Part shown: positions 1 through 64,000 of the stretch, one piece after another
How the letters are laid out: each line of letters opens with the position of its first letter
How positions within the stretch are numbered: position 1 is the first letter of the stretch
From: Candidatus Latescibacterota bacterium
Lineage (GTDB): Bacteria > Krumholzibacteriota > Krumholzibacteriia > WVZY01 > JAKEHA01
Reading direction: 5' to 3'
NCBI GenBank assembly: GCA_963707635.1
Contig: OY970173.1
Coordinates: 1,024,001-1,088,000, forward strand
Length of the DNA stretch: 64,000 nucleotides
The notes under the pieces: model-generated
Told to the model about the DNA's origin: nothing
Seen by the model: only the letters and a program-made list of their open reading frames with translations
Database searches by the model: none
Program-made: the position numbers and the translations under genes

Positions 1-43
1 TGCTAGATTAGTCTCGATTCGGAGAGGAGTGACGACTATCGCC

Positions 44-439
44 ATGAAGCCAAAGCTCTCGTTCTGGCTGGCCGGCGCATTCCTGACCGCGTTTCTGGCC
101 GTCGGCATCCCGTACTGGCAGGTTCCATACGCGAAGGTGTCCATGCCCAACACGCTGATGGCGCCGGGCCTGTTCATGGTGGTGTTCGCAGCCGCACTGA
201 TGCGGTTCGCGGGAAAGCACAGCTTCCTCGCGTCCTGGCTCGTCGTCGCTGCGGCCGTTCCGGCCACGGTGATGGCGCGGGTCGTGGTCGACACATCGCA
301 GGATCCCACATCGCATAACCTGTGGCCGTTCGAAGTCGCGCTGGCGTGGCTGGTCGGACTGCTGGCCTCGCTCGCCGGCGCGGCGCTGGGGAGCGCGCCG
401 GCGTTGCTGGCGCGGGGAGAGTCGCGCGGCGATTCATGA
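44..439 (+). CDS. Hypothetical integral membrane protein (~4 TM)
   Basis: ORF 29..439; GGAGAGGAG at 21-29; ATG at 44 (MKPKLSFW...) chosen but start uncertain; hydrophobic segments and a DPTSHNLWPFE motif. Confidence 0.75.
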   Translation: MKPKLSFWLAGAFLTAFLAVGIPYWQVPYAKVSMPNTLMAPGLFMVVFAAALMRFAGKHSFLASWLVVAAAVPATVMARVVVDTSQDPTSHNLWPFEVALAWLVGLLASLAGAALGSAPALLARGESRGDS

Positions 440-461
440 GTACCTGCTCGCAGGAGGAGCC

Positions 462-854
462 ATGCCCATCAGAATCGTGAGACTCGGGAGCCCGCGCGCG
501 AAGGGCGAGGGGCTGCGAATCGGGACCGTCCGGCGCCCGCCCCGCGGCGTCCCTAAAGACCAGTGGGCCGCGCAGGATATCTATGACGTCTGGTTTCCCA
601 ATCTGTCGCCGAGCGAGACGCTGCTCAAGGCCACCTTCCCGGTGAAGGACGAGCGCGCCTGGAAGACGTTTCGGCGGAAATTCCTCGCCGAGCTGAAATC
701 CCCCGCGGTGCGACGAGAGCTGGAGCTGCTGGCGGCCTTGTCCCATCACACCAGTTTCGCGATCGGCTGCTACTGCAAGGAGGAATCTCACTGCCACCGC
801 TCGATTCTTCGCGAGTTGCTCGGGGATCTCGGGGCGGACATTGTGCCGAAATAG
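462..854 (+). CDS. DUF488 (YeaO-like) family protein
   Basis: AGGAGGAG RBS; RRPPRGVPK, DVWFPNLSPS and CYCKEESHCHRSIL motifs typical of DUF488. Confidence 0.85.
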   Translation: MPIRIVRLGSPRAKGEGLRIGTVRRPPRGVPKDQWAAQDIYDVWFPNLSPSETLLKATFPVKDERAWKTFRRKFLAELKSPAVRRELELLAALSHHTSFAIGCYCKEESHCHRSILRELLGDLGADIVPK

Positions 855-935
855 CGTTATCGGGGTTACGGACAAGGCGCCGGGAGCAATGTATTTTCTC
901 GTACGCGTCGTCTCACCATTGTCAAGGAGGTAGCC

Positions 936-1328
936 ATGAATAGCGTTGTTCATTTTGAAATGCCTTTCGAGAACCGCGAGCGCCTGGCGAAGTTCTATCA
1001 GTCCGCGTTCGACTGGCAGATGCAGATGCTCGGGCCGGAGATGGGAAATTACGTGCTGGCCATCACCACCGAGTCCGGTCCGCAGGGCCCCAGGAAGCCC
1101 GGCGCGATCAACGGCGGCTTCTTCGAGAAGCAGCCGGACCGGCCCATGCAGTATCCGTCGGTCGTGATCGCGGTGGACGACCTCAAGAAGGCGATGCAGA
1201 AGGTGACGGCCTCGGGGGGCAAGCTGCTGGGTGAACCGATGGAAATACCCGGCGTGGGTCAGTACCTCTCGATCACCGACACGGAAGGAAACCGGGTGGG
1301 CCTGCTCCAGCCGGTTCCTCGCGGCTGA
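936..1328 (+). CDS. VOC/glyoxalase-bleomycin resistance family protein
   Basis: AAGGAGG RBS; VVHFEMP...FYQSAFDW, GAINGG, VDDL...V..SGG, DTEGNRVGLLQ. Confidence 0.9.
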   Translation: MNSVVHFEMPFENRERLAKFYQSAFDWQMQMLGPEMGNYVLAITTESGPQGPRKPGAINGGFFEKQPDRPMQYPSVVIAVDDLKKAMQKVTASGGKLLGEPMEIPGVGQYLSITDTEGNRVGLLQPVPRG

Positions 1329-1377
1329 CGCGCGCCGGGGCTGTTTGTAGACCCCGAAGCGCCGGGTTCCCGCGAAC

Positions 1378-1990
1378 ATGGTCATGGGGCCTGTAGTTGC
1401 AGACACCCGGGGAAACCTGGTGCTCCGACTATTGGCGCCGTACCTCTCGGTCGGGGTCTGCTGGTGCCTGTTCCACAACGCGTGGCTCGCGATCATCGGC
1501 TATCACGCGCAGATTCTGTGGTGGTCGCGCGGAACGCAACCAAACCTCGGCGAAACCCCGGCCGACTCGGTTTACGATGCTGATTCTGCCGTTCGCGCTC
1601 GCCGGCCCGGCCCTCGGCGTTCTCCTTCCTCACGTCGCGCGAACGGATGTTACGGTCTGGCTGGATCGCTACCAGCTCACGGGCCCGGCGCTGCTCGTCA
1701 TGACGTTCTACTTCGGGCTCGTTCACCCGGTGCTCGAGCAGGTGCACTGGGCGCCGCTGCGCGAGCGCACCCTGCTTGCCCACGTGGCGTTCGCCGGCTA
1801 TCACCTGCTGGTGCTTTACTCGATCCTGCCCGTTCCGTGGCTCGCGGTGGGTTTCGTCGTCCTGAACCTGGCCTCGTGGCTGTGGTCACGGATGGTGCGC
1901 GCGTCCGGGAGTCTGTGGCCGGCCATCGCGTCGCAGAGCGCCGCGGACCTCGGGATCGTTCTCGTCGCCGCGCTCGGGTTCGTGGAGTAG
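1378..1990 (+). CDS. CPBP (CAAX/Abi)-like intramembrane protease-family protein, frameshift near 1550
   Basis: The hydrophobic N-terminus (LLAPYLSVGVCWCLFHNAWLAIIGYH) is in ORF 1378 and the hydrophobic remainder is in ORF 1397..1990; FAGYH and SGSLWPAIAS resemble degenerate CPBP motifs. Start uncertain. Confidence 0.55.
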
Positions 1991-2012
1991 ACTCCACCGG
2001 AAGGTGACCTGA

Positions 2013-2651
2013 ATGCACAATCGAACTCTCTGGATCAGCGGCGGAATCTCGGGTGTGAGTTCGGTGGTGTGCTATGTCCTGGCCATCATGCTCCCATGGC
2101 CGGAGACTCAACTGGGCACCGTGGCCGCGCTGGCGGTCGTGAGCGCGTGGCCCATCTTGAGCATCGTGTACGTCTACGGGCTCTACGATTTCGTCGCGGC
2201 GGGGAGAGAGAGCACCGCCAACCGTTTGTCATTCGTGTTCGCGGTGGCGGGTTTTGCGACGGTGCTCGCGATGATCATCGTTCAACTCGCGGTCGGTGCG
2301 GGCGTGGGCGAGATCACCGCCGGGCTGGATGAGCAGACTGCCCGGGCGATGCGTGGCGGTCTACGCCTGATCGACCACGGTCTGGATGTGGCGTGGGATT
2401 TTCTGATCGGAATAGCGCTCATCTTCTCCGGCGTGGCAATCCGCAGACGCGACGGCCTGGGGCTGGGTTGGGCGGTTGTTTCGGGGGTGCTGGGGGTGGC
2501 GTTGATCGCGCTAAACGCAGCCACCTTTCCACAGCCGCCCGCGGACGCAGGGCTCTTCGACATTGGCCCGGTTATCGGAGTGTTCACGATCGCACTCGCC
2601 GGAAGACTGACGGCCCTGGGGTGGCGGACACCCCGCGTGAACACCGGCTAG
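2013..2651 (+). CDS. Multi-pass membrane protein (DUF4386-like)
   Basis: GGAAGG upstream; 5-6 hydrophobic helices. The family label is tentative. Confidence 0.7.
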   Translation: MHNRTLWISGGISGVSSVVCYVLAIMLPWPETQLGTVAALAVVSAWPILSIVYVYGLYDFVAAGRESTANRLSFVFAVAGFATVLAMIIVQLAVGAGVGEITAGLDEQTARAMRGGLRLIDHGLDVAWDFLIGIALIFSGVAIRRRDGLGLGWAVVSGVLGVALIALNAATFPQPPADAGLFDIGPVIGVFTIALAGRLTALGWRTPRVNTG

Positions 2652-2662
2652 CGGCCGCTGGC

Positions 2663-2781
2663 CAAGGAGCACAATGCGGGTTTCCCGACCTATCGCCGAG
2701 CGAGACGCTGTTCAAAGCGATCTTCTCGGCGAAGGACGAGCGCGCCAAAAGTCCCACTGCCACCGCTCGATTCTGCGCGAG
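2663..2781 (+). pseudogene. Internally deleted relic copy of the DUF488 gene at 462-854
   Basis: 2679-2746 matches 592-659 (FPDLSPSETLFKAIFSAKDERA vs FPNLSPSETLLKATFPVKDERA) and 2755-2781 matches ~789-815 (HCHRSILRE); AAGGAG plus ATG at 2674 precede it. Confidence 0.8.
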
Positions 2782-2798
2782 CACACTTGGTCTTCCGG

Positions 2799-3653
2799 CT
2801 ACTTAAGCAGAATCACCTTGCGCGTGAGAACGTCATCGCTCGCCTGCACGCGTATCAGGTACACACCGCTGGGAACCGCCCGCCCGTGGCCATCGGTTCC
2901 GTCCCACGTGATCGATTGGGTCTTATAGCCGCTCACGTGCCGGTCGAACTGTGTCACGACGCGTCCGGTTGCGTCGAATACGACGAGTCTGACCGTCGCG
3001 GGCCCCTTCGTCCGAAACGAGATCGTCGTGGAGGGGTTGCACGGATTCGGGTAGACCTTGAGCACGTAGATGGGCGCGGTGCGAACCGTGCGGGGGGAGG
3101 GCGCCGCGGTGACCACGATACGGATGCGCCAGGTGGACTTGCGTGGTGGTTGGGTCACGGTGGAGATCGTGTACCACGCAGAGATCGTGTCCCCTGGCGT
3201 GGCGAGCATGTCGCTGCGTACAATACAGAACGACGGTGCGGTCAGGTTCGGCGGAGGAGTCGGTTCCGGAATGACCGGCCCGACCTCCGGCGACGGGGTT
3301 GGGGTGGGCGTCGCGGGGATCTCCGGGCGTTCCAAAGTGACGATCATGCCGCGGATGATCGGCACGAACGGCCCCGATTCGTCTTTCAGGCTGAACTCGA
3401 TCCCCGGGCCGCCGCGGATCTCGTACAGCAGGCGGCTTCCGGGCTTGGTCGCGATCGACGGAAGCGCGATGCGGCGAGGCTCGCCGGGCCACAACGACGT
3501 AATGGGCAGATCCGCGGCGGTTCCCAGCGCCGTCGTGTCCGCCTGCGCGCTCCGGGTCCCGGCCGGAACCCAGCTGCACGCGCTTGCCTGGATGATACCC
3601 GTGAGCAGACACACTCCGATTGCGGGCATTGCGTGCCCGTACCTCCGGTACAC
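2799..3653 (-). CDS. Secreted protein with Pro/Thr-rich linker and C-terminal FlgD-Ig/T9SS-type-A-like domain
   Basis: AGGAGG upstream of the GTG; C-terminus YPNPCNPSTTISF...VFDATGRVV...WDGTDGHGRAVPSGVY...RKVILLK. Confidence 0.8.
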   Translation of the reverse strand: MYRRYGHAMPAIGVCLLTGIIQASACSWVPAGTRSAQADTTALGTAADLPITSLWPGEPRRIALPSIATKPGSRLLYEIRGGPGIEFSLKDESGPFVPIIRGMIVTLERPEIPATPTPTPSPEVGPVIPEPTPPPNLTAPSFCIVRSDMLATPGDTISAWYTISTVTQPPRKSTWRIRIVVTAAPSPRTVRTAPIYVLKVYPNPCNPSTTISFRTKGPATVRLVVFDATGRVVTQFDRHVSGYKTQSITWDGTDGHGRAVPSGVYLIRVQASDDVLTRKVILLK

Positions 3654-3878
3654 GATGCACCTCCTGCCGGCGGCGGGGTGGCCGCACTCGCCGGCCCGAG
3701 TCGATGTTTCGTGGGGTTGGTCAGCGTGGGGGTTGGCGTGGGTCTGTTCGCAAGATGGTTAACAACGGCACGACTGGCAAGCGGATTCATGACGCGCCGT
3801 GGACGGCGCTCCCTCGAATGCGCTAGAGTCACGAGCGCTTGACCGGAGCCGCGGACCGGAGTCCGGGAGAAGACGAGA

Positions 3879-4259
3879 TTGAAACTACTCTGGGTGGGTA
3901 TCGGTGGATTCGCGGGGTCGGTACTCCGCTACTTGGTCAGTGGCTGGGTGCAGGAATCCTCGCGCAGCGTTTCGTTTCCGTACGGGACGCTGGCGGTCAA
4001 CGTCGTCGGCTGCCTGCTGATCGGCGGGCTTTCTTACCTCGCGGACGAGCGCGGCCTGCTCCACCCGCAGGCGCGGCTGTTCCTGATCGTCGGCATACTC
4101 GGCGGTTTCACGACGTTTTCCGCATTCGGTAACGAGACGTTCGCGCTGCTCCGCACCGGCGAATTCGCGCGCGCGCTGGCCAACGTGCTCTTGAACGTGT
4201 TCCTGTGTCTGACCGCGGTGTGGCTCGGTCGCGCGGCGGCGTTCGGGATCTGGAGGTAA
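3879..4259 (+). CDS. crcB: Fluoride efflux channel CrcB/FluC
   Basis: GGFAGSVLRY, FPYGTLAVN and GILGGFTTFSAF signature motifs; TTG start after GGGAGA. Confidence 0.95.
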   Translation: MKLLWVGIGGFAGSVLRYLVSGWVQESSRSVSFPYGTLAVNVVGCLLIGGLSYLADERGLLHPQARLFLIVGILGGFTTFSAFGNETFALLRTGEFARALANVLLNVFLCLTAVWLGRAAAFGIWR

Positions 4260-4262
4260 GCG

Positions 4263-4607
4263 ATGACGCTCCCGGAAGAAGGATACCTGCTTCGCATCTT
4301 CATCGGGGAAAACGACAAGCACGCCGGGCGTCCGCTCTACGAATGGCTGGTCGTGCAGGCACGCGCGCGCGGGCTCGCCGGAGCGACGGTGCTCCGGGGC
4401 ACGATGGGCTTCGGCGCCAACAGCAAGGTCATTCACACGGTGAAGATCGAGCGACTCTCCGAGGACCTTCCGATCGTGGTGGAAATCGTCGATACGCGCG
4501 CGAAGCTGGAGAGTTACCTCGAGACGATCGACGGTGCGATCGGCGCCGGGCTCGCCACGCTGGAGAAGGCTGAGGTCCGCTTCTACCGGAGCGACCCGGC
4601 GAAATAG
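4263..4607 (+). CDS. DUF190 (PII-like) protein
   Basis: LLRIFIGENDK...GLAGATVLRG.MGFG...LSEDLPIVVEIVD; the usual partner downstream of crcB. Confidence 0.9.
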   Translation: MTLPEEGYLLRIFIGENDKHAGRPLYEWLVVQARARGLAGATVLRGTMGFGANSKVIHTVKIERLSEDLPIVVEIVDTRAKLESYLETIDGAIGAGLATLEKAEVRFYRSDPAK

Positions 4608-4672
4608 GGCGCACGCGACGCCACGGCGTAGACAGTGGGCCTCTCATGGGGTAGGCTCACCGTCTTGCGCCC

Positions 4673-7397
4673 ATGACCCTCGCCCCCGGCACCCGCCTCG
4701 GCCCCTACGAGATCGTCGCGCCGCTCGGCGCGGGCGGCATGGGCGAGGTCTATCGCGCGCAGCGACACGCGGCTCGGCCGCGACGTCGCGGTCAAGGTGC
4801 TGCCGCAGCACCTGTCCGCGAACCCCGAGGTCCGCGCGCGCTTCGAGCGCGAGGCGAAGACGGTCTCGTCGCTCAACCATCCCGCACATCTGCACGCTGC
4901 TACGACGTCGGCCGCGAGGGCGACACCGACTACCTGGTGATGGAGCTGATCGAGGGCGAGACGCTGGCGGCGCGGCTGGCGAAGGGCGCGCTGCCCGCTG
5001 GCGGAGGTGTTGAAGCTCGGCGCGCAGATCGCCGACGCGCTCGACCGCGCGCACCGCGCCGGCGTCGTGCACCGCGATCTCAAGCCCGGCAACGTGATGC
5101 TGACGAAGTCGCGGCGCGAAGCTGATGGACTTCGGGCTCGCGCGCGCGACGGGCCTGGCGGGGCCCGCCGGCAGCGGGGCGTCGATCGGCGCGCTGACGC
5201 AGTCGCCGACGATGGCGCAGCCGCTGACGGCCGAAGGGACGATCGTCGGGACGTTCCAGTACATGGCGCCGGAGCAGCTCGAAGGCAAGGAGGCCGACGC
5301 GCGCAGCGATCTGTGGGCGCTGGGCTGCGTGCTCTACGAGATGGCGACGGGCAAGCGCGCGTTCGAGGGCAAGAGCCAGGCGTCGCTGATCACCTCGATC
5401 ATGGGCACGCGAGCCCGCGCCGCTCTCGCAAGCTGGCGCCGATGACGCCGCCGGCGCTCGACCGCGTGGTGCAGGCGTGCCTCGCCAAGGACCCGGCGGA
5501 CCGGATCCAGAGCGCGCACGACGTGAAGCTGCAGCTGCAGTGGGCGGTGGAGGGCGGTTCCGTCGCGGGCGCGCCGGCACCGATCGCCGCGCCGACGAGG
5601 CGGCGCGGAAATTTCGTTCCCTGGATCGTCGCGGCGGCGGGGCTGGTCGCTGCGGGCGTAATGTTCGCGCAGAGCAGAGGCGGCGGCCACGAGGAAGCGC
5701 CGTCGCAGGCCGTGCACGCCGCCATTCTGCCCCCAAGCGGTGTCGTCTATTCGTCGAGCACGGATCGCCCGCTTCCGCTCGCGATCTCGCCCGACGGGAG
5801 ACTGGTCGCGTTCTGCGCGCGCACCGGCGAGGGCCCCGACATGCTCTGGGTTCGGTCGGTCGACTCGAACGACGCCCGCGCCATCGCCGGCACCGAGGGC
5901 GCGCAGGGGCCGTTCTTCTCGCCCGACGGGAAGACGATCGGCTTCTTCGCGCGCGGGAAGATGAAGCGCGTCGATACCACCGGCGGCGCGGTGATCACGC
6001 TGGCGGACGGGGGCGACCCGCGCGGCGCGACCTGGAGCCCGAACGGCTGGATCGTCTTCGGGAGCACCGCCTACGGCCCGCTCTGGAAGGTGAGGGAAGA
6101 CGGCGGTGCCGTCGCGGCGGCGACCGTGCTCGATTCGACGCGCGCCGAGGCCACCCACCGCTACCCGTGGTTTCTGCCCGACGGCCGACACTTTCTCTAT
6201 CTCGCCCGGCGCAGCGGCGCGGGTGCCGGCAACGAGCCCACCATCTTCGTGGGAGAATTCGATTCCGCGCAGCGAACCCGCGTGCTCGAGGTGGCGTCCA
6301 ATGTCGCCTACGCGTCGGGGCACCTGCTCTACATCCGCGAAGGCGTGCTGGTCGCGCAGCGCTTCGACCCGAACACGCTCGCGGTTTCCGGCTCCGCGAT
6401 CCCTCTGATCGACGACGCGCGCATGGACGAGCGCTTCAGCCGCGGCGTGTTTTCCGTGTCCACCAACGGCGTGCTGGTGTGCATGACCGGCAAAAATCAG
6501 ACGCGCACGCAGATGCAGTGGTTGGATCGAAGCGGCAAGTGGCTCTCGGACATCGGCGAGCCCACCGACTACACCTACGGCGGAACGCCGGAGCTCTCGC
6601 CCGACGGCGCGCAGTCGGTCATGCCCATCGCGAACCGAGAACGCGGCACGTCGGACGTGTGGCTCGTCGATCTGAATAGCGGGCGTCGTCACCGTTTGAC
6701 CGTCGATGCGTACGATCACCCCGCTGCCACTTGGCACCCCGACGGAAAACGGGTGGCGGTGAGCACCAACCGGGGCGGCGAGAAAATATTCTCGGTGGAC
6801 CTCCTGGCGGTGGACGGGGCGCTGTTGCGCAGCCTGCACCGGGGGGCGGAATACTTGTGGCCGAGATCGATTTCTCCGGACGGCCGCGTGCTCCTCTTCG
6901 ACGCGCCCGAGACCGGGTTGAGGGAACGGTTCGACACCTGGATGGTGTCGATGGCGGGAGATTCCGGCTCGGCGATGATCGCGGGGGGTGAGGGCACGCA
7001 ACAACGGGCCCAATTCTCGCCGGACGGCCGCCTCTTCGCGTACGACTCGGACGAATCGGAGCAGGAAGAGGTGTACGTCGCCGCCTACCCGGGCGGCGGC
7101 AAGTGGCAGGTGTCGCAGGACGGCGGCACCGAGCCGCGCTGGCGGCAGGACGGGGATGAGCTGTACTACGTTGACCGCGACAACTTCATCGTTGCGGTCG
7201 AGACGCGCGCCGGCGGAGCGGCGTTCGAAGCCGGCTCCGCGACGAAGCTCTTCCAGTTTCACGGCGCCGGAGGCCTGTGGCGCTACGACGTCAATGCGGA
7301 CGGCACGCGCTTTTTGGTGACGCGGGCGCTGCAGGAAGACCTGGCTTCCCCGGTGACGCTCATCACCGACTGGACGCGCAAGGTCGCGGGGCGCTGA
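4673..7397 (+). CDS. Hanks-type Ser/Thr kinase, TM helix, TolB/PD40 beta-propellers (kinase 1; several frameshifts in 4760-5440)
   Basis: [10 protein letters not shown] (ORF 4673), HRDLKPGN (ORF 5007) and DFGLA...YMAPE (ORF 5125) lie in different frames; SPDG repeats follow downstream. Confidence 0.9.
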
Positions 7398-7404
7398 TCG
7401 CGTG

Positions 7405-10002
7405 ATGGCGCTCAATCCCGGCACCCGCCTCGGTCCCTACGAAATCCTCTCGCCCCTCGGTGCGGGCGGGATGGGCGAGGTCTATCGCGCCCGCGACACC
7501 CGGCTCAGCCGCGACGTCGCCGTCAAGGTGCTCCCGCCGCACCTCTCGTCGAACCCGGAAGTCCGCGCGCGCTTCGAGCGCGAGGCGAAGGCGGTTTCGT
7601 CGCTCAACCACCCGCACATCTGCACGCTTTTCGACGTGGGCCGCGAGCGTGACACCGATTTCCTCGTCATGGAGTTCATCGAGGGCGAAACGCTGGCCCG
7701 GCGCCTCGAGAAAGGCCCGCTCCTGACCGAACAGGTGATCACGCTGGGCGCACAGATCGCGGACGCGCTCGCGCGCGCGCACCGCGCGGGCATCGTCCAC
7801 CGCGACTTGAAGCCCGGCAACGTGATGCTGACCAAGTCGGGTGCGAAGCTCATGGATTTCGGCCTGGCGCGCGCCACCGGGCTCGCGGGTGGAGCCGGCA
7901 GCAGCCTGACCATGGAGGGGCTGACGCAATCGCCCACCATGGGGGCGCCGCTCACCTCCGAGGGCACCATCGTCGGCACGTTTCAGTACATGTCGCCCGA
8001 ACAGCTCGAGGGCAAGGAGGCTGACGCGCGCAGCGACATCTGGGCGCTCGGTTGTGTGCTCTACGAAATGGCGACGGGCAAGCGCGCCTTCGAGGGCAAG
8101 AGCCAGGCCAGCCTGATCGTTGCCATCATGGAGAAGCCCGTGGTGTCGCTGGTGGATCTCGCTCCCGCCTCGCCAGCGGCGCTCGACCGTCTGGTACAGG
8201 CGTGTCTTGCGAAGGACCCCGATGATCGCGTGCAGACCGCGCACGACGTCAGACTTCAACTGGGGTGGATGCATGCCGAGACGGCCAGCGCAACCGGCGC
8301 CAGCCCGTCCGTGCGAGGCGGCTCTCGGCGCGCGCGCTGGGTAGCAGGCGCGCTGCTCGTCGTGGCGGCGATCGCGGCCGCGTTCGTGGCCGGGCGCCAG
8401 AACGCGCCGGGCCGCACGTCGACGGCGTTTCAGTTTCAACGCAAGACCTACCGCTCGCAGGCCATCTTCTCGGCGCGCTTCATGCCGGACGGAAAGACGA
8501 TGGTGTTGAGCAGTGCCCTCGAAGGCAACACCACGGAGCTGTTCGTGATCCGGCCCGAGTATCCCGAGCCACAGCCGCTGGGCATGAAGAACGTGCACCT
8601 GCTCGCCGTCTCGTCACGCGGCGAGCTGGCGGTCTTAAACCGCGCCCGTTTCATCGGGCACCACCGGCTCTTCAACGGAACGTTGGCGCGCATGCCACTG
8701 GAAGGTGGCGCACCGCGCGAGATCATGGAGGGCGTTCGTGAGGCAGACTGGGCTCCCGACGGTGAAAACCTCGCCGTCATCCACGAGTTGGACGAAAAGG
8801 ATCGCCTCGAATTTCCGATCGGCAAGGTACTGGTCGAATCCGCCGGCTACTTGAGCGATGTGCGAGTGTCCCCGCGGGGCGACCGCATCGCCTTCATGGA
8901 GCATCCCTCCAAGTACGACGACCGCGGATCGGTCAATGTGGTCGACCTCGAGGGCCACACGCGCGTGCTGACGGGTGGATACTGGGGCATGGAGGGGTTG
9001 GCGTGGTCGCGCGACAACGCCGCCGTGCTCTTCGGCGCCACCACGAACGGGACCGACTACTCCGTGTACCGTGTCGATCTCGACGGGCACGCCGGACCCG
9101 CGGGCCAGAGCGCCGGCGGACTGACGATCCACGACGTCGCGTCCGACGGCACCTGGGCGGTGACGCGGGATGAATACCCGGTCCGGCTCGTCTTCCGCGC
9201 GGCCGGCTCGACCGCGGATGTGGACTTGTCGTGGCTCGACAATGGCATCGACCCCTTCATTTCCGCCGATGGCAAGACGGTCACCTTCACCGACCAGAGC
9301 GAAGGAGCGGGTGCGAACTACGCGGTGGCGGTCCGACCTGCGTCCGGTGGCGCCATCGTCCGGCTGGGTGAGGGCCACGGCCAGGGGTTTTCACCGGATG
9401 GGAAGTCCGTGCTGGCGTTCGTGCCCATCACGCCCTGCCGTCTCATGTCGTACCCGGTCGGTGCCGGACAGCCGGTTCGTCTCGACCGCGGCGGGTTCGA
9501 GAATATCTCCTATGCGCAATGGATGAAGGACGGGAACCACGTACTGGTGAGCGGAAACGAAGCCGGCAAGCCACCGCGCTGCTTCCTGGTTGATGTTTCG
9601 TCGGGCACGTCGGAGCCGGTGGGGCCCGAGGGGATCCGGAGAGGATGCCCATCCCCGGACGGAACCGCTTTCGTCGCCCGATCGCAGTCTGGCTGGACGA
9701 TCTTCCCGATGGCGGACAACGGCGAAGGAACTCCGCTTCCGGCGCTGACGTCGAAGGATTATGTGATCCGGTGGAATCTGGACGGTTCATCCCTTTACTG
9801 TTACCAGCGGGCCACCATTCCCGCCTCGATCGACCGCATCGACGTGAAAACGGGCCGGCGCGAAACCACGCCGCTGCTGGCCGGCGGCGGTGCAGGAGCG
9901 CTTTCCATTCTGTCGGTGGCGATCGCCGATGATCTGCGCTCCGTGGTGTACGGCTCGTGGTCTTACACCTCGGTCCTGTACGCAGTCACGGGCGAGCGAT
10001 AG
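7405..10002 (+). CDS. Hanks-type Ser/Thr kinase, TM helix, beta-propeller sensor (kinase 2)
   Basis: [24 protein letters not shown] and SPE all intact; TM WVAGALLVVAAIAAAFVAG; WAPDG/SPDG repeats. Confidence 0.95.
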   Translation: MALNPGTRLGPYEILSPLGAGGMGEVYRARDTRLSRDVAVKVLPPHLSSNPEVRARFEREAKAVSSLNHPHICTLFDVGRERDTDFLVMEFIEGETLARRLEKGPLLTEQVITLGAQIADALARAHRAGIVHRDLKPGNVMLTKSGAKLMDFGLARATGLAGGAGSSLTMEGLTQSPTMGAPLTSEGTIVGTFQYMSPEQLEGKEADARSDIWALGCVLYEMATGKRAFEGKSQASLIVAIMEKPVVSLVDLAPASPAALDRLVQACLAKDPDDRVQTAHDVRLQLGWMHAETASATGASPSVRGGSRRARWVAGALLVVAAIAAAFVAGRQNAPGRTSTAFQFQRKTYRSQAIFSARFMPDGKTMVLSSALEGNTTELFVIRPEYPEPQPLGMKNVHLLAVSSRGELAVLNRARFIGHHRLFNGTLARMPLEGGAPREIMEGVREADWAPDGENLAVIHELDEKDRLEFPIGKVLVESAGYLSDVRVSPRGDRIAFMEHPSKYDDRGSVNVVDLEGHTRVLTGGYWGMEGLAWSRDNAAVLFGATTNGTDYSVYRVDLDGHAGPAGQSAGGLTIHDVASDGTWAVTRDEYPVRLVFRAAGSTADVDLSWLDNGIDPFISADGKTVTFTDQSEGAGANYAVAVRPASGGAIVRLGEGHGQGFSPDGKSVLAFVPITPCRLMSYPVGAGQPVRLDRGGFENISYAQWMKDGNHVLVSGNEAGKPPRCFLVDVSSGTSEPVGPEGIRRGCPSPDGTAFVARSQSGWTIFPMADNGEGTPLPALTSKDYVIRWNLDGSSLYCYQRATIPASIDRIDVKTGRRETTPLLAGGGAGALSILSVAIADDLRSVVYGSWSYTSVLYAVTGER

Positions 10003-10014
10003 GAGACCACGTCG

Positions 10015-12720
10015 ATGGTACTCACTCCCGGCACCCGCCTCGGCCCCTATGAAATCCTCTCGCCCCTCGGGGCGGGCGGAATGGGCGAGGTCTACCGCGC
10101 GCGCGACACCCGGCTGGGTCGCGACGTCGCGATCAAGGTGCTGCCCCAGCATCTCTCGTCGAACGCCGAGGTGCGTTCGCGCTTCGAACGCGAAGCGAAG
10201 ACCGTCTCGGGGCTGAACCACCCCCACATCTGCACGCTTTTTGACGTGGGGCGCGAGAACGATACCGACTTTCTGGTGATGGAGTTGATCGAGGGCGAGA
10301 CGCTTGCTGCCCGGCTCGCCAAGGGAGCGCTCCCGGCGGTGGAGGTGCTGCGACTCGGCACCCAGATCGCCGACGCGCTCGACAAGGCGCACCGCGCAGG
10401 GATCGTCCACCGCGACTTGAAGCCCGGCAACGTGATGCTGACGAAGTCGGGGGCGAAGCTGATGGACTTCGGACTCGCGCGCGCATCGGGGCTGGTGGGG
10501 CCGTCCGGCTCGGGCGCGTCGATCGCGGCGCTGACCCAGTCGCCTACGGTGGCGCAGCCGCTGACGGCGGAGGGGACGATCGTCGGGACGTTCCAGTACA
10601 TGTCGCCCGAGCAGCTCGAGGCGAAGGACGCGGACGAGCGCAGCGACATCTGGTCGCTGGGTTGTGTGCTCTACGAAATGGCGACCGGCAAGCGCGCGTT
10701 CGAGGGCAAGAGCCAGGCCTCGCTGATCGGTGCGATCATGAGCACGGAGCCCGCGCCCATTTCGCAGGTGGTTCCGATGACGCCGCCCGCCCTGGATCGG
10801 GTGGTGCACGCGTGTTTGGCCAAGGATCCGGCGGACCGCATCCAGAGCGCGCACGACGTGAAGCTCCAGCTCGCGTGGATCGGCGAAGGCGGGCAGGGGG
10901 GAGCGCCCGAATCCGTCGCGAAGCGCCGCCGTGGTTTCGGGTGGTTGCCCTGGGTGGCGGTGGTGGTGGTCGCGATGGTGGCCACGGACATTGTGCGGCA
11001 GCTCACGACCGGCTCCGACGAAGGCGAAGCGCTGGTGACGCGCACGACCATCGGCGCTCCGCCCGGCGCGCGCCTCGAGATCTCGGGTGACGACGCGGGT
11101 CCGCCGGCGCTTTCGCCCGACGGCACCATGCTGGTGTTTTCCGCCGTGGGCGGCGGGGGGGGAAAGCGCCTCTGGCTGCGCCGGCTCGACGACTTCACCG
11201 CCCGCGCGCTCCCGGGAACGGACGGGGCGAGCTATCCGTTCTGGTCTCCGGACAGCCGGTCGATCGGTTTCTTCAGCCCGACCAAGCTGAAGCGGCTCGA
11301 CCTGGCGCAGGGTTCCGTGATTACGGTTTGCGACTCCGTGGATGCGGCGCGCGGCGGAACCTGGTCGCGCGACGGCGTCATCCTGTTCACCCCGGCGTTC
11401 TGGGAGGGACTCTTCCAGGTGCCGGCCTCGGGCGGACAGCGCCGCCGCGTGACGACTCCGGACTCCACCTCCGAAACGACCCACCGCTTTCCGCAGTTCA
11501 TGCCGGACGGTCGTCATTACATCTATCTATCGGCCAATCACCGCGTACCGGACGCAAACACGTCGGCCATCTACTACGGTTCGCTCGACGGCGGGGAACG
11601 CCGTCCGCTGTTCGCCTCCAAGAGCAACGCCGTCTACGCGCAGGGGTTCCTCCTGTTCGTGCGCGACAGTACTCTAATGGCGCAGGAATTCGACGCCGCC
11701 AGCGGGACCGTGAAGGGCGCCCCCCGGGCGACGCGCGAGGTGGTCCAGCTCGACCGCTCGACGTGGAACGCGACCATCACCGCGGCGGAGAACGGCGTGC
11801 TCGTGTACGGTCTCGGAGGGCGCTCCGGAAACTGCCGCGTGTCGTGGTACGAGCGTTCCGGGGTCCGGACCAAGGCACTGTCGTCGTTCGGAAATCTCCT
11901 GGCCATCGATCTTTCACCGGACGACCGCCGGGTGGTGATGGAGTGGCAGCAGACCCCGCTGGCCGACGACTGGGTGATCGACGTGGCGACGGGAACCCGC
12001 TCGCGCGTGACCACCGGCGCCGACGACGAAACCGCCCCCATCTGGCTGCCGGATGGGAAGCGAGTCGCCTACGGCGCCCGGGAGTCGGAGAAGTACAGCA
12101 TCTACTTCAAGCGGGCGGATGGATCTGCCGACCCGGAGCTGTTCCTCAATGATCCGGTCGAAGACGTCTGGCCCCTCTCCGCGTCGCGCGACGGGAAGTG
12201 GATCGCGTACGGCAAGGGGGTCGCGTCGGGAACCGCGCACGGAGCGCTGTGTATCAAGCCGCTCACGGGCCCGGGTGCGGCTCGCGTGCTGGTACCGGCA
12301 GCCGACGCCTTCGTGGGCGCGCAGTTCTCGCCGGACGCGAAGTGGATCGCGTTCTCGGCGTCGGTGTCGGGCCGCCCCGAGGTCTATGTGGCACCGGTAC
12401 CCGCCAGCGGCGAAGGCCTCTCCGCCCGCTGGCAGGTCTCCGGCAACGGGGGCGACCGTCCGCGGTGGCGCGGCGACGGGCGCGAACTCTACTACGTCCG
12501 GCCCGACTGCACGATCATGGCCGTCTCCGTCGACGGCTCCGGCACTGAATTTCGTGTCGCCGGCGAGACGCCTCTGTTCCAGGCGTTTCAGCGCATCCTC
12601 GCCCAGACGATGGATGTAAGCAGCGACGGCCAGCACTTCGTCATTAATGCGCTGGGCGGCGACGAGGGCGAGCCGCTCGCGATCGTCGCCAACTGGCTCC
12701 AGACCCTCGCCTCGCCCTAG
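10015..12720 (+). CDS. Hanks-type Ser/Thr kinase, TM helix, TolB/PD40 beta-propellers (kinase 3)
   Basis: AGGAG RBS; intact kinase motifs; TM WLPWVAVVVVAMVA; many SPDG/WSPD repeats. Confidence 0.95.
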   Translation: MVLTPGTRLGPYEILSPLGAGGMGEVYRARDTRLGRDVAIKVLPQHLSSNAEVRSRFEREAKTVSGLNHPHICTLFDVGRENDTDFLVMELIEGETLAARLAKGALPAVEVLRLGTQIADALDKAHRAGIVHRDLKPGNVMLTKSGAKLMDFGLARASGLVGPSGSGASIAALTQSPTVAQPLTAEGTIVGTFQYMSPEQLEAKDADERSDIWSLGCVLYEMATGKRAFEGKSQASLIGAIMSTEPAPISQVVPMTPPALDRVVHACLAKDPADRIQSAHDVKLQLAWIGEGGQGGAPESVAKRRRGFGWLPWVAVVVVAMVATDIVRQLTTGSDEGEALVTRTTIGAPPGARLEISGDDAGPPALSPDGTMLVFSAVGGGGGKRLWLRRLDDFTARALPGTDGASYPFWSPDSRSIGFFSPTKLKRLDLAQGSVITVCDSVDAARGGTWSRDGVILFTPAFWEGLFQVPASGGQRRRVTTPDSTSETTHRFPQFMPDGRHYIYLSANHRVPDANTSAIYYGSLDGGERRPLFASKSNAVYAQGFLLFVRDSTLMAQEFDAASGTVKGAPRATREVVQLDRSTWNATITAAENGVLVYGLGGRSGNCRVSWYERSGVRTKALSSFGNLLAIDLSPDDRRVVMEWQQTPLADDWVIDVATGTRSRVTTGADDETAPIWLPDGKRVAYGARESEKYSIYFKRADGSADPELFLNDPVEDVWPLSASRDGKWIAYGKGVASGTAHGALCIKPLTGPGAARVLVPAADAFVGAQFSPDAKWIAFSASVSGRPEVYVAPVPASGEGLSARWQVSGNGGDRPRWRGDGRELYYVRPDCTIMAVSVDGSGTEFRVAGETPLFQAFQRILAQTMDVSSDGQHFVINALGGDEGEPLAIVANWLQTLASP

Positions 12721-12754
12721 GCGAACCCCTCTCGGCGCGGCGTCGCGTTTGCGA

Positions 12755-12767
12755 TAGAATCCGCCGC
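12755..12767 (+). promoter_or_regulatory. Putative -10 element of a leaderless transcript
   Basis: TAGAAT at 12755-12760, 7 nt before ATG 12768, with no Shine-Dalgarno. Confidence 0.55.
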
Positions 12768-15045
12768 ATGCACCTTTCCACCGGCATCCGCCTGGGCCCC
12801 TACGAAATTCTCGCCCCCCTCGGCGCGGGGGGCATGGGCGAGGTCTATCGCGCGCGCGACACCAGGCTCGACCGCGAGGTGGCGGTCAAGGTGCTCCCGA
12901 CCTCCGCCCGGGAGGACCGGGAAGCCCGGGCGCGGTTCCGGCGCGAGGCGCTCGCACTCTCGCGGCTCAACCATCCCAACATCGAGATGGTGCTCGACTT
13001 CGGCGAGGATGGCGGCGTCGATTACATGGTGCTCGAGTTCGTGCCGGGGGAGACGCTGGCCGCGCGGGTGGCGCGGGGCCGCATCCCCGAGCGCGAAGCC
13101 GCCGAACTCGGTGCGCAGGTCGCCGAGGCGCTCAGCGAAGCCCACGAGCGCGGCGTCCTCCACCGGGACCTGAAGCCGGGCAACATCATGGTGACACCCA
13201 AGGGGCGGGTGAAGGTGCTCGACTTCGGGCTGGCGAAACTCGCGCAAGTGCCGAGCGACGAGACGCGCAGCATGGACGTGACCCAGGCCGGGACGGCACC
13301 GGGGACACTCGCCTACATGGCGCCCGAGCAGCTCTTGGGCACGCCGATCGACGCGCGCACAGACCTATATGCCCTCGGCGTGGCGCTCTACGAAATGACG
13401 ACCGCACGGCGCCCGTTCGAGGCGCCGCTGGCGACCGCGCTGGCCAACGAAGTGTTACACGGGAAGCTTGCGCCGCCGCGCGCGCACGAACCGTCGCTCT
13501 CGGCGCGCGCCGAGGCGATCATCCTGCGCGCGATGGAGCGCGAAAGCGCGCGGCGCTACCAGACCGCGGGCGAGATGCTCGGCGAACTGCGGCGCCTGTC
13601 GGCGGCGGACGCGAGTGATTCGGGTGAAGCTCGGGGGACGACGACCGCCCCGTCACGCCGGGTGACCTCGATCGCGGTACTCCCGCTCGAGAACTTGTCC
13701 GGCGATCCCGCGCAGGAGTACTTCTCGGACGGCATGACCGAAGAACTGATCGCGTGCCTCGCGCAGGTGCGCGCGCTGCGCATCATCTCGCGCACGTCGG
13801 TGATGCGGTACAAGGGTCAGCGAAAGGCGATCCCCGATATCGCGCGCGAGCTCAACGTGGACGCGGTGGTCGAGGGCTCCGTGCGCCGGGCGGGCGACCG
13901 CGTGCGGATCACCGCGCAGCTCATCGACGCATCGAGCGAGCGTCACCTGTGGGGCAAGTCGTACGAGCGCGACATGAAGGAAGTGCTCGCGCTGCAGGGC
14001 GAGGTGGCGGCGGCAATCGTGGACGAGATTCAGGTCAGCGTGACGCCGCAGGAAGAGACGCGCCTGCGGGACGCGCGCGCGGTGAATCCCGAAGCATATC
14101 GAGGCCTACCTGAAGGGGCGCTATCTCATCGAGCGTCGGACCGACGAGAACGCTTCAGGAGGGACTCGCGTGCCTCGAACGAGGCCGTGCGTATCGATCC
14201 TTCGCTGGAACTGGCGCACGTCGGCGTGGCCGACGCCTACAACCTGATGGGATTCTGGACCGGCGTGCCGCCGCGGGAGGCTTTCCCGCACGCCCGGGCC
14301 TCCGCGCAGCAAGCGCTCGAGATCAACCCCGCCAGCGCGGAGGCGCTGACCTCGCTCGCCTACGGGACGTTCTGGCACGACTGGAATTTCGCGGAGGCCG
14401 AACGCCTCTACCGCCGTTCGATCGATCTGAATCCGAAGTACTCGCAGGCGCACCTGTGGCTCGCGAACTTGCTGGTCGGGGACGGCCGGTTCGAGGAGGC
14501 GAAAGCGGAAGCTCAGGTTGCCCGGACGCTCGATCCGGTCTCCAACATTGCAATCACCTCGGGAGGATGGTGCCCCTACTATGCAGGGAGCTTCGACGAG
14601 GCGGTTCGCCTGTATCGCGACGCAACTCGGTTGATTCCCGATTTTGGACCTCTCCACTTGTGGATGGGACTGGCGTGCGCGCAAGCGGACCTCGACGCCG
14701 AGGCCATGGCGGCGCTTGCCGGCTGCGTCGAGATTCTGGGGCGCACGCCGGTGGTAGCTCTCGGCGCTAGCGGTCGCCCACGCGCGCGCGGGGCGGACGT
14801 CGGAGGCGCGCGCTCTCCTGTCCGAGCTGGAAGCGCTGTCCGCCCACCGCTACGTCGGCAGCGTACTACTTCGCGCAGGTACTGGTGGCGCTGGGCGATC
14901 ACGACGCCGCGTTCGCCGCTCTCGAGAAGGCCCTCGAAGAGCGGGCTCACTGGCTGGCATTCAGTCCGACGTGGATCCGGCGCTCAACGCGCTTCGAGGC
15001 GACTCGCGTTTCGAGGCACTGGCCGCGCGCGTGGGCATCCAGTAG
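12768..15045 (+). CDS. Ser/Thr kinase, TolB-N/FlgO-like domain, TPR repeats (kinase 4; frameshifts 14100-14970)
   Basis: Kinase motifs; SIAVLPLENLSGDPAQEYFSDGMTEELI (TolB-like); TPR-like helices; natural end DSRFEALAARVGIQ* at 15043-15045 rather than the ORF-track 15401. Confidence 0.85.
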
Positions 15046-15070
15046 GATTTCGCCGATCGAATCACCAGGA

Positions 15071-15107
15071 GAAACGGCCACCCCGGCGAACCGGGATGGC
15101 CGTTTTC
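15071..15107. terminator. Bidirectional intrinsic terminator between convergent genes
   Basis: AAACGGCCA-C-CCCGG-CGAA-CCGGG-A-TGGCCGTTTT hairpin. Confidence 0.75.
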
Positions 15108-15125
15108 GTCGAAAGCAGAGATCCT

Positions 15126-15680
15126 CTACCGATAGAGCGACTTGATCTGTCCCCAGGTGGAAACCTCGGTCGAGACCGTGGTCCTCTCCACTGTGAGCCA
15201 GATCTTCCAGCTCGCGGCTGTGGGGCCGAAGTTCATGGTGACTTCGCACTTGTACTGGCCGGTGACCATGATCGGGAGCAACGGATTGACGATGCTGAAG
15301 CCGGTATCCGTGAGGTTGTCTCCAGCTTTCTTGACCTTGTGGGACAGCACGGTACCGTACGGTGGGGCTGCTTCGACCGGGCCGGACATATCGAAATATG
15401 ATTGGTCGCCGCTGTTCGCCGAATACTCCCAGTGGATGCTGATAATCGCCATGTCCGCCGGCAGGTTGGCGAAGAACGAATCCTGCGTATTCGAGGTCGG
15501 CGTCGGCCCAATCGAGCCTATCCACGTGTTGACGCCGGCATCCAGCGTGAACGTGGGCGGGTTGGACTGGTCCAGGTCGCCGTCGACGGCTTCGTTATAG
15601 TTGACTACCGCGGCGAGACTTCCGCCGGCCAGTGTCACGGATAAGAGAGCGCACAAGAGACCTGTCTTGGCAGTTTTCAT
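15126..15680 (-). CDS. Secreted protein with C-terminal STWGQIKSLYR motif
   Basis: GGAGG RBS; Sec signal MKTAKTGLLCALLSVTLAGGSLA; beta-rich body; TWG tail. Confidence 0.85.
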   Translation of the reverse strand: MKTAKTGLLCALLSVTLAGGSLAAVVNYNEAVDGDLDQSNPPTFTLDAGVNTWIGSIGPTPTSNTQDSFFANLPADMAIISIHWEYSANSGDQSYFDMSGPVEAAPPYGTVLSHKVKKAGDNLTDTGFSIVNPLLPIMVTGQYKCEVTMNFGPTAASWKIWLTVERTTVSTEVSTWGQIKSLYR

Positions 15681-15892
15681 GAAGAACCTCCCGGAGCGGC
15701 CGTGATTGCCCTTAGCTTAGATCAGCCCGGTCTTCTGCGTACTTCCCCGGGGCAGTTATTGTACACCCGATCGACGTGGCCCGGGGGGCATTTCTTCCTT
15801 TACGGACGGGCTTTTTCGCGCCACAGTCTGCAGTGACATTGAGAAAGATGCGCGGCGAAAGCAGCCGCGTTCGGTCGAGGAGGTGATGACCC

Positions 15893-16942
15893 ATGAGCGA
15901 CAAGGATCAGAGATTCAGACTCACCGAGTTTGCGGCATGCGCCGGTTGAGCCTCCAAATTCAGCGCAGCGGGACTGCGCGAGATACTCCGTGAGCTCCCG
16001 CTTCCGGCCGATCCCAACGTGCTCGTGGGCCACGCCGGAAGCGACGATGCCGGGGTCTATCGTCTCTCGGACGAGGCGGCGATGGTGCTGACGGTCGACT
16101 TCTTCACGCCCATCGTCGACGACCCGTACGACTACGGGCGTGTCGCCGCGACGAATTCGATCTCGGACATCTACGCGATGGGGGGCCGGCCGGTGGTCGC
16201 CCTCAACATCGCGGCGTTCCCGGAAAAGGGGCTTCCGGCGGAGGCGCTTCGCGAGATCATCCGGGGCGGCGCCGACGTGGCGCGCGCGGCCGGGGTTTCG
16301 ATCGTCGGCGGGCACACCGTCAACGACCCGGAGCTCAAGTACGGTCTTGCCGTCGTCGGGATGATCGACCCGCGCCGCATCGTGCGTAACGGTGGCGCGC
16401 GGGTGGGGGACCGTCTTGTCCTCACCAAGCCCATCGGAACGGGTGTGCTGGCCACGCAGTTGAAGGCCGGCGCGCTGTCATCGCAAGCGACGGAGCGGCT
16501 GGTAGGCGTGATGACGCACTTGAACCGGGAAGCGTCGGAGCTGATGCTCCGTCACGACCCGCACGCGTGCACGGACATTACCGGCTATGGACTGATCGGC
16601 CACGCGAACGAGATGGCGGAGGCGAGCGGGGTGTCGATCGTGTTGCGAGCGGCCGCGGTGCCGCTGATCGAAGGCGCGATGGAAGCGGCCGCGCACGGCT
16701 ATCTCACCGGCGGCGGCAACACCACGCGCAAGTTCCTCGCCGAGCGCGTGCGCATGGCGCCCCCGGTGGGGGAGACGATGACGTCGCTGCTGTTCGACCC
16801 GCAGACCGCGGGCGGGCTCCTGATCGCGGTCGCGCCCGATCAGGCCGATGCGTTGCTGGCGAAGCTCAAGCAGCATCACCCGCACGCTTCCATCATCGGC
16901 GAGTGCGTGGCGCGCACAGATGTCTCAATAATCGTTGAGTAG
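15893..16942 (+). CDS. selD: Selenide, water dikinase SelD, selenocysteine-containing
   Basis: GAGGAGG RBS; ATG 15893 reads MSDKDQRFRLTEFAACAG-UGA(15947-15949)-ASK, in frame with ORF 16019; DDAGVY, TVDFFTPIVDDPYDYG, NSISDIYAMGG, TDITGYGLIGH and DPQTAGGLL motifs. Confidence 0.95.
15963..15979 (+). promoter_or_regulatory. Bacterial SECIS-like hairpin
   Basis: GCGCAG-CGGGA-CTGCGC stem-loop with a G-rich loop, starting 13 nt after the in-frame UGA. Confidence 0.75.
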
Positions 16943-17043
16943 AGGCGCAAGCGGGTGGCATCGAGCCGGGGTCCCCGTGGACGAAGTCCCGCGGGGTGGC
17001 GAGATGACAGGACCCGCGAGGCAGACGGAAAAGAAACGGGGAG

Positions 17044-18390
17044 CTAGAACATCGCCGCGCGCAGCTGCGCGGTCGGGCGCACCGGCGTCTGGACCACCAC
17101 CGGGTTGGTGACCCCGCTCAATAGCGACTCGTGCACCCGCGCCATATAGGCGTCGCGCGTGGCGTCGAAGCGCGCGATGTCGTGCGGCGTCACCGGGTCC
17201 TTGGCCGGGAGGTCGATCGCGCGCGGGTTCACCCACGCCCCGTTCTTCGTCATGCGGTAGCAGAGGTGGGGGCCCGTCGCGAGCCCCGTGGAACCCACGT
17301 ATCCGATCAGCTGCCCACCCGACACGCGGCATCCCTGGAAGATCCCCTTCGCGAACGACGACAGGTGCAGGTAGTAGGTGTCCACCGAGCGGTTGTGGCG
17401 AATCTTGATGTAGTTGCCGTTGCCCGGCGCGTACGCCCGCGCCGTGACGACGCCGTCGCCGGTGGAGTACACCGGCGTTCCGCGCGGCGCCGCGTAGTCC
17501 ACGCCGAAGTGGGGCTTGTAGACTTTCTGCACCGGGTGGAAGCGACGCCTCTGGAAGTTGGACGAGATGCGCGAGAACTTGAGCGGTGCCCGGCGCAGAG
17601 ACTTCTGCAGCGACGATCCATCGACATTGTAGTAGCCGACGGAGCCTCCCGCCGGCCTGAAACGGATCGCGTTGAATTCCTTGCCCGCGTTCACCACGCG
17701 CGCCGCGAGCACGTCGCCCACCGCGGTGTACCCCGTCGCGTACTGCCGGCGCTCGTAGAGCATCACGTACTCGTCGCCGCGACGCAGGTCGCTCACGAAG
17801 TCGATCGTCCAGCCGAAAATCTCGTCGAGCGAAGTGGCGAGCAATGTTTCCGCGCCCTGTTCCTGCAGGGACGCGAAGATCGAATCGTGAATGACGCCGT
17901 GGGTGACGACGTAGTCGGTTTCGAACGGGACCGACTCCACCGACGCGACGTAGCCGTCGACGTCGCGGTGCACGCGCACGTATTCCTGCGGGCTGGTATA
18001 GAGAACGAGGCTGTCGATGGCGCCATTGGGGGTCGCGTACAGGTCGAATGATTGGCCGGCGCGCACCCGGCGCCAGTCGTAGGTCCGGCGCGTGTCACGG
18101 GTCAACATGTCGACGTCGAAGGCCGAGACCCCGAGCTCGCGGAGTTCCACGTACATCGACGAGTTGCGGCCGATGGTCCCGCGCAGCGGTTCCCGGGCCG
18201 GCTCGACGAAGAGCTGCTCCACTTCCGCCGGGTCGAGCGCTTCGCTGCCCTCTTCGACGCGGATGCACCCGGCGATCTCGACGTTGTGTGACATGACCCG
18301 GTCCACCAGCGGGATTAGATAGGCGTCGCGCCCCGCGTAGGCGAGGACGGCCAGGAGGGCAACGGTCAATGGGGTGGCGCGTCTCTGCAT
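17044..18390 (-). CDS. M23 family peptidoglycan DD-endopeptidase (MepM/OapA/Csd3-type)
   Basis: N-terminal anchor; RFHPV...HFGVDYAAPRGTPV (HxxxD), YLHLS and STGLATGPHLCY. The usual HxH appears as HLC. Confidence 0.9.
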   Translation of the reverse strand: MQRRATPLTVALLAVLAYAGRDAYLIPLVDRVMSHNVEIAGCIRVEEGSEALDPAEVEQLFVEPAREPLRGTIGRNSSMYVELRELGVSAFDVDMLTRDTRRTYDWRRVRAGQSFDLYATPNGAIDSLVLYTSPQEYVRVHRDVDGYVASVESVPFETDYVVTHGVIHDSIFASLQEQGAETLLATSLDEIFGWTIDFVSDLRRGDEYVMLYERRQYATGYTAVGDVLAARVVNAGKEFNAIRFRPAGGSVGYYNVDGSSLQKSLRRAPLKFSRISSNFQRRRFHPVQKVYKPHFGVDYAAPRGTPVYSTGDGVVTARAYAPGNGNYIKIRHNRSVDTYYLHLSSFAKGIFQGCRVSGGQLIGYVGSTGLATGPHLCYRMTKNGAWVNPRAIDLPAKDPVTPHDIARFDATRDAYMARVHESLLSGVTNPVVVQTPVRPTAQLRAAMF

Positions 18391-18679
18391 CTTGTCTAAT
18401 TTAAGTGTTTATATCAGGTTATTCCGAGTTTTTTCGAACTTGGCCGATCCATGATCGCCGGTTGCCCCGGTCGGGGCAAGCCCTTTTTCGAGGCTCCGGA
18501 GGATCTGCTGCAACTTCCATTCCCCGAGGTGGGCAGAAGATGCCGCCCCGTCGTTTCCGCCAGCACCTCATCACTCCTCGCGGCCCCGAGGGATTGCTCG
18601 GGCGCGAATCCGCAGCGCGCTTTCAATAATCGCGCGCGAGGACCTAAGCGGGAGAGCAGTCCTTCGGGGCCGCAGCCCC

Positions 18680-18721
18680 AAAAACCGAATCCGCCGATCG
18701 CACAGGCGACCGGCGGATTCG
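18680..18721 (-). terminator. Intrinsic terminator downstream of the M14 carboxypeptidase gene
   Basis: The minus strand reads CGAATCCGCCGGTCGC-CTGT-GCGATCGGCGGATTCG followed by GTTTTT. Confidence 0.75.
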
Positions 18722-18778
18722 TCAGGGGCGGCGAATTACGGCGCCGCCGTATCTGGGGTTGGTCTCCCCCGGGGAGCT

Positions 18779-21076
18779 CTATTTCAACAGCAGTAACTTT
18801 CGCACACGGGAGGTGGCCCCGTCCACGGTCAATCTAACAAAATAGACACCGGTCGGGGACGGAGCGCCCCGGCCGTCGCGGCCGTCCCACCTGGATACGT
18901 ATGTTCCGGGGGATCTCGTTTCGTTGACCAGGGTCACGACGCGAGAGCCCGTGACCGAAAAGACCGCCAGCTCGACCCGCGCCGGCACTCCGCCCACCGC
19001 TCCTCCCACCACGAACGGGATCTGTGTGGTCGGATTGAACGGGTTTGGGTAGTTGGGCCCAATGTCGGTGCGGAATACCCGCGGCGCATCGGCGGCGGTC
19101 AGCGTCGCGACCACGCCGTCGCGCGTGTTGCTCCACCGGCTTGCGTGATCCTCCGCGTCGCGCGCGCGGACGCGGTAGCGCCATGTGCCGGTGGCGGCCG
19201 GGACGTAATCGTAGAGCGTATCCGTCACTCCACTCGCCAGTATGGAGACGCTCCCGCACCCGATCGCGAAGTCGATGTTGTCGACGCGAATTCCGGTTCC
19301 CACCGTCGCTTGATCGGTGACGTACGCGAAGCGCAACATGATTTCCTGACCCGCATACGCCGTGAGCGGAAAGATGGCGTCGACCCATCCATAGCTCGAG
19401 CCGGTGAACCCGTGCCCAAGGTTGTTCCCGGTCGGGTTCGCCGGGGTGGTGATGTTGCCCGCGATAGTCGTCCAGATTACGCCGCCGTTGGTGCTCACCT
19501 GCACGTAGCCGTAGTCGTAGTTCTGCTCGGTCAGGTAGTTCACGCTGAAGCGCAGCGAGTCGGTCGCCGCCTCGACCACGAACGGGCGGTCCATGGTGAG
19601 CGTGTGCATGATGCCGTTGCCGTTTCCGGCGTCGTAGCCTCCGCCGCTCAACCCGGAGGCGGTGTAGAAAAACCCGTTCGACGTCCATCCCGTCAAAGAC
19701 GGTGTGCACGTGTCGACGAAACGAAACGGGTTCAGGCACCCCTCGACGTCGTACGAGACGACCGGGTTGGGATCGGCCGGGTCGTTACCGGTCCACGAGA
19801 TCCGGGTGATGGCGTTCGCGTACGGGGACTGCAGCGCGTACTGCGAGGGCGGGTGAGGCGCCACCACACGGTAGGGGTTGTCGCCCCACTCGAGCAGCTT
19901 GAGGTTCATCGGGAGCAGCAGGTCGAATGTCGGCTGAATGAGCGATTCCGGCGGGCCGAAGCCGCCCTGCGCCTGGCTGTTCACCTCCGGCGTGAGCGCG
20001 AATATCTTTCCCTTGCTCGCCTGTTCGCCGTAGCCCCAGTCGTCGGAGTCGCCGTTGGTCCGATAGATCGCTCCCATGGCCGGGTTGCCGGTCAGGTATC
20101 CGTTCTCCCGGGCGAGCGTGTCCGCGAGCGCTGCGAACACCTCGTGATCCGGCGTGAAGGCGAAGGTGTAGCCCCACCCGTAGAGCAGGAGTTCGCCGTA
20201 GCTGTGGTACGAGAGCCAGGTGGTGAACTCGCGCGTGTTGACGAAGTCGCGGATACGCTGCGTCTCCGGTTCGGAGAACCCGCTGGTGCCACGGTAGGTC
20301 TCGCTCGACGTGCTCGGCGACGACCCGATGTTGTCGTAGCCCCACTGGTAGCCGTAATTCCGATTCAAGTCGACGCCGAAGGTCCCGTTGCCGTTGTTGC
20401 GCCGGTTCTTGCGCCACCAACCCGACCAGTGGCCGGCGTGGTTCTGCTGAACGTAGACGTGCCCGTCCGGGTTGACCATGGGCAGGAAGAAGATCTCGCG
20501 CGTGTCGATGTAGCGGGTGATGTCGGCGTCGACGCCGTAGTGCTCGAGCAGGTACTTCGCGAAGCGCAGCGGGATCTCGACGCTCATGAGCTCGCGCGCG
20601 TGGTGGTCGCCCATGTAGAGAATCTCCGGCTCGTTCTCGTCTATGGAGACGTTATCGGAGACCTTGAGCACGGTGAGGTTGCGGTTCTGGAGGCTTTTCC
20701 CGATGTGCACCGTATCCGCGATCGCGGGGTAGGTGGCCTCCAGGTACGCCAGGACCGATTCGGTCTCGGCGTAGGTGTGGTAGAGGCCCAGATTCGCGTC
20801 GATGATCATCGGCGGCGGCGCGAGCGGCTCGATCACGGAGACGGACACGGGATAGGGGCGCGACAGCAGGAAATCGAGCGCGGGGCCGTCGGCTAGGACA
20901 TCGACGCCGTGCCGGGTGAAGGCGAGGATCTCGATGCCGCGGGCCTGGAATTCCTCGAGCTGGACGGGTCCCTTATAGGGGACGGTGACGACGGCGGTCG
21001 CGCCGAAACCGGGCCTGACCGCCCCGGCCAGGCAGGAAGCGGCAAGAACGCCCGTGAGCCAGCGACGCGGGGCCAT
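18779..21076 (-). CDS. M14 zinc carboxypeptidase (carboxypeptidase T-like), immune-inhibitor-A/MAM-like beta domain, FlgD-Ig/T9SS-like CTD
   Basis: HHARE (HxxE), NPDG, WRKNR, GVDLNRNY, SEPET and SYHSYG; C-terminal NYPNPFNP...WDGRDGRG...GVYFVRL. Start MAPRRW at 21076 carries a signal peptide. Confidence 0.92.
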   Translation of the reverse strand: MAPRRWLTGVLAASCLAGAVRPGFGATAVVTVPYKGPVQLEEFQARGIEILAFTRHGVDVLADGPALDFLLSRPYPVSVSVIEPLAPPPMIIDANLGLYHTYAETESVLAYLEATYPAIADTVHIGKSLQNRNLTVLKVSDNVSIDENEPEILYMGDHHARELMSVEIPLRFAKYLLEHYGVDADITRYIDTREIFFLPMVNPDGHVYVQQNHAGHWSGWWRKNRRNNGNGTFGVDLNRNYGYQWGYDNIGSSPSTSSETYRGTSGFSEPETQRIRDFVNTREFTTWLSYHSYGELLLYGWGYTFAFTPDHEVFAALADTLARENGYLTGNPAMGAIYRTNGDSDDWGYGEQASKGKIFALTPEVNSQAQGGFGPPESLIQPTFDLLLPMNLKLLEWGDNPYRVVAPHPPSQYALQSPYANAITRISWTGNDPADPNPVVSYDVEGCLNPFRFVDTCTPSLTGWTSNGFFYTASGLSGGGYDAGNGNGIMHTLTMDRPFVVEAATDSLRFSVNYLTEQNYDYGYVQVSTNGGVIWTTIAGNITTPANPTGNNLGHGFTGSSYGWVDAIFPLTAYAGQEIMLRFAYVTDQATVGTGIRVDNIDFAIGCGSVSILASGVTDTLYDYVPAATGTWRYRVRARDAEDHASRWSNTRDGVVATLTAADAPRVFRTDIGPNYPNPFNPTTQIPFVVGGAVGGVPARVELAVFSVTGSRVVTLVNETRSPGTYVSRWDGRDGRGAPSPTGVYFVRLTVDGATSRVRKLLLLK

Positions 21077-21088
21077 GGCGTCATTATA
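21077..21088 (-). promoter_or_regulatory. Putative -10 element of a leaderless transcript
   Basis: Consensus TATAAT (21088-21083) 6 nt before ATG 21076, with no SD. Confidence 0.6.
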
Positions 21089-21187
21089 GCGGATACCGCG
21101 CGCGGCGGCCCCTGACAACGCTCGCCAGGGACCGGAATTCCGATGGTCGCAACGCACGGGGATCGCTAAACTTCAGGAAACGGCGTC

Positions 21188-22279
21188 ATGGAGAATCTCC
21201 TTAAGAAGCAGCTCGCCCAGATCAAATCCCGCGCCCTCGCGCTGGCGGGGCGCGCCGGCGGACCCGATCCAATCCCAGGGGCCGCCACCTCGACCGACCC
21301 GGGCCGCGAAATCATCGAGGCCGTTATTCAGACCGGCGCGGTTTTCCGTGGCGCGGATGCCGACCGGCTCCGGACGTCGCGCCGGTTTCCGTGGTGGTTT
21401 CGCCGGCGCCTGATTCACGAGCGCCAGTCGGGATTCGAAGGGGAATTCCAGCGCGTGCTGGAGGAGTTGGCCGACGGCGCTCCCCTTGAGTTCGAGCGCG
21501 CCATTCCCGGCGAGGTGCGCACCCTGGATGCGGCCGGCTATTACCTCGTGCGCCTGGCCGGCAACCAGATCGATCCGATTGCCGCGGCCGAGGCGGAGCG
21601 CCTGGCGTCGTTGTCCGTCTGGCCGGCAGACATCGTCCGCACCGTCGTGGGCGAGCGCCGCAACCGCGCGATCGTCGACCTGGCCGACGATGTCTCGCCG
21701 CCGTCCCTGCTGTTTCTCGATATCGAGACGGCCGGGCTCTCCGCCAATACGTACGTGTTTCTGTGCGGTCTGATGTACTGGGCGAACGGGGAGTTCGTCG
21801 TCGAGCAGGCGTTCGCGCGCGATTATGCCGAAGAGGAAGGCCTGCTTCGCCACGTGCGGGCCGCCATCGATCGCTTCGGCACCGTGGTCACCTATAACGG
21901 GGCCAGCTTCGACATCCCATTTCTACGCACGCGCATGGCGGTGCACCGCGTGCCCGACATCGAGCCGGTCGGGTCGGTGGACCTGCTGCACTCGTCGCGG
22001 CGAATGTTCCGCGGCGTGCTTCCAAACTGCCGGCTGGTCACCGTCGAGCGGCATCTGCGCGGAGTCGACCGCGTCGATGACATCCCGAGCCGGTACATCC
22101 CGCGCGCGTACCACGAGTTCGTTCGCAGCCGGGACGCGCGCATCATGCGCAACGTCGTCTACCACAACCGCATGGATCTGTTCACCATGGCGGTGATCCT
22201 GAACCACTTCGCGGGTTCGCCCGCTGACGACGATGTGACCCGCGGGGGAAGGGTTCCTGGACCGGTACAGCGGCCTTGA
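21188..22279 (+). CDS. RNase H-like DEDD exonuclease (YprB/MrfB-like)
   Basis: FLDIETAGLS, VTYNGASFDIPFL, DLLH and YHNRMDL motifs; a DUF1998 helicase lies 2.6 kb downstream. Confidence 0.85.
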   Translation: MENLLKKQLAQIKSRALALAGRAGGPDPIPGAATSTDPGREIIEAVIQTGAVFRGADADRLRTSRRFPWWFRRRLIHERQSGFEGEFQRVLEELADGAPLEFERAIPGEVRTLDAAGYYLVRLAGNQIDPIAAAEAERLASLSVWPADIVRTVVGERRNRAIVDLADDVSPPSLLFLDIETAGLSANTYVFLCGLMYWANGEFVVEQAFARDYAEEEGLLRHVRAAIDRFGTVVTYNGASFDIPFLRTRMAVHRVPDIEPVGSVDLLHSSRRMFRGVLPNCRLVTVERHLRGVDRVDDIPSRYIPRAYHEFVRSRDARIMRNVVYHNRMDLFTMAVILNHFAGSPADDDVTRGGRVPGPVQRP

Positions 22280-22961
22280 TTCCGCCCCACGTGCTGTTGG
22301 CCACCGGCAGCGACCCGCCCGAAACCTCCACGTGGACGTTCTCGATCGCCCACGACTCGTCGGTTCCGCCCTGCCACTGAAGCGCGGCCGGCCCCGACAC
22401 CGCGCTCAATTTCCAGACGACGGTCAGCGTGCTCGCCGTGTGCGGGATCAGCATGAACGCAGGCTCGACCGCCATGTTGTAGGCCCGGTCGCGACCCCAG
22501 TAACCGCCGTTCGTGAACCCGAGATTGGTACCGGAGCTCAAGAGCCCTCCGGCCGGCGCCACGTAGCTGGACGCGTCTCCGGTGGCGAGCTGGAACCAAT
22601 GGTTGAACAGGAGATTGCCATCGACCGTTACCTGGAAGAGCTCTGTGCCGTCCCACGAGTCGATCACCCCGAGCAGGAAACCGAGGCTCACGTAGGTGTG
22701 GGCAGGGAGGCCGGTGAGCGTCAGCTGGGTATCCAGTAGGGGCACGCTCGTGTAGTGCAGGAACTTACCAGCGAACTGGTTCCCCAGGGGACCGAGCCCC
22801 GCGTAGCCCTGGACTCCGTCGAGAACCGCGCCCGGGGCCGACATCTCCGCCGGGAGGCCGCTCTCGAAGTCGGTATAGAAGACGGTCTGCGCGCCCGCTG
22901 CCCCCGCGAACAGGGCGACGGCGAACACGGCAATCCCGATGCGGGCAATGGCACTGGTCAT
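22182..22961 (-). CDS. Secreted beta-sandwich protein with C-terminal STWGGIKA(LYR)-like motif; 3' end uncertain
   Basis: GAAAGGA RBS before ATG 22961; signal MTSAIARIGIAVFAVALFAGAAGA; LPVANSTWGGIK at ~22275-22310. The true stop is probably near 22260. Confidence 0.8.
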   Translation of the reverse strand: MTSAIARIGIAVFAVALFAGAAGAQTVFYTDFESGLPAEMSAPGAVLDGVQGYAGLGPLGNQFAGKFLHYTSVPLLDTQLTLTGLPAHTYVSLGFLLGVIDSWDGTELFQVTVDGNLLFNHWFQLATGDASSYVAPAGGLLSSGTNLGFTNGGYWGRDRAYNMAVEPAFMLIPHTASTLTVVWKLSAVSGPAALQWQGGTDESWAIENVHVEVSGGSLPVANSTWGGIKAAVPVQEPFPRGSHRRQRANPRSGSGSPPW

Positions 22962-23146
22962 GGTTCGGTTCCTTTCTCGTTCGGAGCCTCGGTGGCTCCA
23001 GCCGGTGAGCGTGGATCTGGCTTCGGAGATAGGACGGGGAGACCGCACGGGAATCACGGGCGAGGCGCGAAAAAAGGACATCTTGTGGCGTCACCATGGG
23101 TGATACCATCGCGGCGCGCACCTGCCTCACCCACCTCCCGACAATC

Positions 23147-24082
23147 ATGCAATTCAGCCGTTCTCAAACTGTCGCAATCCTGGCAAGGGTGTGGCTGTCG
23201 GCCCTTCCCCTCGCGGGCGTGTCGGTGGCTCGTGCGCAGCAGATCGAGCCGCGCGCGTATTCGAATGCGCCCGTGGGCGTCAATTTCGCCCTGGCCACCT
23301 ACGGCTTTGCCGACGGTTCGGTAGTAGTCGACCCGTCCGTGCCGCTGGAGAATGCGAATCTCCAGATGCACGTAACCGGCGTTGCCTACGTGCGCACGCT
23401 CGGCCTCTGGGGGCTGTCCACCAAGGCCAACGTAGTCCTGCCGTTCGCGTGGCTCTCTGGAACGGCGGAGCTGGCGGGCGAGCCCGTGCAGAGGGAAGTC
23501 TCGGGTTTGGGCGACGTCGGACTGCGCGTGTCCGTCAACCTGTTCGGGGCGCCCGCACTCCTGCCCGGGGAGTTCGCGTCCTATCGCCAGCGCGCGATCA
23601 TCGGCGCCAGCCTCAACGTCTCGGTTCCCACCGGCCAGTACGACTCCGACCGCCTCGTCAACATCGGCACCAACCGCTGGCTCGTGAAGCCGGAGCTCGG
23701 GGTGTCGCGCGCCCTGGGTCTGTGGACGCTGGAACTCGCCGTGGCGGCTTCCTTGTTCGGGAAGAATGACGAGTTCATGGGCGGCCAGACGCGCGAGCAA
23801 GCCCCGCTCTATTCGGTTCAGGGGGGCGTCATCTACAACTTCCCGCACGCGATCTGGGCGGCGCTAAACGGCACGTATTACACCGGAGGCCGCACGACCG
23901 TCGATGGCGTCGAAGGCGACGACCAGCAGGAGAACAGCCGCGCGGGACTCACGGTCACGTTTCCCGCATCCCGGAGACATTCGGTCAAGCTATTCGCCAG
24001 TACCGGGGTATCGACGCGCACCGGAGGCAACTACGACCTGTTCAGTGTTGCCTGGCAGTACCGGTGGGGTGGTGGGCTCTAG
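23147..24082 (+). CDS. Outer-membrane beta-barrel 'transporter' (Phenol_MetA_deg/SphA-like)
   Basis: Signal peptide; QIEPRAYSNAPVG, SGLGD, PTGQYDSDRLVNIGTNRW; ends AWQYRW. Start uncertain (23096 or 23147). Confidence 0.8.
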   Translation: MQFSRSQTVAILARVWLSALPLAGVSVARAQQIEPRAYSNAPVGVNFALATYGFADGSVVVDPSVPLENANLQMHVTGVAYVRTLGLWGLSTKANVVLPFAWLSGTAELAGEPVQREVSGLGDVGLRVSVNLFGAPALLPGEFASYRQRAIIGASLNVSVPTGQYDSDRLVNIGTNRWLVKPELGVSRALGLWTLELAVAASLFGKNDEFMGGQTREQAPLYSVQGGVIYNFPHAIWAALNGTYYTGGRTTVDGVEGDDQQENSRAGLTVTFPASRRHSVKLFASTGVSTRTGGNYDLFSVAWQYRWGGGL

Positions 24083-24185
24083 CGCGCAACCGGGAACAGA
24101 CTGGCAACGGCGTGGGTGTGGGGTTACACTTGCCCGTCGCACGATCTTCGATGTGCACACACGTTTCAGACCGGGAGGTCTTGCC

Positions 24186-24854
24186 TTGAAATTACATCTA
24201 ACGATGGGGGCCGCGCTGGTTGCGTGCGTGGCATCGGTCGCGTCCGCGCAAACGCTCACTACCACGAGCAGCTCTTCGGGTTCGCTGCCGGCGCACCGCG
24301 GGGAACTCATCCCCCTCGGCGGCTACGCGTGGACCATGGGGTTCGATGTCTATACGGGTCTCTCTTACGGCACGATCGATCTGAAGGACGCAGGCTTCTT
24401 CGGCGCAGCGATCGACGTGAACACTCAAAAGAGCGCGTCGGGAAAGACCGCGCAGATCCGGTTGTTGTATCGACGCTCCAACACCACCGCGCAATTCCGT
24501 TCCGTAACGCTGGCGCAGCCATTCGAATCGGACGTTTCCGTGGAGTACTGGCACATCGGCGGCCTGGCCGGTGTCCCGCGGGGCAACGTGATGCCGTACG
24601 CCACGTTTACGGTTGGCGGCACGCGCCTGGTCGCCGAAGGCGACGACACGTGGAAGTTCTCGACCATGCTGGGGCTCGGCGTGAAGCTCTACAAGTCCCC
24701 GAAGGTCGGCCTGATGATCCAGGGCACTTGGCCGTTCACCTTCATGGAGACGTGGGGCGGGGTCACGGTCGGAACCGGCGGGGCCGGCGTGTCTCTCGGC
24801 GGGACGGGGATATCGCAGCTCGACGTGGGCGGCGGACTGATGATCAACTTCTAG
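24186..24854 (+). CDS. Small outer-membrane beta-barrel protein (OmpA/OmpW-like)
   Basis: GGAGG then TTG 24186; signal ending ASA-Q; amphipathic strands; C-terminal Phe (GGGLMINF). Confidence 0.75.
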   Translation: MKLHLTMGAALVACVASVASAQTLTTTSSSSGSLPAHRGELIPLGGYAWTMGFDVYTGLSYGTIDLKDAGFFGAAIDVNTQKSASGKTAQIRLLYRRSNTTAQFRSVTLAQPFESDVSVEYWHIGGLAGVPRGNVMPYATFTVGGTRLVAEGDDTWKFSTMLGLGVKLYKSPKVGLMIQGTWPFTFMETWGGVTVGTGGAGVSLGGTGISQLDVGGGLMINF

Positions 24855-24905
24855 ACCGGCGGGCCCGGACGCGACGGGCGAGCCGGTGATACGGGATGGG
24901 TTGCG

Positions 24906-27497
24906 ATGAACGTCGAGAAGTTTCTCAAGCACGTCGAGACGTCGGACTGGTACGACGGTCAGATTGTCCGGGTGGAACGCCTGCCGGAGCGCCCCGCGCG
25001 TTTTGCTCCGCTCGACCCGCCCGTGACCCCGCGCGTCGCGGCAGTGATCGGCGCGGACGGAATCGAGAAGCTCTACACCCACCAGGCCGAAGCGATCGCC
25101 CGCGCGCGCGCCGGCGAACACGTGGTGGTCGTCACCGGAACCGCGAGCGGTAAGACGCTGTGCTATAACGTGCCGGTGCTGGAGTCGATCCTCGACGACC
25201 CCGCCTCGTGCGCGCTCTATCTGTATCCGACCAAGGCGCTGGCGCAGGACCAGCTGCGCACGCTGACGCGCTATCTCGAAGCGGACGCGGCGCTGCCGCT
25301 GGTCTGCGGAACCTACGACGGTGACACGCCGCCCAACGCGCGCCGCAAGCTCAAGAACGACGCCAACGTGCTCCTCACCAACCCCGACATGCTGCACTCG
25401 GGGATTCTCCCCAATCATGGAACGTGGGCGCGCTTTCTCGCGAAACTCAAGTACGTGGTGGTCGACGAGGTCCACACCTACCGGGGGACGTTCGGCTCCA
25501 ACGTGGCCCACGTGCTCGGGCGGCTCAATCGCATCTGCGAGCACTACGGCGCGAGACCCACGTTCATCGGCAGCTCGGCGACGATTCGCAATCCCAAGGA
25601 ACTCGCGGAGAAGCTGACCGGCCGGCCCATGAGCGTGGTCGACAACGACGGCGCGCCGCGCGGCCCGAAGGCGTTCGTCATCTGGAACCCGCCGTTTTTC
25701 GGGGACGACCGGGTGGAGCGCAAGAGCGCCAACGTGGAAGCGGCGCGAATCCTCGCCGAACTGGTGGCGGGCGACCACCAGGCGATCACCTTCGTCCGCG
25801 CGCGCGTGGTGAGCGAGATCATCGCGCGCTACGCGCAGGAGTTCGTCTCGAAGGTGTCACCCTCGCGCGCGAAGCTGATCCGATCATACCGCGGCGGTTA
25901 CCTTCCCGAAGAGCGGCGCCAGATCGAGCGCGCGCTCTTCGCCGGCGACCTCAAGGGCGTGGTCAGCACCAACGCGCTGGAGCTGGGGATCGACATCGGC
26001 ACCATGGAAGCGGCGTTGCTGGTGGGGTACCCGGGTTCGATCGCGTCGACGTGGCAGCAGGCGGGCCGCGCGGGGCGCGGCGCCGAACCCTCGCTGGTGG
26101 TATTGCTCCCGTACGATTCGCCCATCGATCAGTACCTGGCGCGTCACCCCGACTATTTCTTCGGACGCTCGCCGGAAAACGCGGTCGTCGACCCGTTCAA
26201 CGCGCACATCGTGCTGTCGCACGTGCGCGCGGCGGCCTTCGAGCTGCCGGTGCGCAAGGAAGACTGGACGCAGTTCGGCGACGCGTGCGGCCCGATCCTG
26301 AAGTTGCTCGAAGAGGACCGGCAGGTGCGCCAGCAGGGCGGGCAGTTCTTCTGGAGCGGTCCCAATTACCCGAGCGCGGACGTGAGCCTGCGCAACATCG
26401 GCGACGACGTGTATACCATCATTATAGGAACGTCGGCGGCGATGGCGGCGGAAGGACTGAGCGCGCTGGTGAAGTCGTCGCGTGTGATCGGCACCATCGA
26501 CGAATCGGGCGCCTTCCAGCAGCTCCATCCGCAGGCGATCTACATCCACCACGGCGAGACCTACTTCGTCAACGAGCTGGACGTGCGCAAGAAGATCGCG
26601 TGGGTGCAGAAGGAGGACACCGACTACTACACCCAGTCGATCACCGAGACCAAGATCAAGATCGAGAAGGAGGAGCTGCACAAGAGCGCGGGTGGCGCTG
26701 AGACGGGGTCCCCGTCGAGCGAAGCCGACGGGGTGGCGAAGCGACAGGACCCGCGTAGCCGCGACCAAATGCGCGGAACCACGGCCGAGGTCTACTGGGG
26801 CGACCTCTCGGTCACGTCGGTGACGTACATGTTCAAGAAGATCAAGTTCGGCAGCCGCGATTCGCTCGGCTTCGGCGCGCTCGACCTTCCCGCCCAGACT
26901 CTCGACACCACCGGCATGTGGCTCCTGCCGCACCCGTCCGCCTACGTGCTCGCGAAAGCCTCCGGGCGCGTGCCGCGCGAGGGGCTCCTCGGCATTTCGA
27001 ACCTGATCCGTGAAGTGATCCCGCTCTACGCGATGTGCGACACCATGGACATCGGCGCGTCGGTGGATTCGTCGGCGGCGAACGCACCCGGGATTTTCGT
27101 GCACGATCGTTTTCCCGGCGGTCTGGGGTTCGCGCTCAAGGCCTACGAGCTGATCGACGAGATCCTGGCGGCGTGCGTCGAGCTGATCGACCACTGCGCG
27201 TGCCACGACGGTTGCCCGTCGTGCGTGGGCTCACCGCTCCCGCCGTATTCGCACCTCGACCCAGACGTCAACGCGCGCGGGCTGATCCCGGACAAGCAGG
27301 CGGCGAAGTCGATTCTCCACCACCTGCTGGGTCGCGACCCGTACCAGCCGTCCGTGCGGGCGAGCGCCGGGAGCGCGGAAGTGGCGCGGGAAGAGGAGGA
27401 GCTGCGCAAGCTCGTCGATGCGACGCAACTTCCGGTCACGCTCGAAAAGAAGCTGCGCCAGCGCGTTGACAGGCTGCGGCACCGGCGACCGTTCTAG
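24906..27497 (+). CDS. SF2 DEAH helicase with DUF1998 (YprA/MrfA/Hrq1-like)
   Basis: LYTHQ, TGTASGKT, YPTKALAQDQ, DEVH, SAT, TNALELGIDIG and QQAGRAGR; C-terminal CACHDGCPSC. Confidence 0.93.
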   Translation: MNVEKFLKHVETSDWYDGQIVRVERLPERPARFAPLDPPVTPRVAAVIGADGIEKLYTHQAEAIARARAGEHVVVVTGTASGKTLCYNVPVLESILDDPASCALYLYPTKALAQDQLRTLTRYLEADAALPLVCGTYDGDTPPNARRKLKNDANVLLTNPDMLHSGILPNHGTWARFLAKLKYVVVDEVHTYRGTFGSNVAHVLGRLNRICEHYGARPTFIGSSATIRNPKELAEKLTGRPMSVVDNDGAPRGPKAFVIWNPPFFGDDRVERKSANVEAARILAELVAGDHQAITFVRARVVSEIIARYAQEFVSKVSPSRAKLIRSYRGGYLPEERRQIERALFAGDLKGVVSTNALELGIDIGTMEAALLVGYPGSIASTWQQAGRAGRGAEPSLVVLLPYDSPIDQYLARHPDYFFGRSPENAVVDPFNAHIVLSHVRAAAFELPVRKEDWTQFGDACGPILKLLEEDRQVRQQGGQFFWSGPNYPSADVSLRNIGDDVYTIIIGTSAAMAAEGLSALVKSSRVIGTIDESGAFQQLHPQAIYIHHGETYFVNELDVRKKIAWVQKEDTDYYTQSITETKIKIEKEELHKSAGGAETGSPSSEADGVAKRQDPRSRDQMRGTTAEVYWGDLSVTSVTYMFKKIKFGSRDSLGFGALDLPAQTLDTTGMWLLPHPSAYVLAKASGRVPREGLLGISNLIREVIPLYAMCDTMDIGASVDSSAANAPGIFVHDRFPGGLGFALKAYELIDEILAACVELIDHCACHDGCPSCVGSPLPPYSHLDPDVNARGLIPDKQAAKSILHHLLGRDPYQPSVRASAGSAEVAREEEELRKLVDATQLPVTLEKKLRQRVDRLRHRRPF

Positions 27498-27584
27498 GGA
27501 TCCACCCACGAACAAAGCGTTACTTTAGTAGTGGAGGGGATGGTATTATATTCCCGGTGGGTGAAACGCAGGCCGGGAGGCTGC

Positions 27585-28980
27585 ATGAGCGTCAGAAGCA
27601 TCCTTCGTGACACAGCAGGCTGGGTTGGGCTGGTGCTGTGCGCCACCACCGGCTGCGAGCGCGATACATCCGGACTGGAACCGTTTCCGCTGTCCACCGA
27701 TCCGGTCGTTTTCACCGACCAGCTGGCCGAGGGAGTAGACTTTCAGGCTTTCATGAATTCCAAGTACGACGCGATCACCGTGGTGACCGACGAGAAGTAC
27801 AGCGGCACCGCATCCCTGAAGGTCGTCGTACCCGGACCGAACGATCCCACCGGCTGGTTCGCCGGAGGCGCGTTCACTTCCAGTGACTACCGGGATCTAT
27901 CCGGATACAACGCGGTGGTGTTCTACGCCAGGGCGGCCAAGAACGGAGTGACGCTCAACGTGGCCGGGCTGGGCAACGACAACACCGGGACCTCGAAGTT
28001 CGAGGCGAGCTCGGCCAACCTCCCCCTGACCACCACGTGGCAGCGGTACGTCGTCCCCATTCCCCTGCCGGAGAAACTCTCCTCCGAGCGGGGACTGCTC
28101 TACTTCGCGGAGGGCTTCGAGAACAACGAGGGCTACGAATTCTGGCTCGACGAAATCGCGTTCACGTATCTGGAGAGCATCACGAATCCGCGTCCGGCCA
28201 TCGTGACCAAGACGGTGGGCGCTTTCGCAGGCGCGACGGTCGACCCCGGCCAGGGGAGCACGACCTTCTCCATCGGGGGCACCGACCAGGTCGTCTCCCA
28301 TATGCCCGGATACTTCTCCTTCTTCTCGTCGGCCGACAGCGTGGTCGTCGTCTCGGACGGAGTGATCAGGGTCGTGGGCGAAGGTGAGGCCGACGTCACG
28401 GCCCGGCTCGGGAGCGTGGATGCCACCGGGACCATCACGGTACGGGGCAGCGCCGCGCCCGTCACGGCCGCGCCGAGGCCCACGGTTCCCGCGGCCAACG
28501 TCATTTCGCTCTTCAGCAACGCCTATGCAAATGTCCCGGTCGACACGTGGTGGGCGGAGTGGTCGCACAACTATTCGAGCTTCACGGACTACAAAGTGGC
28601 GGGCGACGACGTGAAGGCCTATACGAACCTGCAGTATGCCGGCATCGAGTTTGCGTCGCAGACGATCGACGCCACCTCGATGACCCATTTCCATGTCGAT
28701 GTCTGGGTGCCCGCCGGCACGATTCTCTTCCGGGTGAAACTCGTCGATTTCGGGGACGACGGTACTTACCAGGGCGCTCCTGACAGCGAGCGCGAGTTGA
28801 CGTATTCGATCTACGACCCTCGAGCCCCTGCTGACCGGAACCTGGTTCGGTCTGGAGATTCCGATTGAGAACTTCATGAACGGTCCCAACGGGTTGTTTC
28901 AGCGCGCGCATCTAGCGCAGCTGATCGTCTCCGGCACCGGGAATACGGCGTTCATCGACAATGTGTACTTCCACAATTAG
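27585..28980 (+). CDS. Putative lipoprotein with CBM/Ig-like carbohydrate-binding domains (frameshift ~28820)
   Basis: GGAGG RBS; lipobox-like TTG-C; RDLSGYNAVVFY, AAPRPTVPAANVISLFSNAY and IDATSMTHFHVDVW; natural end FIDNVYFHN* at 28980. Confidence 0.75.
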
Positions 28981-29788
28981 AGCGTTGCCGGCGGTCGTAC
29001 TGCTCGTCGTCGCCGTGTGCGGTTCGGCCTGTCAGTCGGAGGATGATGCGGTGGCGTGGAATCTGGCCTGGGAGGATGAATTCAGCGGCCCGGCGAACCA
29101 GCTGCCCGATTCCACGAAGTGGCGCTTCGACGTCGGCGGCGACGGCTGGGGCAACAACCAGCTGGAATACGATACCGATCGTCCGGAGAACGTGTCGCTC
29201 GATGGCGCCGGACACCTTGCCATCACGGCGCGCAAGGAACTTTACCTGGGCAACGAGTACACGTCCGGGCGCATCAACACCCGCGGGTTCTTCAGCCAGG
29301 AGCGGGGAAAGTTCGAGGCCCGCATCCGCTTGCCGGTCGGGCAGGGCATCTGGCCCGCGTTCTGGCTGCTCGGCGGCAACTTCGAATCCGTGGGCTGGCC
29401 CCGGTGCGGCGAGATCGACATCATGGAGTATCGGGGACAGCAACCCGCGGTGCTGCACGGGAGTCTCCACGGACCCGGCTACTCCGGCGGATCTGCGCTG
29501 ACCAGCCGCTACACGCTGCCCGGCGGGCAGGCCTTCAACGATGGGTTCCACGTGTTCAGTGTCGAGTGGGACGAGAAGCTGATCGCCTGGTACATGGACG
29601 GTACGCGCTACCTGACCATCACGCCCGACGACCTGCCGGGAAGCTCGGCCTGGGTGTTCGACCACCCATTCTTCATCATCCTGAACGTGGCGGTGGGCGG
29701 AAATTTCGTGGGGCCGCCCAATGCCTCCACCACCTTCCCGCAGACGATGCTCGTCGATTGGGTCAGGGTTTACCGGCGCGGACCGTAG
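28961..29788 (+). CDS. GH16 endo-beta-1,3-glucanase (laminarinase-like), probable lipoprotein
   Basis: WEDEF, GWGNNQLEY, YTSGRI, GIWPAFW, catalytic GEIDIMEY, FIILNVAVGG and VDWVRVY. Confidence 0.93.
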   Translation: MCTSTIRALPAVVLLVVAVCGSACQSEDDAVAWNLAWEDEFSGPANQLPDSTKWRFDVGGDGWGNNQLEYDTDRPENVSLDGAGHLAITARKELYLGNEYTSGRINTRGFFSQERGKFEARIRLPVGQGIWPAFWLLGGNFESVGWPRCGEIDIMEYRGQQPAVLHGSLHGPGYSGGSALTSRYTLPGGQAFNDGFHVFSVEWDEKLIAWYMDGTRYLTITPDDLPGSSAWVFDHPFFIILNVAVGGNFVGPPNASTTFPQTMLVDWVRVYRRGP

Positions 29789-29790
29789 CC

Positions 29791-31464
29791 ATGGGCGTGC
29801 GCTTGCGGCCGGGCGCGTATGTTCTCGCGGTGCTCGCCGCGACGGCGGTGTGCACGCGCGACCGCCTCGAAACGACCGAAGGTGTGCTGGTGGTCTCGCA
29901 GGAGCAGCAGGCGTCCTGGGTCCGGAACTTCAATCCACTGACCACCGCCACCGCCGCGCGCTGGCCGACCCTGGCCGGAGTGTACGAGCCGCTCTTCGTC
30001 TTCGACAGCATCAAGGCCTCCTATATCCCGTGGCTCGGCGTCGCGCACGAATGGCGCGAGGGGAACCGGGTGCTGCGCATCACCACCCGCGCGGACGTGC
30101 GCTGGTCGGACGGGCATCCCTTCCGCGCGCGCGACGTGGCCTTCACCTTCGAGTTGATGAAGCGGTACCCCGCGCTCGACCGGCGCGGGACGTGGGGCTT
30201 TCTCTCCGGCGTGCGCGCGCTGGACGACCACACCGTCGAGTTCCGGTTCAAGCGCGTGTTCATCCCGGGGTTCGACGAAGTGGCGGCCCAGCAGATCGTG
30301 CCGGAGCATATCTGGAGTTCGGTGGCCGACCCGGTTGCCTACCCCAACGAGACGCCCGTGGCGACGGGCCCCTTCACCGAAGTCCGCGTATTCCGCAACC
30401 AGATATACGAGCTCGGGCGCAATCCAAGATACTGGCAGAAGGGCCTTCCGCGCTTCGACGCCATCCGTTTTCTCGCCTACCCGTCCAACGACCGCGCCAA
30501 CCTGGCGCTGGTCTTCGACGAGGTGGACTGGGCGGGCAATTTCATCCCCGCGGTCGACCGGGTTTTCGTCGCTCGCGACGCCCGGCATCACCACTACTGG
30601 TTTCCGCTCACGGGGAGCAGCATCTTCCTGTACGCCAACACGGAGCGCGCGCCGTTCGACGACGTGCGGGTTCGCAAGGCGCTGAGCATGGCCATCGATC
30701 GCGAACTTCTGGTCGACGTGGCGCTGTACCGTTACTCGCGCCCCGCGGACGCAACCGGCTTGAGCGACGCGTACTCCGCGTGGCGAAATGCGGACATCGC
30801 CGCGGCCGCCGACTGGGTGAGGCTCGACGTCGAAAGAGCCAATGCGCTCCTGGACGAGGCAGGGCTCCAGCGCGGAGCGGACGGCGTGCGCCGGCTGCCG
30901 GACGGGCGGCCGTTGGAGTACGAGATCCTCACCGTATCCGGGTGGTCGGACTGGGTGCGTGCGTCGCAGGTGATCGCGCGCGGCCTTCGCCTCGTCGGCG
31001 TCCACGCCTCGGTGCGCACCTACGACTTCAGCGCGTGGTTCCAGCGCGTGCAGGAAGGCGACTTCGACCTGAGCCTCGGCTGGTCTTTCGAAGGCCCCAC
31101 GCCGTACCTGTTCTACCGGTGGCTGATGTCCTCCGCCACGGTGAGTCCGATCGGGGTGGCATCGATGGGGAACTGGCACCGTTACGGCAGCGTCTCGGCC
31201 GACTCGGTGCTCGCCGCGTTCGAGCGGGAACCGGACCCGGCGGCGCAGCAGCGGCTGGGCGACGCGCTCCAGCGCATCTTCGTCGACGAAGCGCCGGCCA
31301 TCCCGCTCTACCCCAATCCGTCGTGGGCCGAGTACAATACCGCGCGCTTCGCCGGGTTTCCGTCGGCGGAGAATCCGTACGCGGACCCGTCGCCCAACAA
31401 GTTCGATCGCGGCGAAACGCTGCTGGTGCTGACGACGCTCGCGCCGCACCGGGAGGTGGAGTGA
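29791..31464 (+). CDS. ABC transporter family-5 substrate-binding protein, oligosaccharide-binding (TmCBP-like)
   Basis: VRNFNP, VRWSDGHPF, PVATGPF, VRKALSMAIDR and GWSDW; ATG just after the GH16 stop. Confidence 0.88.
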   Translation: MGVRLRPGAYVLAVLAATAVCTRDRLETTEGVLVVSQEQQASWVRNFNPLTTATAARWPTLAGVYEPLFVFDSIKASYIPWLGVAHEWREGNRVLRITTRADVRWSDGHPFRARDVAFTFELMKRYPALDRRGTWGFLSGVRALDDHTVEFRFKRVFIPGFDEVAAQQIVPEHIWSSVADPVAYPNETPVATGPFTEVRVFRNQIYELGRNPRYWQKGLPRFDAIRFLAYPSNDRANLALVFDEVDWAGNFIPAVDRVFVARDARHHHYWFPLTGSSIFLYANTERAPFDDVRVRKALSMAIDRELLVDVALYRYSRPADATGLSDAYSAWRNADIAAAADWVRLDVERANALLDEAGLQRGADGVRRLPDGRPLEYEILTVSGWSDWVRASQVIARGLRLVGVHASVRTYDFSAWFQRVQEGDFDLSLGWSFEGPTPYLFYRWLMSSATVSPIGVASMGNWHRYGSVSADSVLAAFEREPDPAAQQRLGDALQRIFVDEAPAIPLYPNPSWAEYNTARFAGFPSAENPYADPSPNKFDRGETLLVLTTLAPHREVE

Positions 31465-31465
31465 G

Positions 31466-32448
31466 TTGCGCTACATTCTGCGGCGCCTCGGCTTCTACCT
31501 GCTCGCCGCCTGGGTGGCCGTGACGCTCAATTTCTTCCTGCCGCGACTGATGCCGGGCGATCCCGCGACGGCGCTGTTCGCCCGCTTCCGCGGCCGGCTC
31601 ACGCCCGAGGCCATGCAGGCCCTGCGCGAAACCTTCGGGCTCACCGACGCACCGCTCTTCAGCCAGTACCTCACCTATCTCGGCAACGCGCTGCGCGGGG
31701 ACCTCGGCATTTCGGTCGCGTACTTTCCCGCTCCCGTGTCCGACGTGCTGGCCCTGGGGTTCGTGTGGACCCTGTTCCTCGCCGGTACGGCGGTGATCGT
31801 GAGCTTCTGCATCGGTACCATGCTCGGCATCGTGGCCGCATGGTGGCGGCGAGGGTGGATCGACACGTGGCTTCCGTCGACGCTCGTCTTCCTCGGCGCG
31901 TTCCCGTACTTCTGGCTGGCGATGGTGCTCCTCTTCGTCTTCGGGTTCACGCTCGGCTGGTTTCCGCTCGGTCACGCGTACGGCGACGATCTCACGCCCG
32001 GCTTCAACCTCACGTTCCTGGCCGACGTGGCGCGCCACGCGATTCTGCCGGTGGGCACGGTGGTGATGGCGACGCTGGGCGGCTGGCTCCTGTCGATGCG
32101 CAACACGATGATCTCGGTGCTCGGCTCCGAGTACGTGAATCTCGCGCGCGCCAAGGGACTGCGGCCCGGGCGCGTGATGCTGCGCTACGCGGCGCGCAAC
32201 GCGCTGCTTCCCAACGTCACCGGTTTCGGCATGGCGCTCGGTTTCGTGCTCGGCGGCTCGCTGCTCACCGAGATCGTGTTCTCCTATCCGGGGCAGGGCT
32301 ACCTGCTGGTCCAGGCGGTGCGCAACCAGGACTATCCGCTCATGCAGGGCATCTTCCTGGTGATCACGCTGGCGGTGCTCGGCGCCAACTGGCTGGTGGA
32401 CCTGGTCTACCTGTGGCTCGACCCGCGCATCAGGGACTCGTCGCGTGA
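31466..32448 (+). CDS. ABC permease (OppB/DppB-like); stop shifted by an indel
   Basis: LNFFLPRLMPGDP, ARAKGL...YAARNALLP, QDYPLMQG and LDPRIR; nearest TGA at 32446-32448. Confidence 0.88.
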
Positions 32449-33386
32449 CGAAATCCGGAGCAGAGCGAGCCAGCGGCTTCGCTCTGTGGGTGCGACGCCA
32501 TCCGCCGCGACCGCAAGGCCACGATCGGCGCCGTCATCTTCGCGTGCTTCGCGCCGTCGCGCTGGTCGGGCCCTGGTGGCGGGCGACCCCGACGCGCTCG
32601 TCGGCATCCCGCTGCAGCCGCCGTCCGCGAAGCACTGGCTCGGGACCACCGGCCAGGGGCAGGACGTACTGGCGCAGCTCGTGGTGGGCACGCGCACCTC
32701 GCTGGCCATCGGCTTCGTCGTCGGGTTCGTGGTGGTGCTGGTCGGCGCGCTGGTCGGGGTGACCGCGGGCTACTTCGGCGGCCGCGTCGATGGTCTGCTC
32801 TCGCTCCTCTTCAACGTCTTCCTCGTGATACCCGGGCCTGCCGCTGGCCATCGTGATCGCGGCCTATCTGCCCGTCGGGGCCGCTCACGCTGGCGCTCGT
32901 GCTGGTGGTCACGGGCTGGGCGTGGAACGCGCGCGTGCTCCGGGCGCAGACGCTGTCGCTGCGCAAGCGGCGACTTCGTCGCCGCCGCCGTCGTGGCGGG
33001 CGAGTCGAGCTTCCGCATCGTGACGCGCGAGATCCTGCCCACCATGACGTCGCTGCTCGTCGCGCAGGTGATCGGCAGCACGGTCTATGCGATCGGCGCG
33101 CAGGTCGGGTCTCGAGTTCCTCGGACTCGGCGACGTCTCCGCGGTGACGTGGGGCACCAACCTGTACTGGGCGCAGAACGACGCGGCGCTGCTCACCGGC
33201 GCGTGGTGGACGTTCGCGCCCACCGGGCTGTGCGTGGCGCTCGTGGGTTTCGGGCTCAGTCATGCTCAACTCCGGTTTCGACGAGATCACCAATCCGCGT
33301 CTGCAGCTCGAGCGCGCGTGGCGCGCCACCTCGAAGCGACGCGGGCACGAGCCCTCGCGCTCGACGCCGGTGGTGATGGATCGTGA
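32445..33386 (+). CDS. ABC permease (OppC/DppC-like), multiple frameshifts
   Basis: PPSAKHWLGTTGQGQDV, GWAWNARVLRAQTLSLR, DFVAAAVVAGES and LEFLGLGD...WGTNLYWAQ spread over several frames. Confidence 0.8.
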
Positions 33387-34347
33387 CTGAGCCGCTGCTC
33401 TCGGTCCGCGACCTGTGCGTCGACTACATCACCGAACACGGCCCGTGCGTGCCGTCGACGGGGTGTCGCTCGACGTGCATCGCGGCGAGATTCTCGGCGT
33501 CGCCGGTGAGTCGGGCAGCGGCAAGTCGACGCTGGCGCAGGCGCTGCATGCGCATCCTGCCGCCGCCGGCGGTGATCTCCCGCGGCGCGGTGCGGTTCGA
33601 AGGCACGCGACGTGCTGACGCTCGACGAAGGGCGAACTGCGCGCGCTGCGCTGGAACGCGGATCTCGATGGTGTTCCAGAGCGCAATGGACGCGCTCAAC
33701 CCGGTGATCACCGTCGGAGAGCAGATCGTGGACACGCTGACCGCGCACCGGACGATCGGCACCGCCGCGGCGCGTTCGCGCGCGCGGCCGAGCTGCTGGA
33801 CGATGGTGGGCATCTCCGGCCGCGCGCTCGACGCGTACGCGCACCAGCTCTCGGGCGGCATGCGCCAGCGGGTGAGCATCGCGCTGGCGCTTGCGCTCGA
33901 ACCCTCGCTCGTGATCCTCGACGAGCCCACGACCGCGCTCGACGTCATCGTCGAGCGCGAGATCCTCGGAGCAGATCCGGGACCTGCAGGCCGGCTCGGC
34001 TTCGCGGTGCTGTTCATCACCCACGACCTCGCGCGCATGCTCCAGTTCTCGGATCGCGTGGCGGTGTTCTACGCCGCACGACTCGTCGAAGCGGGGCCGC
34101 CGAGCGCCTGCGCACGCGCCGCGTCATCCCTACACGCAGGGTCTGCTGCGCGCGTTTCCGACCGCTGCAGGGCGACACGGCAAGCCCGCAGCATCCCGGG
34201 CTCGCCACCGAGCCTGCAGAATCCGCCCACCGGCTGCCGCTTCCACCCGCGCTGTCCGCTCGCGCTTGCGACCGCTGCCGCGGAGCGCTCACCGGATTTC
34301 ACCCGCTGGGTCCGGCCACTTCGCCGCCTGCTTACCTCGCCGACTAG
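33383..34347 (+). CDS. ABC ATPase (OppD/DppD-like), multiple frameshifts
   Basis: GESGSGKST (ORF 33415), [24 protein letters not shown] and GCRFHPRCP; probable stop TAG at 34345-34347. Confidence 0.82.
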
Positions 34348-34368
34348 TTTCTTCCTGCGGCGCATCCG

Positions 34369-37300
34369 CTACATCGCGAAGTGCAGATAGGTCCGAACCT
34401 CCCACTCCGTGCCGTCCTGGGCCGGGTCGGTGGGGCTGGGGAGGTAGCGTGGCGAGTTCTCGTCGAGCGACCGCCAGGTGCCGCGCACGCCGATGCGGGT
34501 CTGCGGGCAGGTGTCGAACCATCGCGGCAAGCCCAGCGTTCGCGACACGTCGCCCATCAGCTGCACCGGGAACGTCAGATTGAAGTCGCGGTGGTAGTCG
34601 TACGGGCCCCAGTCGTTGAACCGCGCGGCGACCGTCGAACGCGTTCTGGCTCCAGCGCGAGCCGCGCCTCCACACCGTAGCGATAGATCAGGCGGGTGAG
34701 CGATCCGTTGCGGCGTAATCGTCCCGTTCGCTCGCCGTGCCTCCGTACGAGTTCGCCACCATGTGCACCTCCGGGTTCGGGCTGGACACGAAGCGCAGCC
34801 AGACCTCCCACAGGTCGCGCGGCGGTGGCGCACCGGGGAACGCGGAGTGGCGGTTCGCCGTCGGCCGTGAAGATGCGTCGCGTCCTGCGTGGTGGGCATG
34901 TGGCGGAACACGAATCCGAGGCAGGCGGCGAGGTGCGCGTCCTCGCGCATGTCGTTGTCCCATGCCCACATCCAGGTCGCGGGCGTCGGGTCGTAGGCGA
35001 TCATGATTTCTCGGCGCCCACCGTCTCGCGGTTCGCGCGCACCGCAAACGGATCGTCGAGCACGTTGCGCGGACGCCCGGGGGCCGGCGACGTCGCCCGG
35101 AATCGGCCCGACCATCGGCTTCTGCCACAGGAAGTTCGGTCCGACCTGGAAGTTCCCAGGTTGTACCGCGAGCCCGGTGATGAGGTTGGACTGGTTGCCG
35201 GAGCCGCTGTCCTTGAGGCGCCAGCCGGTGAAGGTGTGGGTCGCCGTCGGCCCGCCGTCGGCGACCAGGCCCATGACGGGCGCCCTGCGCGTACCAGTGC
35301 CAGCGGCCGCGCTGCACGTGAGCTTGACCTTGGCGCCAAGCGCGTCGGCAGTCGATCACCTCATCGTTGAGTCATCGTGCACTCCGCCCCGTCTCTCCGC
35401 GATCTGGAAGGTCTCGCCGACCTTGTGGGCGCCCGACCAGATGCCGCCGACGTCGACCAGGACGGTCCACGGGTGCAGCTCGAGCTCCAGGGTGACCTTG
35501 TGCGTCGTCGGCATCGGGATCGCGAACGAGCTGGTCACGTGGTCGTGCGCTGGGCGACGTCCTCCTGGTACATGGCGGTCGCGGTGAACGGCCCCGAGCC
35601 GCGCGGCGGTACTTGAGGATCATCGCGGGATTGGCGCCCCACCACAGCTCCGTGTCCGAACGCGAGTGTCAGTCCGGTCAGCGCCTTCTTGCCGCGGCAT
35701 CTCGATGCCCGACGGGCGCCTCGCCGTTGTAGATGTCGATGTTCTCTCCGTAGTAGGCGTCGCGGTAGAGGCCGAAGAAGTCTCCCTGGTAGCCCCAGTG
35801 GAGGTGGCCGGTGCGGTAGAAGCCCTCGAGCGCGAACCAGCGGTCGTCCCAGGAGACGGCCGCGTGGTAGACCTTGACGCGCTCGAGACCGTCGATGACC
35901 ACGAGCCCGGCTGTCGGACTCGACGGCCGCGGCCGCGCCGCGGTTCTCGTAGAAGATCTCGTCGATCGGGTTGCGCGGCACGTGGCCGAGGATGTTGATC
36001 GACAGCCTTCCCGGTCACCGTTGTCGGTCGGGCTGCGCCTCGACGTCGATGTAGAACGACTGCATGTTGTCGAAGCCCCGGAACGACGGGCAGCTCGACG
36101 GCAGCGGCGCTGCGCGCATCCGGCGTCGTGGTCATTCGCACGCCGCCGGTGCTGATAGGTCTCGAACTCCAGACGCACCCCCGAGACACGCACGCGCTGT
36201 AGACGCAGCTCGAACCGAGACTGGCGGCTGCTCCCGCGCGCCTCAGCTCGGCGGCGCCGCGGCGATGGATCTTGCGAAGTGGGCGCGGATCTGCCGCCGA
36301 GGTCGGTGCCGGGCGCGTACGGGTCGAGCCGGAACGCGCTGCGCAGCGCGTAGTAGGCGGCGCGCGGGTACACGTCGTAGAGACCGCGCACATCCGGCGC
36401 GCCCTTGGCGCAGATGCCCCACCACTCCTCGTTCATGTTGTTGTCGCCCTCGACGAAGTCCTCGACGTAGCCGCCGTTGGGCCACGAGGCGTTGGTGTCG
36501 TGGACTATCGAGCCGGTCTTCCTGGCCGTACTTCCACCAGCCGTCGCTCCACTGGAAGACGAAACCGCCGATGGCGTTGCCCACGCGCCCCTTGCCGGCG
36601 GACTGCTCGTAGATCTCCGCCACTGGCCGATCAGGTAGCGCGCCTGCATCGTCTGGTCCTCTCGCATCGTCCTTGGCGTTGAAGGCGTCGGCACCGAACT
36701 CGCGTGAACATCACCGGCTCGCCGAGCGTGTCCTTCACCACCTGGAAGAGGTCGCGCGACGGAGATGCCGCGATAGACGTTGCGTGCCGAGGACGTCGAG
36801 CCCCTTGCACTCCTCGGCGATCAGGTCGATGTACTGGATGTCGCCGTTGGCGATGGCCACCGGGGCGTCGGGATCGCGCGCCTTGATGGCGACGATGACC
36901 TCGCCGAACAGCGAGTACAGGTAGCGGGCTCGCGCGGCGTCGCGCTCGCCCTCGGGCAGCGCCTCGATCTCGAACGAGGTCCAGGCCAGGCCGTAGTTGT
37001 TCTCGTTGCCGAGCAGCCACATCAGCAGGCCGGGGGTGTCCCGGAACGCGTCCACCTCGCCACGACGTCGGCCTTGAGCGGCTGCGCGCAGGCGCGGGTT
37101 GGCAGTAGTCGACCGACGGCGTCCAGACACCGTCGAGCGTGAAGCCGTAGCGGCCCATCGGATGGTTGATCATGGTGTAGATGCCGTAGCGTTCGTAGAT
37201 GTAGCGCACCCAGCGCGGCGGAATGCCGGCGTATACGCGGATCGCGTTGACGCCCATGTCCTGCAGCAGCGTCATCTCGCGGTCGAGCGCGGCCTCGATG

Positions 37301-37554
37301 ACCTCGTCGGGCTGGTTCCACAGGATGAACATGTAGTTGTCGCCGATGGGGAAGTAGTCCCAGTTCATCCCGCACACCATGAAGTCCCGTCCGTCCACCT
37401 GAAGGCGATCGCCCGCGTCGTCGGACACGACGCGCACGACCGGGATGGACTGTGCCAGGGATGAGGCGGAGGCGAGGGCGAGCACCGTGCCCGCGGCGAC
37501 CGCGGCGCACATGATGGACGCCAGCGCTCTCCCGGCTCGTGCCGTCGAGATCAT
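34369..37554 (-). CDS. Large GH-A clan (GH2/GH158-like) TIM-barrel glycosidase with long C-terminal beta-strand-rich region, many frameshifts
   Basis: GAGGAGG RBS; signal peptide; GMNWDYFPIG, MGVNAIRVY, WLLGNENNY (acid/base), MFT(E)FGADAF, FQWSDGWWK and NMNEEWWGI; ends GTEWEVRTYLHFAM*. Confidence 0.8.
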
Positions 37555-37573
37555 GAAAGCCTCCTCGGGTGGT

Positions 37574-38951
37574 TCATGTCGTTCCGTCATCAAGGGCGTT
37601 GGTTCTCACGACGTCACGATACCAGAACGCACTCTGCTTCGGAATGCGCTCCTGCGTGGAGTAGTCGACCCAGTAAAGACCGAAACGCTTCGTGTAGCCC
37701 TGGGCCCATTCGAAGTTGTCCATGAGGGACCATGCGAAGTAGCCGTGCAGCGGAACGCCGTCGGCGATGGCACTCTGCGCCGCTTTCAGATGGGCCCGGA
37801 GAAACTCCACGCGACGCCCATCGTCGGACCCGGCGGGCCGCGTCGGGGGCGTCGGCATAGGCCGCGCCGTTCTCGGTGATGTAGACCTTCGGCGGCGCGT
37901 ACTCCCGGGCGATGCGCACCAGCAGCTCGTGCAGCCCCTGCGGGAACACCTCCCACCCCATGTCTGTGAGTTCGCTCGCGTCGACCGCGCCGACCTGCTG
38001 CGGAACTCCGGACGGGTCGGACCGCATCACGGCACGACTGTAGTAGTTGACGCCGAGAAAATCGAGCGGCGCGGCGATCGCCTCCAGGTCACCGGCGCGC
38101 ACGAAGGGCGGCACGGGTCCCTGCACATGGCCGCGGGCGATACGATCGGCCATGGCGTCCGCGGGGTAGCACCCGCGAAATATCGGATCCAGATACCACC
38201 GGTTGAAGAACCCGTCGAACCAGCGGGCCGCGTCGCGGTCGGCGTCGCGGGGGGAAGCGGGAAACGCGGGGCAGAGGTTGAGCGCGATGCCCACTTCCGC
38301 GCCGGGGGCGTTGCGGCGGATGACCGCACTCGCCCAGCCGTGCGAGAGCATGACGTGGTGCGCCGCGCGCAACGACTCCGCCGGGTCGCGGTGACCGGGC
38401 GCGTGCTCTCCGGTTTCGTGACCCAGGTGTGCGATGCACCAGGGCTCGTTGTGCGTCATCCAGTGGCGCACGCGGTCGCCGAGGCGGGCGGTGACGGTGT
38501 CCGCGTACTCGACGAACGCCTCGGCCGTGCGTCGCTCCGCCCAACCGCCGGCGTCCTGGAGCGCCTGGGGCAAGTCCCAGTGATACAGGGTGACGAAGGG
38601 CTGGATGCCGCGCTCCAGCAAGACGTCCACCATTGCATCGTAGAAATCGAGACCGGCGGCGTTGACGGCTCCGGTTCCCCGGGGCAGGACGCGCGGCCAG
38701 GCGATGGAGAAGCGATAGGCGCCCACCCCCAGCCACTGCATCAGGCCGATGTCATCGCGCCAGCGGTGGTAGTGATCACACGCAACGCCCGCGTTGGATC
38801 CATCGGCGATGCGGCCGGGGGTGGCGGCGAAGCGATCCCAGATGGACTCGCCACGGCCATCCTCACCAAACGCTCCCTCTATCTGGTGCGACGAGGTGGC
38901 GACGCCCCAGAGGAAACCGTCGGGGAATCTGGGGCCGGGTTTCGTGGTCAG
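37574..38951 (-). CDS. GH1 beta-glucosidase (frameshift ~37840; start codon unclear)
   Basis: FPDGFLWGVATSSHQIEG, YRFSIAWPR, TLYHWDLP, THNEP, GVNYY and YITENG; WSLMDNFEWAQGYTKRFG lies in the next frame. Confidence 0.93.
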
Positions 38952-39961
38952 CTCCCGGACGCGGACGCGTCTTCCCGGTAGAGGTGGCAACGCACGAGAC
39001 GGCCGTCGACCGAACGCGGCTCTGGATCTTCGACACGGCAGACATCCATCGCCTCCGGACAGCGTGCAACGAACGGGCATCCGCAGCCGGTGCTTTCGCC
39101 GGTGGTGAGAAGCGTGCGCGGGCCCCGGGGCGACACCGTCCCGGATCCGGCGATGGAGGCGACAAGCGCGCGGGTGTACGGGTGTGCCGGCGCGTCGACC
39201 AGCGCACGCGCCGGGCCGTCCTCGACCACGCGCCCGCGGAATAGCACCAGGATGCGGTCCGAGACGTATCGTGCCGATGCCAGGTCGTGCGTGATGAGGA
39301 GGATGGCAAGCTGGCGCTCCCGCTTCAGCTGCAGGAGCAGGTTGAGCACCTCCATGCGGATGGAGACGTCGAGCATCGACGTCGGCTCGTCCGCCACCAA
39401 CAACGCGGGGTCGACCGCAAGTGCGCGCGCGATGGCGACGCGTTGTCGCTGGCCACCGGACAACTCGTGGGGATGACGGTCGAGGAACTCGTCGGCCGGC
39501 TCGAGCCCGACCGCTCGCAGGAGTTCGCTCGCCCGGGCGCGCGCGCCCGAGGCGGTTGCCCGTCCGTGGCGCAAGAGCGGTCGCACCAGATGGTACGCGA
39601 CCGTGTGCACCGGATTGAGCGAAGCAAACGGGTCCTGGAACACCATCTGCACGCGGGCACGGTAGGCGAGCGAAGCGCGGCGCGGTTCGCGTGTGAGCAC
39701 ATCCTCGCCGTCGAGCCGAATCTCGCCTCCGTCGGGGGTTTCCAGGCGCAGGATCAGGCGGGCAATGGTGCTCTTGCCGCTCCCGGACTCGCCCACGAGC
39801 GCGACGGCCTCGCCTCGATCGATGTGAAAGGAGACGTCTCGCGCGGCGGGGACGGAGCGGCGGGTGCCGATCAGCTTCCGGGTCACAAAGCACTTGGACA
39901 GGCGGCGTACGTCGAGGAGCGGATTCGGTGTGGATGTCGTGTTGTGACGTTGCACGGGCAT
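38948..39961 (-). CDS. ABC ATPase (OppF/DppF-like)
   Basis: [47 protein letters not shown] and GCPFVARCP. Confidence 0.92.
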   Translation of the reverse strand: MPVQRHNTTSTPNPLLDVRRLSKCFVTRKLIGTRRSVPAARDVSFHIDRGEAVALVGESGSGKSTIARLILRLETPDGGEIRLDGEDVLTREPRRASLAYRARVQMVFQDPFASLNPVHTVAYHLVRPLLRHGRATASGARARASELLRAVGLEPADEFLDRHPHELSGGQRQRVAIARALAVDPALLVADEPTSMLDVSIRMEVLNLLLQLKRERQLAILLITHDLASARYVSDRILVLFRGRVVEDGPARALVDAPAHPYTRALVASIAGSGTVSPRGPRTLLTTGESTGCGCPFVARCPEAMDVCRVEDPEPRSVDGRLVRCHLYREDASASGS

Positions 39962-40017
39962 ATCAAACCCGCCGACCTTGCGGCCTGGTGGGAGCCCGGA
40001 GCGGCCCCTGGGGCCTC

Positions 40018-40082
40018 ATTCTAGCACAGCATACAAAAAAGGACCTTGATATATTATATTGTGAATGACTACTATTATAGCA
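40018..40082. promoter_or_regulatory. AT-rich divergent promoter region of the glucan locus
   Basis: Strongly AT-rich patch in a GC-rich window; extended -10 TGCTAGAAT on the minus strand (40026-40018); TATATT/TATTAT elements on the plus strand. Confidence 0.55.
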
Positions 40083-40179
40083 AGCGGATAGGCAATCGCG
40101 AGCCGAACCGCGGCTCGCAGCCAGCGCACCACCCCGGATCCAGGCATTCTCCCGACACGGGGCCAGATGGAGTTACCGA

Positions 40180-41778
40180 ATGGTGGTTTTTGCGCGGTCG
40201 ATTCTTGTCATTTCGGCGTGGGTGATCTGTGGACTGTGGCAGACCGGCGCCAATGCCCAATGCCTCCTGGCGAATCCGAGTTTTGAACTCGCCGGGACCG
40301 GCGGCGCCGTATTTTCCGGCTGGAACCAGTTTGGACCGTGTGGCTCCACCGCGGATGCAACGCACGGTTCAGTGGCCGCCCGGGTCTCGGGGCCGAACCT
40401 GGGTGGCTGGGACGTGGCCGGCTACTGGCAGTCGTTCGACACGGCGCCAGGTGAACGCTGGTTGGCCACGGTCCGCGCCTGGCATTCATCCCCGAATCCG
40501 CTGACCGGCCAGTCCCGGGCGATCGTCAACATCGAGTGGCGCAATTCGGGTGGAGGCCTGATCTCCTACGAGTCGTACACACTCGCCGACGCGACGGTCC
40601 CTCTCGACGAGATACAAGGTTTCTCCGTGCAGAGCGGCGCGGCTCCCGCTGGAAGCGCGACGGTCCGCCTGCTGCTCGCCGTCCTCCAGGGCCCGGGCGA
40701 CCCGGTGCCCGATGTGTTCTACGACGAGGCCACATTCGACAACGTCGGTCCTCCCGCGCTCGATGCGCTGCAGTGGAACGACTTCCCGGCCGGCCGCACC
40801 GTGAGTTTCAGCAGCCGCACGTGGCGCGTGAAGGGTGATGGCTACTACGGCCCGGGGCCGAACCTGTTCGACAGCGGTGCCAACGCCGTGTGGGTGGACG
40901 CCAACGGGCGCCTGCACATGACCATCCGCAAGGTTGGCAACTCGTGGTACAGCACCGAGGTCGCGCTTCAGGACGCGCTCGGTTACGGCGACTACATCTT
41001 CACGACCGTGGGACGCCTGGACGCGCTGGACCCGAAAGTGGTGCTGGGCCTGTTCCTCTGGCAATACGGACGCTGCTGGGACACCGCGTACCTATGGTGG
41101 AACCCGTACAACGAGGTCGACGTCGAGTTCAGCCGGTGGGGAAACCCCGCCAACGACGTCGCGCAGTTTGTCGCCCAACCGTACGACTATCCCGGCAACA
41201 TCCAGCGTTTTGCGGCGGCCTTCAGCAACGGGGAAGTCACCAGCCACGCGTTTCGCTGGCTGGCCGACCGCGTCGAGTATCGCAGCTGGCGCGGCGGTCC
41301 GGGCGACGAGGCGACCTCGGTGCAGATCCACGCGTGGACCTACACGGGGCCGCACATCCCGCGGCCGGAGCAGCCGCGCGCCCACATCAACCTGTGGCAG
41401 GGGGCGGGTGCGCCGTCCACCAACCAGGAAGTGGTGTTGGGCGCGTTCACATTCATCCCCGATTCACCGGTCGGTGTGGACGACGGGTTGCCTCCGCGCG
41501 GCGCGGCGTCGCTGTCCAACGCGCGGCCGAATCCATTCAATCCCTCCACGGCGATCGGCTACACGATCGCGCGTGAAGGGCATTCGGAGATCGTCGTTTA
41601 CGACGTCTCCGGCCGGCGCGTGCGCGTGCTCGTCAGTGGCGTGGTGCCGGCCGGTTACCACGAGGTGCACTGGAACGGCCGTGACGACGCCGGCCGCCGT
41701 GTCGCCTCGGGCGTGTATCTCTACCAGCTTCGCGCGGGAGACGCGGTGGAGACGAAGAAGATGGTGCTCTTGAAGTGA
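40180..41778 (+). CDS. Secreted CBM-like domain, GH16-like/ConA catalytic domain, FlgD-Ig/T9SS-like CTD
   Basis: LLANPSFE N-terminal domain; NEVDVEFSRWG (ExDxE); PNPFNP...WNGRDDAGRRVASGVY...KKMVLLK. Confidence 0.85.
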   Translation: MVVFARSILVISAWVICGLWQTGANAQCLLANPSFELAGTGGAVFSGWNQFGPCGSTADATHGSVAARVSGPNLGGWDVAGYWQSFDTAPGERWLATVRAWHSSPNPLTGQSRAIVNIEWRNSGGGLISYESYTLADATVPLDEIQGFSVQSGAAPAGSATVRLLLAVLQGPGDPVPDVFYDEATFDNVGPPALDALQWNDFPAGRTVSFSSRTWRVKGDGYYGPGPNLFDSGANAVWVDANGRLHMTIRKVGNSWYSTEVALQDALGYGDYIFTTVGRLDALDPKVVLGLFLWQYGRCWDTAYLWWNPYNEVDVEFSRWGNPANDVAQFVAQPYDYPGNIQRFAAAFSNGEVTSHAFRWLADRVEYRSWRGGPGDEATSVQIHAWTYTGPHIPRPEQPRAHINLWQGAGAPSTNQEVVLGAFTFIPDSPVGVDDGLPPRGAASLSNARPNPFNPSTAIGYTIAREGHSEIVVYDVSGRRVRVLVSGVVPAGYHEVHWNGRDDAGRRVASGVYLYQLRAGDAVETKKMVLLK

Positions 41779-41787
41779 GTGTCGTGC

Positions 41788-41825
41788 GCCTTCTGCAGCG
41801 GCGTTCCCGGCGGCTGCGAAAGGCG
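41788..41825 (+). terminator. Stem-loop after the 40180 gene (terminator or processing site)
   Basis: CGCCTTCTGCAGC...GCTGCGAAAGGCG imperfect inverted repeat; no U-tract. Confidence 0.35.
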
Positions 41826-41922
41826 GGCAGGGAGTGATGCAACGTCGGGATGATCGGGGCGTCGAGGCTCCAGGGCCCGTTCGCTCCGGATAACAACTCG
41901 AACCTCCAAAGGAGGAAGCACA

Positions 41923-42558
41923 ATGCAACTGCGCAAACAATCACTGATGGTCGCCCTGTTGGGGGCGTTCCTCATGGCCGTGGGCTCAGCCGCCCTCGCC
42001 CAGAACCAGCTGGCCAACCCCGGTTTCGAATCGGGCCTGGCGGGCTGGACATCGTTCGGCAACGCGTTCGCGGAAGGCGCGAATCCGCCCCAGTTCGTTC
42101 CCCGCACCGGCACCGGCCTGGTGTCGATGTTCGGCAACTTCTGGGGCAGCTTCAACGTGTCGGGCATCTTCCAGGAATTCGCCGCCAGCTCCGGCGAGAC
42201 GTACGACATGTCGTCGAGCGCGCGTCACTGGGCCGGCGATGCGATGGTGGGCGTCGGCGCGCCAGACGACAACTGGGTAGTGCAGAAGATCGCGTTCTTC
42301 GATGCGGGCCACAATGAAATCGGTGGCATCGATGCGACGATCCTCAACGGCACGTACGCGACGGACGCGTGGCACGACGCACCGATGATCAGCGGTGTCG
42401 CCCCGGCCGGAACGGCGTGGGTCCAGGCGCTGGTCCTGTACCTGCAGCCGATGTTTGCCGGCGGCGCCGGGCACATCGACGACGTGTACTTCGCACGCCG
42501 GGTCCCCTTGCCGACCGAGCCGTCGACCTGGGGCAAGGTGAAGGCGCTGTACCGGTAG
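41923..42558 (+). CDS. Secreted CBM4/9-like domain protein with C-terminal STWGKVKALYR motif
   Basis: AAGGAGG RBS; signal ending ALA-Q; NQLANPGFESGLAGW...IDDVYF; tail PLPTEPSTWGKVKALYR*. Confidence 0.88.
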   Translation: MQLRKQSLMVALLGAFLMAVGSAALAQNQLANPGFESGLAGWTSFGNAFAEGANPPQFVPRTGTGLVSMFGNFWGSFNVSGIFQEFAASSGETYDMSSSARHWAGDAMVGVGAPDDNWVVQKIAFFDAGHNEIGGIDATILNGTYATDAWHDAPMISGVAPAGTAWVQALVLYLQPMFAGGAGHIDDVYFARRVPLPTEPSTWGKVKALYR

Positions 42559-42721
42559 CCGCAGCCGGCGGACCACCGGGCGTCGGAGTCATGCGAGCAG
42601 AGGCGCGGGCCCTCCGCGCGCGAATGTGCGGGGGCGGTCCGCGCCTCCCTGACGGCGTCCCTACATCGCCGGGTTCAATTGTGGGCGGCCCGCGGCGCGG
42701 TGTCCGCCCGGGAGGAAGATC

Positions 42722-44143
42722 ATGAAGCACATAGAAGCGAAAATATGGGCGGCGCTGGCGTGCGCGGTGGTGCTGGCAGCCGGCTCACCGGCGTCCGCGG
42801 CGGTCAACCTGCTCGCCAACCCCGGCTTCGAAGATGCGGGCGGGTCGTACAACAGCTGGTTCACGTTTGGAACCAACGTGACGCTGTCTCTGCCGACGAA
42901 CGACAACATCATCCGGACCGGCAACGCCGCCTCGAAGATCTACGGCGGGTTCCCGAGCTGCCCGGCGCCGGTGTTCAACGTGAGCGGCTGCGGCCAGGCG
43001 TTCACGCCGACGGCGGGTGTCGAGTACGAATTCAGCGGCTACTCGTTCGTATCGAGCCTCGACACGATCCCGGGTTCGAGCACGTGCGACAAGAACCGGA
43101 TGATCGCCAAGATCGTTTTCTTTGATGCGGCGGTTGGCGGCAACGAGATTGCGTCCAACGAGGTGATCCTCGGCAACTACGCCACGCCAGCCGACCAGTG
43201 GATCCCATTCAGCATTTCGGCCCCCGCGCCGGCCGCGGCCCAGCGCGTGGAGGCTCTGCTCCTCTACCTGCAGCCGGCCTGCGACGGCGGCGCCGTCTAC
43301 ACGGACGATTTGTCCTTTTCGGAACTCCCGCCCGGGCCGGCGGGGACGAACCAGCTCGCCAATCCAAGCTTCACCGGCAATCTGACCGGCTGGACTACGT
43401 TTGGAAACGTGTACTACGACGGCCGCTCGTGGGCCCGCCGTACGCCGTCGGGGGCGGCGAAGATGTTCTCGACGTTCGACCCCGTCAACAACACCTCTGG
43501 CATGTACCAGTCGTTCGCGGCGTCACCGGGCAGCAACTGGCAGCTCGACGTCCACGTCATGATGACCTGCGTGGAAACCCCGATCCAGGGCGCCAACCAG
43601 AATCATGTCGTGGCGCGGATCGTGTTCCTCGATGCCGGGCTCAACGAGATCGGATTTGCCGATGCGGTGATCCTGGACGGCAGCGCGCCGCTGGGCACCT
43701 GGACGAAGCACACGGTCATCGCCAACAACGCGCCGGCGGGCACGACGGGTGCGCGCGCCTACATCCTGTTCGTCTCACCGCTGCAGGAAGGCGGGTCGGC
43801 GTGGATCGACGACGTGTACTTCGGCGGGCTGGTGCCGACGGGAGTCGGAGATACGCCCGCCCCGCTCGCGCTCCATCTGCAGCCGAACGTGCCCAATCCG
43901 TTTGGCCAGAGCACGCGCATCGACTTCGATCTCACGCAAACGGATGACGTGAACATCGGCGTCTACGATGTCACCGGACGCCGGGTCGCCAGCCTGGTCA
44001 GGGGGCGGCTCGGTTCGGGACCGCATTCCGTGACGTGGGACGGGCGGTCCGAAAACGGTGGGCGGGCGCCGAGCGGCGTCTACTGGTGCGTCTTGAAAAC
44101 GTCCGCGGGGCAAGCATCCCGGAGAATGCTCCTCCTGAAGTGA
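42722..44143 (+). CDS. Secreted protein with two CBM4/9-like domains and FlgD-Ig/T9SS-like CTD
   Basis: GGAGG RBS; NLLANPGFE...TDDLSF and NQLANPSF...IDDVYF repeats; NVPNPF...WDGRSENGGRAPSGVY...RRMLLLK. Confidence 0.88.
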   Translation: MKHIEAKIWAALACAVVLAAGSPASAAVNLLANPGFEDAGGSYNSWFTFGTNVTLSLPTNDNIIRTGNAASKIYGGFPSCPAPVFNVSGCGQAFTPTAGVEYEFSGYSFVSSLDTIPGSSTCDKNRMIAKIVFFDAAVGGNEIASNEVILGNYATPADQWIPFSISAPAPAAAQRVEALLLYLQPACDGGAVYTDDLSFSELPPGPAGTNQLANPSFTGNLTGWTTFGNVYYDGRSWARRTPSGAAKMFSTFDPVNNTSGMYQSFAASPGSNWQLDVHVMMTCVETPIQGANQNHVVARIVFLDAGLNEIGFADAVILDGSAPLGTWTKHTVIANNAPAGTTGARAYILFVSPLQEGGSAWIDDVYFGGLVPTGVGDTPAPLALHLQPNVPNPFGQSTRIDFDLTQTDDVNIGVYDVTGRRVASLVRGRLGSGPHSVTWDGRSENGGRAPSGVYWCVLKTSAGQASRRMLLLK

Positions 44144-44170
44144 TCAGGGCTGGCCGAATGGCGGCAGGCC

Positions 44171-44458
44171 ATGCTGAAGCGCGTGACTCATGACTTCCGC
44201 CTGGCCTGGGCATCTCGTCGCTGGCGTCGGGCCCTGGTGGTCGCGGTGCTATCCGACCTGCTCGGCTTCGGCGTAGCACTGTGGCCGCCCGCGCAGTGGT
44301 TGTTGGATGCCGCCACGGCCGCCGTGCTGTTGGCGGTGCTCGGCTTCCGGTGGCCGCTCCTGTCCGCTCTGGCCATCGAAGCGGTGCCGGGCCTCGCTGT
44401 GTTTCCGGCCTGGACTCTGGTCGTGGCCGCGCTGGCGGCATCGGACTCTCGGCAATGA
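44171..44458 (+). CDS. Small hypothetical membrane protein
   Basis: 95 aa, very hydrophobic; fills the gap between co-oriented genes. Confidence 0.65.
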   Translation: MLKRVTHDFRLAWASRRWRRALVVAVLSDLLGFGVALWPPAQWLLDAATAAVLLAVLGFRWPLLSALAIEAVPGLAVFPAWTLVVAALAASDSRQ

Positions 44459-44480
44459 TACTAATGGTGAGGAGAAAGCG

Positions 44481-45920
44481 ATGAAGGCCGCCAGGAAACG
44501 TTCAGTGACTTCCACAAGAAGACGAAGTCGAGCACGTAGTCAGACGGCGGCCGGCCCCGTCCAGCCCCGCTCGCGGGCGGAGCAATATGCCGCGGGGAAA
44601 TTGCTCCGAACGGCCTGTCCTCGAAAGGCACACGCCGTCTGGAAAGCTCCATCCGGGCGACGGGACCCGGTCGAGTTGGTATTGGCTGCAGAGAAGGGGC
44701 GCATGCGCGAACTTCTTCCGCTTCGCCACGGGCGCATGGTCCGCTCCGCGTTCACGTTCTACCGCGGGGCTGCCCTGACCATGGCGACCGACCTCGCGAC
44801 CACACCGGTCAGCGGGGTCCGAGTCCAGTGCTGCGGGGACGCCCACCTGAGCAATTTCGGCGGATTCGCCACCCCGGAGCGGCGGGTCATCTTCTCGATC
44901 AACGATCTCGATGAGACTCTCCCGGCCCCGTGGGAGTGGGACGTCAAGCGCCTTGCCGCCAGCTTCGTCGTGGCCTGTCGCGACAACGGTTTGAGCAACG
45001 CTGCGGCGAAGGACGCGGCGACGACGTGCGTGCGAACCTACCGCGAATCCATTTCCGAGTTCAGCGAGATGAAGACACTGGAACTCTGGTACTACACTCT
45101 CGATGCGGACGATGTGGTGGCGGAGATCAAGGATTCCAAGTTTCGTGAGCGGGCCCAGCGGCGCCTCCAGAAGGAGCGGGCGCGCAGCATCGCCGAGGAC
45201 ATCTTCCCGAAACTCGTGGAGCACAAAGGGGAGATGCCCATCATCAAGGATCAGCTCCCGACCATCTTCCACGCCGAGGGCCATCCCCCGGGAGAAATCC
45301 AGCAGATCGTATTGGACGCAACGGCCGCGTACCGCGGCACACTGTCGCACTCGTCACAGGCTCTCCTGGACCGCTACGAGCTCCGGGACGCCGCCATCAA
45401 GGTGGTGGGGATCGGGAGTGTCGGGACCCACTGCTGGGTACTTCTCTACATGGCCGGCGAAGGCGACCCTCTCTTCCTCCAGGTCAAGGAGGCGCGCACC
45501 TCGGTGCTGGCACCCTTTGCCGGCGCGAGCGCCCACACGAACGACGGCCAGCGCGTCGTGCACGGTTACCGGCTCATGCAGCCCGCCAGCGACATGTTCC
45601 TCGGATGGAGCGGGGGCCTCCGGCGCGATTTCTTCATCCGCCAGTTGAGGGACATCAAGGTCAGCGTTCGGGTGGAGACGTTTGGTGTCGGCGAAATGAG
45701 CCTGTACGCCACCTGGTGCGGCAGGGCGCTCGCGCTCTCCCACGCCCGGTCGGGGTGTTCGCCGATGCTCAGCGGTTACATGGGCAAGAGTGACGCCTTC
45801 GACCAGGCCATCGCGGACTTCTCGATGGCTTACGCCGCCCAGAACGAGAAGGACCACGCCGCCCTCGAACGCGCGGTGAAGCAGGGCAAGGTGAAGGCGG
45901 TCTTTGAGGAGACCACGTGA
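44481..45920 (+). CDS. DUF2252 family protein (kinase-like fold)
   Basis: GAGGAG RBS; RHGRMVRSAFTFYRGAA, CGDAHLSNFG, INDLDETLPAPWEWDVKRL, KVVGIGSVGT and LFLQVKEA. Confidence 0.92.
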   Translation: MKAARKRSVTSTRRRSRARSQTAAGPVQPRSRAEQYAAGKLLRTACPRKAHAVWKAPSGRRDPVELVLAAEKGRMRELLPLRHGRMVRSAFTFYRGAALTMATDLATTPVSGVRVQCCGDAHLSNFGGFATPERRVIFSINDLDETLPAPWEWDVKRLAASFVVACRDNGLSNAAAKDAATTCVRTYRESISEFSEMKTLELWYYTLDADDVVAEIKDSKFRERAQRRLQKERARSIAEDIFPKLVEHKGEMPIIKDQLPTIFHAEGHPPGEIQQIVLDATAAYRGTLSHSSQALLDRYELRDAAIKVVGIGSVGTHCWVLLYMAGEGDPLFLQVKEARTSVLAPFAGASAHTNDGQRVVHGYRLMQPASDMFLGWSGGLRRDFFIRQLRDIKVSVRVETFGVGEMSLYATWCGRALALSHARSGCSPMLSGYMGKSDAFDQAIADFSMAYAAQNEKDHAALERAVKQGKVKAVFEETT

Positions 45921-46026
45921 ACGAACGCCCGAGAGGAAACCGATGACCTACCCTATCGATCCGGAGCCTCGACCCACCGCGTAGACACTCTGAGCGCATG
46001 TCGGTTACGCTTGGCAGTTCAAGCCC

Positions 46027-47799
46027 ATGAACTGCATTTCTGGCACCTGGTTCCGTCGTCGCGTAGTCGTCCCGGCCTGGCCATGGGCCGCGGCGCTCGC
46101 GGTCCTCGTACCCGTGGCGACGCAGGCGGCCAGCGTCGAGTGCCGGGTGGTCGGCGTCTCCGACCCGGAGATCCTCAAGAACATCGAATCGACGCTGTCG
46201 ATCATCCGCGACCAGGATCGCGACGACCTGACGCCGGCGCGCATCGCGCAACTGCACGAGCGCGCGCCCATGGAGATTCGGCGCGCCGTCGAGCCGTTCG
46301 GGTACTACCACCCCGAGATCGAGGCGTCGCTCACCGGCGACAAGAAGGACCGATTTGACGCGCGCTACGCGATCGCGCTGGGCGAGCCCGTGCGTGTACG
46401 CAGCATCAGCGTGTCGGTGACCGGTGAGGGGAAGGACCAGTCGCCGTTTCCGCGACTCGTCGCGGAGTTTCCGCTCAAGGCCGGCGACGTTCTCGATCAG
46501 CGGTTGTACGAGCGGCGCAAGGCCACCTTCGCGAGCACCGCCGCGGACAGCGGTTACCTCGACGCGCGCTTCACCGCCAGTGTGATTCGCATCCGTCGCG
46601 AGGAAAATGTGGCCGACATCGAGATGATCCTGGACACCGGCTCCCGGTATCACTTCGGCCCGGTGACGTTCGATTCGACCTCGGTCGACGACCGCGTGAT
46701 GCGCGCCTACCTGACCTTCAAGCCGGGCGATCCGTTTCGCTACGACCGGCTCCTGGCCTTCCAGGCCAAGCTGGGCGGCGCGCCATACTTCAGCCGCGTG
46801 GAGGCGGTCGCGCAGCGGGATTCCGCCGCGGGCCACGAAGTGCCCATTCATGTGAAGCTTTCTGATCGGCGATCGCAACGCTACGAAGTCGGCGTCGGGT
46901 ACGGCACCGACACGGGCCCGCGCATCCTGCTCGGCGCGGAGTTCCGCCGGCTCAACCGCTCGGGACACCGCTACAGCGGGCGCATGAACCTCTCCCAGGT
47001 CGAGCTTTCGCTGAGCGCGGAGTACGTCATCCCATCGCTCTATCCCCACGCGCACACCTACACGATCGGGGCCCTGGTCGCCCGCATCGACCCCGACGCG
47101 TATACGACCGACCGCCTGGCCGTCGGGCCGACGCGGTCGCAACCCCGGTTCGGGTGGCTCGAATCGATCACGTTGAGCTACGAGCACGAGGACTACACGG
47201 TGGGATCCGACGACGGCATTACCAATCTCGTCATCGGCGGCCTGACGTACCGGCTGAAGCGCGCGGACGACGACATCGCACCGACGCGCGGACACCGATT
47301 CGACCTGGGTCTCCGCGGCGCCGACGAGGCGCTCCTGTCCTCGCAGAGTTTCCTTTCCTTCACGGCGTCGGCGAAGGCGGTACGCACGCTCACAAGGCGG
47401 GTCCGGCTGGTCGCGCGCGCCGACGGTGGGGTGACGACGACCCCGACCTTCCACGAGCTGCCGCCCACGATTCGCTTCTTTGCCGGCGGCGACAACAGCG
47501 TGCGTGGCTACGACTACGAGACGCTGGGGCCTCTGGACGACGGCGGCCACGTCATCGGTGGTCACCTCCTGCTCACGACGTCCGCCGAAATCCAGTTCGC
47601 GCTCAAAGGCAAGTTCGGGATCGCCGGCTTCTACGACGCGGGCAACGCCTTCGCGCATACGGGAGAAGGCATCATGGAACAGGGGGTGGGCGGAGGGTTG
47701 CGGTGGCAGTCTCCGGTGGGGCCGATTCGCCTCGACCTCGCCTTCGCGTTGCGACACGACAGCTGGAGGGTTCACTTCACAATGGGGCCCGATCTATGA
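46027..47799 (+). CDS. tamA: Autotransporter assembly factor TamA (Omp85 family)
   Basis: POTRA-like N-terminus (EPFGYY), GVGYGTDTG, RFFAGGDNSVRGY and SPVGPIRLD; ends HFTMGPDL. Confidence 0.92.
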   Translation: MNCISGTWFRRRVVVPAWPWAAALAVLVPVATQAASVECRVVGVSDPEILKNIESTLSIIRDQDRDDLTPARIAQLHERAPMEIRRAVEPFGYYHPEIEASLTGDKKDRFDARYAIALGEPVRVRSISVSVTGEGKDQSPFPRLVAEFPLKAGDVLDQRLYERRKATFASTAADSGYLDARFTASVIRIRREENVADIEMILDTGSRYHFGPVTFDSTSVDDRVMRAYLTFKPGDPFRYDRLLAFQAKLGGAPYFSRVEAVAQRDSAAGHEVPIHVKLSDRRSQRYEVGVGYGTDTGPRILLGAEFRRLNRSGHRYSGRMNLSQVELSLSAEYVIPSLYPHAHTYTIGALVARIDPDAYTTDRLAVGPTRSQPRFGWLESITLSYEHEDYTVGSDDGITNLVIGGLTYRLKRADDDIAPTRGHRFDLGLRGADEALLSSQSFLSFTASAKAVRTLTRRVRLVARADGGVTTTPTFHELPPTIRFFAGGDNSVRGYDYETLGPLDDGGHVIGGHLLLTTSAEIQFALKGKFGIAGFYDAGNAFAHTGEGIMEQGVGGGLRWQSPVGPIRLDLAFALRHDSWRVHFTMGPDL

Positions 47800-50700
47800 A
47801 GCGCGTCCGGCGGATCGTCGGCCTGGTGCTCGTCGGCGCGGGAGCTCTGATCGGGCTGGTGCTGGCCCTCGCGGCGTTCCTGCTCTTCACGACGCCGGGT
47901 GCCAGGCTGGCGCTGTCGGTGGCGAACGGGCGCCACTTGCCCGTGCGTGCAGCGACGATCGAAGGCACGCTGGCGCGCCGCTTCGTGCTGCACGACGTCG
48001 AGTTGAACGTGGGGCCGATGAAGGCCGCGCTGGATACGGTGATCGTGGCCTGGCGTCCGATGGCGCTGCGCCATCACCGAGTGGATATCGAAGAGGCGAC
48101 GATCGCCGGCGCACGCGTCCTGGTGACGGCCACTGCCGACACGACGACACGGGCCGCGCGTGGTGTTTCCAATGAAAAGCGCTGGGTCGTGACCGCAGAC
48201 CGCGTGCGCGTGCGGAATGCGACCATCGACGCGCCCGACGTGCACCTGCGCAAGGTCGACATCGCGGGCTCGGGTGGGCCGAACGGATACCGAGCCGAGG
48301 TGCACGCGTCCGGTTCGGTGTGGCGGCTCGCGGACGTGGACGCGTTTGTGCGCGCGTCCGGCGACACGAGCGCGGTCGCGGTCGACTCGCTGGACGTGCG
48401 CACGCTGGGCGGGGTCGTTCGCGGCGACGCGTTTGTGCGCTGGGAACCAGGGCTGTCGTGGCGCGGACGTCTGCACGGCGATTCGCTGCGCGTGGGCGAA
48501 TTGGCCGGCCAACCCGAGGACTGGCTGGGCGCGGTCTCGTTTCGCGCAGCCGGCACGGGGCGTCTCCACGAGGATTCCACGCGCGTCGGCATCGACGTGG
48601 AGTCGCTCGACGGCAGGTTGCGCGGCCGGCCGCTCTCCGCACGCGGGCGCATCGACGTCGATCGCGGACGCATCGAGGCTTCCGATGTACGGGTGCGCTG
48701 GGGGAAGGCGCGCGCGACGCTATCAGGCAGCATGGGGGCAATCGCAGACGTCAAACTCGATGCCACGATTCCCGCTCTGGGCGAGATCCTTCCGCGCGCG
48801 CGCGGGTCGGCCTCGGTGCACGGGACGCTCGCTGGCACTCCCGAGCGTATCGACGTCGACGTTGAAGCTCGAGGCCGCGACGTCCGCGCGGGGCGTTTCG
48901 ATATTCCTAATTTCGACGCGACGGTGGCCGCTTCCCTGTCTGCCCGCGACTACATTCCCCACGGTGCCGACTTGCGTCGCGCCGAGATTCAGGTGGGCGA
49001 GGGGACGCTGGAGGCGCGCGGAAATGCCTCGTGGCGCGATGGTCTCGAGTGGGAGGCCACGGTTACGACAGAGCGCTTTGAGACCTCCACGTTCACGCCC
49101 GCGCGATGGAACCTCTACGGGCCGGTGTCGGTTCGCGCTGCGACCGAGGGGACGAAGCGGGGTCGCCACCTGCGCGGCCGCCTGTCGATCGAGTCGCTCT
49201 CGGGGATGCTGCGCGAGCAGGCGTTGAGCGGTGCCGGGAGCGTGACGCTCAACGACCGCGAGGCCGACGTCTCGGCGCTGCGCCTCGAGTGGGGGAACAC
49301 GCGGGTGAGCGCAAACGGCCACGCCGGAGACACGCTGAATCTGGATTTCGAACTCGCCGCGCCCAACCTGGCCGCGATCGATTCCTCGTTGCACGGAGCC
49401 CTGTCGCTCCGGGGAGAGCTGCGCGGCCCGCGGCACCGGCCGGGTGTGGTGGCGGAGGTTGCCGCCGACAGCCTGCGGGTGCGCGGGTACGCCGTTCACC
49501 GGCTGGAGGGTCACGTCGACGCCGACTTCGGGTTCGCGTCCCCCGCGGACGTCAGCCTGCTTGCGCTGGGCGCGTCGCGCGGCGAGTCCATCTTTGACAC
49601 CGTGCGCGTGGACGTCTCCGGCCCGCGCGAAGATCACCGCGCAACCCTGGTGGTCGCCAAGGGCGACACACGCGCGGCGCTCGCACTGCGAGGAGCCTTG
49701 GCGGACACGTCGTGGTCGGGTTGGATCGACGACGCGAGCTTCAGCCACAGCGTGGCGGGTGAGTGGCGATCGAACCGCCCGGCGCCCGTGTTCGTATCGC
49801 GCTCGCACGTCCAGGCGGATTCGCTCCTACTCGAGTCCGGTAGCGCGCGCGTGTCCGCGCACGGGTCATGGCAACGCGGCGACACCGTGCACGCGGAGGT
49901 CGACTTGCGTGCCTTCGAGCTCTCGACTCTCCAGCGCTATCTCGCCGATGGCATGCAGATCACGGGGACGCTGGCAGGCACCGCCGCCGCGACCATCGAT
50001 CCGGCCCGAAGAATCGAAGCGCGTGTGGACCTGGTTCCCGGTCCGGGAAAGATCGTGCTGGCGGGCAAAAAGCTCGACTACGCGGGCCGCGCGACGGGAC
50101 GCGCCGACTCCGCCGGTGTGTTTGCACAGCTCGATCTCACCGTGGAAGAGACGGGCACCCGCGTGGCGACGGTCGGCGGGAAGCTCTCGATTCCGGGCTT
50201 CGTGCTGGGAAGAGACTCGCTCGGCACCCAGGCGCTCGAGGGCGCGATCGATCTGGACTGCAAGGACATCGCTCCCGTGCTGGCGGTATTCGCGCCGTCG
50301 ATCCGGGCGTGGGGTTCGCTCACCGCGCACCTTGCTCCCAAAGGCACGGCGGGGAGCTTTGGCATAACCGGGCGGGTGGCGCTCGAGCACGCGCGCTTCG
50401 ACCTTCGTTCGGGGCTGCGTCTGCGCGACACCGAGATCACGTTGGTCTCCGACGGGGAAGGGCAACTCTCACTGGACGGAGCGGTCACGTCCGGGGGCGG
50501 ACGGGTGAAACTGGAAGCCCGCTCGGCGCGCTCGGAGAAGGGGTGGTTCAAGGGCACCGTCAAGGCGAGGGGCGAGCGCTTCCAGGCCGTCAACCAGCCG
50601 GACGCGCAGGTGTTCGTGTCGCCCGATCTGGAGGTCCAGGTTGCGGAGAGGGCCGCGCTCGTCACCGGTCAGGTCCGTGTCCCGTTCGCGCGCATCGAGA

Positions 50701-51513
50701 CCGCGCAGGTGCCGGCATCGGCGGCGTCTGCGTCGAACGACGTCGTGTTCGTCGAGGACACGCTGGCGACAAAGCCGAAGTTTCAGGTGCGAACCCAGGT
50801 TCGCGTGGAACTGGGCGACAGCGTCACCTTCAGCGGCTTCGGCTTTCGCACGCGCCTGGCAGGGAGCCTGGCCGTCGACGACGAGCGCGGCCGTCCGACG
50901 CAGGGAACGGGCGAGATTCAGATCGTGGACGGAAGGTATCGCGCGTTCGGAAACGAGCTCACGATCGACCCCGGGCGCTTCGTCTTCGGCGGCGGGCCGA
51001 TCGACAATCCCGGGCTCGATATTCGCGCGTATCGCGGGCTCACGACCCAGAACGTCATGGCCGGGTCCGGGGAGATGGTCGGCATGAACCTGCGCGGCAC
51101 GCTGCGGCGGCCGGAGTTCTCGGTGTTCTCGAATCCGCCCATGTCGCAGAGCGAGATCATGTCCTACCTGGTGACGGGGCGTCCGTTGAACTCCGGCGGC
51201 GATCAGTCGGCGCTGGCCAGCGCCGCGCTGCTCATCGGCATGCAGCAGGGAGCCGGCGTCGCCAGTGGTATTGGGAAAACATTTGCGCTGGACGAGGCGT
51301 ACCTGGAAGGTGGGAGCGAAGCGAATGAAACCGCGTTCGTGGCCGGCAAATACCTCTCGCCGAAACTGTACGTGAGCTACGCGGCCGGTCTCTTTCGAGA
51401 ATACCAACACGTTTCGCGCGCGCTATTCACTCACCAACCGGTGGACACTGCAGGCGGAGAGCGGAAAGGACAGCAGCACGGACCTCATGTACTGGTTCGA
51501 GCGCGGGAAGTAG
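47796..51513 (+). CDS. tamB: Translocation/assembly module TamB (frameshift ~51393)
   Basis: ATGA overlap with tamA; N-terminal anchor; C-terminal DUF490-like GGPIDNPGLDIRA, FSNPPMSQSEIMSYL and AGKYLSPKLYVSY; continues ENTNTFRARY...YWFERGK* in a shifted frame. Confidence 0.9.
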
Positions 51514-51685
51514 GGCGGACTGCCACCGCGTCGCCTCCGAGCTTCGTGGCGGGACGTACTCTGCGGTTGCATGCGGCGTCCCGGGGCGGTAGGCTGTGCA
51601 GAAGAGGCCTCACCAACCGGTGGTCAGCGCAGTGCACCGGGGCCGCTCGGCGAGGCAGGGCAGAAACCCAGAAGGAGGAGTCTAG

Positions 51686-52261
51686 ATGGATACAAAGAAT
51701 GGTGGTCTCCTGGCGGCATGGACGCACAAGGCGAAGAAGAACGCCGGACGCCTGATCTTCTCCGGGGTCCTGGCGGTGATAGCGGGCATCCTGTGTATGA
51801 CGAGGCCGTTGATGGGCGGGCTCAGCGTCACGCTCGTCGTCGGCTTCATGCTGGTGGTCGGAGGGATCGCCCGGACCCTCCACGTCTTTAGCGCGGACTC
51901 GTTCGGTCAGGGTCTCCTGGCGCTGGTGGGCGGCGTGCTGACCCTGCTGGCCGGCGTCGTCACGATTGCCATGCCCGGTCTGGGTCTGGTGACCCTCACC
52001 ATGTTGCTCGGAATCTGGCTCCTGGCCGACGGACTGGCGGGCGCAATGCTCGCGTTCAAGGTGAGGCCAGCGTCCGGCTGGGGATGGATGCTGACGAGCG
52101 CGATACTGGCCGGATTGCTCGGCATTCTGCTGCTGGCGCACTGGCCGTTCTCCGGGTTGGTGGCGATTGGCACCCTGGTGGGAATCAACCTGCTGGTCTC
52201 GGGATTCACGATGATCTCGATCGGATCGTCGGTTCGCCGCCTGGCCTCGAAGGCAGCGTAG
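51686..52261 (+). CDS. HdeD/DUF308 family membrane protein
   Basis: AAGGAGGAG RBS; ~6 TM; GWGWML..IL..LLG.LL..WP.S....IGTLVGINLLVSG pattern. Confidence 0.85.
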   Translation: MDTKNGGLLAAWTHKAKKNAGRLIFSGVLAVIAGILCMTRPLMGGLSVTLVVGFMLVVGGIARTLHVFSADSFGQGLLALVGGVLTLLAGVVTIAMPGLGLVTLTMLLGIWLLADGLAGAMLAFKVRPASGWGWMLTSAILAGLLGILLLAHWPFSGLVAIGTLVGINLLVSGFTMISIGSSVRRLASKAA

Positions 52262-52291
52262 CAGTCCGACGGTGCAGGCTGGAGGTCTGAC

Positions 52292-52957
52292 GTGGAGAGT
52301 GCGGAAGCAAAGAGCAAGAAGAACTGGCACGTTCTCTCATCTTCAGACCGCGCCTCGGAGATTCTGTTCGGGCTGATCATGGTGCTCTCGTTCACCAGTT
52401 CGATGAGCGCGTCGTCGGCCGGGCAGCAGGGAAACCGGACCATGCTGATCGGCGCCCTGGGCTGCAACCTGGCCTGGGGAATCGTCGATGCGGTGATGTA
52501 TCTCATGACCAACCTCGGCGAGCGGGGGCGCAGCCTGCTCCTCCTGCGACGTGTCCACGGCGCCACCGCGGAAGACGCTCACCACTTCATCGCCGAGAGC
52601 ATGCCGGCGACGGTCGCCGGGGTCATTCTCCCGGCGGAATTGGAATCAATCCGTCAGAAGTTGCTGCGAATACCCGAGCCGTCGGCACGTCCGGGACTGA
52701 AATGGGAAGACTTCGTCGGCGCCCTGTGCGTGTTTCTCCTCGTGTTCGTGTCCATCTTGCCGGTGATGGTCCCGTTCATTGTGATCCGGAACGCGATGCT
52801 GGCCCTGCGCATCTCCAACGCCATCGCGATCGTCATGCTGTTCGGGGTCGGGTGTTCGGTGGGGCGCGACGACGGGTATCGTTCGTGGCACGTCGGCCTC
52901 GGGGTGGTTGCCATCGGTCTCGTGCTGGTCGGTATAACGATCGCGCTGGGCGGATGA
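52292..52957 (+). CDS. VIT1/CCC1-like membrane protein
   Basis: GGAGG then GTG; SEILFGLIMVLSFT, GCNLAWGIVDAVMY and ALRISNAIA; ends IALGG. Confidence 0.8.
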   Translation: MESAEAKSKKNWHVLSSSDRASEILFGLIMVLSFTSSMSASSAGQQGNRTMLIGALGCNLAWGIVDAVMYLMTNLGERGRSLLLLRRVHGATAEDAHHFIAESMPATVAGVILPAELESIRQKLLRIPEPSARPGLKWEDFVGALCVFLLVFVSILPVMVPFIVIRNAMLALRISNAIAIVMLFGVGCSVGRDDGYRSWHVGLGVVAIGLVLVGITIALGG

Positions 52958-53614
52958 GGTTGCACACGCTTGCGCTTGCGGCGGCCGGAGCCATGCTGTT
53001 CTCGGCAGCAGCCCCCGCTCGCGGAGCCGAACGCGCGACACCCGCTGCGGGCGGCGTTGCCGCCGCGCCGTGGGTCTTCTATGCGTCGGGCTTCGCCTAC
53101 TTCGTGCCCGACGACCGTGATTACATTTCTCCCATTTTCACCGCGGATCGAAGCGCGCTTCATCTCGAAGCCCGGTACAACTATGAGGGGTTCGAGACGG
53201 GCTCGTTCTTCGCCGGCTGGAATATTTCCACCGGGGACGAATTCACACTCGAGCTGACGCCGATGGTAGGCGCCGTCTTTGGCGACCAGAGCGGCGTCGC
53301 GCCCGGTTTCCACGTCATACTCGGATACAAGAACTTCGAATTCTACAGCGAAGGACGAATACATGATCGATTCCGGCGATTCGTCGGAGAACTACTTCTA
53401 CAGCTGGTCGGAGCTTGGCTGGGCACCGAACGACTGGTCACGGGTGGGTTTGGCGGGCCAGCGGACGCGGGCCTACCAGAGCGAACTCGATTTCCAGCGG
53501 GGACTGATGGCGGGCTTCTTCCACGGAAACGTGGATTGCACGGCCTATCTGTTCAATCTGGGCTGGACCGACCCGACCGTCGTGATCGCCGTGGGTGTCG
53601 GTTTCGGCGGTTGA
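52954..53614 (+). CDS. Hypothetical exported protein, probable beta-barrel (frameshift ~53355)
   Basis: ATGA overlap; signal MRLHTLALAAAGAML; LHLEARYNYE...FEFYSEG continues as EYMIDSGDSSENYFYSWSEL in ORF 53279. Confidence 0.75.
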
Positions 53615-53638
53615 GTTTCGACACGGCCGCTCGCCCGC

Positions 53639-54385
53639 CTAGAGTTTGCAGAAAGGCGGAGTGAACAGCATGACACCGATCTCGAATCCTGCGCCATTCG
53701 GACCGTCGAATTCCGCGCCGTATGTAAATGCGAACACGGCGTACTGACTCGGTTCCCAGCGCAGACCGACCTTGTATTCGGGGATGGTCCTGACCTCGCC
53801 CTCCGAACCGAATACCTCCCCCACGATGGATGTCTCCATGTTGCGTGGGTACCACGCCAGGCGCGTGGAGTAGGTGAACGCGGTGGCGGTGCCTTCACCG
53901 GTCCCGTAGTTCCGGGTCACGCTCGCCCCCGGCATGAGGTCCCAGGACACCCGGTTGTCGAAGAATGGAAGCGTCAACGGTGCGTTCATCCAGTAGGTCT
54001 GGAAGGCGTCCTCCAGCCCGTAGGCCGAAATGTAGCCCGGGTCCATCCCGGTGCCGGCCTTGACCGCCACGCCGCCCGTCTTCGCCTTGTTTTCGTACAA
54101 CATCCACTTGACGTAGTAGGACGTCGAATAGCCGTCTTCCGTCGTCCGGTCGCTGTCCTTGTCGTAGAGATAGGCCGCGGCGGTGAACTCCCAGTTGGGG
54201 ATGAGCGAAAACGTGGTCATCCACATCCGGTTTCGCTCGCCGGCGGTCAGGATGACGGTCGCGACGCCGTGGGGCTTGGACAGATAGTTGTCGGAGTTGA
54301 ACTGCTGGCTGTGAGCCGGGCTGCCGATCAGGGCGACCAGCAAGAACAGCGACACCGCGGCAAGATGCGAGACCCTGAGTTTCAC
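53639..54385 (-). CDS. Hypothetical exported outer-membrane beta-barrel-like protein
   Basis: GAGGAAGG RBS; signal ending AHS-Q; aromatic amphipathic strands; ends FTPPFCKL. Confidence 0.75.
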   Translation of the reverse strand: MKLRVSHLAAVSLFLLVALIGSPAHSQQFNSDNYLSKPHGVATVILTAGERNRMWMTTFSLIPNWEFTAAAYLYDKDSDRTTEDGYSTSYYVKWMLYENKAKTGGVAVKAGTGMDPGYISAYGLEDAFQTYWMNAPLTLPFFDNRVSWDLMPGASVTRNYGTGEGTATAFTYSTRLAWYPRNMETSIVGEVFGSEGEVRTIPEYKVGLRWEPSQYAVFAFTYGAEFDGPNGAGFEIGVMLFTPPFCKL

Positions 54386-54437
54386 GTTCGATTTCCTTCC
54401 TCGCGGCCTGCAAATTCCAAACTTCGTGAGTGTCCCG

Positions 54438-55754
54438 CTAGAAGTTCACTTCGAAGTTCGAATAGAACACAAGCCCGTTGCCGCCCACCGTGAAGGGAAC
54501 ACTCAAGTAGCCCACCGGCGAGTGGTCAAGCTCAATGAACTCGTTGTTCCAGCGGACGCACTTGTTCTTCCACGGGTACCAGCTCGCGCCCAGGCGTGCG
54601 TCCCACGGATCGCCGTACTCGCCGAAGATCTTCGATCCGGAAAGATATACCTGCAGGACCTCCGGCTTCACCATCGTCGAGGCCTGGAGCTGAAATCCAT
54701 GGTCGTTCAGTTCATCGAAGGGCAACTGATCGACATTGTCCCCGCGAATGTGATTCACCCAGCGCGTGAAGATCTCGCCCTCGAGCGCGAACCCGTGATA
54801 CTTGACCCCCGCGTCCGCCGACGCCATGTGAAAGGCCACGTCGATGATATTGATATCGGTGCCGAAGAGGCCGGGTCTGAAGATCACGTTGCCGTCGGAG
54901 ATGCGGATCTGCGAGTTCTCGGGCGCTTCGGTGCCGGGCTGACTCTGGCGATTCTCGGTGCTGTAAGTGAAGTGCAGGCCCACGCGCGTGGCCATCTTCT
55001 CGTGGTCTTCGAAATCGCCGAAGCCCCCGATGCTTCCGAACTCGCCCGTCGTGGGCATCCACACGAGCGCGCCCGACCAGGTATCGAACGTGTCGTCCAT
55101 CTGGCCCGCGTCCACGCCCAACTGGCTCAAGTTGTCGCCGAGCATCACGCTGTACGCGAGGCCGTCTCTCAAGGCGCCCTGTACCCAGATGCCGCTGGTG
55201 TAGGACGGCCGGAAATACTCGTCGGCGATGAGCCGGTTGTCGACACCCAGCCACTGCGGAAACTGGCCCTCGGTGCTGCGCACGCCAGGAAGCCCGTTGA
55301 TCCCGGCGCCGAGGGTCAGGTGGCTGCTGAATATGTATCTCAAGCTGCCGGCCAGCACCACCTGCGCACCCAACCCCTGGTTGGTGTTGGCAGTCCAGAT
55401 GTACGTTGCGTAGACGAGCTTCGGGTCGATGAACCACCCGTAGAACCACAGGATCGCCTTGTTGAACTGCATGTCGTGGCGGATGTCGACGGATCGTGTG
55501 TGGCCGAAGCTGTCGGTGTAGCTCCCGTCGAGGGCCTTCTGATTGAGGTAGCGGACGTAGGCAAACGCCCGGAAATTAACCGTGCCTGATTCGTCAGTGA
55601 CGACGCGATACCCGGCGCCGGGTTGGTGCGTGACCGCACCGGTCTCCTGGGCCCGGGCCACCGACGTGGATGCGAGCACGCCCGCCAAAGTCATCATGAC
55701 CCAACGTGTTCGTGTGTGCGGCGTCGCCTGGTGTGGGTGGCTACTCCTTCGCAT
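54438..55754 (-). CDS. Hypothetical porin-like outer-membrane protein (paralog of 56854-58185)
   Basis: Signal (possible start MMTLAG at 55697); WMPTTGEFG..GGFGD.E.H motif; C-terminal YSNFEVNF. Confidence 0.8.
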   Translation of the reverse strand: MRRSSHPHQATPHTRTRWVMMTLAGVLASTSVARAQETGAVTHQPGAGYRVVTDESGTVNFRAFAYVRYLNQKALDGSYTDSFGHTRSVDIRHDMQFNKAILWFYGWFIDPKLVYATYIWTANTNQGLGAQVVLAGSLRYIFSSHLTLGAGINGLPGVRSTEGQFPQWLGVDNRLIADEYFRPSYTSGIWVQGALRDGLAYSVMLGDNLSQLGVDAGQMDDTFDTWSGALVWMPTTGEFGSIGGFGDFEDHEKMATRVGLHFTYSTENRQSQPGTEAPENSQIRISDGNVIFRPGLFGTDINIIDVAFHMASADAGVKYHGFALEGEIFTRWVNHIRGDNVDQLPFDELNDHGFQLQASTMVKPEVLQVYLSGSKIFGEYGDPWDARLGASWYPWKNKCVRWNNEFIELDHSPVGYLSVPFTVGGNGLVFYSNFEVNF

Positions 55755-56817
55755 TTGCTTTCTCCCACGCGCGCACGCGCCTGCGTCCCTCGTCGAACAG
55801 GCGCGTGTAGTTGCCCTTGCGTATCTTCTCGCTCGCTTCCGGCGTGAGAAGCTTCCACATCGGTTCGTACATGTCGTACACCGCGAAATATTTCTCCGGA
55901 GACTTCGGCGCCACCGTATCGCTCCCGAACAGAAAGCGATCCGGATAGCGGTTGAGCATGTCGGCGGTCCGCTGCGTGGCCTCGGGCGAAGAGACGACGT
56001 ACTTTGCCACTTCGTCCCACGAGATGTCGAAGCACACGTGGTTGAAGGAGGGATCGTTCAGCATGGTTTCGAGCATGGCGATGTGGTTCTCCACCGGATG
56101 CACCACGCGCCCCAGCCCGACGTGCGCCCAGATGATCGTGGTCTTCGGGTGGCGCCGGAACAGGTCCTTGATCTGGGTCAGAAACACGGGGTCCGTGCCC
56201 TTGACGGCCATGGGGCGATCGATGTCGTTGTGCAGGATGACGACGAGCCCGGCTTCCGCGGCGAAGTCGAAGATGCGGTCCAGTGCCGGGTCGGTGAGAC
56301 TCGCCACGTCGCCCGCGATCTTCGACGACACGAATTCCTTGTGGATCGTGAATTCGCCGATGCCCGAGAACACGCCGGGAAAGGTGAGCAGCACGCGGCG
56401 AATGTGGTCGGCCGCGTACATGTCGGTCGGATTGAACCCGGTGATCATCGGGTCGAAGCGCGCCTGCTCCTTTTTCGACAGCGCGCGGTACTGCATCGCG
56501 ATGTACGCGTCGGTGAACGAGTAGTAATACAATGCGGCGTCGGTATCCAGGTAATACGTCGGCGCGTCGTCCCCCGAAACGCGGTACGACCACTGCTGCT
56601 GGAGCGGGATCCCGAACAGGGTGGAGCGCTCGACGCGCGTTCCCATGATCGTGAGGAACTGTCGCGGCGTGATGCCTTCCTGGATGTAGTTGGTCAGGTG
56701 AAAGTGGGAGTCGCAGAACTGGTTGCCGGTCGTCTGGGCGGGTGACTTCGCCGAGGCGGAGCCCAGGCCCAACGCGGCGGTGAATGCAGCGATCGCGAGT
56801 ATCCTGATCTTCGACAT
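55741..56817 (-). CDS. Exported amidohydrolase-superfamily metalloenzyme
   Basis: AAGGAG RBS; signal MSKIRILAIAAFTAALGLGSASA; DSHFH, GIGEFTIHKE, ILHND, WAHVG and FLFGSD. Confidence 0.88.
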   Translation of the reverse strand: MSKIRILAIAAFTAALGLGSASAKSPAQTTGNQFCDSHFHLTNYIQEGITPRQFLTIMGTRVERSTLFGIPLQQQWSYRVSGDDAPTYYLDTDAALYYYSFTDAYIAMQYRALSKKEQARFDPMITGFNPTDMYAADHIRRVLLTFPGVFSGIGEFTIHKEFVSSKIAGDVASLTDPALDRIFDFAAEAGLVVILHNDIDRPMAVKGTDPVFLTQIKDLFRRHPKTTIIWAHVGLGRVVHPVENHIAMLETMLNDPSFNHVCFDISWDEVAKYVVSSPEATQRTADMLNRYPDRFLFGSDTVAPKSPEKYFAVYDMYEPMWKLLTPEASEKIRKGNYTRLFDEGRRRVRAWEKANAKE

Positions 56818-56853
56818 GATCTGACTCCTTGGTCCGCGGGTCGACCGCGGGCG

Positions 56854-58185
56854 CTACAACAGAATGTCCGCCCCGAGCGAAAGCGTGGTCCCGGTCTGAC
56901 CTGCGGTGTAATAACCGAAGCTCGATCCCGTCGGGCTCTTCTCGATGTGGATGAGGTGAAGGTTCAAGCGCAGGTTACGATTCCCATACGGATAGAAGCT
57001 GGCGCCTCCGGCTACTTCCCACGGGTGCCTCTCGAATTCGTCGAAGATGTAACCGGTGGCCGCGTAGATGCCGAGTTTCTTCTCCACGACCATCTGCATG
57101 GCCTCGGCATAGAAGCCCTGGTCGAGGATCGACTCGTAGGGGACGGGTCCGGTGGCGTCGAAGCTCGACAACCAGCGCATCCCGTATTCGGCCTGGAAGC
57201 AGAATCCGCGGTACTTGAAGCCCGCGTCGAACGCGATTTCGTCGTAGTCGAGGTTCTTGACCGTGACGGTATCCGCCAGGGCTCCGGCTTCGAACGGAAT
57301 CACCCCGTCGGAAAGCCGGATCTGCGCGTGGCGCGGTGAGTCTTCGATAGACGCGTAACGGCTCTCGCGGGAGTGACACGCGGAAAGCCCGAAACGAGTA
57401 GCCAGCTCCTGGTGTTCCTCGAGATCTCCAAATCCGCCGCGCGGCCCGAACTCTCCGGTCGTGGGCATCCAGTATGCGCTGGCGCTGTACGCGAACGAAC
57501 GATTGTCGTTGGCGGCCGTGATGCCGAGCTGGCTCAGGCTCCGGTTGATCGCGGCCGTATAATAGAAGCGTGAGATCGGCTCGCCGGTGATGAAAAACGA
57601 CGACGCGAATCCGCCACGATAGAATTCTTCCGCCATCTGGCGGTCGCTTCCCGCCCAGAACGGCCAAGAGCCCTGCATGGACCGCGCGGTCAAGCTCGGA
57701 CCGATGCCGGCACCGACCACCAGCGGCCTCGACACGATGTATCGGAGCAGCCCAAAGGCAAGCGTCTGCTCCGTGCTCGGAAGTGACCAGACCGTGATCG
57801 TGTAGAGAAACCTGGGATCGTAGAAGAAGCCGCTGACCCAAATCATGGTGCGGTGCCAGTTGATGTCGTTGCGGGCGAGCACAGGTCGCTCGCGCCCGAG
57901 ATGATCCTTGTACGTCTGCCCACCCGGCATCTGGTCGAGATACCTGAACAACCCGTACACGCTGATATTGACGCTTCCGCGCTTCGTCTTGAGGAGGTCG
58001 AAGCCATGGCCGGGGGTGAACTCGCCGGCAAAGGCGGGTACGGGTGCGTACTTCTCATCCGATGTCGTGGTGTCCGGAGTGGCCGCCACGTCCTGCGCTC
58101 TCGTGATGGATGGTAACGACACCCACATGCTTGCCACGGTGATCACGGCGCAGACGAAGAGCGCAGTACGACAAAAGCGGCCCAT
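56854..58185 (-). CDS. Hypothetical porin-like outer-membrane protein (paralog of 54438-55754)
   Basis: Signal; YWMPTTGEFGPRGGFGDLEEH, QIRLSDG and aromatic strands. Confidence 0.8.
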   Translation of the reverse strand: MGRFCRTALFVCAVITVASMWVSLPSITRAQDVAATPDTTTSDEKYAPVPAFAGEFTPGHGFDLLKTKRGSVNISVYGLFRYLDQMPGGQTYKDHLGRERPVLARNDINWHRTMIWVSGFFYDPRFLYTITVWSLPSTEQTLAFGLLRYIVSRPLVVGAGIGPSLTARSMQGSWPFWAGSDRQMAEEFYRGGFASSFFITGEPISRFYYTAAINRSLSQLGITAANDNRSFAYSASAYWMPTTGEFGPRGGFGDLEEHQELATRFGLSACHSRESRYASIEDSPRHAQIRLSDGVIPFEAGALADTVTVKNLDYDEIAFDAGFKYRGFCFQAEYGMRWLSSFDATGPVPYESILDQGFYAEAMQMVVEKKLGIYAATGYIFDEFERHPWEVAGGASFYPYGNRNLRLNLHLIHIEKSPTGSSFGYYTAGQTGTTLSLGADILL

Positions 58186-58213
58186 GATAGACGAACCCCT
58201 TGGTTGTTAGGTG

Positions 58214-60631
58214 TCAGCGCCGTCGCCCGCCGCCGCCGCCGCGGCCACCGCCGCTATACGAGCGGCTCGCACCGCTTCGCCGCGCCTGGGCGTCGCGATT
58301 CATGTTGCTCGACGACGGCGAAGACTTCCACTGGCCCTGGTCGCGGGACTGCCAGTTGCCCTGCGACGTCTGCCGCTGCACGTTCCCGCTCTTGTCCGCG
58401 TACACGTTGTTGGGGCCCTTGGCCGTGCGATCCGCCTTCTGCATGTTCGCATCGCGCTGCTTGCTGCTGGGCGCGACACGATCCTTGTTGGCGGCGTTGT
58501 TGTACATGTTGTTCGACGGCAACTGTGACGGGCGCGCTCCGCCTGCTCCACCGACGCCGCCCGGCTTGCCCGGACCGCCCACGCCACCCACACCGCCGGC
58601 TCCTCCAACTCCACCCACGCCTCCGACGCCGCCCACTCCTCCCACGCCCCCGACGCCCCCAACGCCGCCTGGGCGCCCCGGATATCCCCCGTGGTAGGGT
58701 GGGTGATAGCCGCAGGGTGGGTAGTAGCCGGGGTGTCCGTAGTAACCGCCGTACATGCCACCGAAACCGATGCCGACGGTGATGAAGCCGTTGCTGGCCG
58801 TGAACCCCATTCCCCAGCCGGTATACGGGTTGTAGCTGACGTGCATGCCGAACGTGACCGGACTCGGGTAGTAGGCGTAAGGGCTTACGTACGGCGGGTA
58901 GTACCAGCCCGTGCCGTAGACCGGGCAGCCGTACCACGGATACGAATACACGTAGCCGGGCGTGTAACCCACGTACACGACCTGCGGAGCGGGTTCGGAC
59001 ACGGTTACATACTTGGAGGGAATCGTATTGAACGCCTCCGGGATGCTGTCGGTCACTCTCCACGGCCCGGTCGCCTTGTCGGCGACGAACCACACTCCCT
59101 GATCGCTCGCGTAATACGTGCGATCGTACCGCAGCACGTGTGACGACGTGTTGACGGCGTACTCGATGGTCGTGTTCGGGATGCCCTTGAACTCGGGGTT
59201 GCCGTCGTATTTCACCACGAGCGCCGGCGTGGGCGAAGTGGACTCGTACACCGTGACGTACGTCACGTTGTACAACGGTGACGACGGAGGGATTTTTCTT
59301 ATCTCCTCCATCGGCACGCTGTCGGCCACTTTCCACGGCCCGGTCGCCTTGTCGGCGACGAACCACACCGCCTGATCGCACGCGTAGTACTTGCCCTTGA
59401 TCCGCAGCACCTGCGACGGGGTGTTGACGGCGTACTCGAAGTTCGTTTCCGGGACCCCCTTGAACTTGGGCTCGCCGTCGTACTTCACCTCGAGCTTTGC
59501 CTTGTCGCGCTCGATTGCGGCCGTCTGCGGGACCTGGGCGTCCAGCATCGCGTCCTCGGCCTCGGGCGTTCCCGCCACCGAGACGCGCGCCTCTCCAATC
59601 GCGGAGGCGGGCGGGATATCCTTGAACGCAACCGGCAGCGAGTCCGGGCGCACCACCGTCCACGGTCCGTCCATCGTTTTCATCGCCCGGTACCAGCGCC
59701 CGGATATCAACACGAAGACCTCCCCGCTGGCGACTTCGCGCACGACCGGCGTTTCGGAATTCGTGATGTACATCAGGTCGCCCTTGCCGACCGGTTGCCA
59801 GGACGGCGGGCCGTCGCTGGCGATGAGCTCGGTGGGCTCGGTCGCCACGATGATCTTCGGTATCTTCTTCGGCGCGGGCGCAGACGACGTGTCCGGCGGA
59901 ATCAGCTTCGCGACGTCCGCGGGCGGCTGGGCGATCGAGGTCCACGGGCCCTTCGGATCCGGTGCGCTGTACCACAGCTTGCCGCCGCTCAAGTAGCACG
60001 TGCCGCTGCGCTTGTCCTTGACCACCGCGAACGCACAGTTGGCGGCATACTCGAACTCGGTATCCTTGATCGGAAGCATGCGCGGTTCGCCGTCGAATAG
60101 CAGCAACTCGGCAACTTCCGGCACGACGACGATTTTCGGAGGATCGTGCTTGAGGCCCTCGATGCTCTTCCTTTCCACTTCGGCGGTCGCGAGGCTGGCC
60201 GTGAGGCGATCGAGCGAGATCGGAATCCCGGTTTTCGGCATGAGATCGGTGAGGAAGGCAATCGCCTCCTTTTCCTTCGCCTCGTCGCTCTCCGGCCAGC
60301 GCGCGTTGGTCACGACGATGTCGCGGAGCAGGGCGGTCCCGGCGTCGCGATCCGTGTCGACGCGGCACGAAAACCAGAACACGCCGAACACAGGGGTGGT
60401 CGTGCCCTTGAACACGAGCGAAACGGCGGCCCGCCCCTGGAGCATGTTGTTCTCGAATTTCTCCGGCTGCGGCTGATAGATGGTGAGCTTGCCCTTCTCG
60501 GTGTCCATCTCGCGCGGCCACGTCGCGTCGGCGGCGCGGCTGGTACCGGCAAAAAACAGAAGGCAGCACAGCGTCGCGACCCAAGCCGCGCGCGCTGTGC
60601 CGACCTTCTTCAGCATCCCTCTGTGTGACAT
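58214..60631 (-). CDS. Large exported protein with repeated 'GPW' beta modules and a Tyr/Pro/Gly-rich, GGV-repeat, RGG low-complexity tail
   Basis: GGGAGA RBS before ATG 60631; signal ending SRA-A; WPRE...IYQPQ N-terminus; repeated WY/WF...GPW units. Confidence 0.82.
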   Translation of the reverse strand: MSHRGMLKKVGTARAAWVATLCCLLFFAGTSRAADATWPREMDTEKGKLTIYQPQPEKFENNMLQGRAAVSLVFKGTTTPVFGVFWFSCRVDTDRDAGTALLRDIVVTNARWPESDEAKEKEAIAFLTDLMPKTGIPISLDRLTASLATAEVERKSIEGLKHDPPKIVVVPEVAELLLFDGEPRMLPIKDTEFEYAANCAFAVVKDKRSGTCYLSGGKLWYSAPDPKGPWTSIAQPPADVAKLIPPDTSSAPAPKKIPKIIVATEPTELIASDGPPSWQPVGKGDLMYITNSETPVVREVASGEVFVLISGRWYRAMKTMDGPWTVVRPDSLPVAFKDIPPASAIGEARVSVAGTPEAEDAMLDAQVPQTAAIERDKAKLEVKYDGEPKFKGVPETNFEYAVNTPSQVLRIKGKYYACDQAVWFVADKATGPWKVADSVPMEEIRKIPPSSPLYNVTYVTVYESTSPTPALVVKYDGNPEFKGIPNTTIEYAVNTSSHVLRYDRTYYASDQGVWFVADKATGPWRVTDSIPEAFNTIPSKYVTVSEPAPQVVYVGYTPGYVYSYPWYGCPVYGTGWYYPPYVSPYAYYPSPVTFGMHVSYNPYTGWGMGFTASNGFITVGIGFGGMYGGYYGHPGYYPPCGYHPPYHGGYPGRPGGVGGVGGVGGVGGVGGVGGVGGAGGVGGVGGPGKPGGVGGAGGARPSQLPSNNMYNNAANKDRVAPSSKQRDANMQKADRTAKGPNNVYADKSGNVQRQTSQGNWQSRDQGQWKSSPSSSNMNRDAQARRSGASRSYSGGGRGGGGGRRR
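58538..58670 (-). repeat. Coding 9-bp tandem repeat encoding (GGV)n
   Basis: Translates GGVGGVGGVGGVGGVGGVGGVGGAGGVGGVGGPGKPGGVGGAGG with varied synonymous codons. Confidence 0.9.
59040..59487 (-). repeat. Intragenic duplication of a ~60-aa module (~59310-59487 and ~59040-59214)
   Basis: KYDGEPKFKGVPETNFEYAVNT...WFVADKATGPWKVADSVP vs KYDGNPEFKGIPNTTIEYAVNT...WFVADKATGPWRVTDSIP; the 36-bp string ccacggcccggtcgccttgtcggcgacgaaccacac occurs in both copies. Confidence 0.9.
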
Positions 60632-60680
60632 AGGTCTCCCTGCGGTCTCGGGAAGCTCCGTGGACTTCACGCGCTGAATG

Positions 60681-61715
60681 CTACTTCTTTCCCGTCGCCG
60701 CGTACGGATTGCCGCCGAGGGCGTTCGAGATGTCGGCGATCGCATTCTGCGCGCGGACGCTGTTGCCGGCGTCATCGAGCGGAGGCGATACCACCGCGAT
60801 GCCGAACTTGCCCGGCGACACGGCAATGAGGCCGCCGCCCACGCCGCTCTTTCCGGGCAGACCCGTCCGATACAGCCACTTGCCCGAATCGTCGTACAGA
60901 CCGGCCGTCGCCATCACGGCGAGCACCTTGGGAACGTTCGCGGAATCGATCACCGATTTCTTCGTCACGGGGTTCGTGCCGCCGAACGCAAGCGTCGCCG
61001 CCATCGTGGCGAGGTCCTTCGCGTTGACGCCGATCGAGCACTGCTTGGTGTAAATGTCCACCGCCTGCAGCGGGTTGGCCTTGATGTAACCGTACGCATA
61101 CATCAGCATGCCGATGGCTTGGTTGCGCTGGTTGGTGTCGGCTTCCGACTTGTAGACGTCCTGCAGCACCTTCAGCTCCCGGCCGGCGCACGCGTTGTGA
61201 ATGCCGATGATCTTCGCCCACACTTCGTCCGCCGTGGCGCCCTGCACCATGCTGGTGGCCGTGATCGCGCCCGGGTTGACGAGCGGGTTCATCTCCGGCC
61301 CGCCCGCCACCTTGTACGACATCTCGACCGAGACGATCGAGTTGAAGCGCATACCGGTCGCGTCCACGCCGGTGGTGTTGAGAATGGCGTCGGGCCCCTG
61401 CGACTGAATGACCTGCGCCATGGTGAAGACCTTGGAAATCGACTGAATCGAGACCTCGGTCGCCACGTCGCCGGCGGTGTACACCTTGCCGTCGGCGGTC
61501 ACCACGGCGATCCCGAAGAGATTCGGGTCCACCTTTGCCAGCGCGGGGATGTAGTCCGCGTTCTTGCCCTCCTGGAGGGTCTTGTATTTCGCGTACGCGT
61601 CGTTGACTGCCTTGGTGATGTCGGCAGGAGCCTGCGCCGAGACGACGCACGGCGCCACGACGAGCACCGCGATGGCCAAAGACACAACCAACTTACTGAA
61701 CGTACTCATGATCAT
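60681..61715 (-). CDS. glsA: Glutaminase A with N-terminal signal peptide
   Basis: GKNADYIPALA, SIQSISKVF (SxxK), NPLVNPGAI, YTKQCSI, GLYDDSG, GKSGVGGG and SPPLDDAGNSVR. Confidence 0.95.
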   Translation of the reverse strand: MIMSTFSKLVVSLAIAVLVVAPCVVSAQAPADITKAVNDAYAKYKTLQEGKNADYIPALAKVDPNLFGIAVVTADGKVYTAGDVATEVSIQSISKVFTMAQVIQSQGPDAILNTTGVDATGMRFNSIVSVEMSYKVAGGPEMNPLVNPGAITATSMVQGATADEVWAKIIGIHNACAGRELKVLQDVYKSEADTNQRNQAIGMLMYAYGYIKANPLQAVDIYTKQCSIGVNAKDLATMAATLAFGGTNPVTKKSVIDSANVPKVLAVMATAGLYDDSGKWLYRTGLPGKSGVGGGLIAVSPGKFGIAVVSPPLDDAGNSVRAQNAIADISNALGGNPYAATGKK

Positions 61716-61727
61716 GCTTCCCTTCGT

Positions 61728-62912
61728 TTACATGGTCTTCGAGAAATTGTAGCGGAACGACACCTGGATCTTGACGTCATCCGACGACTCGAATCCCGTC
61801 ACGGGGTCCGCCTTGAAGTTCTCGCGCTTGCCGTACTGGACTTCGACGCCGGTCATGACGTTCGGGGCCGGGTAATAGAGCAGGTTTCCGACCGCGTAGT
61901 GACCGCGCGAGAATGCGTTGGGCGCCTGGCCGTCCGAATTGTCGATGTCGAGCATCGAGTATCCGACCGAGGTCGAGTACTTCTCGTTCCAATTGTGATC
62001 GAGGAACGCCACGATTCCGAGCACCGGCAACGCCACACCCTCAATGAGATTCGTGGCGCTTGCGGCTTTGATGCCGATGTCGGCTGGCGCATCGTTCATA
62101 TAGTTCTCGATGGCTTCACCGTACACGACCGACGCGCGCACCACGTTGCTCTCTCCGATCTTCACGTTCGAGCTCACGTTGAGGCCCCAGCCCGTTGCGC
62201 TGCCGGCCAGGTCGAGCGAATCGGTGCCGGCGTCGTCCCATTTCATGTAGCGGAGAATGCCCGCGACCTCGAGGTAGCCCCAATCCCGGCCCATGTGGTA
62301 CTCCGCCGACAGATCGGGCGCCGGGAAGTGCACTTGCACGTCGTTCAGCTCGACACGATTCGCGTAGATACCCTGATCGCCGCTGGCGCCGGGGCGCTCG
62401 AGCGCGATGGTCATGCGCGTGTCGCCCTGGATCGGCATGTAGCGAATCTGCACGTTACGGAAGAACGCCATGCCGTTCGGGCCCCAGTACTCGATCGTGT
62501 TGGGGAACACGTCGATGTCCATGAACGGGCTCCAGGTCTGACCCGCGCCGACCTTGCCCAGTTCGCCGTAGGCGTGGCGCAGGCGTATCGTGGTCTGGCC
62601 CGCGTCGACGCCGGTGCCGAACAACTCCCATTCGAACTGCGTTTTCAGAACGCCGACGTCGGTCGGCGTCGCCGATTTGACGCCGAAGCGCGTCTGGCGG
62701 ACACCGAAGAACGTATTGCCGTCGGCGCCGAATTCATCCTCGAAGGCCGGAAGCTTGGTGGGACGCATGACGTCGTACCAGCTCGGATCGACCTGCTTGG
62801 TATCGTACCCCGAGTCCAGCATGATGTAGCCGTAGAGGTCGAACGTCGAATCTGAAGCGGCGGCGGTGCCGGCGAGGCAGCACAGCAGCAGCGCAAAAAA
62901 TCCTCTTCTCAT
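61728..62912 (-). CDS. DcaP family trimeric outer-membrane porin
   Basis: AAGGAGG RBS; signal; LYGYIMLD, RQTRFG, RLRHAYG, GQTWSPFMD; ends QVSFRYNFS. Confidence 0.88.
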   Translation of the reverse strand: MRRGFFALLLCCLAGTAAASDSTFDLYGYIMLDSGYDTKQVDPSWYDVMRPTKLPAFEDEFGADGNTFFGVRQTRFGVKSATPTDVGVLKTQFEWELFGTGVDAGQTTIRLRHAYGELGKVGAGQTWSPFMDIDVFPNTIEYWGPNGMAFFRNVQIRYMPIQGDTRMTIALERPGASGDQGIYANRVELNDVQVHFPAPDLSAEYHMGRDWGYLEVAGILRYMKWDDAGTDSLDLAGSATGWGLNVSSNVKIGESNVVRASVVYGEAIENYMNDAPADIGIKAASATNLIEGVALPVLGIVAFLDHNWNEKYSTSVGYSMLDIDNSDGQAPNAFSRGHYAVGNLLYYPAPNVMTGVEVQYGKRENFKADPVTGFESSDDVKIQVSFRYNFSKTM

Positions 62913-63065
62913 GATTCCTCCTTCTCTCACGTCACGATGCGCTACAGGGCAGCGTCGGAACTTGTGATCGATCTGCATGTTATCGCTTTGACTGTTCGCA
63001 GTCTAGGGGTGACCCTGTCGCCTATTAACTGTGGGGAAGCCGCGAAACGTCTGTTGCCGACGCGT

Positions 63066-64000
63066 CTAAAGAGTAGCTGGATGCGGCTCTGGAAGAACTG
63101 GGTGCCCCCCGTCGTGTCGAACCGGTCGAGTTCTCCGTAGCCATAGACAAACTCCAGCCGCAGGTTGTCGGACATGTGCCAGTTCACCATCGGCGTCACT
63201 CTCCAGTATTTCCCGCCGTGGAACATTCCGGAGTCGAGGTCGATATAGGAGAAGTTCAGCACCGCCTCCCACGCGCCGGGCCCGCCCTCGAACACCGTTC
63301 GCTCGGGTGATACCGCGTTGAAGTATCCGCCGGCTGTGTTGTAGCCACGCGTCTCGCCGGTGATGAGCCAGGCAGTGGCAAGGTTTCCCCCGTGAAAGAG
63401 CACGTTACCGTCGGCGACCGGGGATACATCCTGCCAGTCGTATTCGCCACCGAACAACCACGGGCCCCTCCGGTAATACGCCTCGATGCCGGTGCCACGT
63501 ACATGGTCCGCAGGGAACTTTACCGGTGTCCACGACATAGGGGGCCAGGTTGTTCTCGGGGCGCGAACGCACCTGCAGCATGCCCCCGTCCGGGTCCGCG
63601 TCACGGACCATCGCCGCCACGTGGAGAACTTCCTTGTTCTCCTCCGAGAGAATCGGAAGCCATCCGAGTCGCGCGACTGCCTGGTTGTCGTAGGTGGCGA
63701 AAGCTTCGTCCTCCGACAGCGTGTCGGTGAACCATCCGAGGTTCACAAAGACGCGGGGGCCCGGGTAATAGCCCATGTACCTCACACCGTCCGCAAGAAT
63801 CGGTATGAACGCGTCCATCCCCGGCGATCGCTCCATTCCCCAGGGGTGGTAGCCGTTCATGACTTTCACCATCGAGTAGCCTTCCTTGTCGCGCCCGACG
63901 AAGAAGTGGCCGGACAGTTCCGGAACCCCGATGAGGAGGCCCGTCTTGCGGAAGCGCCACTCGTCGTCCTTGCCATCGTACATGTACCCCACGGTCCACG
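63066..64000 (-). CDS. OprO/OprP-type phosphate/anion-selective porin, 5' part outside the window, frameshifted
   Basis: LQVRSRPE, WLITGETRGYN, GPGAWEAVL and VNWHMSDNLRLEFVY across ORFs 63405 and 62942; probable stop TAG at 63068-63066. Confidence 0.82.

Follow-up and report, generated by a model that had tools for sequence, protein, structure and literature searches.

The window analyzed here is a 64,000-nt stretch of contig OY970173.1 (positions 1,024,001 to 1,088,000, forward strand) in assembly GCA_963707635.1 of Candidatus Latescibacterota bacterium (GTDB lineage Bacteria; Krumholzibacteriota; Krumholzibacteriia; WVZY01; JAKEHA01). Three genes were named A (ORF at 40180), B (ORF at 41923), and C (ORF at 42722). 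They and their neighbors have the following features.

34369..37593, minus strand: GH2-like gene, broken into several reading frames in the assembly (PF02836 on the intact L057 homologue)
37614..38960, minus strand: GH1 beta-glycosidase, start approximate, a conserved neighbor (PF00232, E 2e-129; 14 of 19 related non-planctomycete loci)
38948..39961, minus strand: ABC transporter ATPase, first gene of a divergent operon kept beside A-B-C
40180..41778, plus strand: gene A, 532 aa, with signal peptide, CBM-like domain, GH16-like domain, and T9SS type A/FlgD-like C-terminal domain (CTD)
40258..40737, plus strand: A1, CBM-like domain (aa 27-186), the most divergent copy (26-28% identity with the other three copies; E 8e-12 when left out of the HMM)
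40765..41466, plus strand: GH16-like domain of A with an invariant E-x-D-x-E (14 homologues; GH16-annotated matches)
41527..41775, plus strand: CTD of A, aa 450-532 (TIGR04183 and PF13860, both above cut-off)
41923..42558, plus strand: gene B, 211 aa, with signal peptide (aa 1-26), a single CBM-like domain, and the TWG tail
42001..42501, plus strand: B1, beta-sandwich, aa 27-193 (CBM16/CBM61/CBM4/CBM22-type fold predicted by AlphaFold2 and Foldseek)
42502..42555, plus strand: TWG tail of B, aa 194-211, coil plus helix 203-208 (motif, AlphaFold2 model, and complex model)
42722..44143, plus strand: gene C, 473 aa, with signal peptide (aa 1-26), two CBM-like domains, and T9SS type A/FlgD-like CTD
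42800..43324, plus strand: C1 domain, aa 27-201
43346..43828, plus strand: C2 domain, aa 209-369 (40% identity to B1, its closest relative in the window)
43892..44140, plus strand: CTD of C, aa 391-473, after a VPTGVGD linker (TIGR04183 above cut-off; PF13860)

The signal peptides of A (about aa 1-26) and C were called by eye from the sequence. In relatives, the GH2-like gene is one ORF of about 1,040 to 1,080 aa. A scan for promoters and terminators returned signals at chance level.

The first-pass annotation had reported one domain four times, with its LANP[GS]F motif present twice in C and once each in A and B. Alignment bore this out. Each of the six BLASTP pairs gave a significant match, at 26-40% identity and with E from 5e-10 to 3e-39, and a leave-one-out HMM found each omitted domain (E 8e-12 to 3e-37), with no other match below E 0.03 among 26,680 genome ORFs. 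The DD..F ending ascribed to the domain is present in B and C as IDDVYF (beginning at B185 and C362), but the divergent A copy has YDEATF instead. In a tree that took in 25 of the 120 C proteins, the B and C domains formed old, separate subfamilies.

The AlphaFold2 model of B1 is a beta-sandwich with pLDDT mostly above 90. Foldseek matched it at E 4e-8 to 5e-8, with TM scores to target of 0.69-0.75 for 2xom and 2zey. The predicted fold is galactose-binding-domain-like and resembles CBM16, CBM61, CBM4, and CBM22 (PDB 2zey, 2xom, 3p6b, and 4xup), and the domain neighbors GH16-like, GH1, GH2-like, and ABC genes. However, identity to those families is only 16-22%, and none of the four domains reached a Pfam CBM cut-off (one relative scored 16.8 bits with PF02018, against 25.9). 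They are putative glucan-binding domains, an assignment made from the modeled fold and the neighbors. In the GH16-like domain of A, E117, D119, and E121 are invariant in 14 homologues, forming what we take to be the GH16 catalytic motif, E-x-D-x-E. Three of its seven plasmid matches are annotated as GH16 (32-36% identity), and searches of Pfam and of PDB sequences gave no match to it. In planctomycetes, the products of genes neighboring the B orthologues have dockerin-like repeats at their ends (a weak PF00404 match).

The earlier claim was that IDDVYF is followed directly by the TWG tail in B and by VPTGVGD and a CTD in C. The order stands, but three linker residues come first in both. The junctions read F190-A-R-R-V194-P195-L-P-T-E-P-S-T-W203-G in B and F367-G-G-L-V371-P372-T-G-V-G-D in C. 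Both have the spacing F-x-x-x-V-P, so V-P falls at an equal offset after the last strand. Gene A is uninformative here because its GH16-like domain intervenes between the CBM-like domain and the CTD. In the B model, the tail lies beyond the last strand as a short helix with a pLDDT of about 72, outside the domain fold. Its position and lower confidence, the existence of the domain without it, and the other ends borne by relatives support the view that the tail is a module separable from the CBM-like domain, as judged from model and sequence. That the tail is instead an integral part of the fold, or a chance similarity, is scarcely credible. It is modeled as a helix, as an integral element could be, but it is missing from C1, C2, A1, and 34 of the 120 B relatives, and it recurs on 26 unrelated passenger groups. 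The B model and the tail-less relatives led us to exclude it as part of the domain fold.

The TWG tail terminates 42 genome ORFs in those 26 groups, about 1.6% of called genes. About 120 ORFs in the genome have a T9SS domain, and none combines it with a TWG tail. TWG proteins stop 9-13 residues past the W, and positions beyond the search pattern are also conserved among the 42 tails (Y in 42, L in 39, and T or V in 40). A crude signal-peptide test was passed by 33/42 TWG proteins and 77/108 CTD proteins, compared with 713/2,488 other genes. TWG ORFs are short (median 236 versus 634 aa). TWG and CTD genes showed no clear clustering within 1.5 kb (9/42 versus 58/400 in the background). The TWG DNA pattern was present in 193 of 195 phylum genomes, and the reversed control pattern matched merely twice over all of them, which also argues against chance similarity. 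Orthologues retain their tail type. B had no match in Pfam or NCBIfam. A full-text literature search, covering main texts and few subscription papers, found no paper on the tail, a receptor for it, or the barrel described below, and the accessible portion of PMC12419801 contains nothing relevant. With regard to Pfam and NCBIfam models and the literature found, the TWG tail is an uncatalogued peptide.

PEP-CTERM signals are defined by a motif, then a transmembrane helix, then a basic cluster, according to the accessible part of PMC1569441. The TWG tail resembles PEP-CTERM and IPTL-CTERM as a short C-terminal tag with many copies (42) on small, diverse signal-peptide proteins, and in motif starts of the form P-x-E-P-S-T-W and V-P-T-x-S-T-W-G. 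It differs in having an invariant K and Y and no transmembrane helix or basic cluster, and B matches neither PF07589/TIGR02595 nor PF18203 (the exosortase model is PF09721). Might it be an exosortase substrate, a PEP-CTERM or IPTL-CTERM signal minus its transmembrane helix? The genome does encode an exosortase with EpsI, and by eye PTEPSTWG of B resembles both PEPSTW of the genome's PEP-CTERM protein and VPTVSTWG of an IPTL tail in L092. However, the best 12-residue hydropathy is about 0.07 over the 42 tails, there is no basic cluster, and a genuine PEP-CTERM protein is already available to the exosortase; it is the sole PF07589 match in the genome and is not B. We regard this explanation as very improbable.

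We surveyed the ends of B and C relatives. The 120 listed B relatives end in TWG (86), PEP-CTERM (19), an IPTL-CTERM-like segment (4), or a planctomycete domain (11). Two tree rows, P0049 and P0108, were given new labels by eye, and two planctomycete labels were pooled because P0073 had been binned wrongly between them. The commonest substitute for TWG is thus PEP-CTERM, which stands in for it on B orthologues of Planctomycetota, and not the T9SS CTD. No CTD occurs on any of the 120 listed short B relatives, a ranked list from which rare forms may escape. It does occur on eight longer B-type proteins, in all of which an extra module precedes it. In seven of the eight, that module recurs in a ninth protein that ends in TWG, so the two-module passenger is found with either end (its tree used six C2 domains as outgroup). 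One syntenic gene in the B slot, L066, has a T9SS domain. Among C relatives, the T9SS domain is kept in 120/120 (the best 120 of 268), and neither these nor further C-types bear TWG, again in a ranked list that rare forms may escape. The B-C gene pair is conserved within the β-glucan-type locus.

The first-pass annotation had proposed that the two ends are interchangeable modules at the same junction. They are separable and have been swapped in relatives, but not freely. The TWG/CTD swap is real but rare by sequence comparison, and CTD-bearing B forms have the extra module. We found no free or recent exchange exactly at the B/C junction: 0/120 listed short B relatives carry a CTD and no listed C-type carries TWG. 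The associated idea of a sorting signal gains from one passenger domain having TWG, PEP-CTERM, IPTL-CTERM-like, or T9SS ends across lineages, within the limits of that restricted swapping.

PorV reads, and PorU cleaves, the type A CTDs of the T9SS (TIGR04183/PF18962). The CTDs of A and C scored 32.9 and 25.4 bits with TIGR04183 (cut-off 23) and also passed Pfam FlgD_ig. The genome encodes SprA (TIGR04189, 491 bits versus a cut-off of 200), PorU (NF033707, 529 bits versus 420), and about eight PorV-family genes. Of the PorV models, NF033709 was above cut-off at several loci, and the stricter NF033710 was below cut-off for the porU neighbor. The TIGRFAM profiles for GldL, GldM, and GldN had no matches in this 96% complete genome, and the controls gave no match either; GldK matched below cut-off only. 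A look for T9SS core genes therefore finds SprA, PorU, and PorV, but is silent on GldL/M/N. By their sequences, A and C are likely T9SS cargo.

The TWG tail could then be a minimal signal of this lineage's own type IX system, read by a PorV paralogue or cut by PorU at the V-P/T-x-V linker, with B and C sharing a pore but handled differently. It occupies the same terminal slot as the CTD, on signal-peptide proteins and in many copies, and never together with a CTD here. The linker begins at an equal offset in B and C, at least two TWG/CTD exchanges have occurred on B-type domains, and a second PorU-like C25 gene is adjoined by three TWG genes. PorV and TWG occur together in 19/19 genomes. However, the tail is 18 residues with a predicted helix, whereas the CTD is an Ig-like domain of about 80 (70-100) residues, and B matches none of TIGR04183, TIGR04131, PF18962, and PF13860. 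Tail type is also stable among orthologues, as different routes would predict, and a specific partner from outside the T9SS, a predicted NTF2-fold lipoprotein, passes a complex-modeling test. Type IX export of B is rather unlikely in our view.

That partner is LP2. Because the LP2 gene of the source genome carries two frameshifts in the assembly, we modeled LP2 from a genome of the same genus (L030 of G178). A near-identical contig contradicts one of the frameshifts; contigs spanned only that one of the two sites. The B tail with LP2 had an ipSAE of 0.87 (median of three runs), versus 0.03 for the best of three controls, with contact agreement of at least 98% between runs and partner pLDDT of at least 67. 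The ipSAE mark was reached by 116/157 solved complexes and 2/215 mismatched pairs, counts that are approximate for self-made alignments. The modeled interface is formed by B196-211 alone, although 14 further residues were on offer. Conservation was not enriched at the LP2 interface (0.50, versus 0.50 for the remainder).

The LP family is tied to the TWG motif independently of the complex model, by sequence: LP2 is tail-less and ends right after an invariant Asp, its paralogue LP1 has a TWG[FY]L[KR]G segment of its own at the end, and additional paralogues bear full TWG tails. A genome has several LP paralogues. The tail helix reaches a pLDDT of 90 in the model of one self-tagged paralogue, versus 72 in B. 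The TWG-like end of LP1 could be a natural ligand of LP2. Of 128 near-complete genomes of the phylum, 121 had a match to an LP profile, superseding a single-protein search (80/195 genomes), and the seven without a match all have TWG tails. Among domain-sharing genomes, LP was found in 18/19 TWG-positive and 0/16 TWG-negative ones. However, this co-occurrence is confounded with phylum, because PorV above cut-off divides the same 35 genomes equally well (19/19 versus 0/16). In 27 of 33 LP2 loci, at least three of them from duplicate genomes, a fragment of an uncharacterized outer-membrane barrel is encoded no more than 1.5 kb away. Atlas look-alikes of LP2 and the barrel include some clusters commonest in Bacteroidota and Gemmatimonadota.

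The complex model would serve equally well if the tail were a docking helix, with cargo that arrives otherwise or remains periplasmic and clips noncovalently to lipoprotein scaffolds. The analogy is with cohesin-dockerin anchoring, in which cargo of unrelated kinds attaches to a receptor on the cell through a portable domain at the C-terminus. A dockerin, however, is a folded Ca-binding domain and a cohesin a beta-sandwich, whereas here a peptide helix would meet an NTF2-like fold, both predicted. LP paralogues, some self-tagged, could chain head to tail. Where TWG is replaced, a membrane anchor usually takes its place (PEP-CTERM or IPTL-like), and TWG proteins are small. However, about 40 cargo genes share a single tail-less LP2, which stays beside a large barrel, and these numbers would suit a reader that binds transiently better than an anchor required in stoichiometric amounts. 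Docking of this kind is unlikely.

We favor the reading, at a probability of about 55%, that TWG is a portable, swappable C-terminal peptide, probably an address label read helix-in-groove by LP2, and that B would take a different envelope route from A and C. The signal peptides of A, B, and C probably direct all three through the inner membrane via Sec. With type A CTDs, and with SprA, PorV, and PorU in the genome, A and C would then probably leave as T9SS cargo. The tail of B, predicted to stand apart from its domain, as homologues support, would dock its short helix on tail-less LP2, with T-W-G against the invariant Tyr and Asp of LP2 and the invariant Lys at the LP2 helix end. Going by gene order, LP2, LP1, and the barrel might move the cargo across the outer membrane or retain it there, and B would have another destination than A and C. 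The locus as a whole likely captures beta-glucan: GH16-like A would cut, B and C bind, the ABC transporter import, and GH1 finish.

A wider proposal is more tentative. The barrel, LP1, and LP2 might constitute a new outer-membrane sorting or secretion machine, parallel to a T9SS possibly without GldLM and hosted by Krumholzibacteriota, Eisenbacteria, and Latescibacterota. The signal for it would be a soluble helix at the C-terminus, supplied in trans to complete an NTF2-fold lipoprotein. This tag might be kin to PEP-CTERM/IPTL-CTERM motifs or to the terminal helix of LP1, and the B-C pair would route sister glucan-binding domains two ways.

What the window contributes is comparative evidence for a sorting tag, in that one passenger domain has four kinds of end by lineage. 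If the reading is correct, then uncultured polysaccharide degraders would sort proteins at the outer membrane by a route of a new kind. Many hypothetical proteins would also gain an annotation, and a 16-residue tag and its receptor would be available as a pair.

The four CBM-like domains lie in three neighboring genes:
40180-41778, plus strand: A (532 aa), with domain A1
41923-42558, plus strand: B (211 aa), with domain B1
42722-44143, plus strand: C (473 aa), with domains C1 and C2

The first-pass annotation described these three open reading frames (ORFs) and their four domain copies accurately, and all were found in the window. It also proposed that the domains are homologous, and every pairwise comparison was significant (26 to 40% identity, E values of 5e-10 to 3e-39). 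Leave-one-out HMMs, run over 26,680 genome ORFs from all six frames, recovered only these four domains. The B/C junction is also as described. After its last strand, B reads F-A-R-R-V-P-L-P-T-E-P-S-T-W-G-K-V-K-A-L-Y-R-stop, which includes the TWG tail (aa 194-211), whereas C reads F-G-G-L-V-P-T-G-V-G-D, followed by a T9SS type A/FlgD-like C-terminal domain (CTD). A and C each passed TIGR04183 and PF13860, and B had no match among NCBIfam or Pfam models. In A, a GH16-like domain without a match in Pfam or PDB sequence searches sits between the CBM-like domain and the CTD. AlphaFold2 (62-sequence alignment) predicted a beta-sandwich in B to residue 193 (pLDDT mostly >90), and then coil and a short helix (203-208; pLDDT ~72), which places the tail outside the domain fold. 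Foldseek matched the B domain to CBM16, CBM61, CBM4, CBM22, and CBM-like domains of tailspikes. The predicted fold is a CBM-type beta-sandwich, with putative carbohydrate binding.

Gene pairs at this locus are conserved. A B-slot gene is followed by C in all 19 loci of Krumholzibacteriota/Eisenbacteria/Latescibacterota type (of 36 GTDB loci), which take in records titled only "bacterium"; going by the names of its homologues, the genome of the window belongs with these. Within the locus DNA examined, GH1 was in 14 and A in 10 of these 19. GH1, ABC, and GH2-like genes lie on the opposite strand beside A-B-C, and we infer a beta-glucan function for the locus. At 29119-37593 of the window, ABC permease/ATPase and GH2-like genes are split over several frames, probably by long-read indel errors; the GH2-like gene is a single ORF in relatives. 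An ABC solute-binding protein frame (PF00496) in this region is joined to an upstream stretch on the plus strand. Elsewhere in the window are a tandem run of four Ser/Thr kinase genes that are fused to WD40-like/PD40 or TPR repeats (5007-15401), an M14 carboxypeptidase carrying an InhA-like MAM domain as well as a FlgD-like CTD (18779-21157, minus strand), which is probably another T9SS cargo, and a TamA/TamB pair (46027-51755).

The two C-terminal ends had been proposed to be interchangeable. The ends have indeed been exchanged, and more than once, although orthologues mostly retain their own tail. Among the best 120 of 140 B relatives (116 to 370 aa), the ends were TWG (86), PEP-CTERM (19), IPTL-CTERM-like (4), or a planctomycete-type domain (11), with no CTD; labels were assigned by pattern, and relatives P0069 and P0034 were verified at Pfam cutoffs. 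All of the best 120 of 268 C relatives had two domains and a CTD. B, C1, and C2 domains formed separate groups in a FastTree tree, and therefore the B/C contrast in the window is old. Such retention is expected if the ends confer different fates.

The exchanges came from a wider range of loci and proteins. Across the 17 planctomycete-type loci, the domain protein never ended in TWG or a CTD: it carried PEP-CTERM in eight, a domain of another kind in eight, and an IPTL-like tail in one. In the other 19 loci, the B slot had a TWG end 18 times and, in L066, a CTD. Searching for longer forms yielded 38 matches, 33 of them new proteins. Eight of the longer proteins were B-type with a CTD, seven via an extra "DIKPG" module, and two C-type proteins ended in IPTL-like tails. 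In P0270, the module (47-55% identity) is followed by TWG. A quick tree of B-types required four changes of the CTD label, at least two forced by well-supported branches (P0270 is a long branch). The same slot is taken by TWG, PEP-CTERM, IPTL-like, and T9SS ends. The module (~125 aa, starting DIKPG(S)CPN, no Pfam match) lies between passenger and sorting signal in P0253, P0246, P0259, P0260, P0263, P0265, P0266, P0270, and L066:4633-5901. In Planctomycetota, the same locus (L064, L067, L068, L071, L077, and L091) has PEP-CTERM on the B gene and dockerin-like ends on neighbors. Also used there are two unnamed C-terminal domains (~120-150 aa; P0052-type and P0056-type proteins), which may be further sorting signals.

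The TWG tail ends 42 ORFs of the genome, in 26 passenger groups. Two of the 42 are paralogues of LP1 and LP2, small lipoproteins of predicted NTF2 fold; LP1 itself is excluded. Conservation extended to positions outside the search pattern (Y, 42/42; L, 39/42; T/V, 40/42; E, 26/42), and W was 9-13 residues from the protein end. The CTD ends ~120 ORFs, a few being frame fragments, and no ORF of the genome has both. Median ORF length was 236 aa for TWG versus 634 aa for CTD. A crude signal-peptide test was passed by 33/42 TWG, 77/108 CTD, and 713/2,488 other genes. In addition to B/C, sequence is common to four TWG proteins and one CTD protein. The DNA pattern of the tail was found in 193/195 phylum genomes, and a reversed control gave two matches. 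The tail failed the tests that define a T9SS CTD and a PEP-CTERM/IPTL-CTERM signal (based on PMC11205867 for CTD types, PorV, PorU, and GldLM and on PMC1569441 for PEP-CTERM). Even so, it works like a sorting tag and is very likely a portable tag for envelope addressing or docking. By eye, the tail starts like IPTL-like VPTVSTWG (L092:5908) and PEP-CTERM PEPSTW (G000:C1:3019684; G000 is the genome of the window).

Some T9SS core genes, a check suggested by the first-pass annotation, are present: SprA, PorU (over cutoff, adjoining a PorV-family gene), and ~8 PorV-family genes. One survey (bioRxiv 10.1101/031039) detected T9SS in Bacteroidetes alone. A search lacking a working positive control gave no match in the genome to GldL, GldM, or GldN, and GldK only below cutoff. 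ExbB/TolQ-like and two ExbD/TolR-like genes adjoin PorV-family genes (G000:C1:1369475-1376916; L024), with a similar arrangement, read by eye, at G000:C1:231877-242087. Because GldL/M were not found, an ExbBD-type motor might energize this T9SS. A second PorU-like C25 gene, under the PorU cutoff, adjoins three small TWG proteins (G000:C1:2725491-2732102; L026). The porU-porV cluster includes a 1,102-aa barrel-like gene with a weak SprA-profile match (G000:C1:2278590-2281898; L022:4594-7899), for which an NCBIfam scan gave nothing informative. A single exosortase is encoded in the genome, and one true PEP-CTERM protein was found there. The exosortase and EpsI lie within an exopolysaccharide cluster (G000:C1:2034102-2037381; L023), bordered by a gene of the PorV family and another for a CTD-like protein, 1 Mb from the PEP-CTERM protein (G000:C1:3019684-3020307).

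A candidate reader of the TWG tail is LP2, which is encoded elsewhere in the genome:
G000:C1:371617-376805 (L025:3618-8833), minus strand: barrel-LP locus, outside the window

A 656-aa barrel-like gene comes first, LP1 and then LP2 next, and two paralogues that carry complete TWG tails last. The C-terminus of LP1 is a TWG[FY]L[KR]G segment of its own, and LP2 terminates just after W-x-x-x-x-W-x-D. Four proteins of the locus had no match in an NCBIfam scan; the LP fold is NTF2-like in a structure model. Barrel/LP order is kept in relatives, with a barrel fragment ≤1.5 kb away at 27/33 LP2 loci (a few being duplicates), and the barrel would have a role in cargo sorting. Its atlas neighbors include, as a lead, a BBP2_2 barrel cluster labeled "PEP-CTERM system associated" at 0.94. 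One TWG-tailed LP paralogue has two domains with a TWG segment after each, which could enable head-to-tail chaining.

We modeled LP2 of a same-genus genome, because LP2 of this genome is frameshifted in the assembly. With B182-211, ipSAE was 0.87 versus 0.03 for the best control, contact agreement was ≥98%, and partner pLDDT was ≥67. The ipSAE mark, which applies here roughly, was reached by 116/157 solved pairs versus 2/215 mismatched pairs. The predicted interface is confined to B196-211, with W203/G204 contacting invariant Y130 and D172 of LP2 and K207 contacting the end of an LP2 helix (residues 79-83). The model supports binding of the B tail to LP2.

The LP profile matched 121/128 near-complete phylum genomes, and 18/19 TWG-positive versus 0/16 TWG-negative genomes. 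However, several points weigh against LP2 as the reader. PorV splits the same genomes identically, the predicted LP2 interface has no overall enrichment in conserved residues, the native ligand of LP2 may be the tail of LP1, and look-alike LP2/barrel clusters in the atlas include some that are commonest in Bacteroidota and Gemmatimonadota. In the literature searched, which omits most subscription papers, we found no description of the tail, reader, or barrel. A dedicated new sorting machine is conceivable, although we put it somewhat below even odds. Our best explanation, at a probability of roughly 55%, is that the tail is an address label read by LP2 beside the barrel and that, of the export routes we infer for A, B, and C, that of B would differ from that of A and C.
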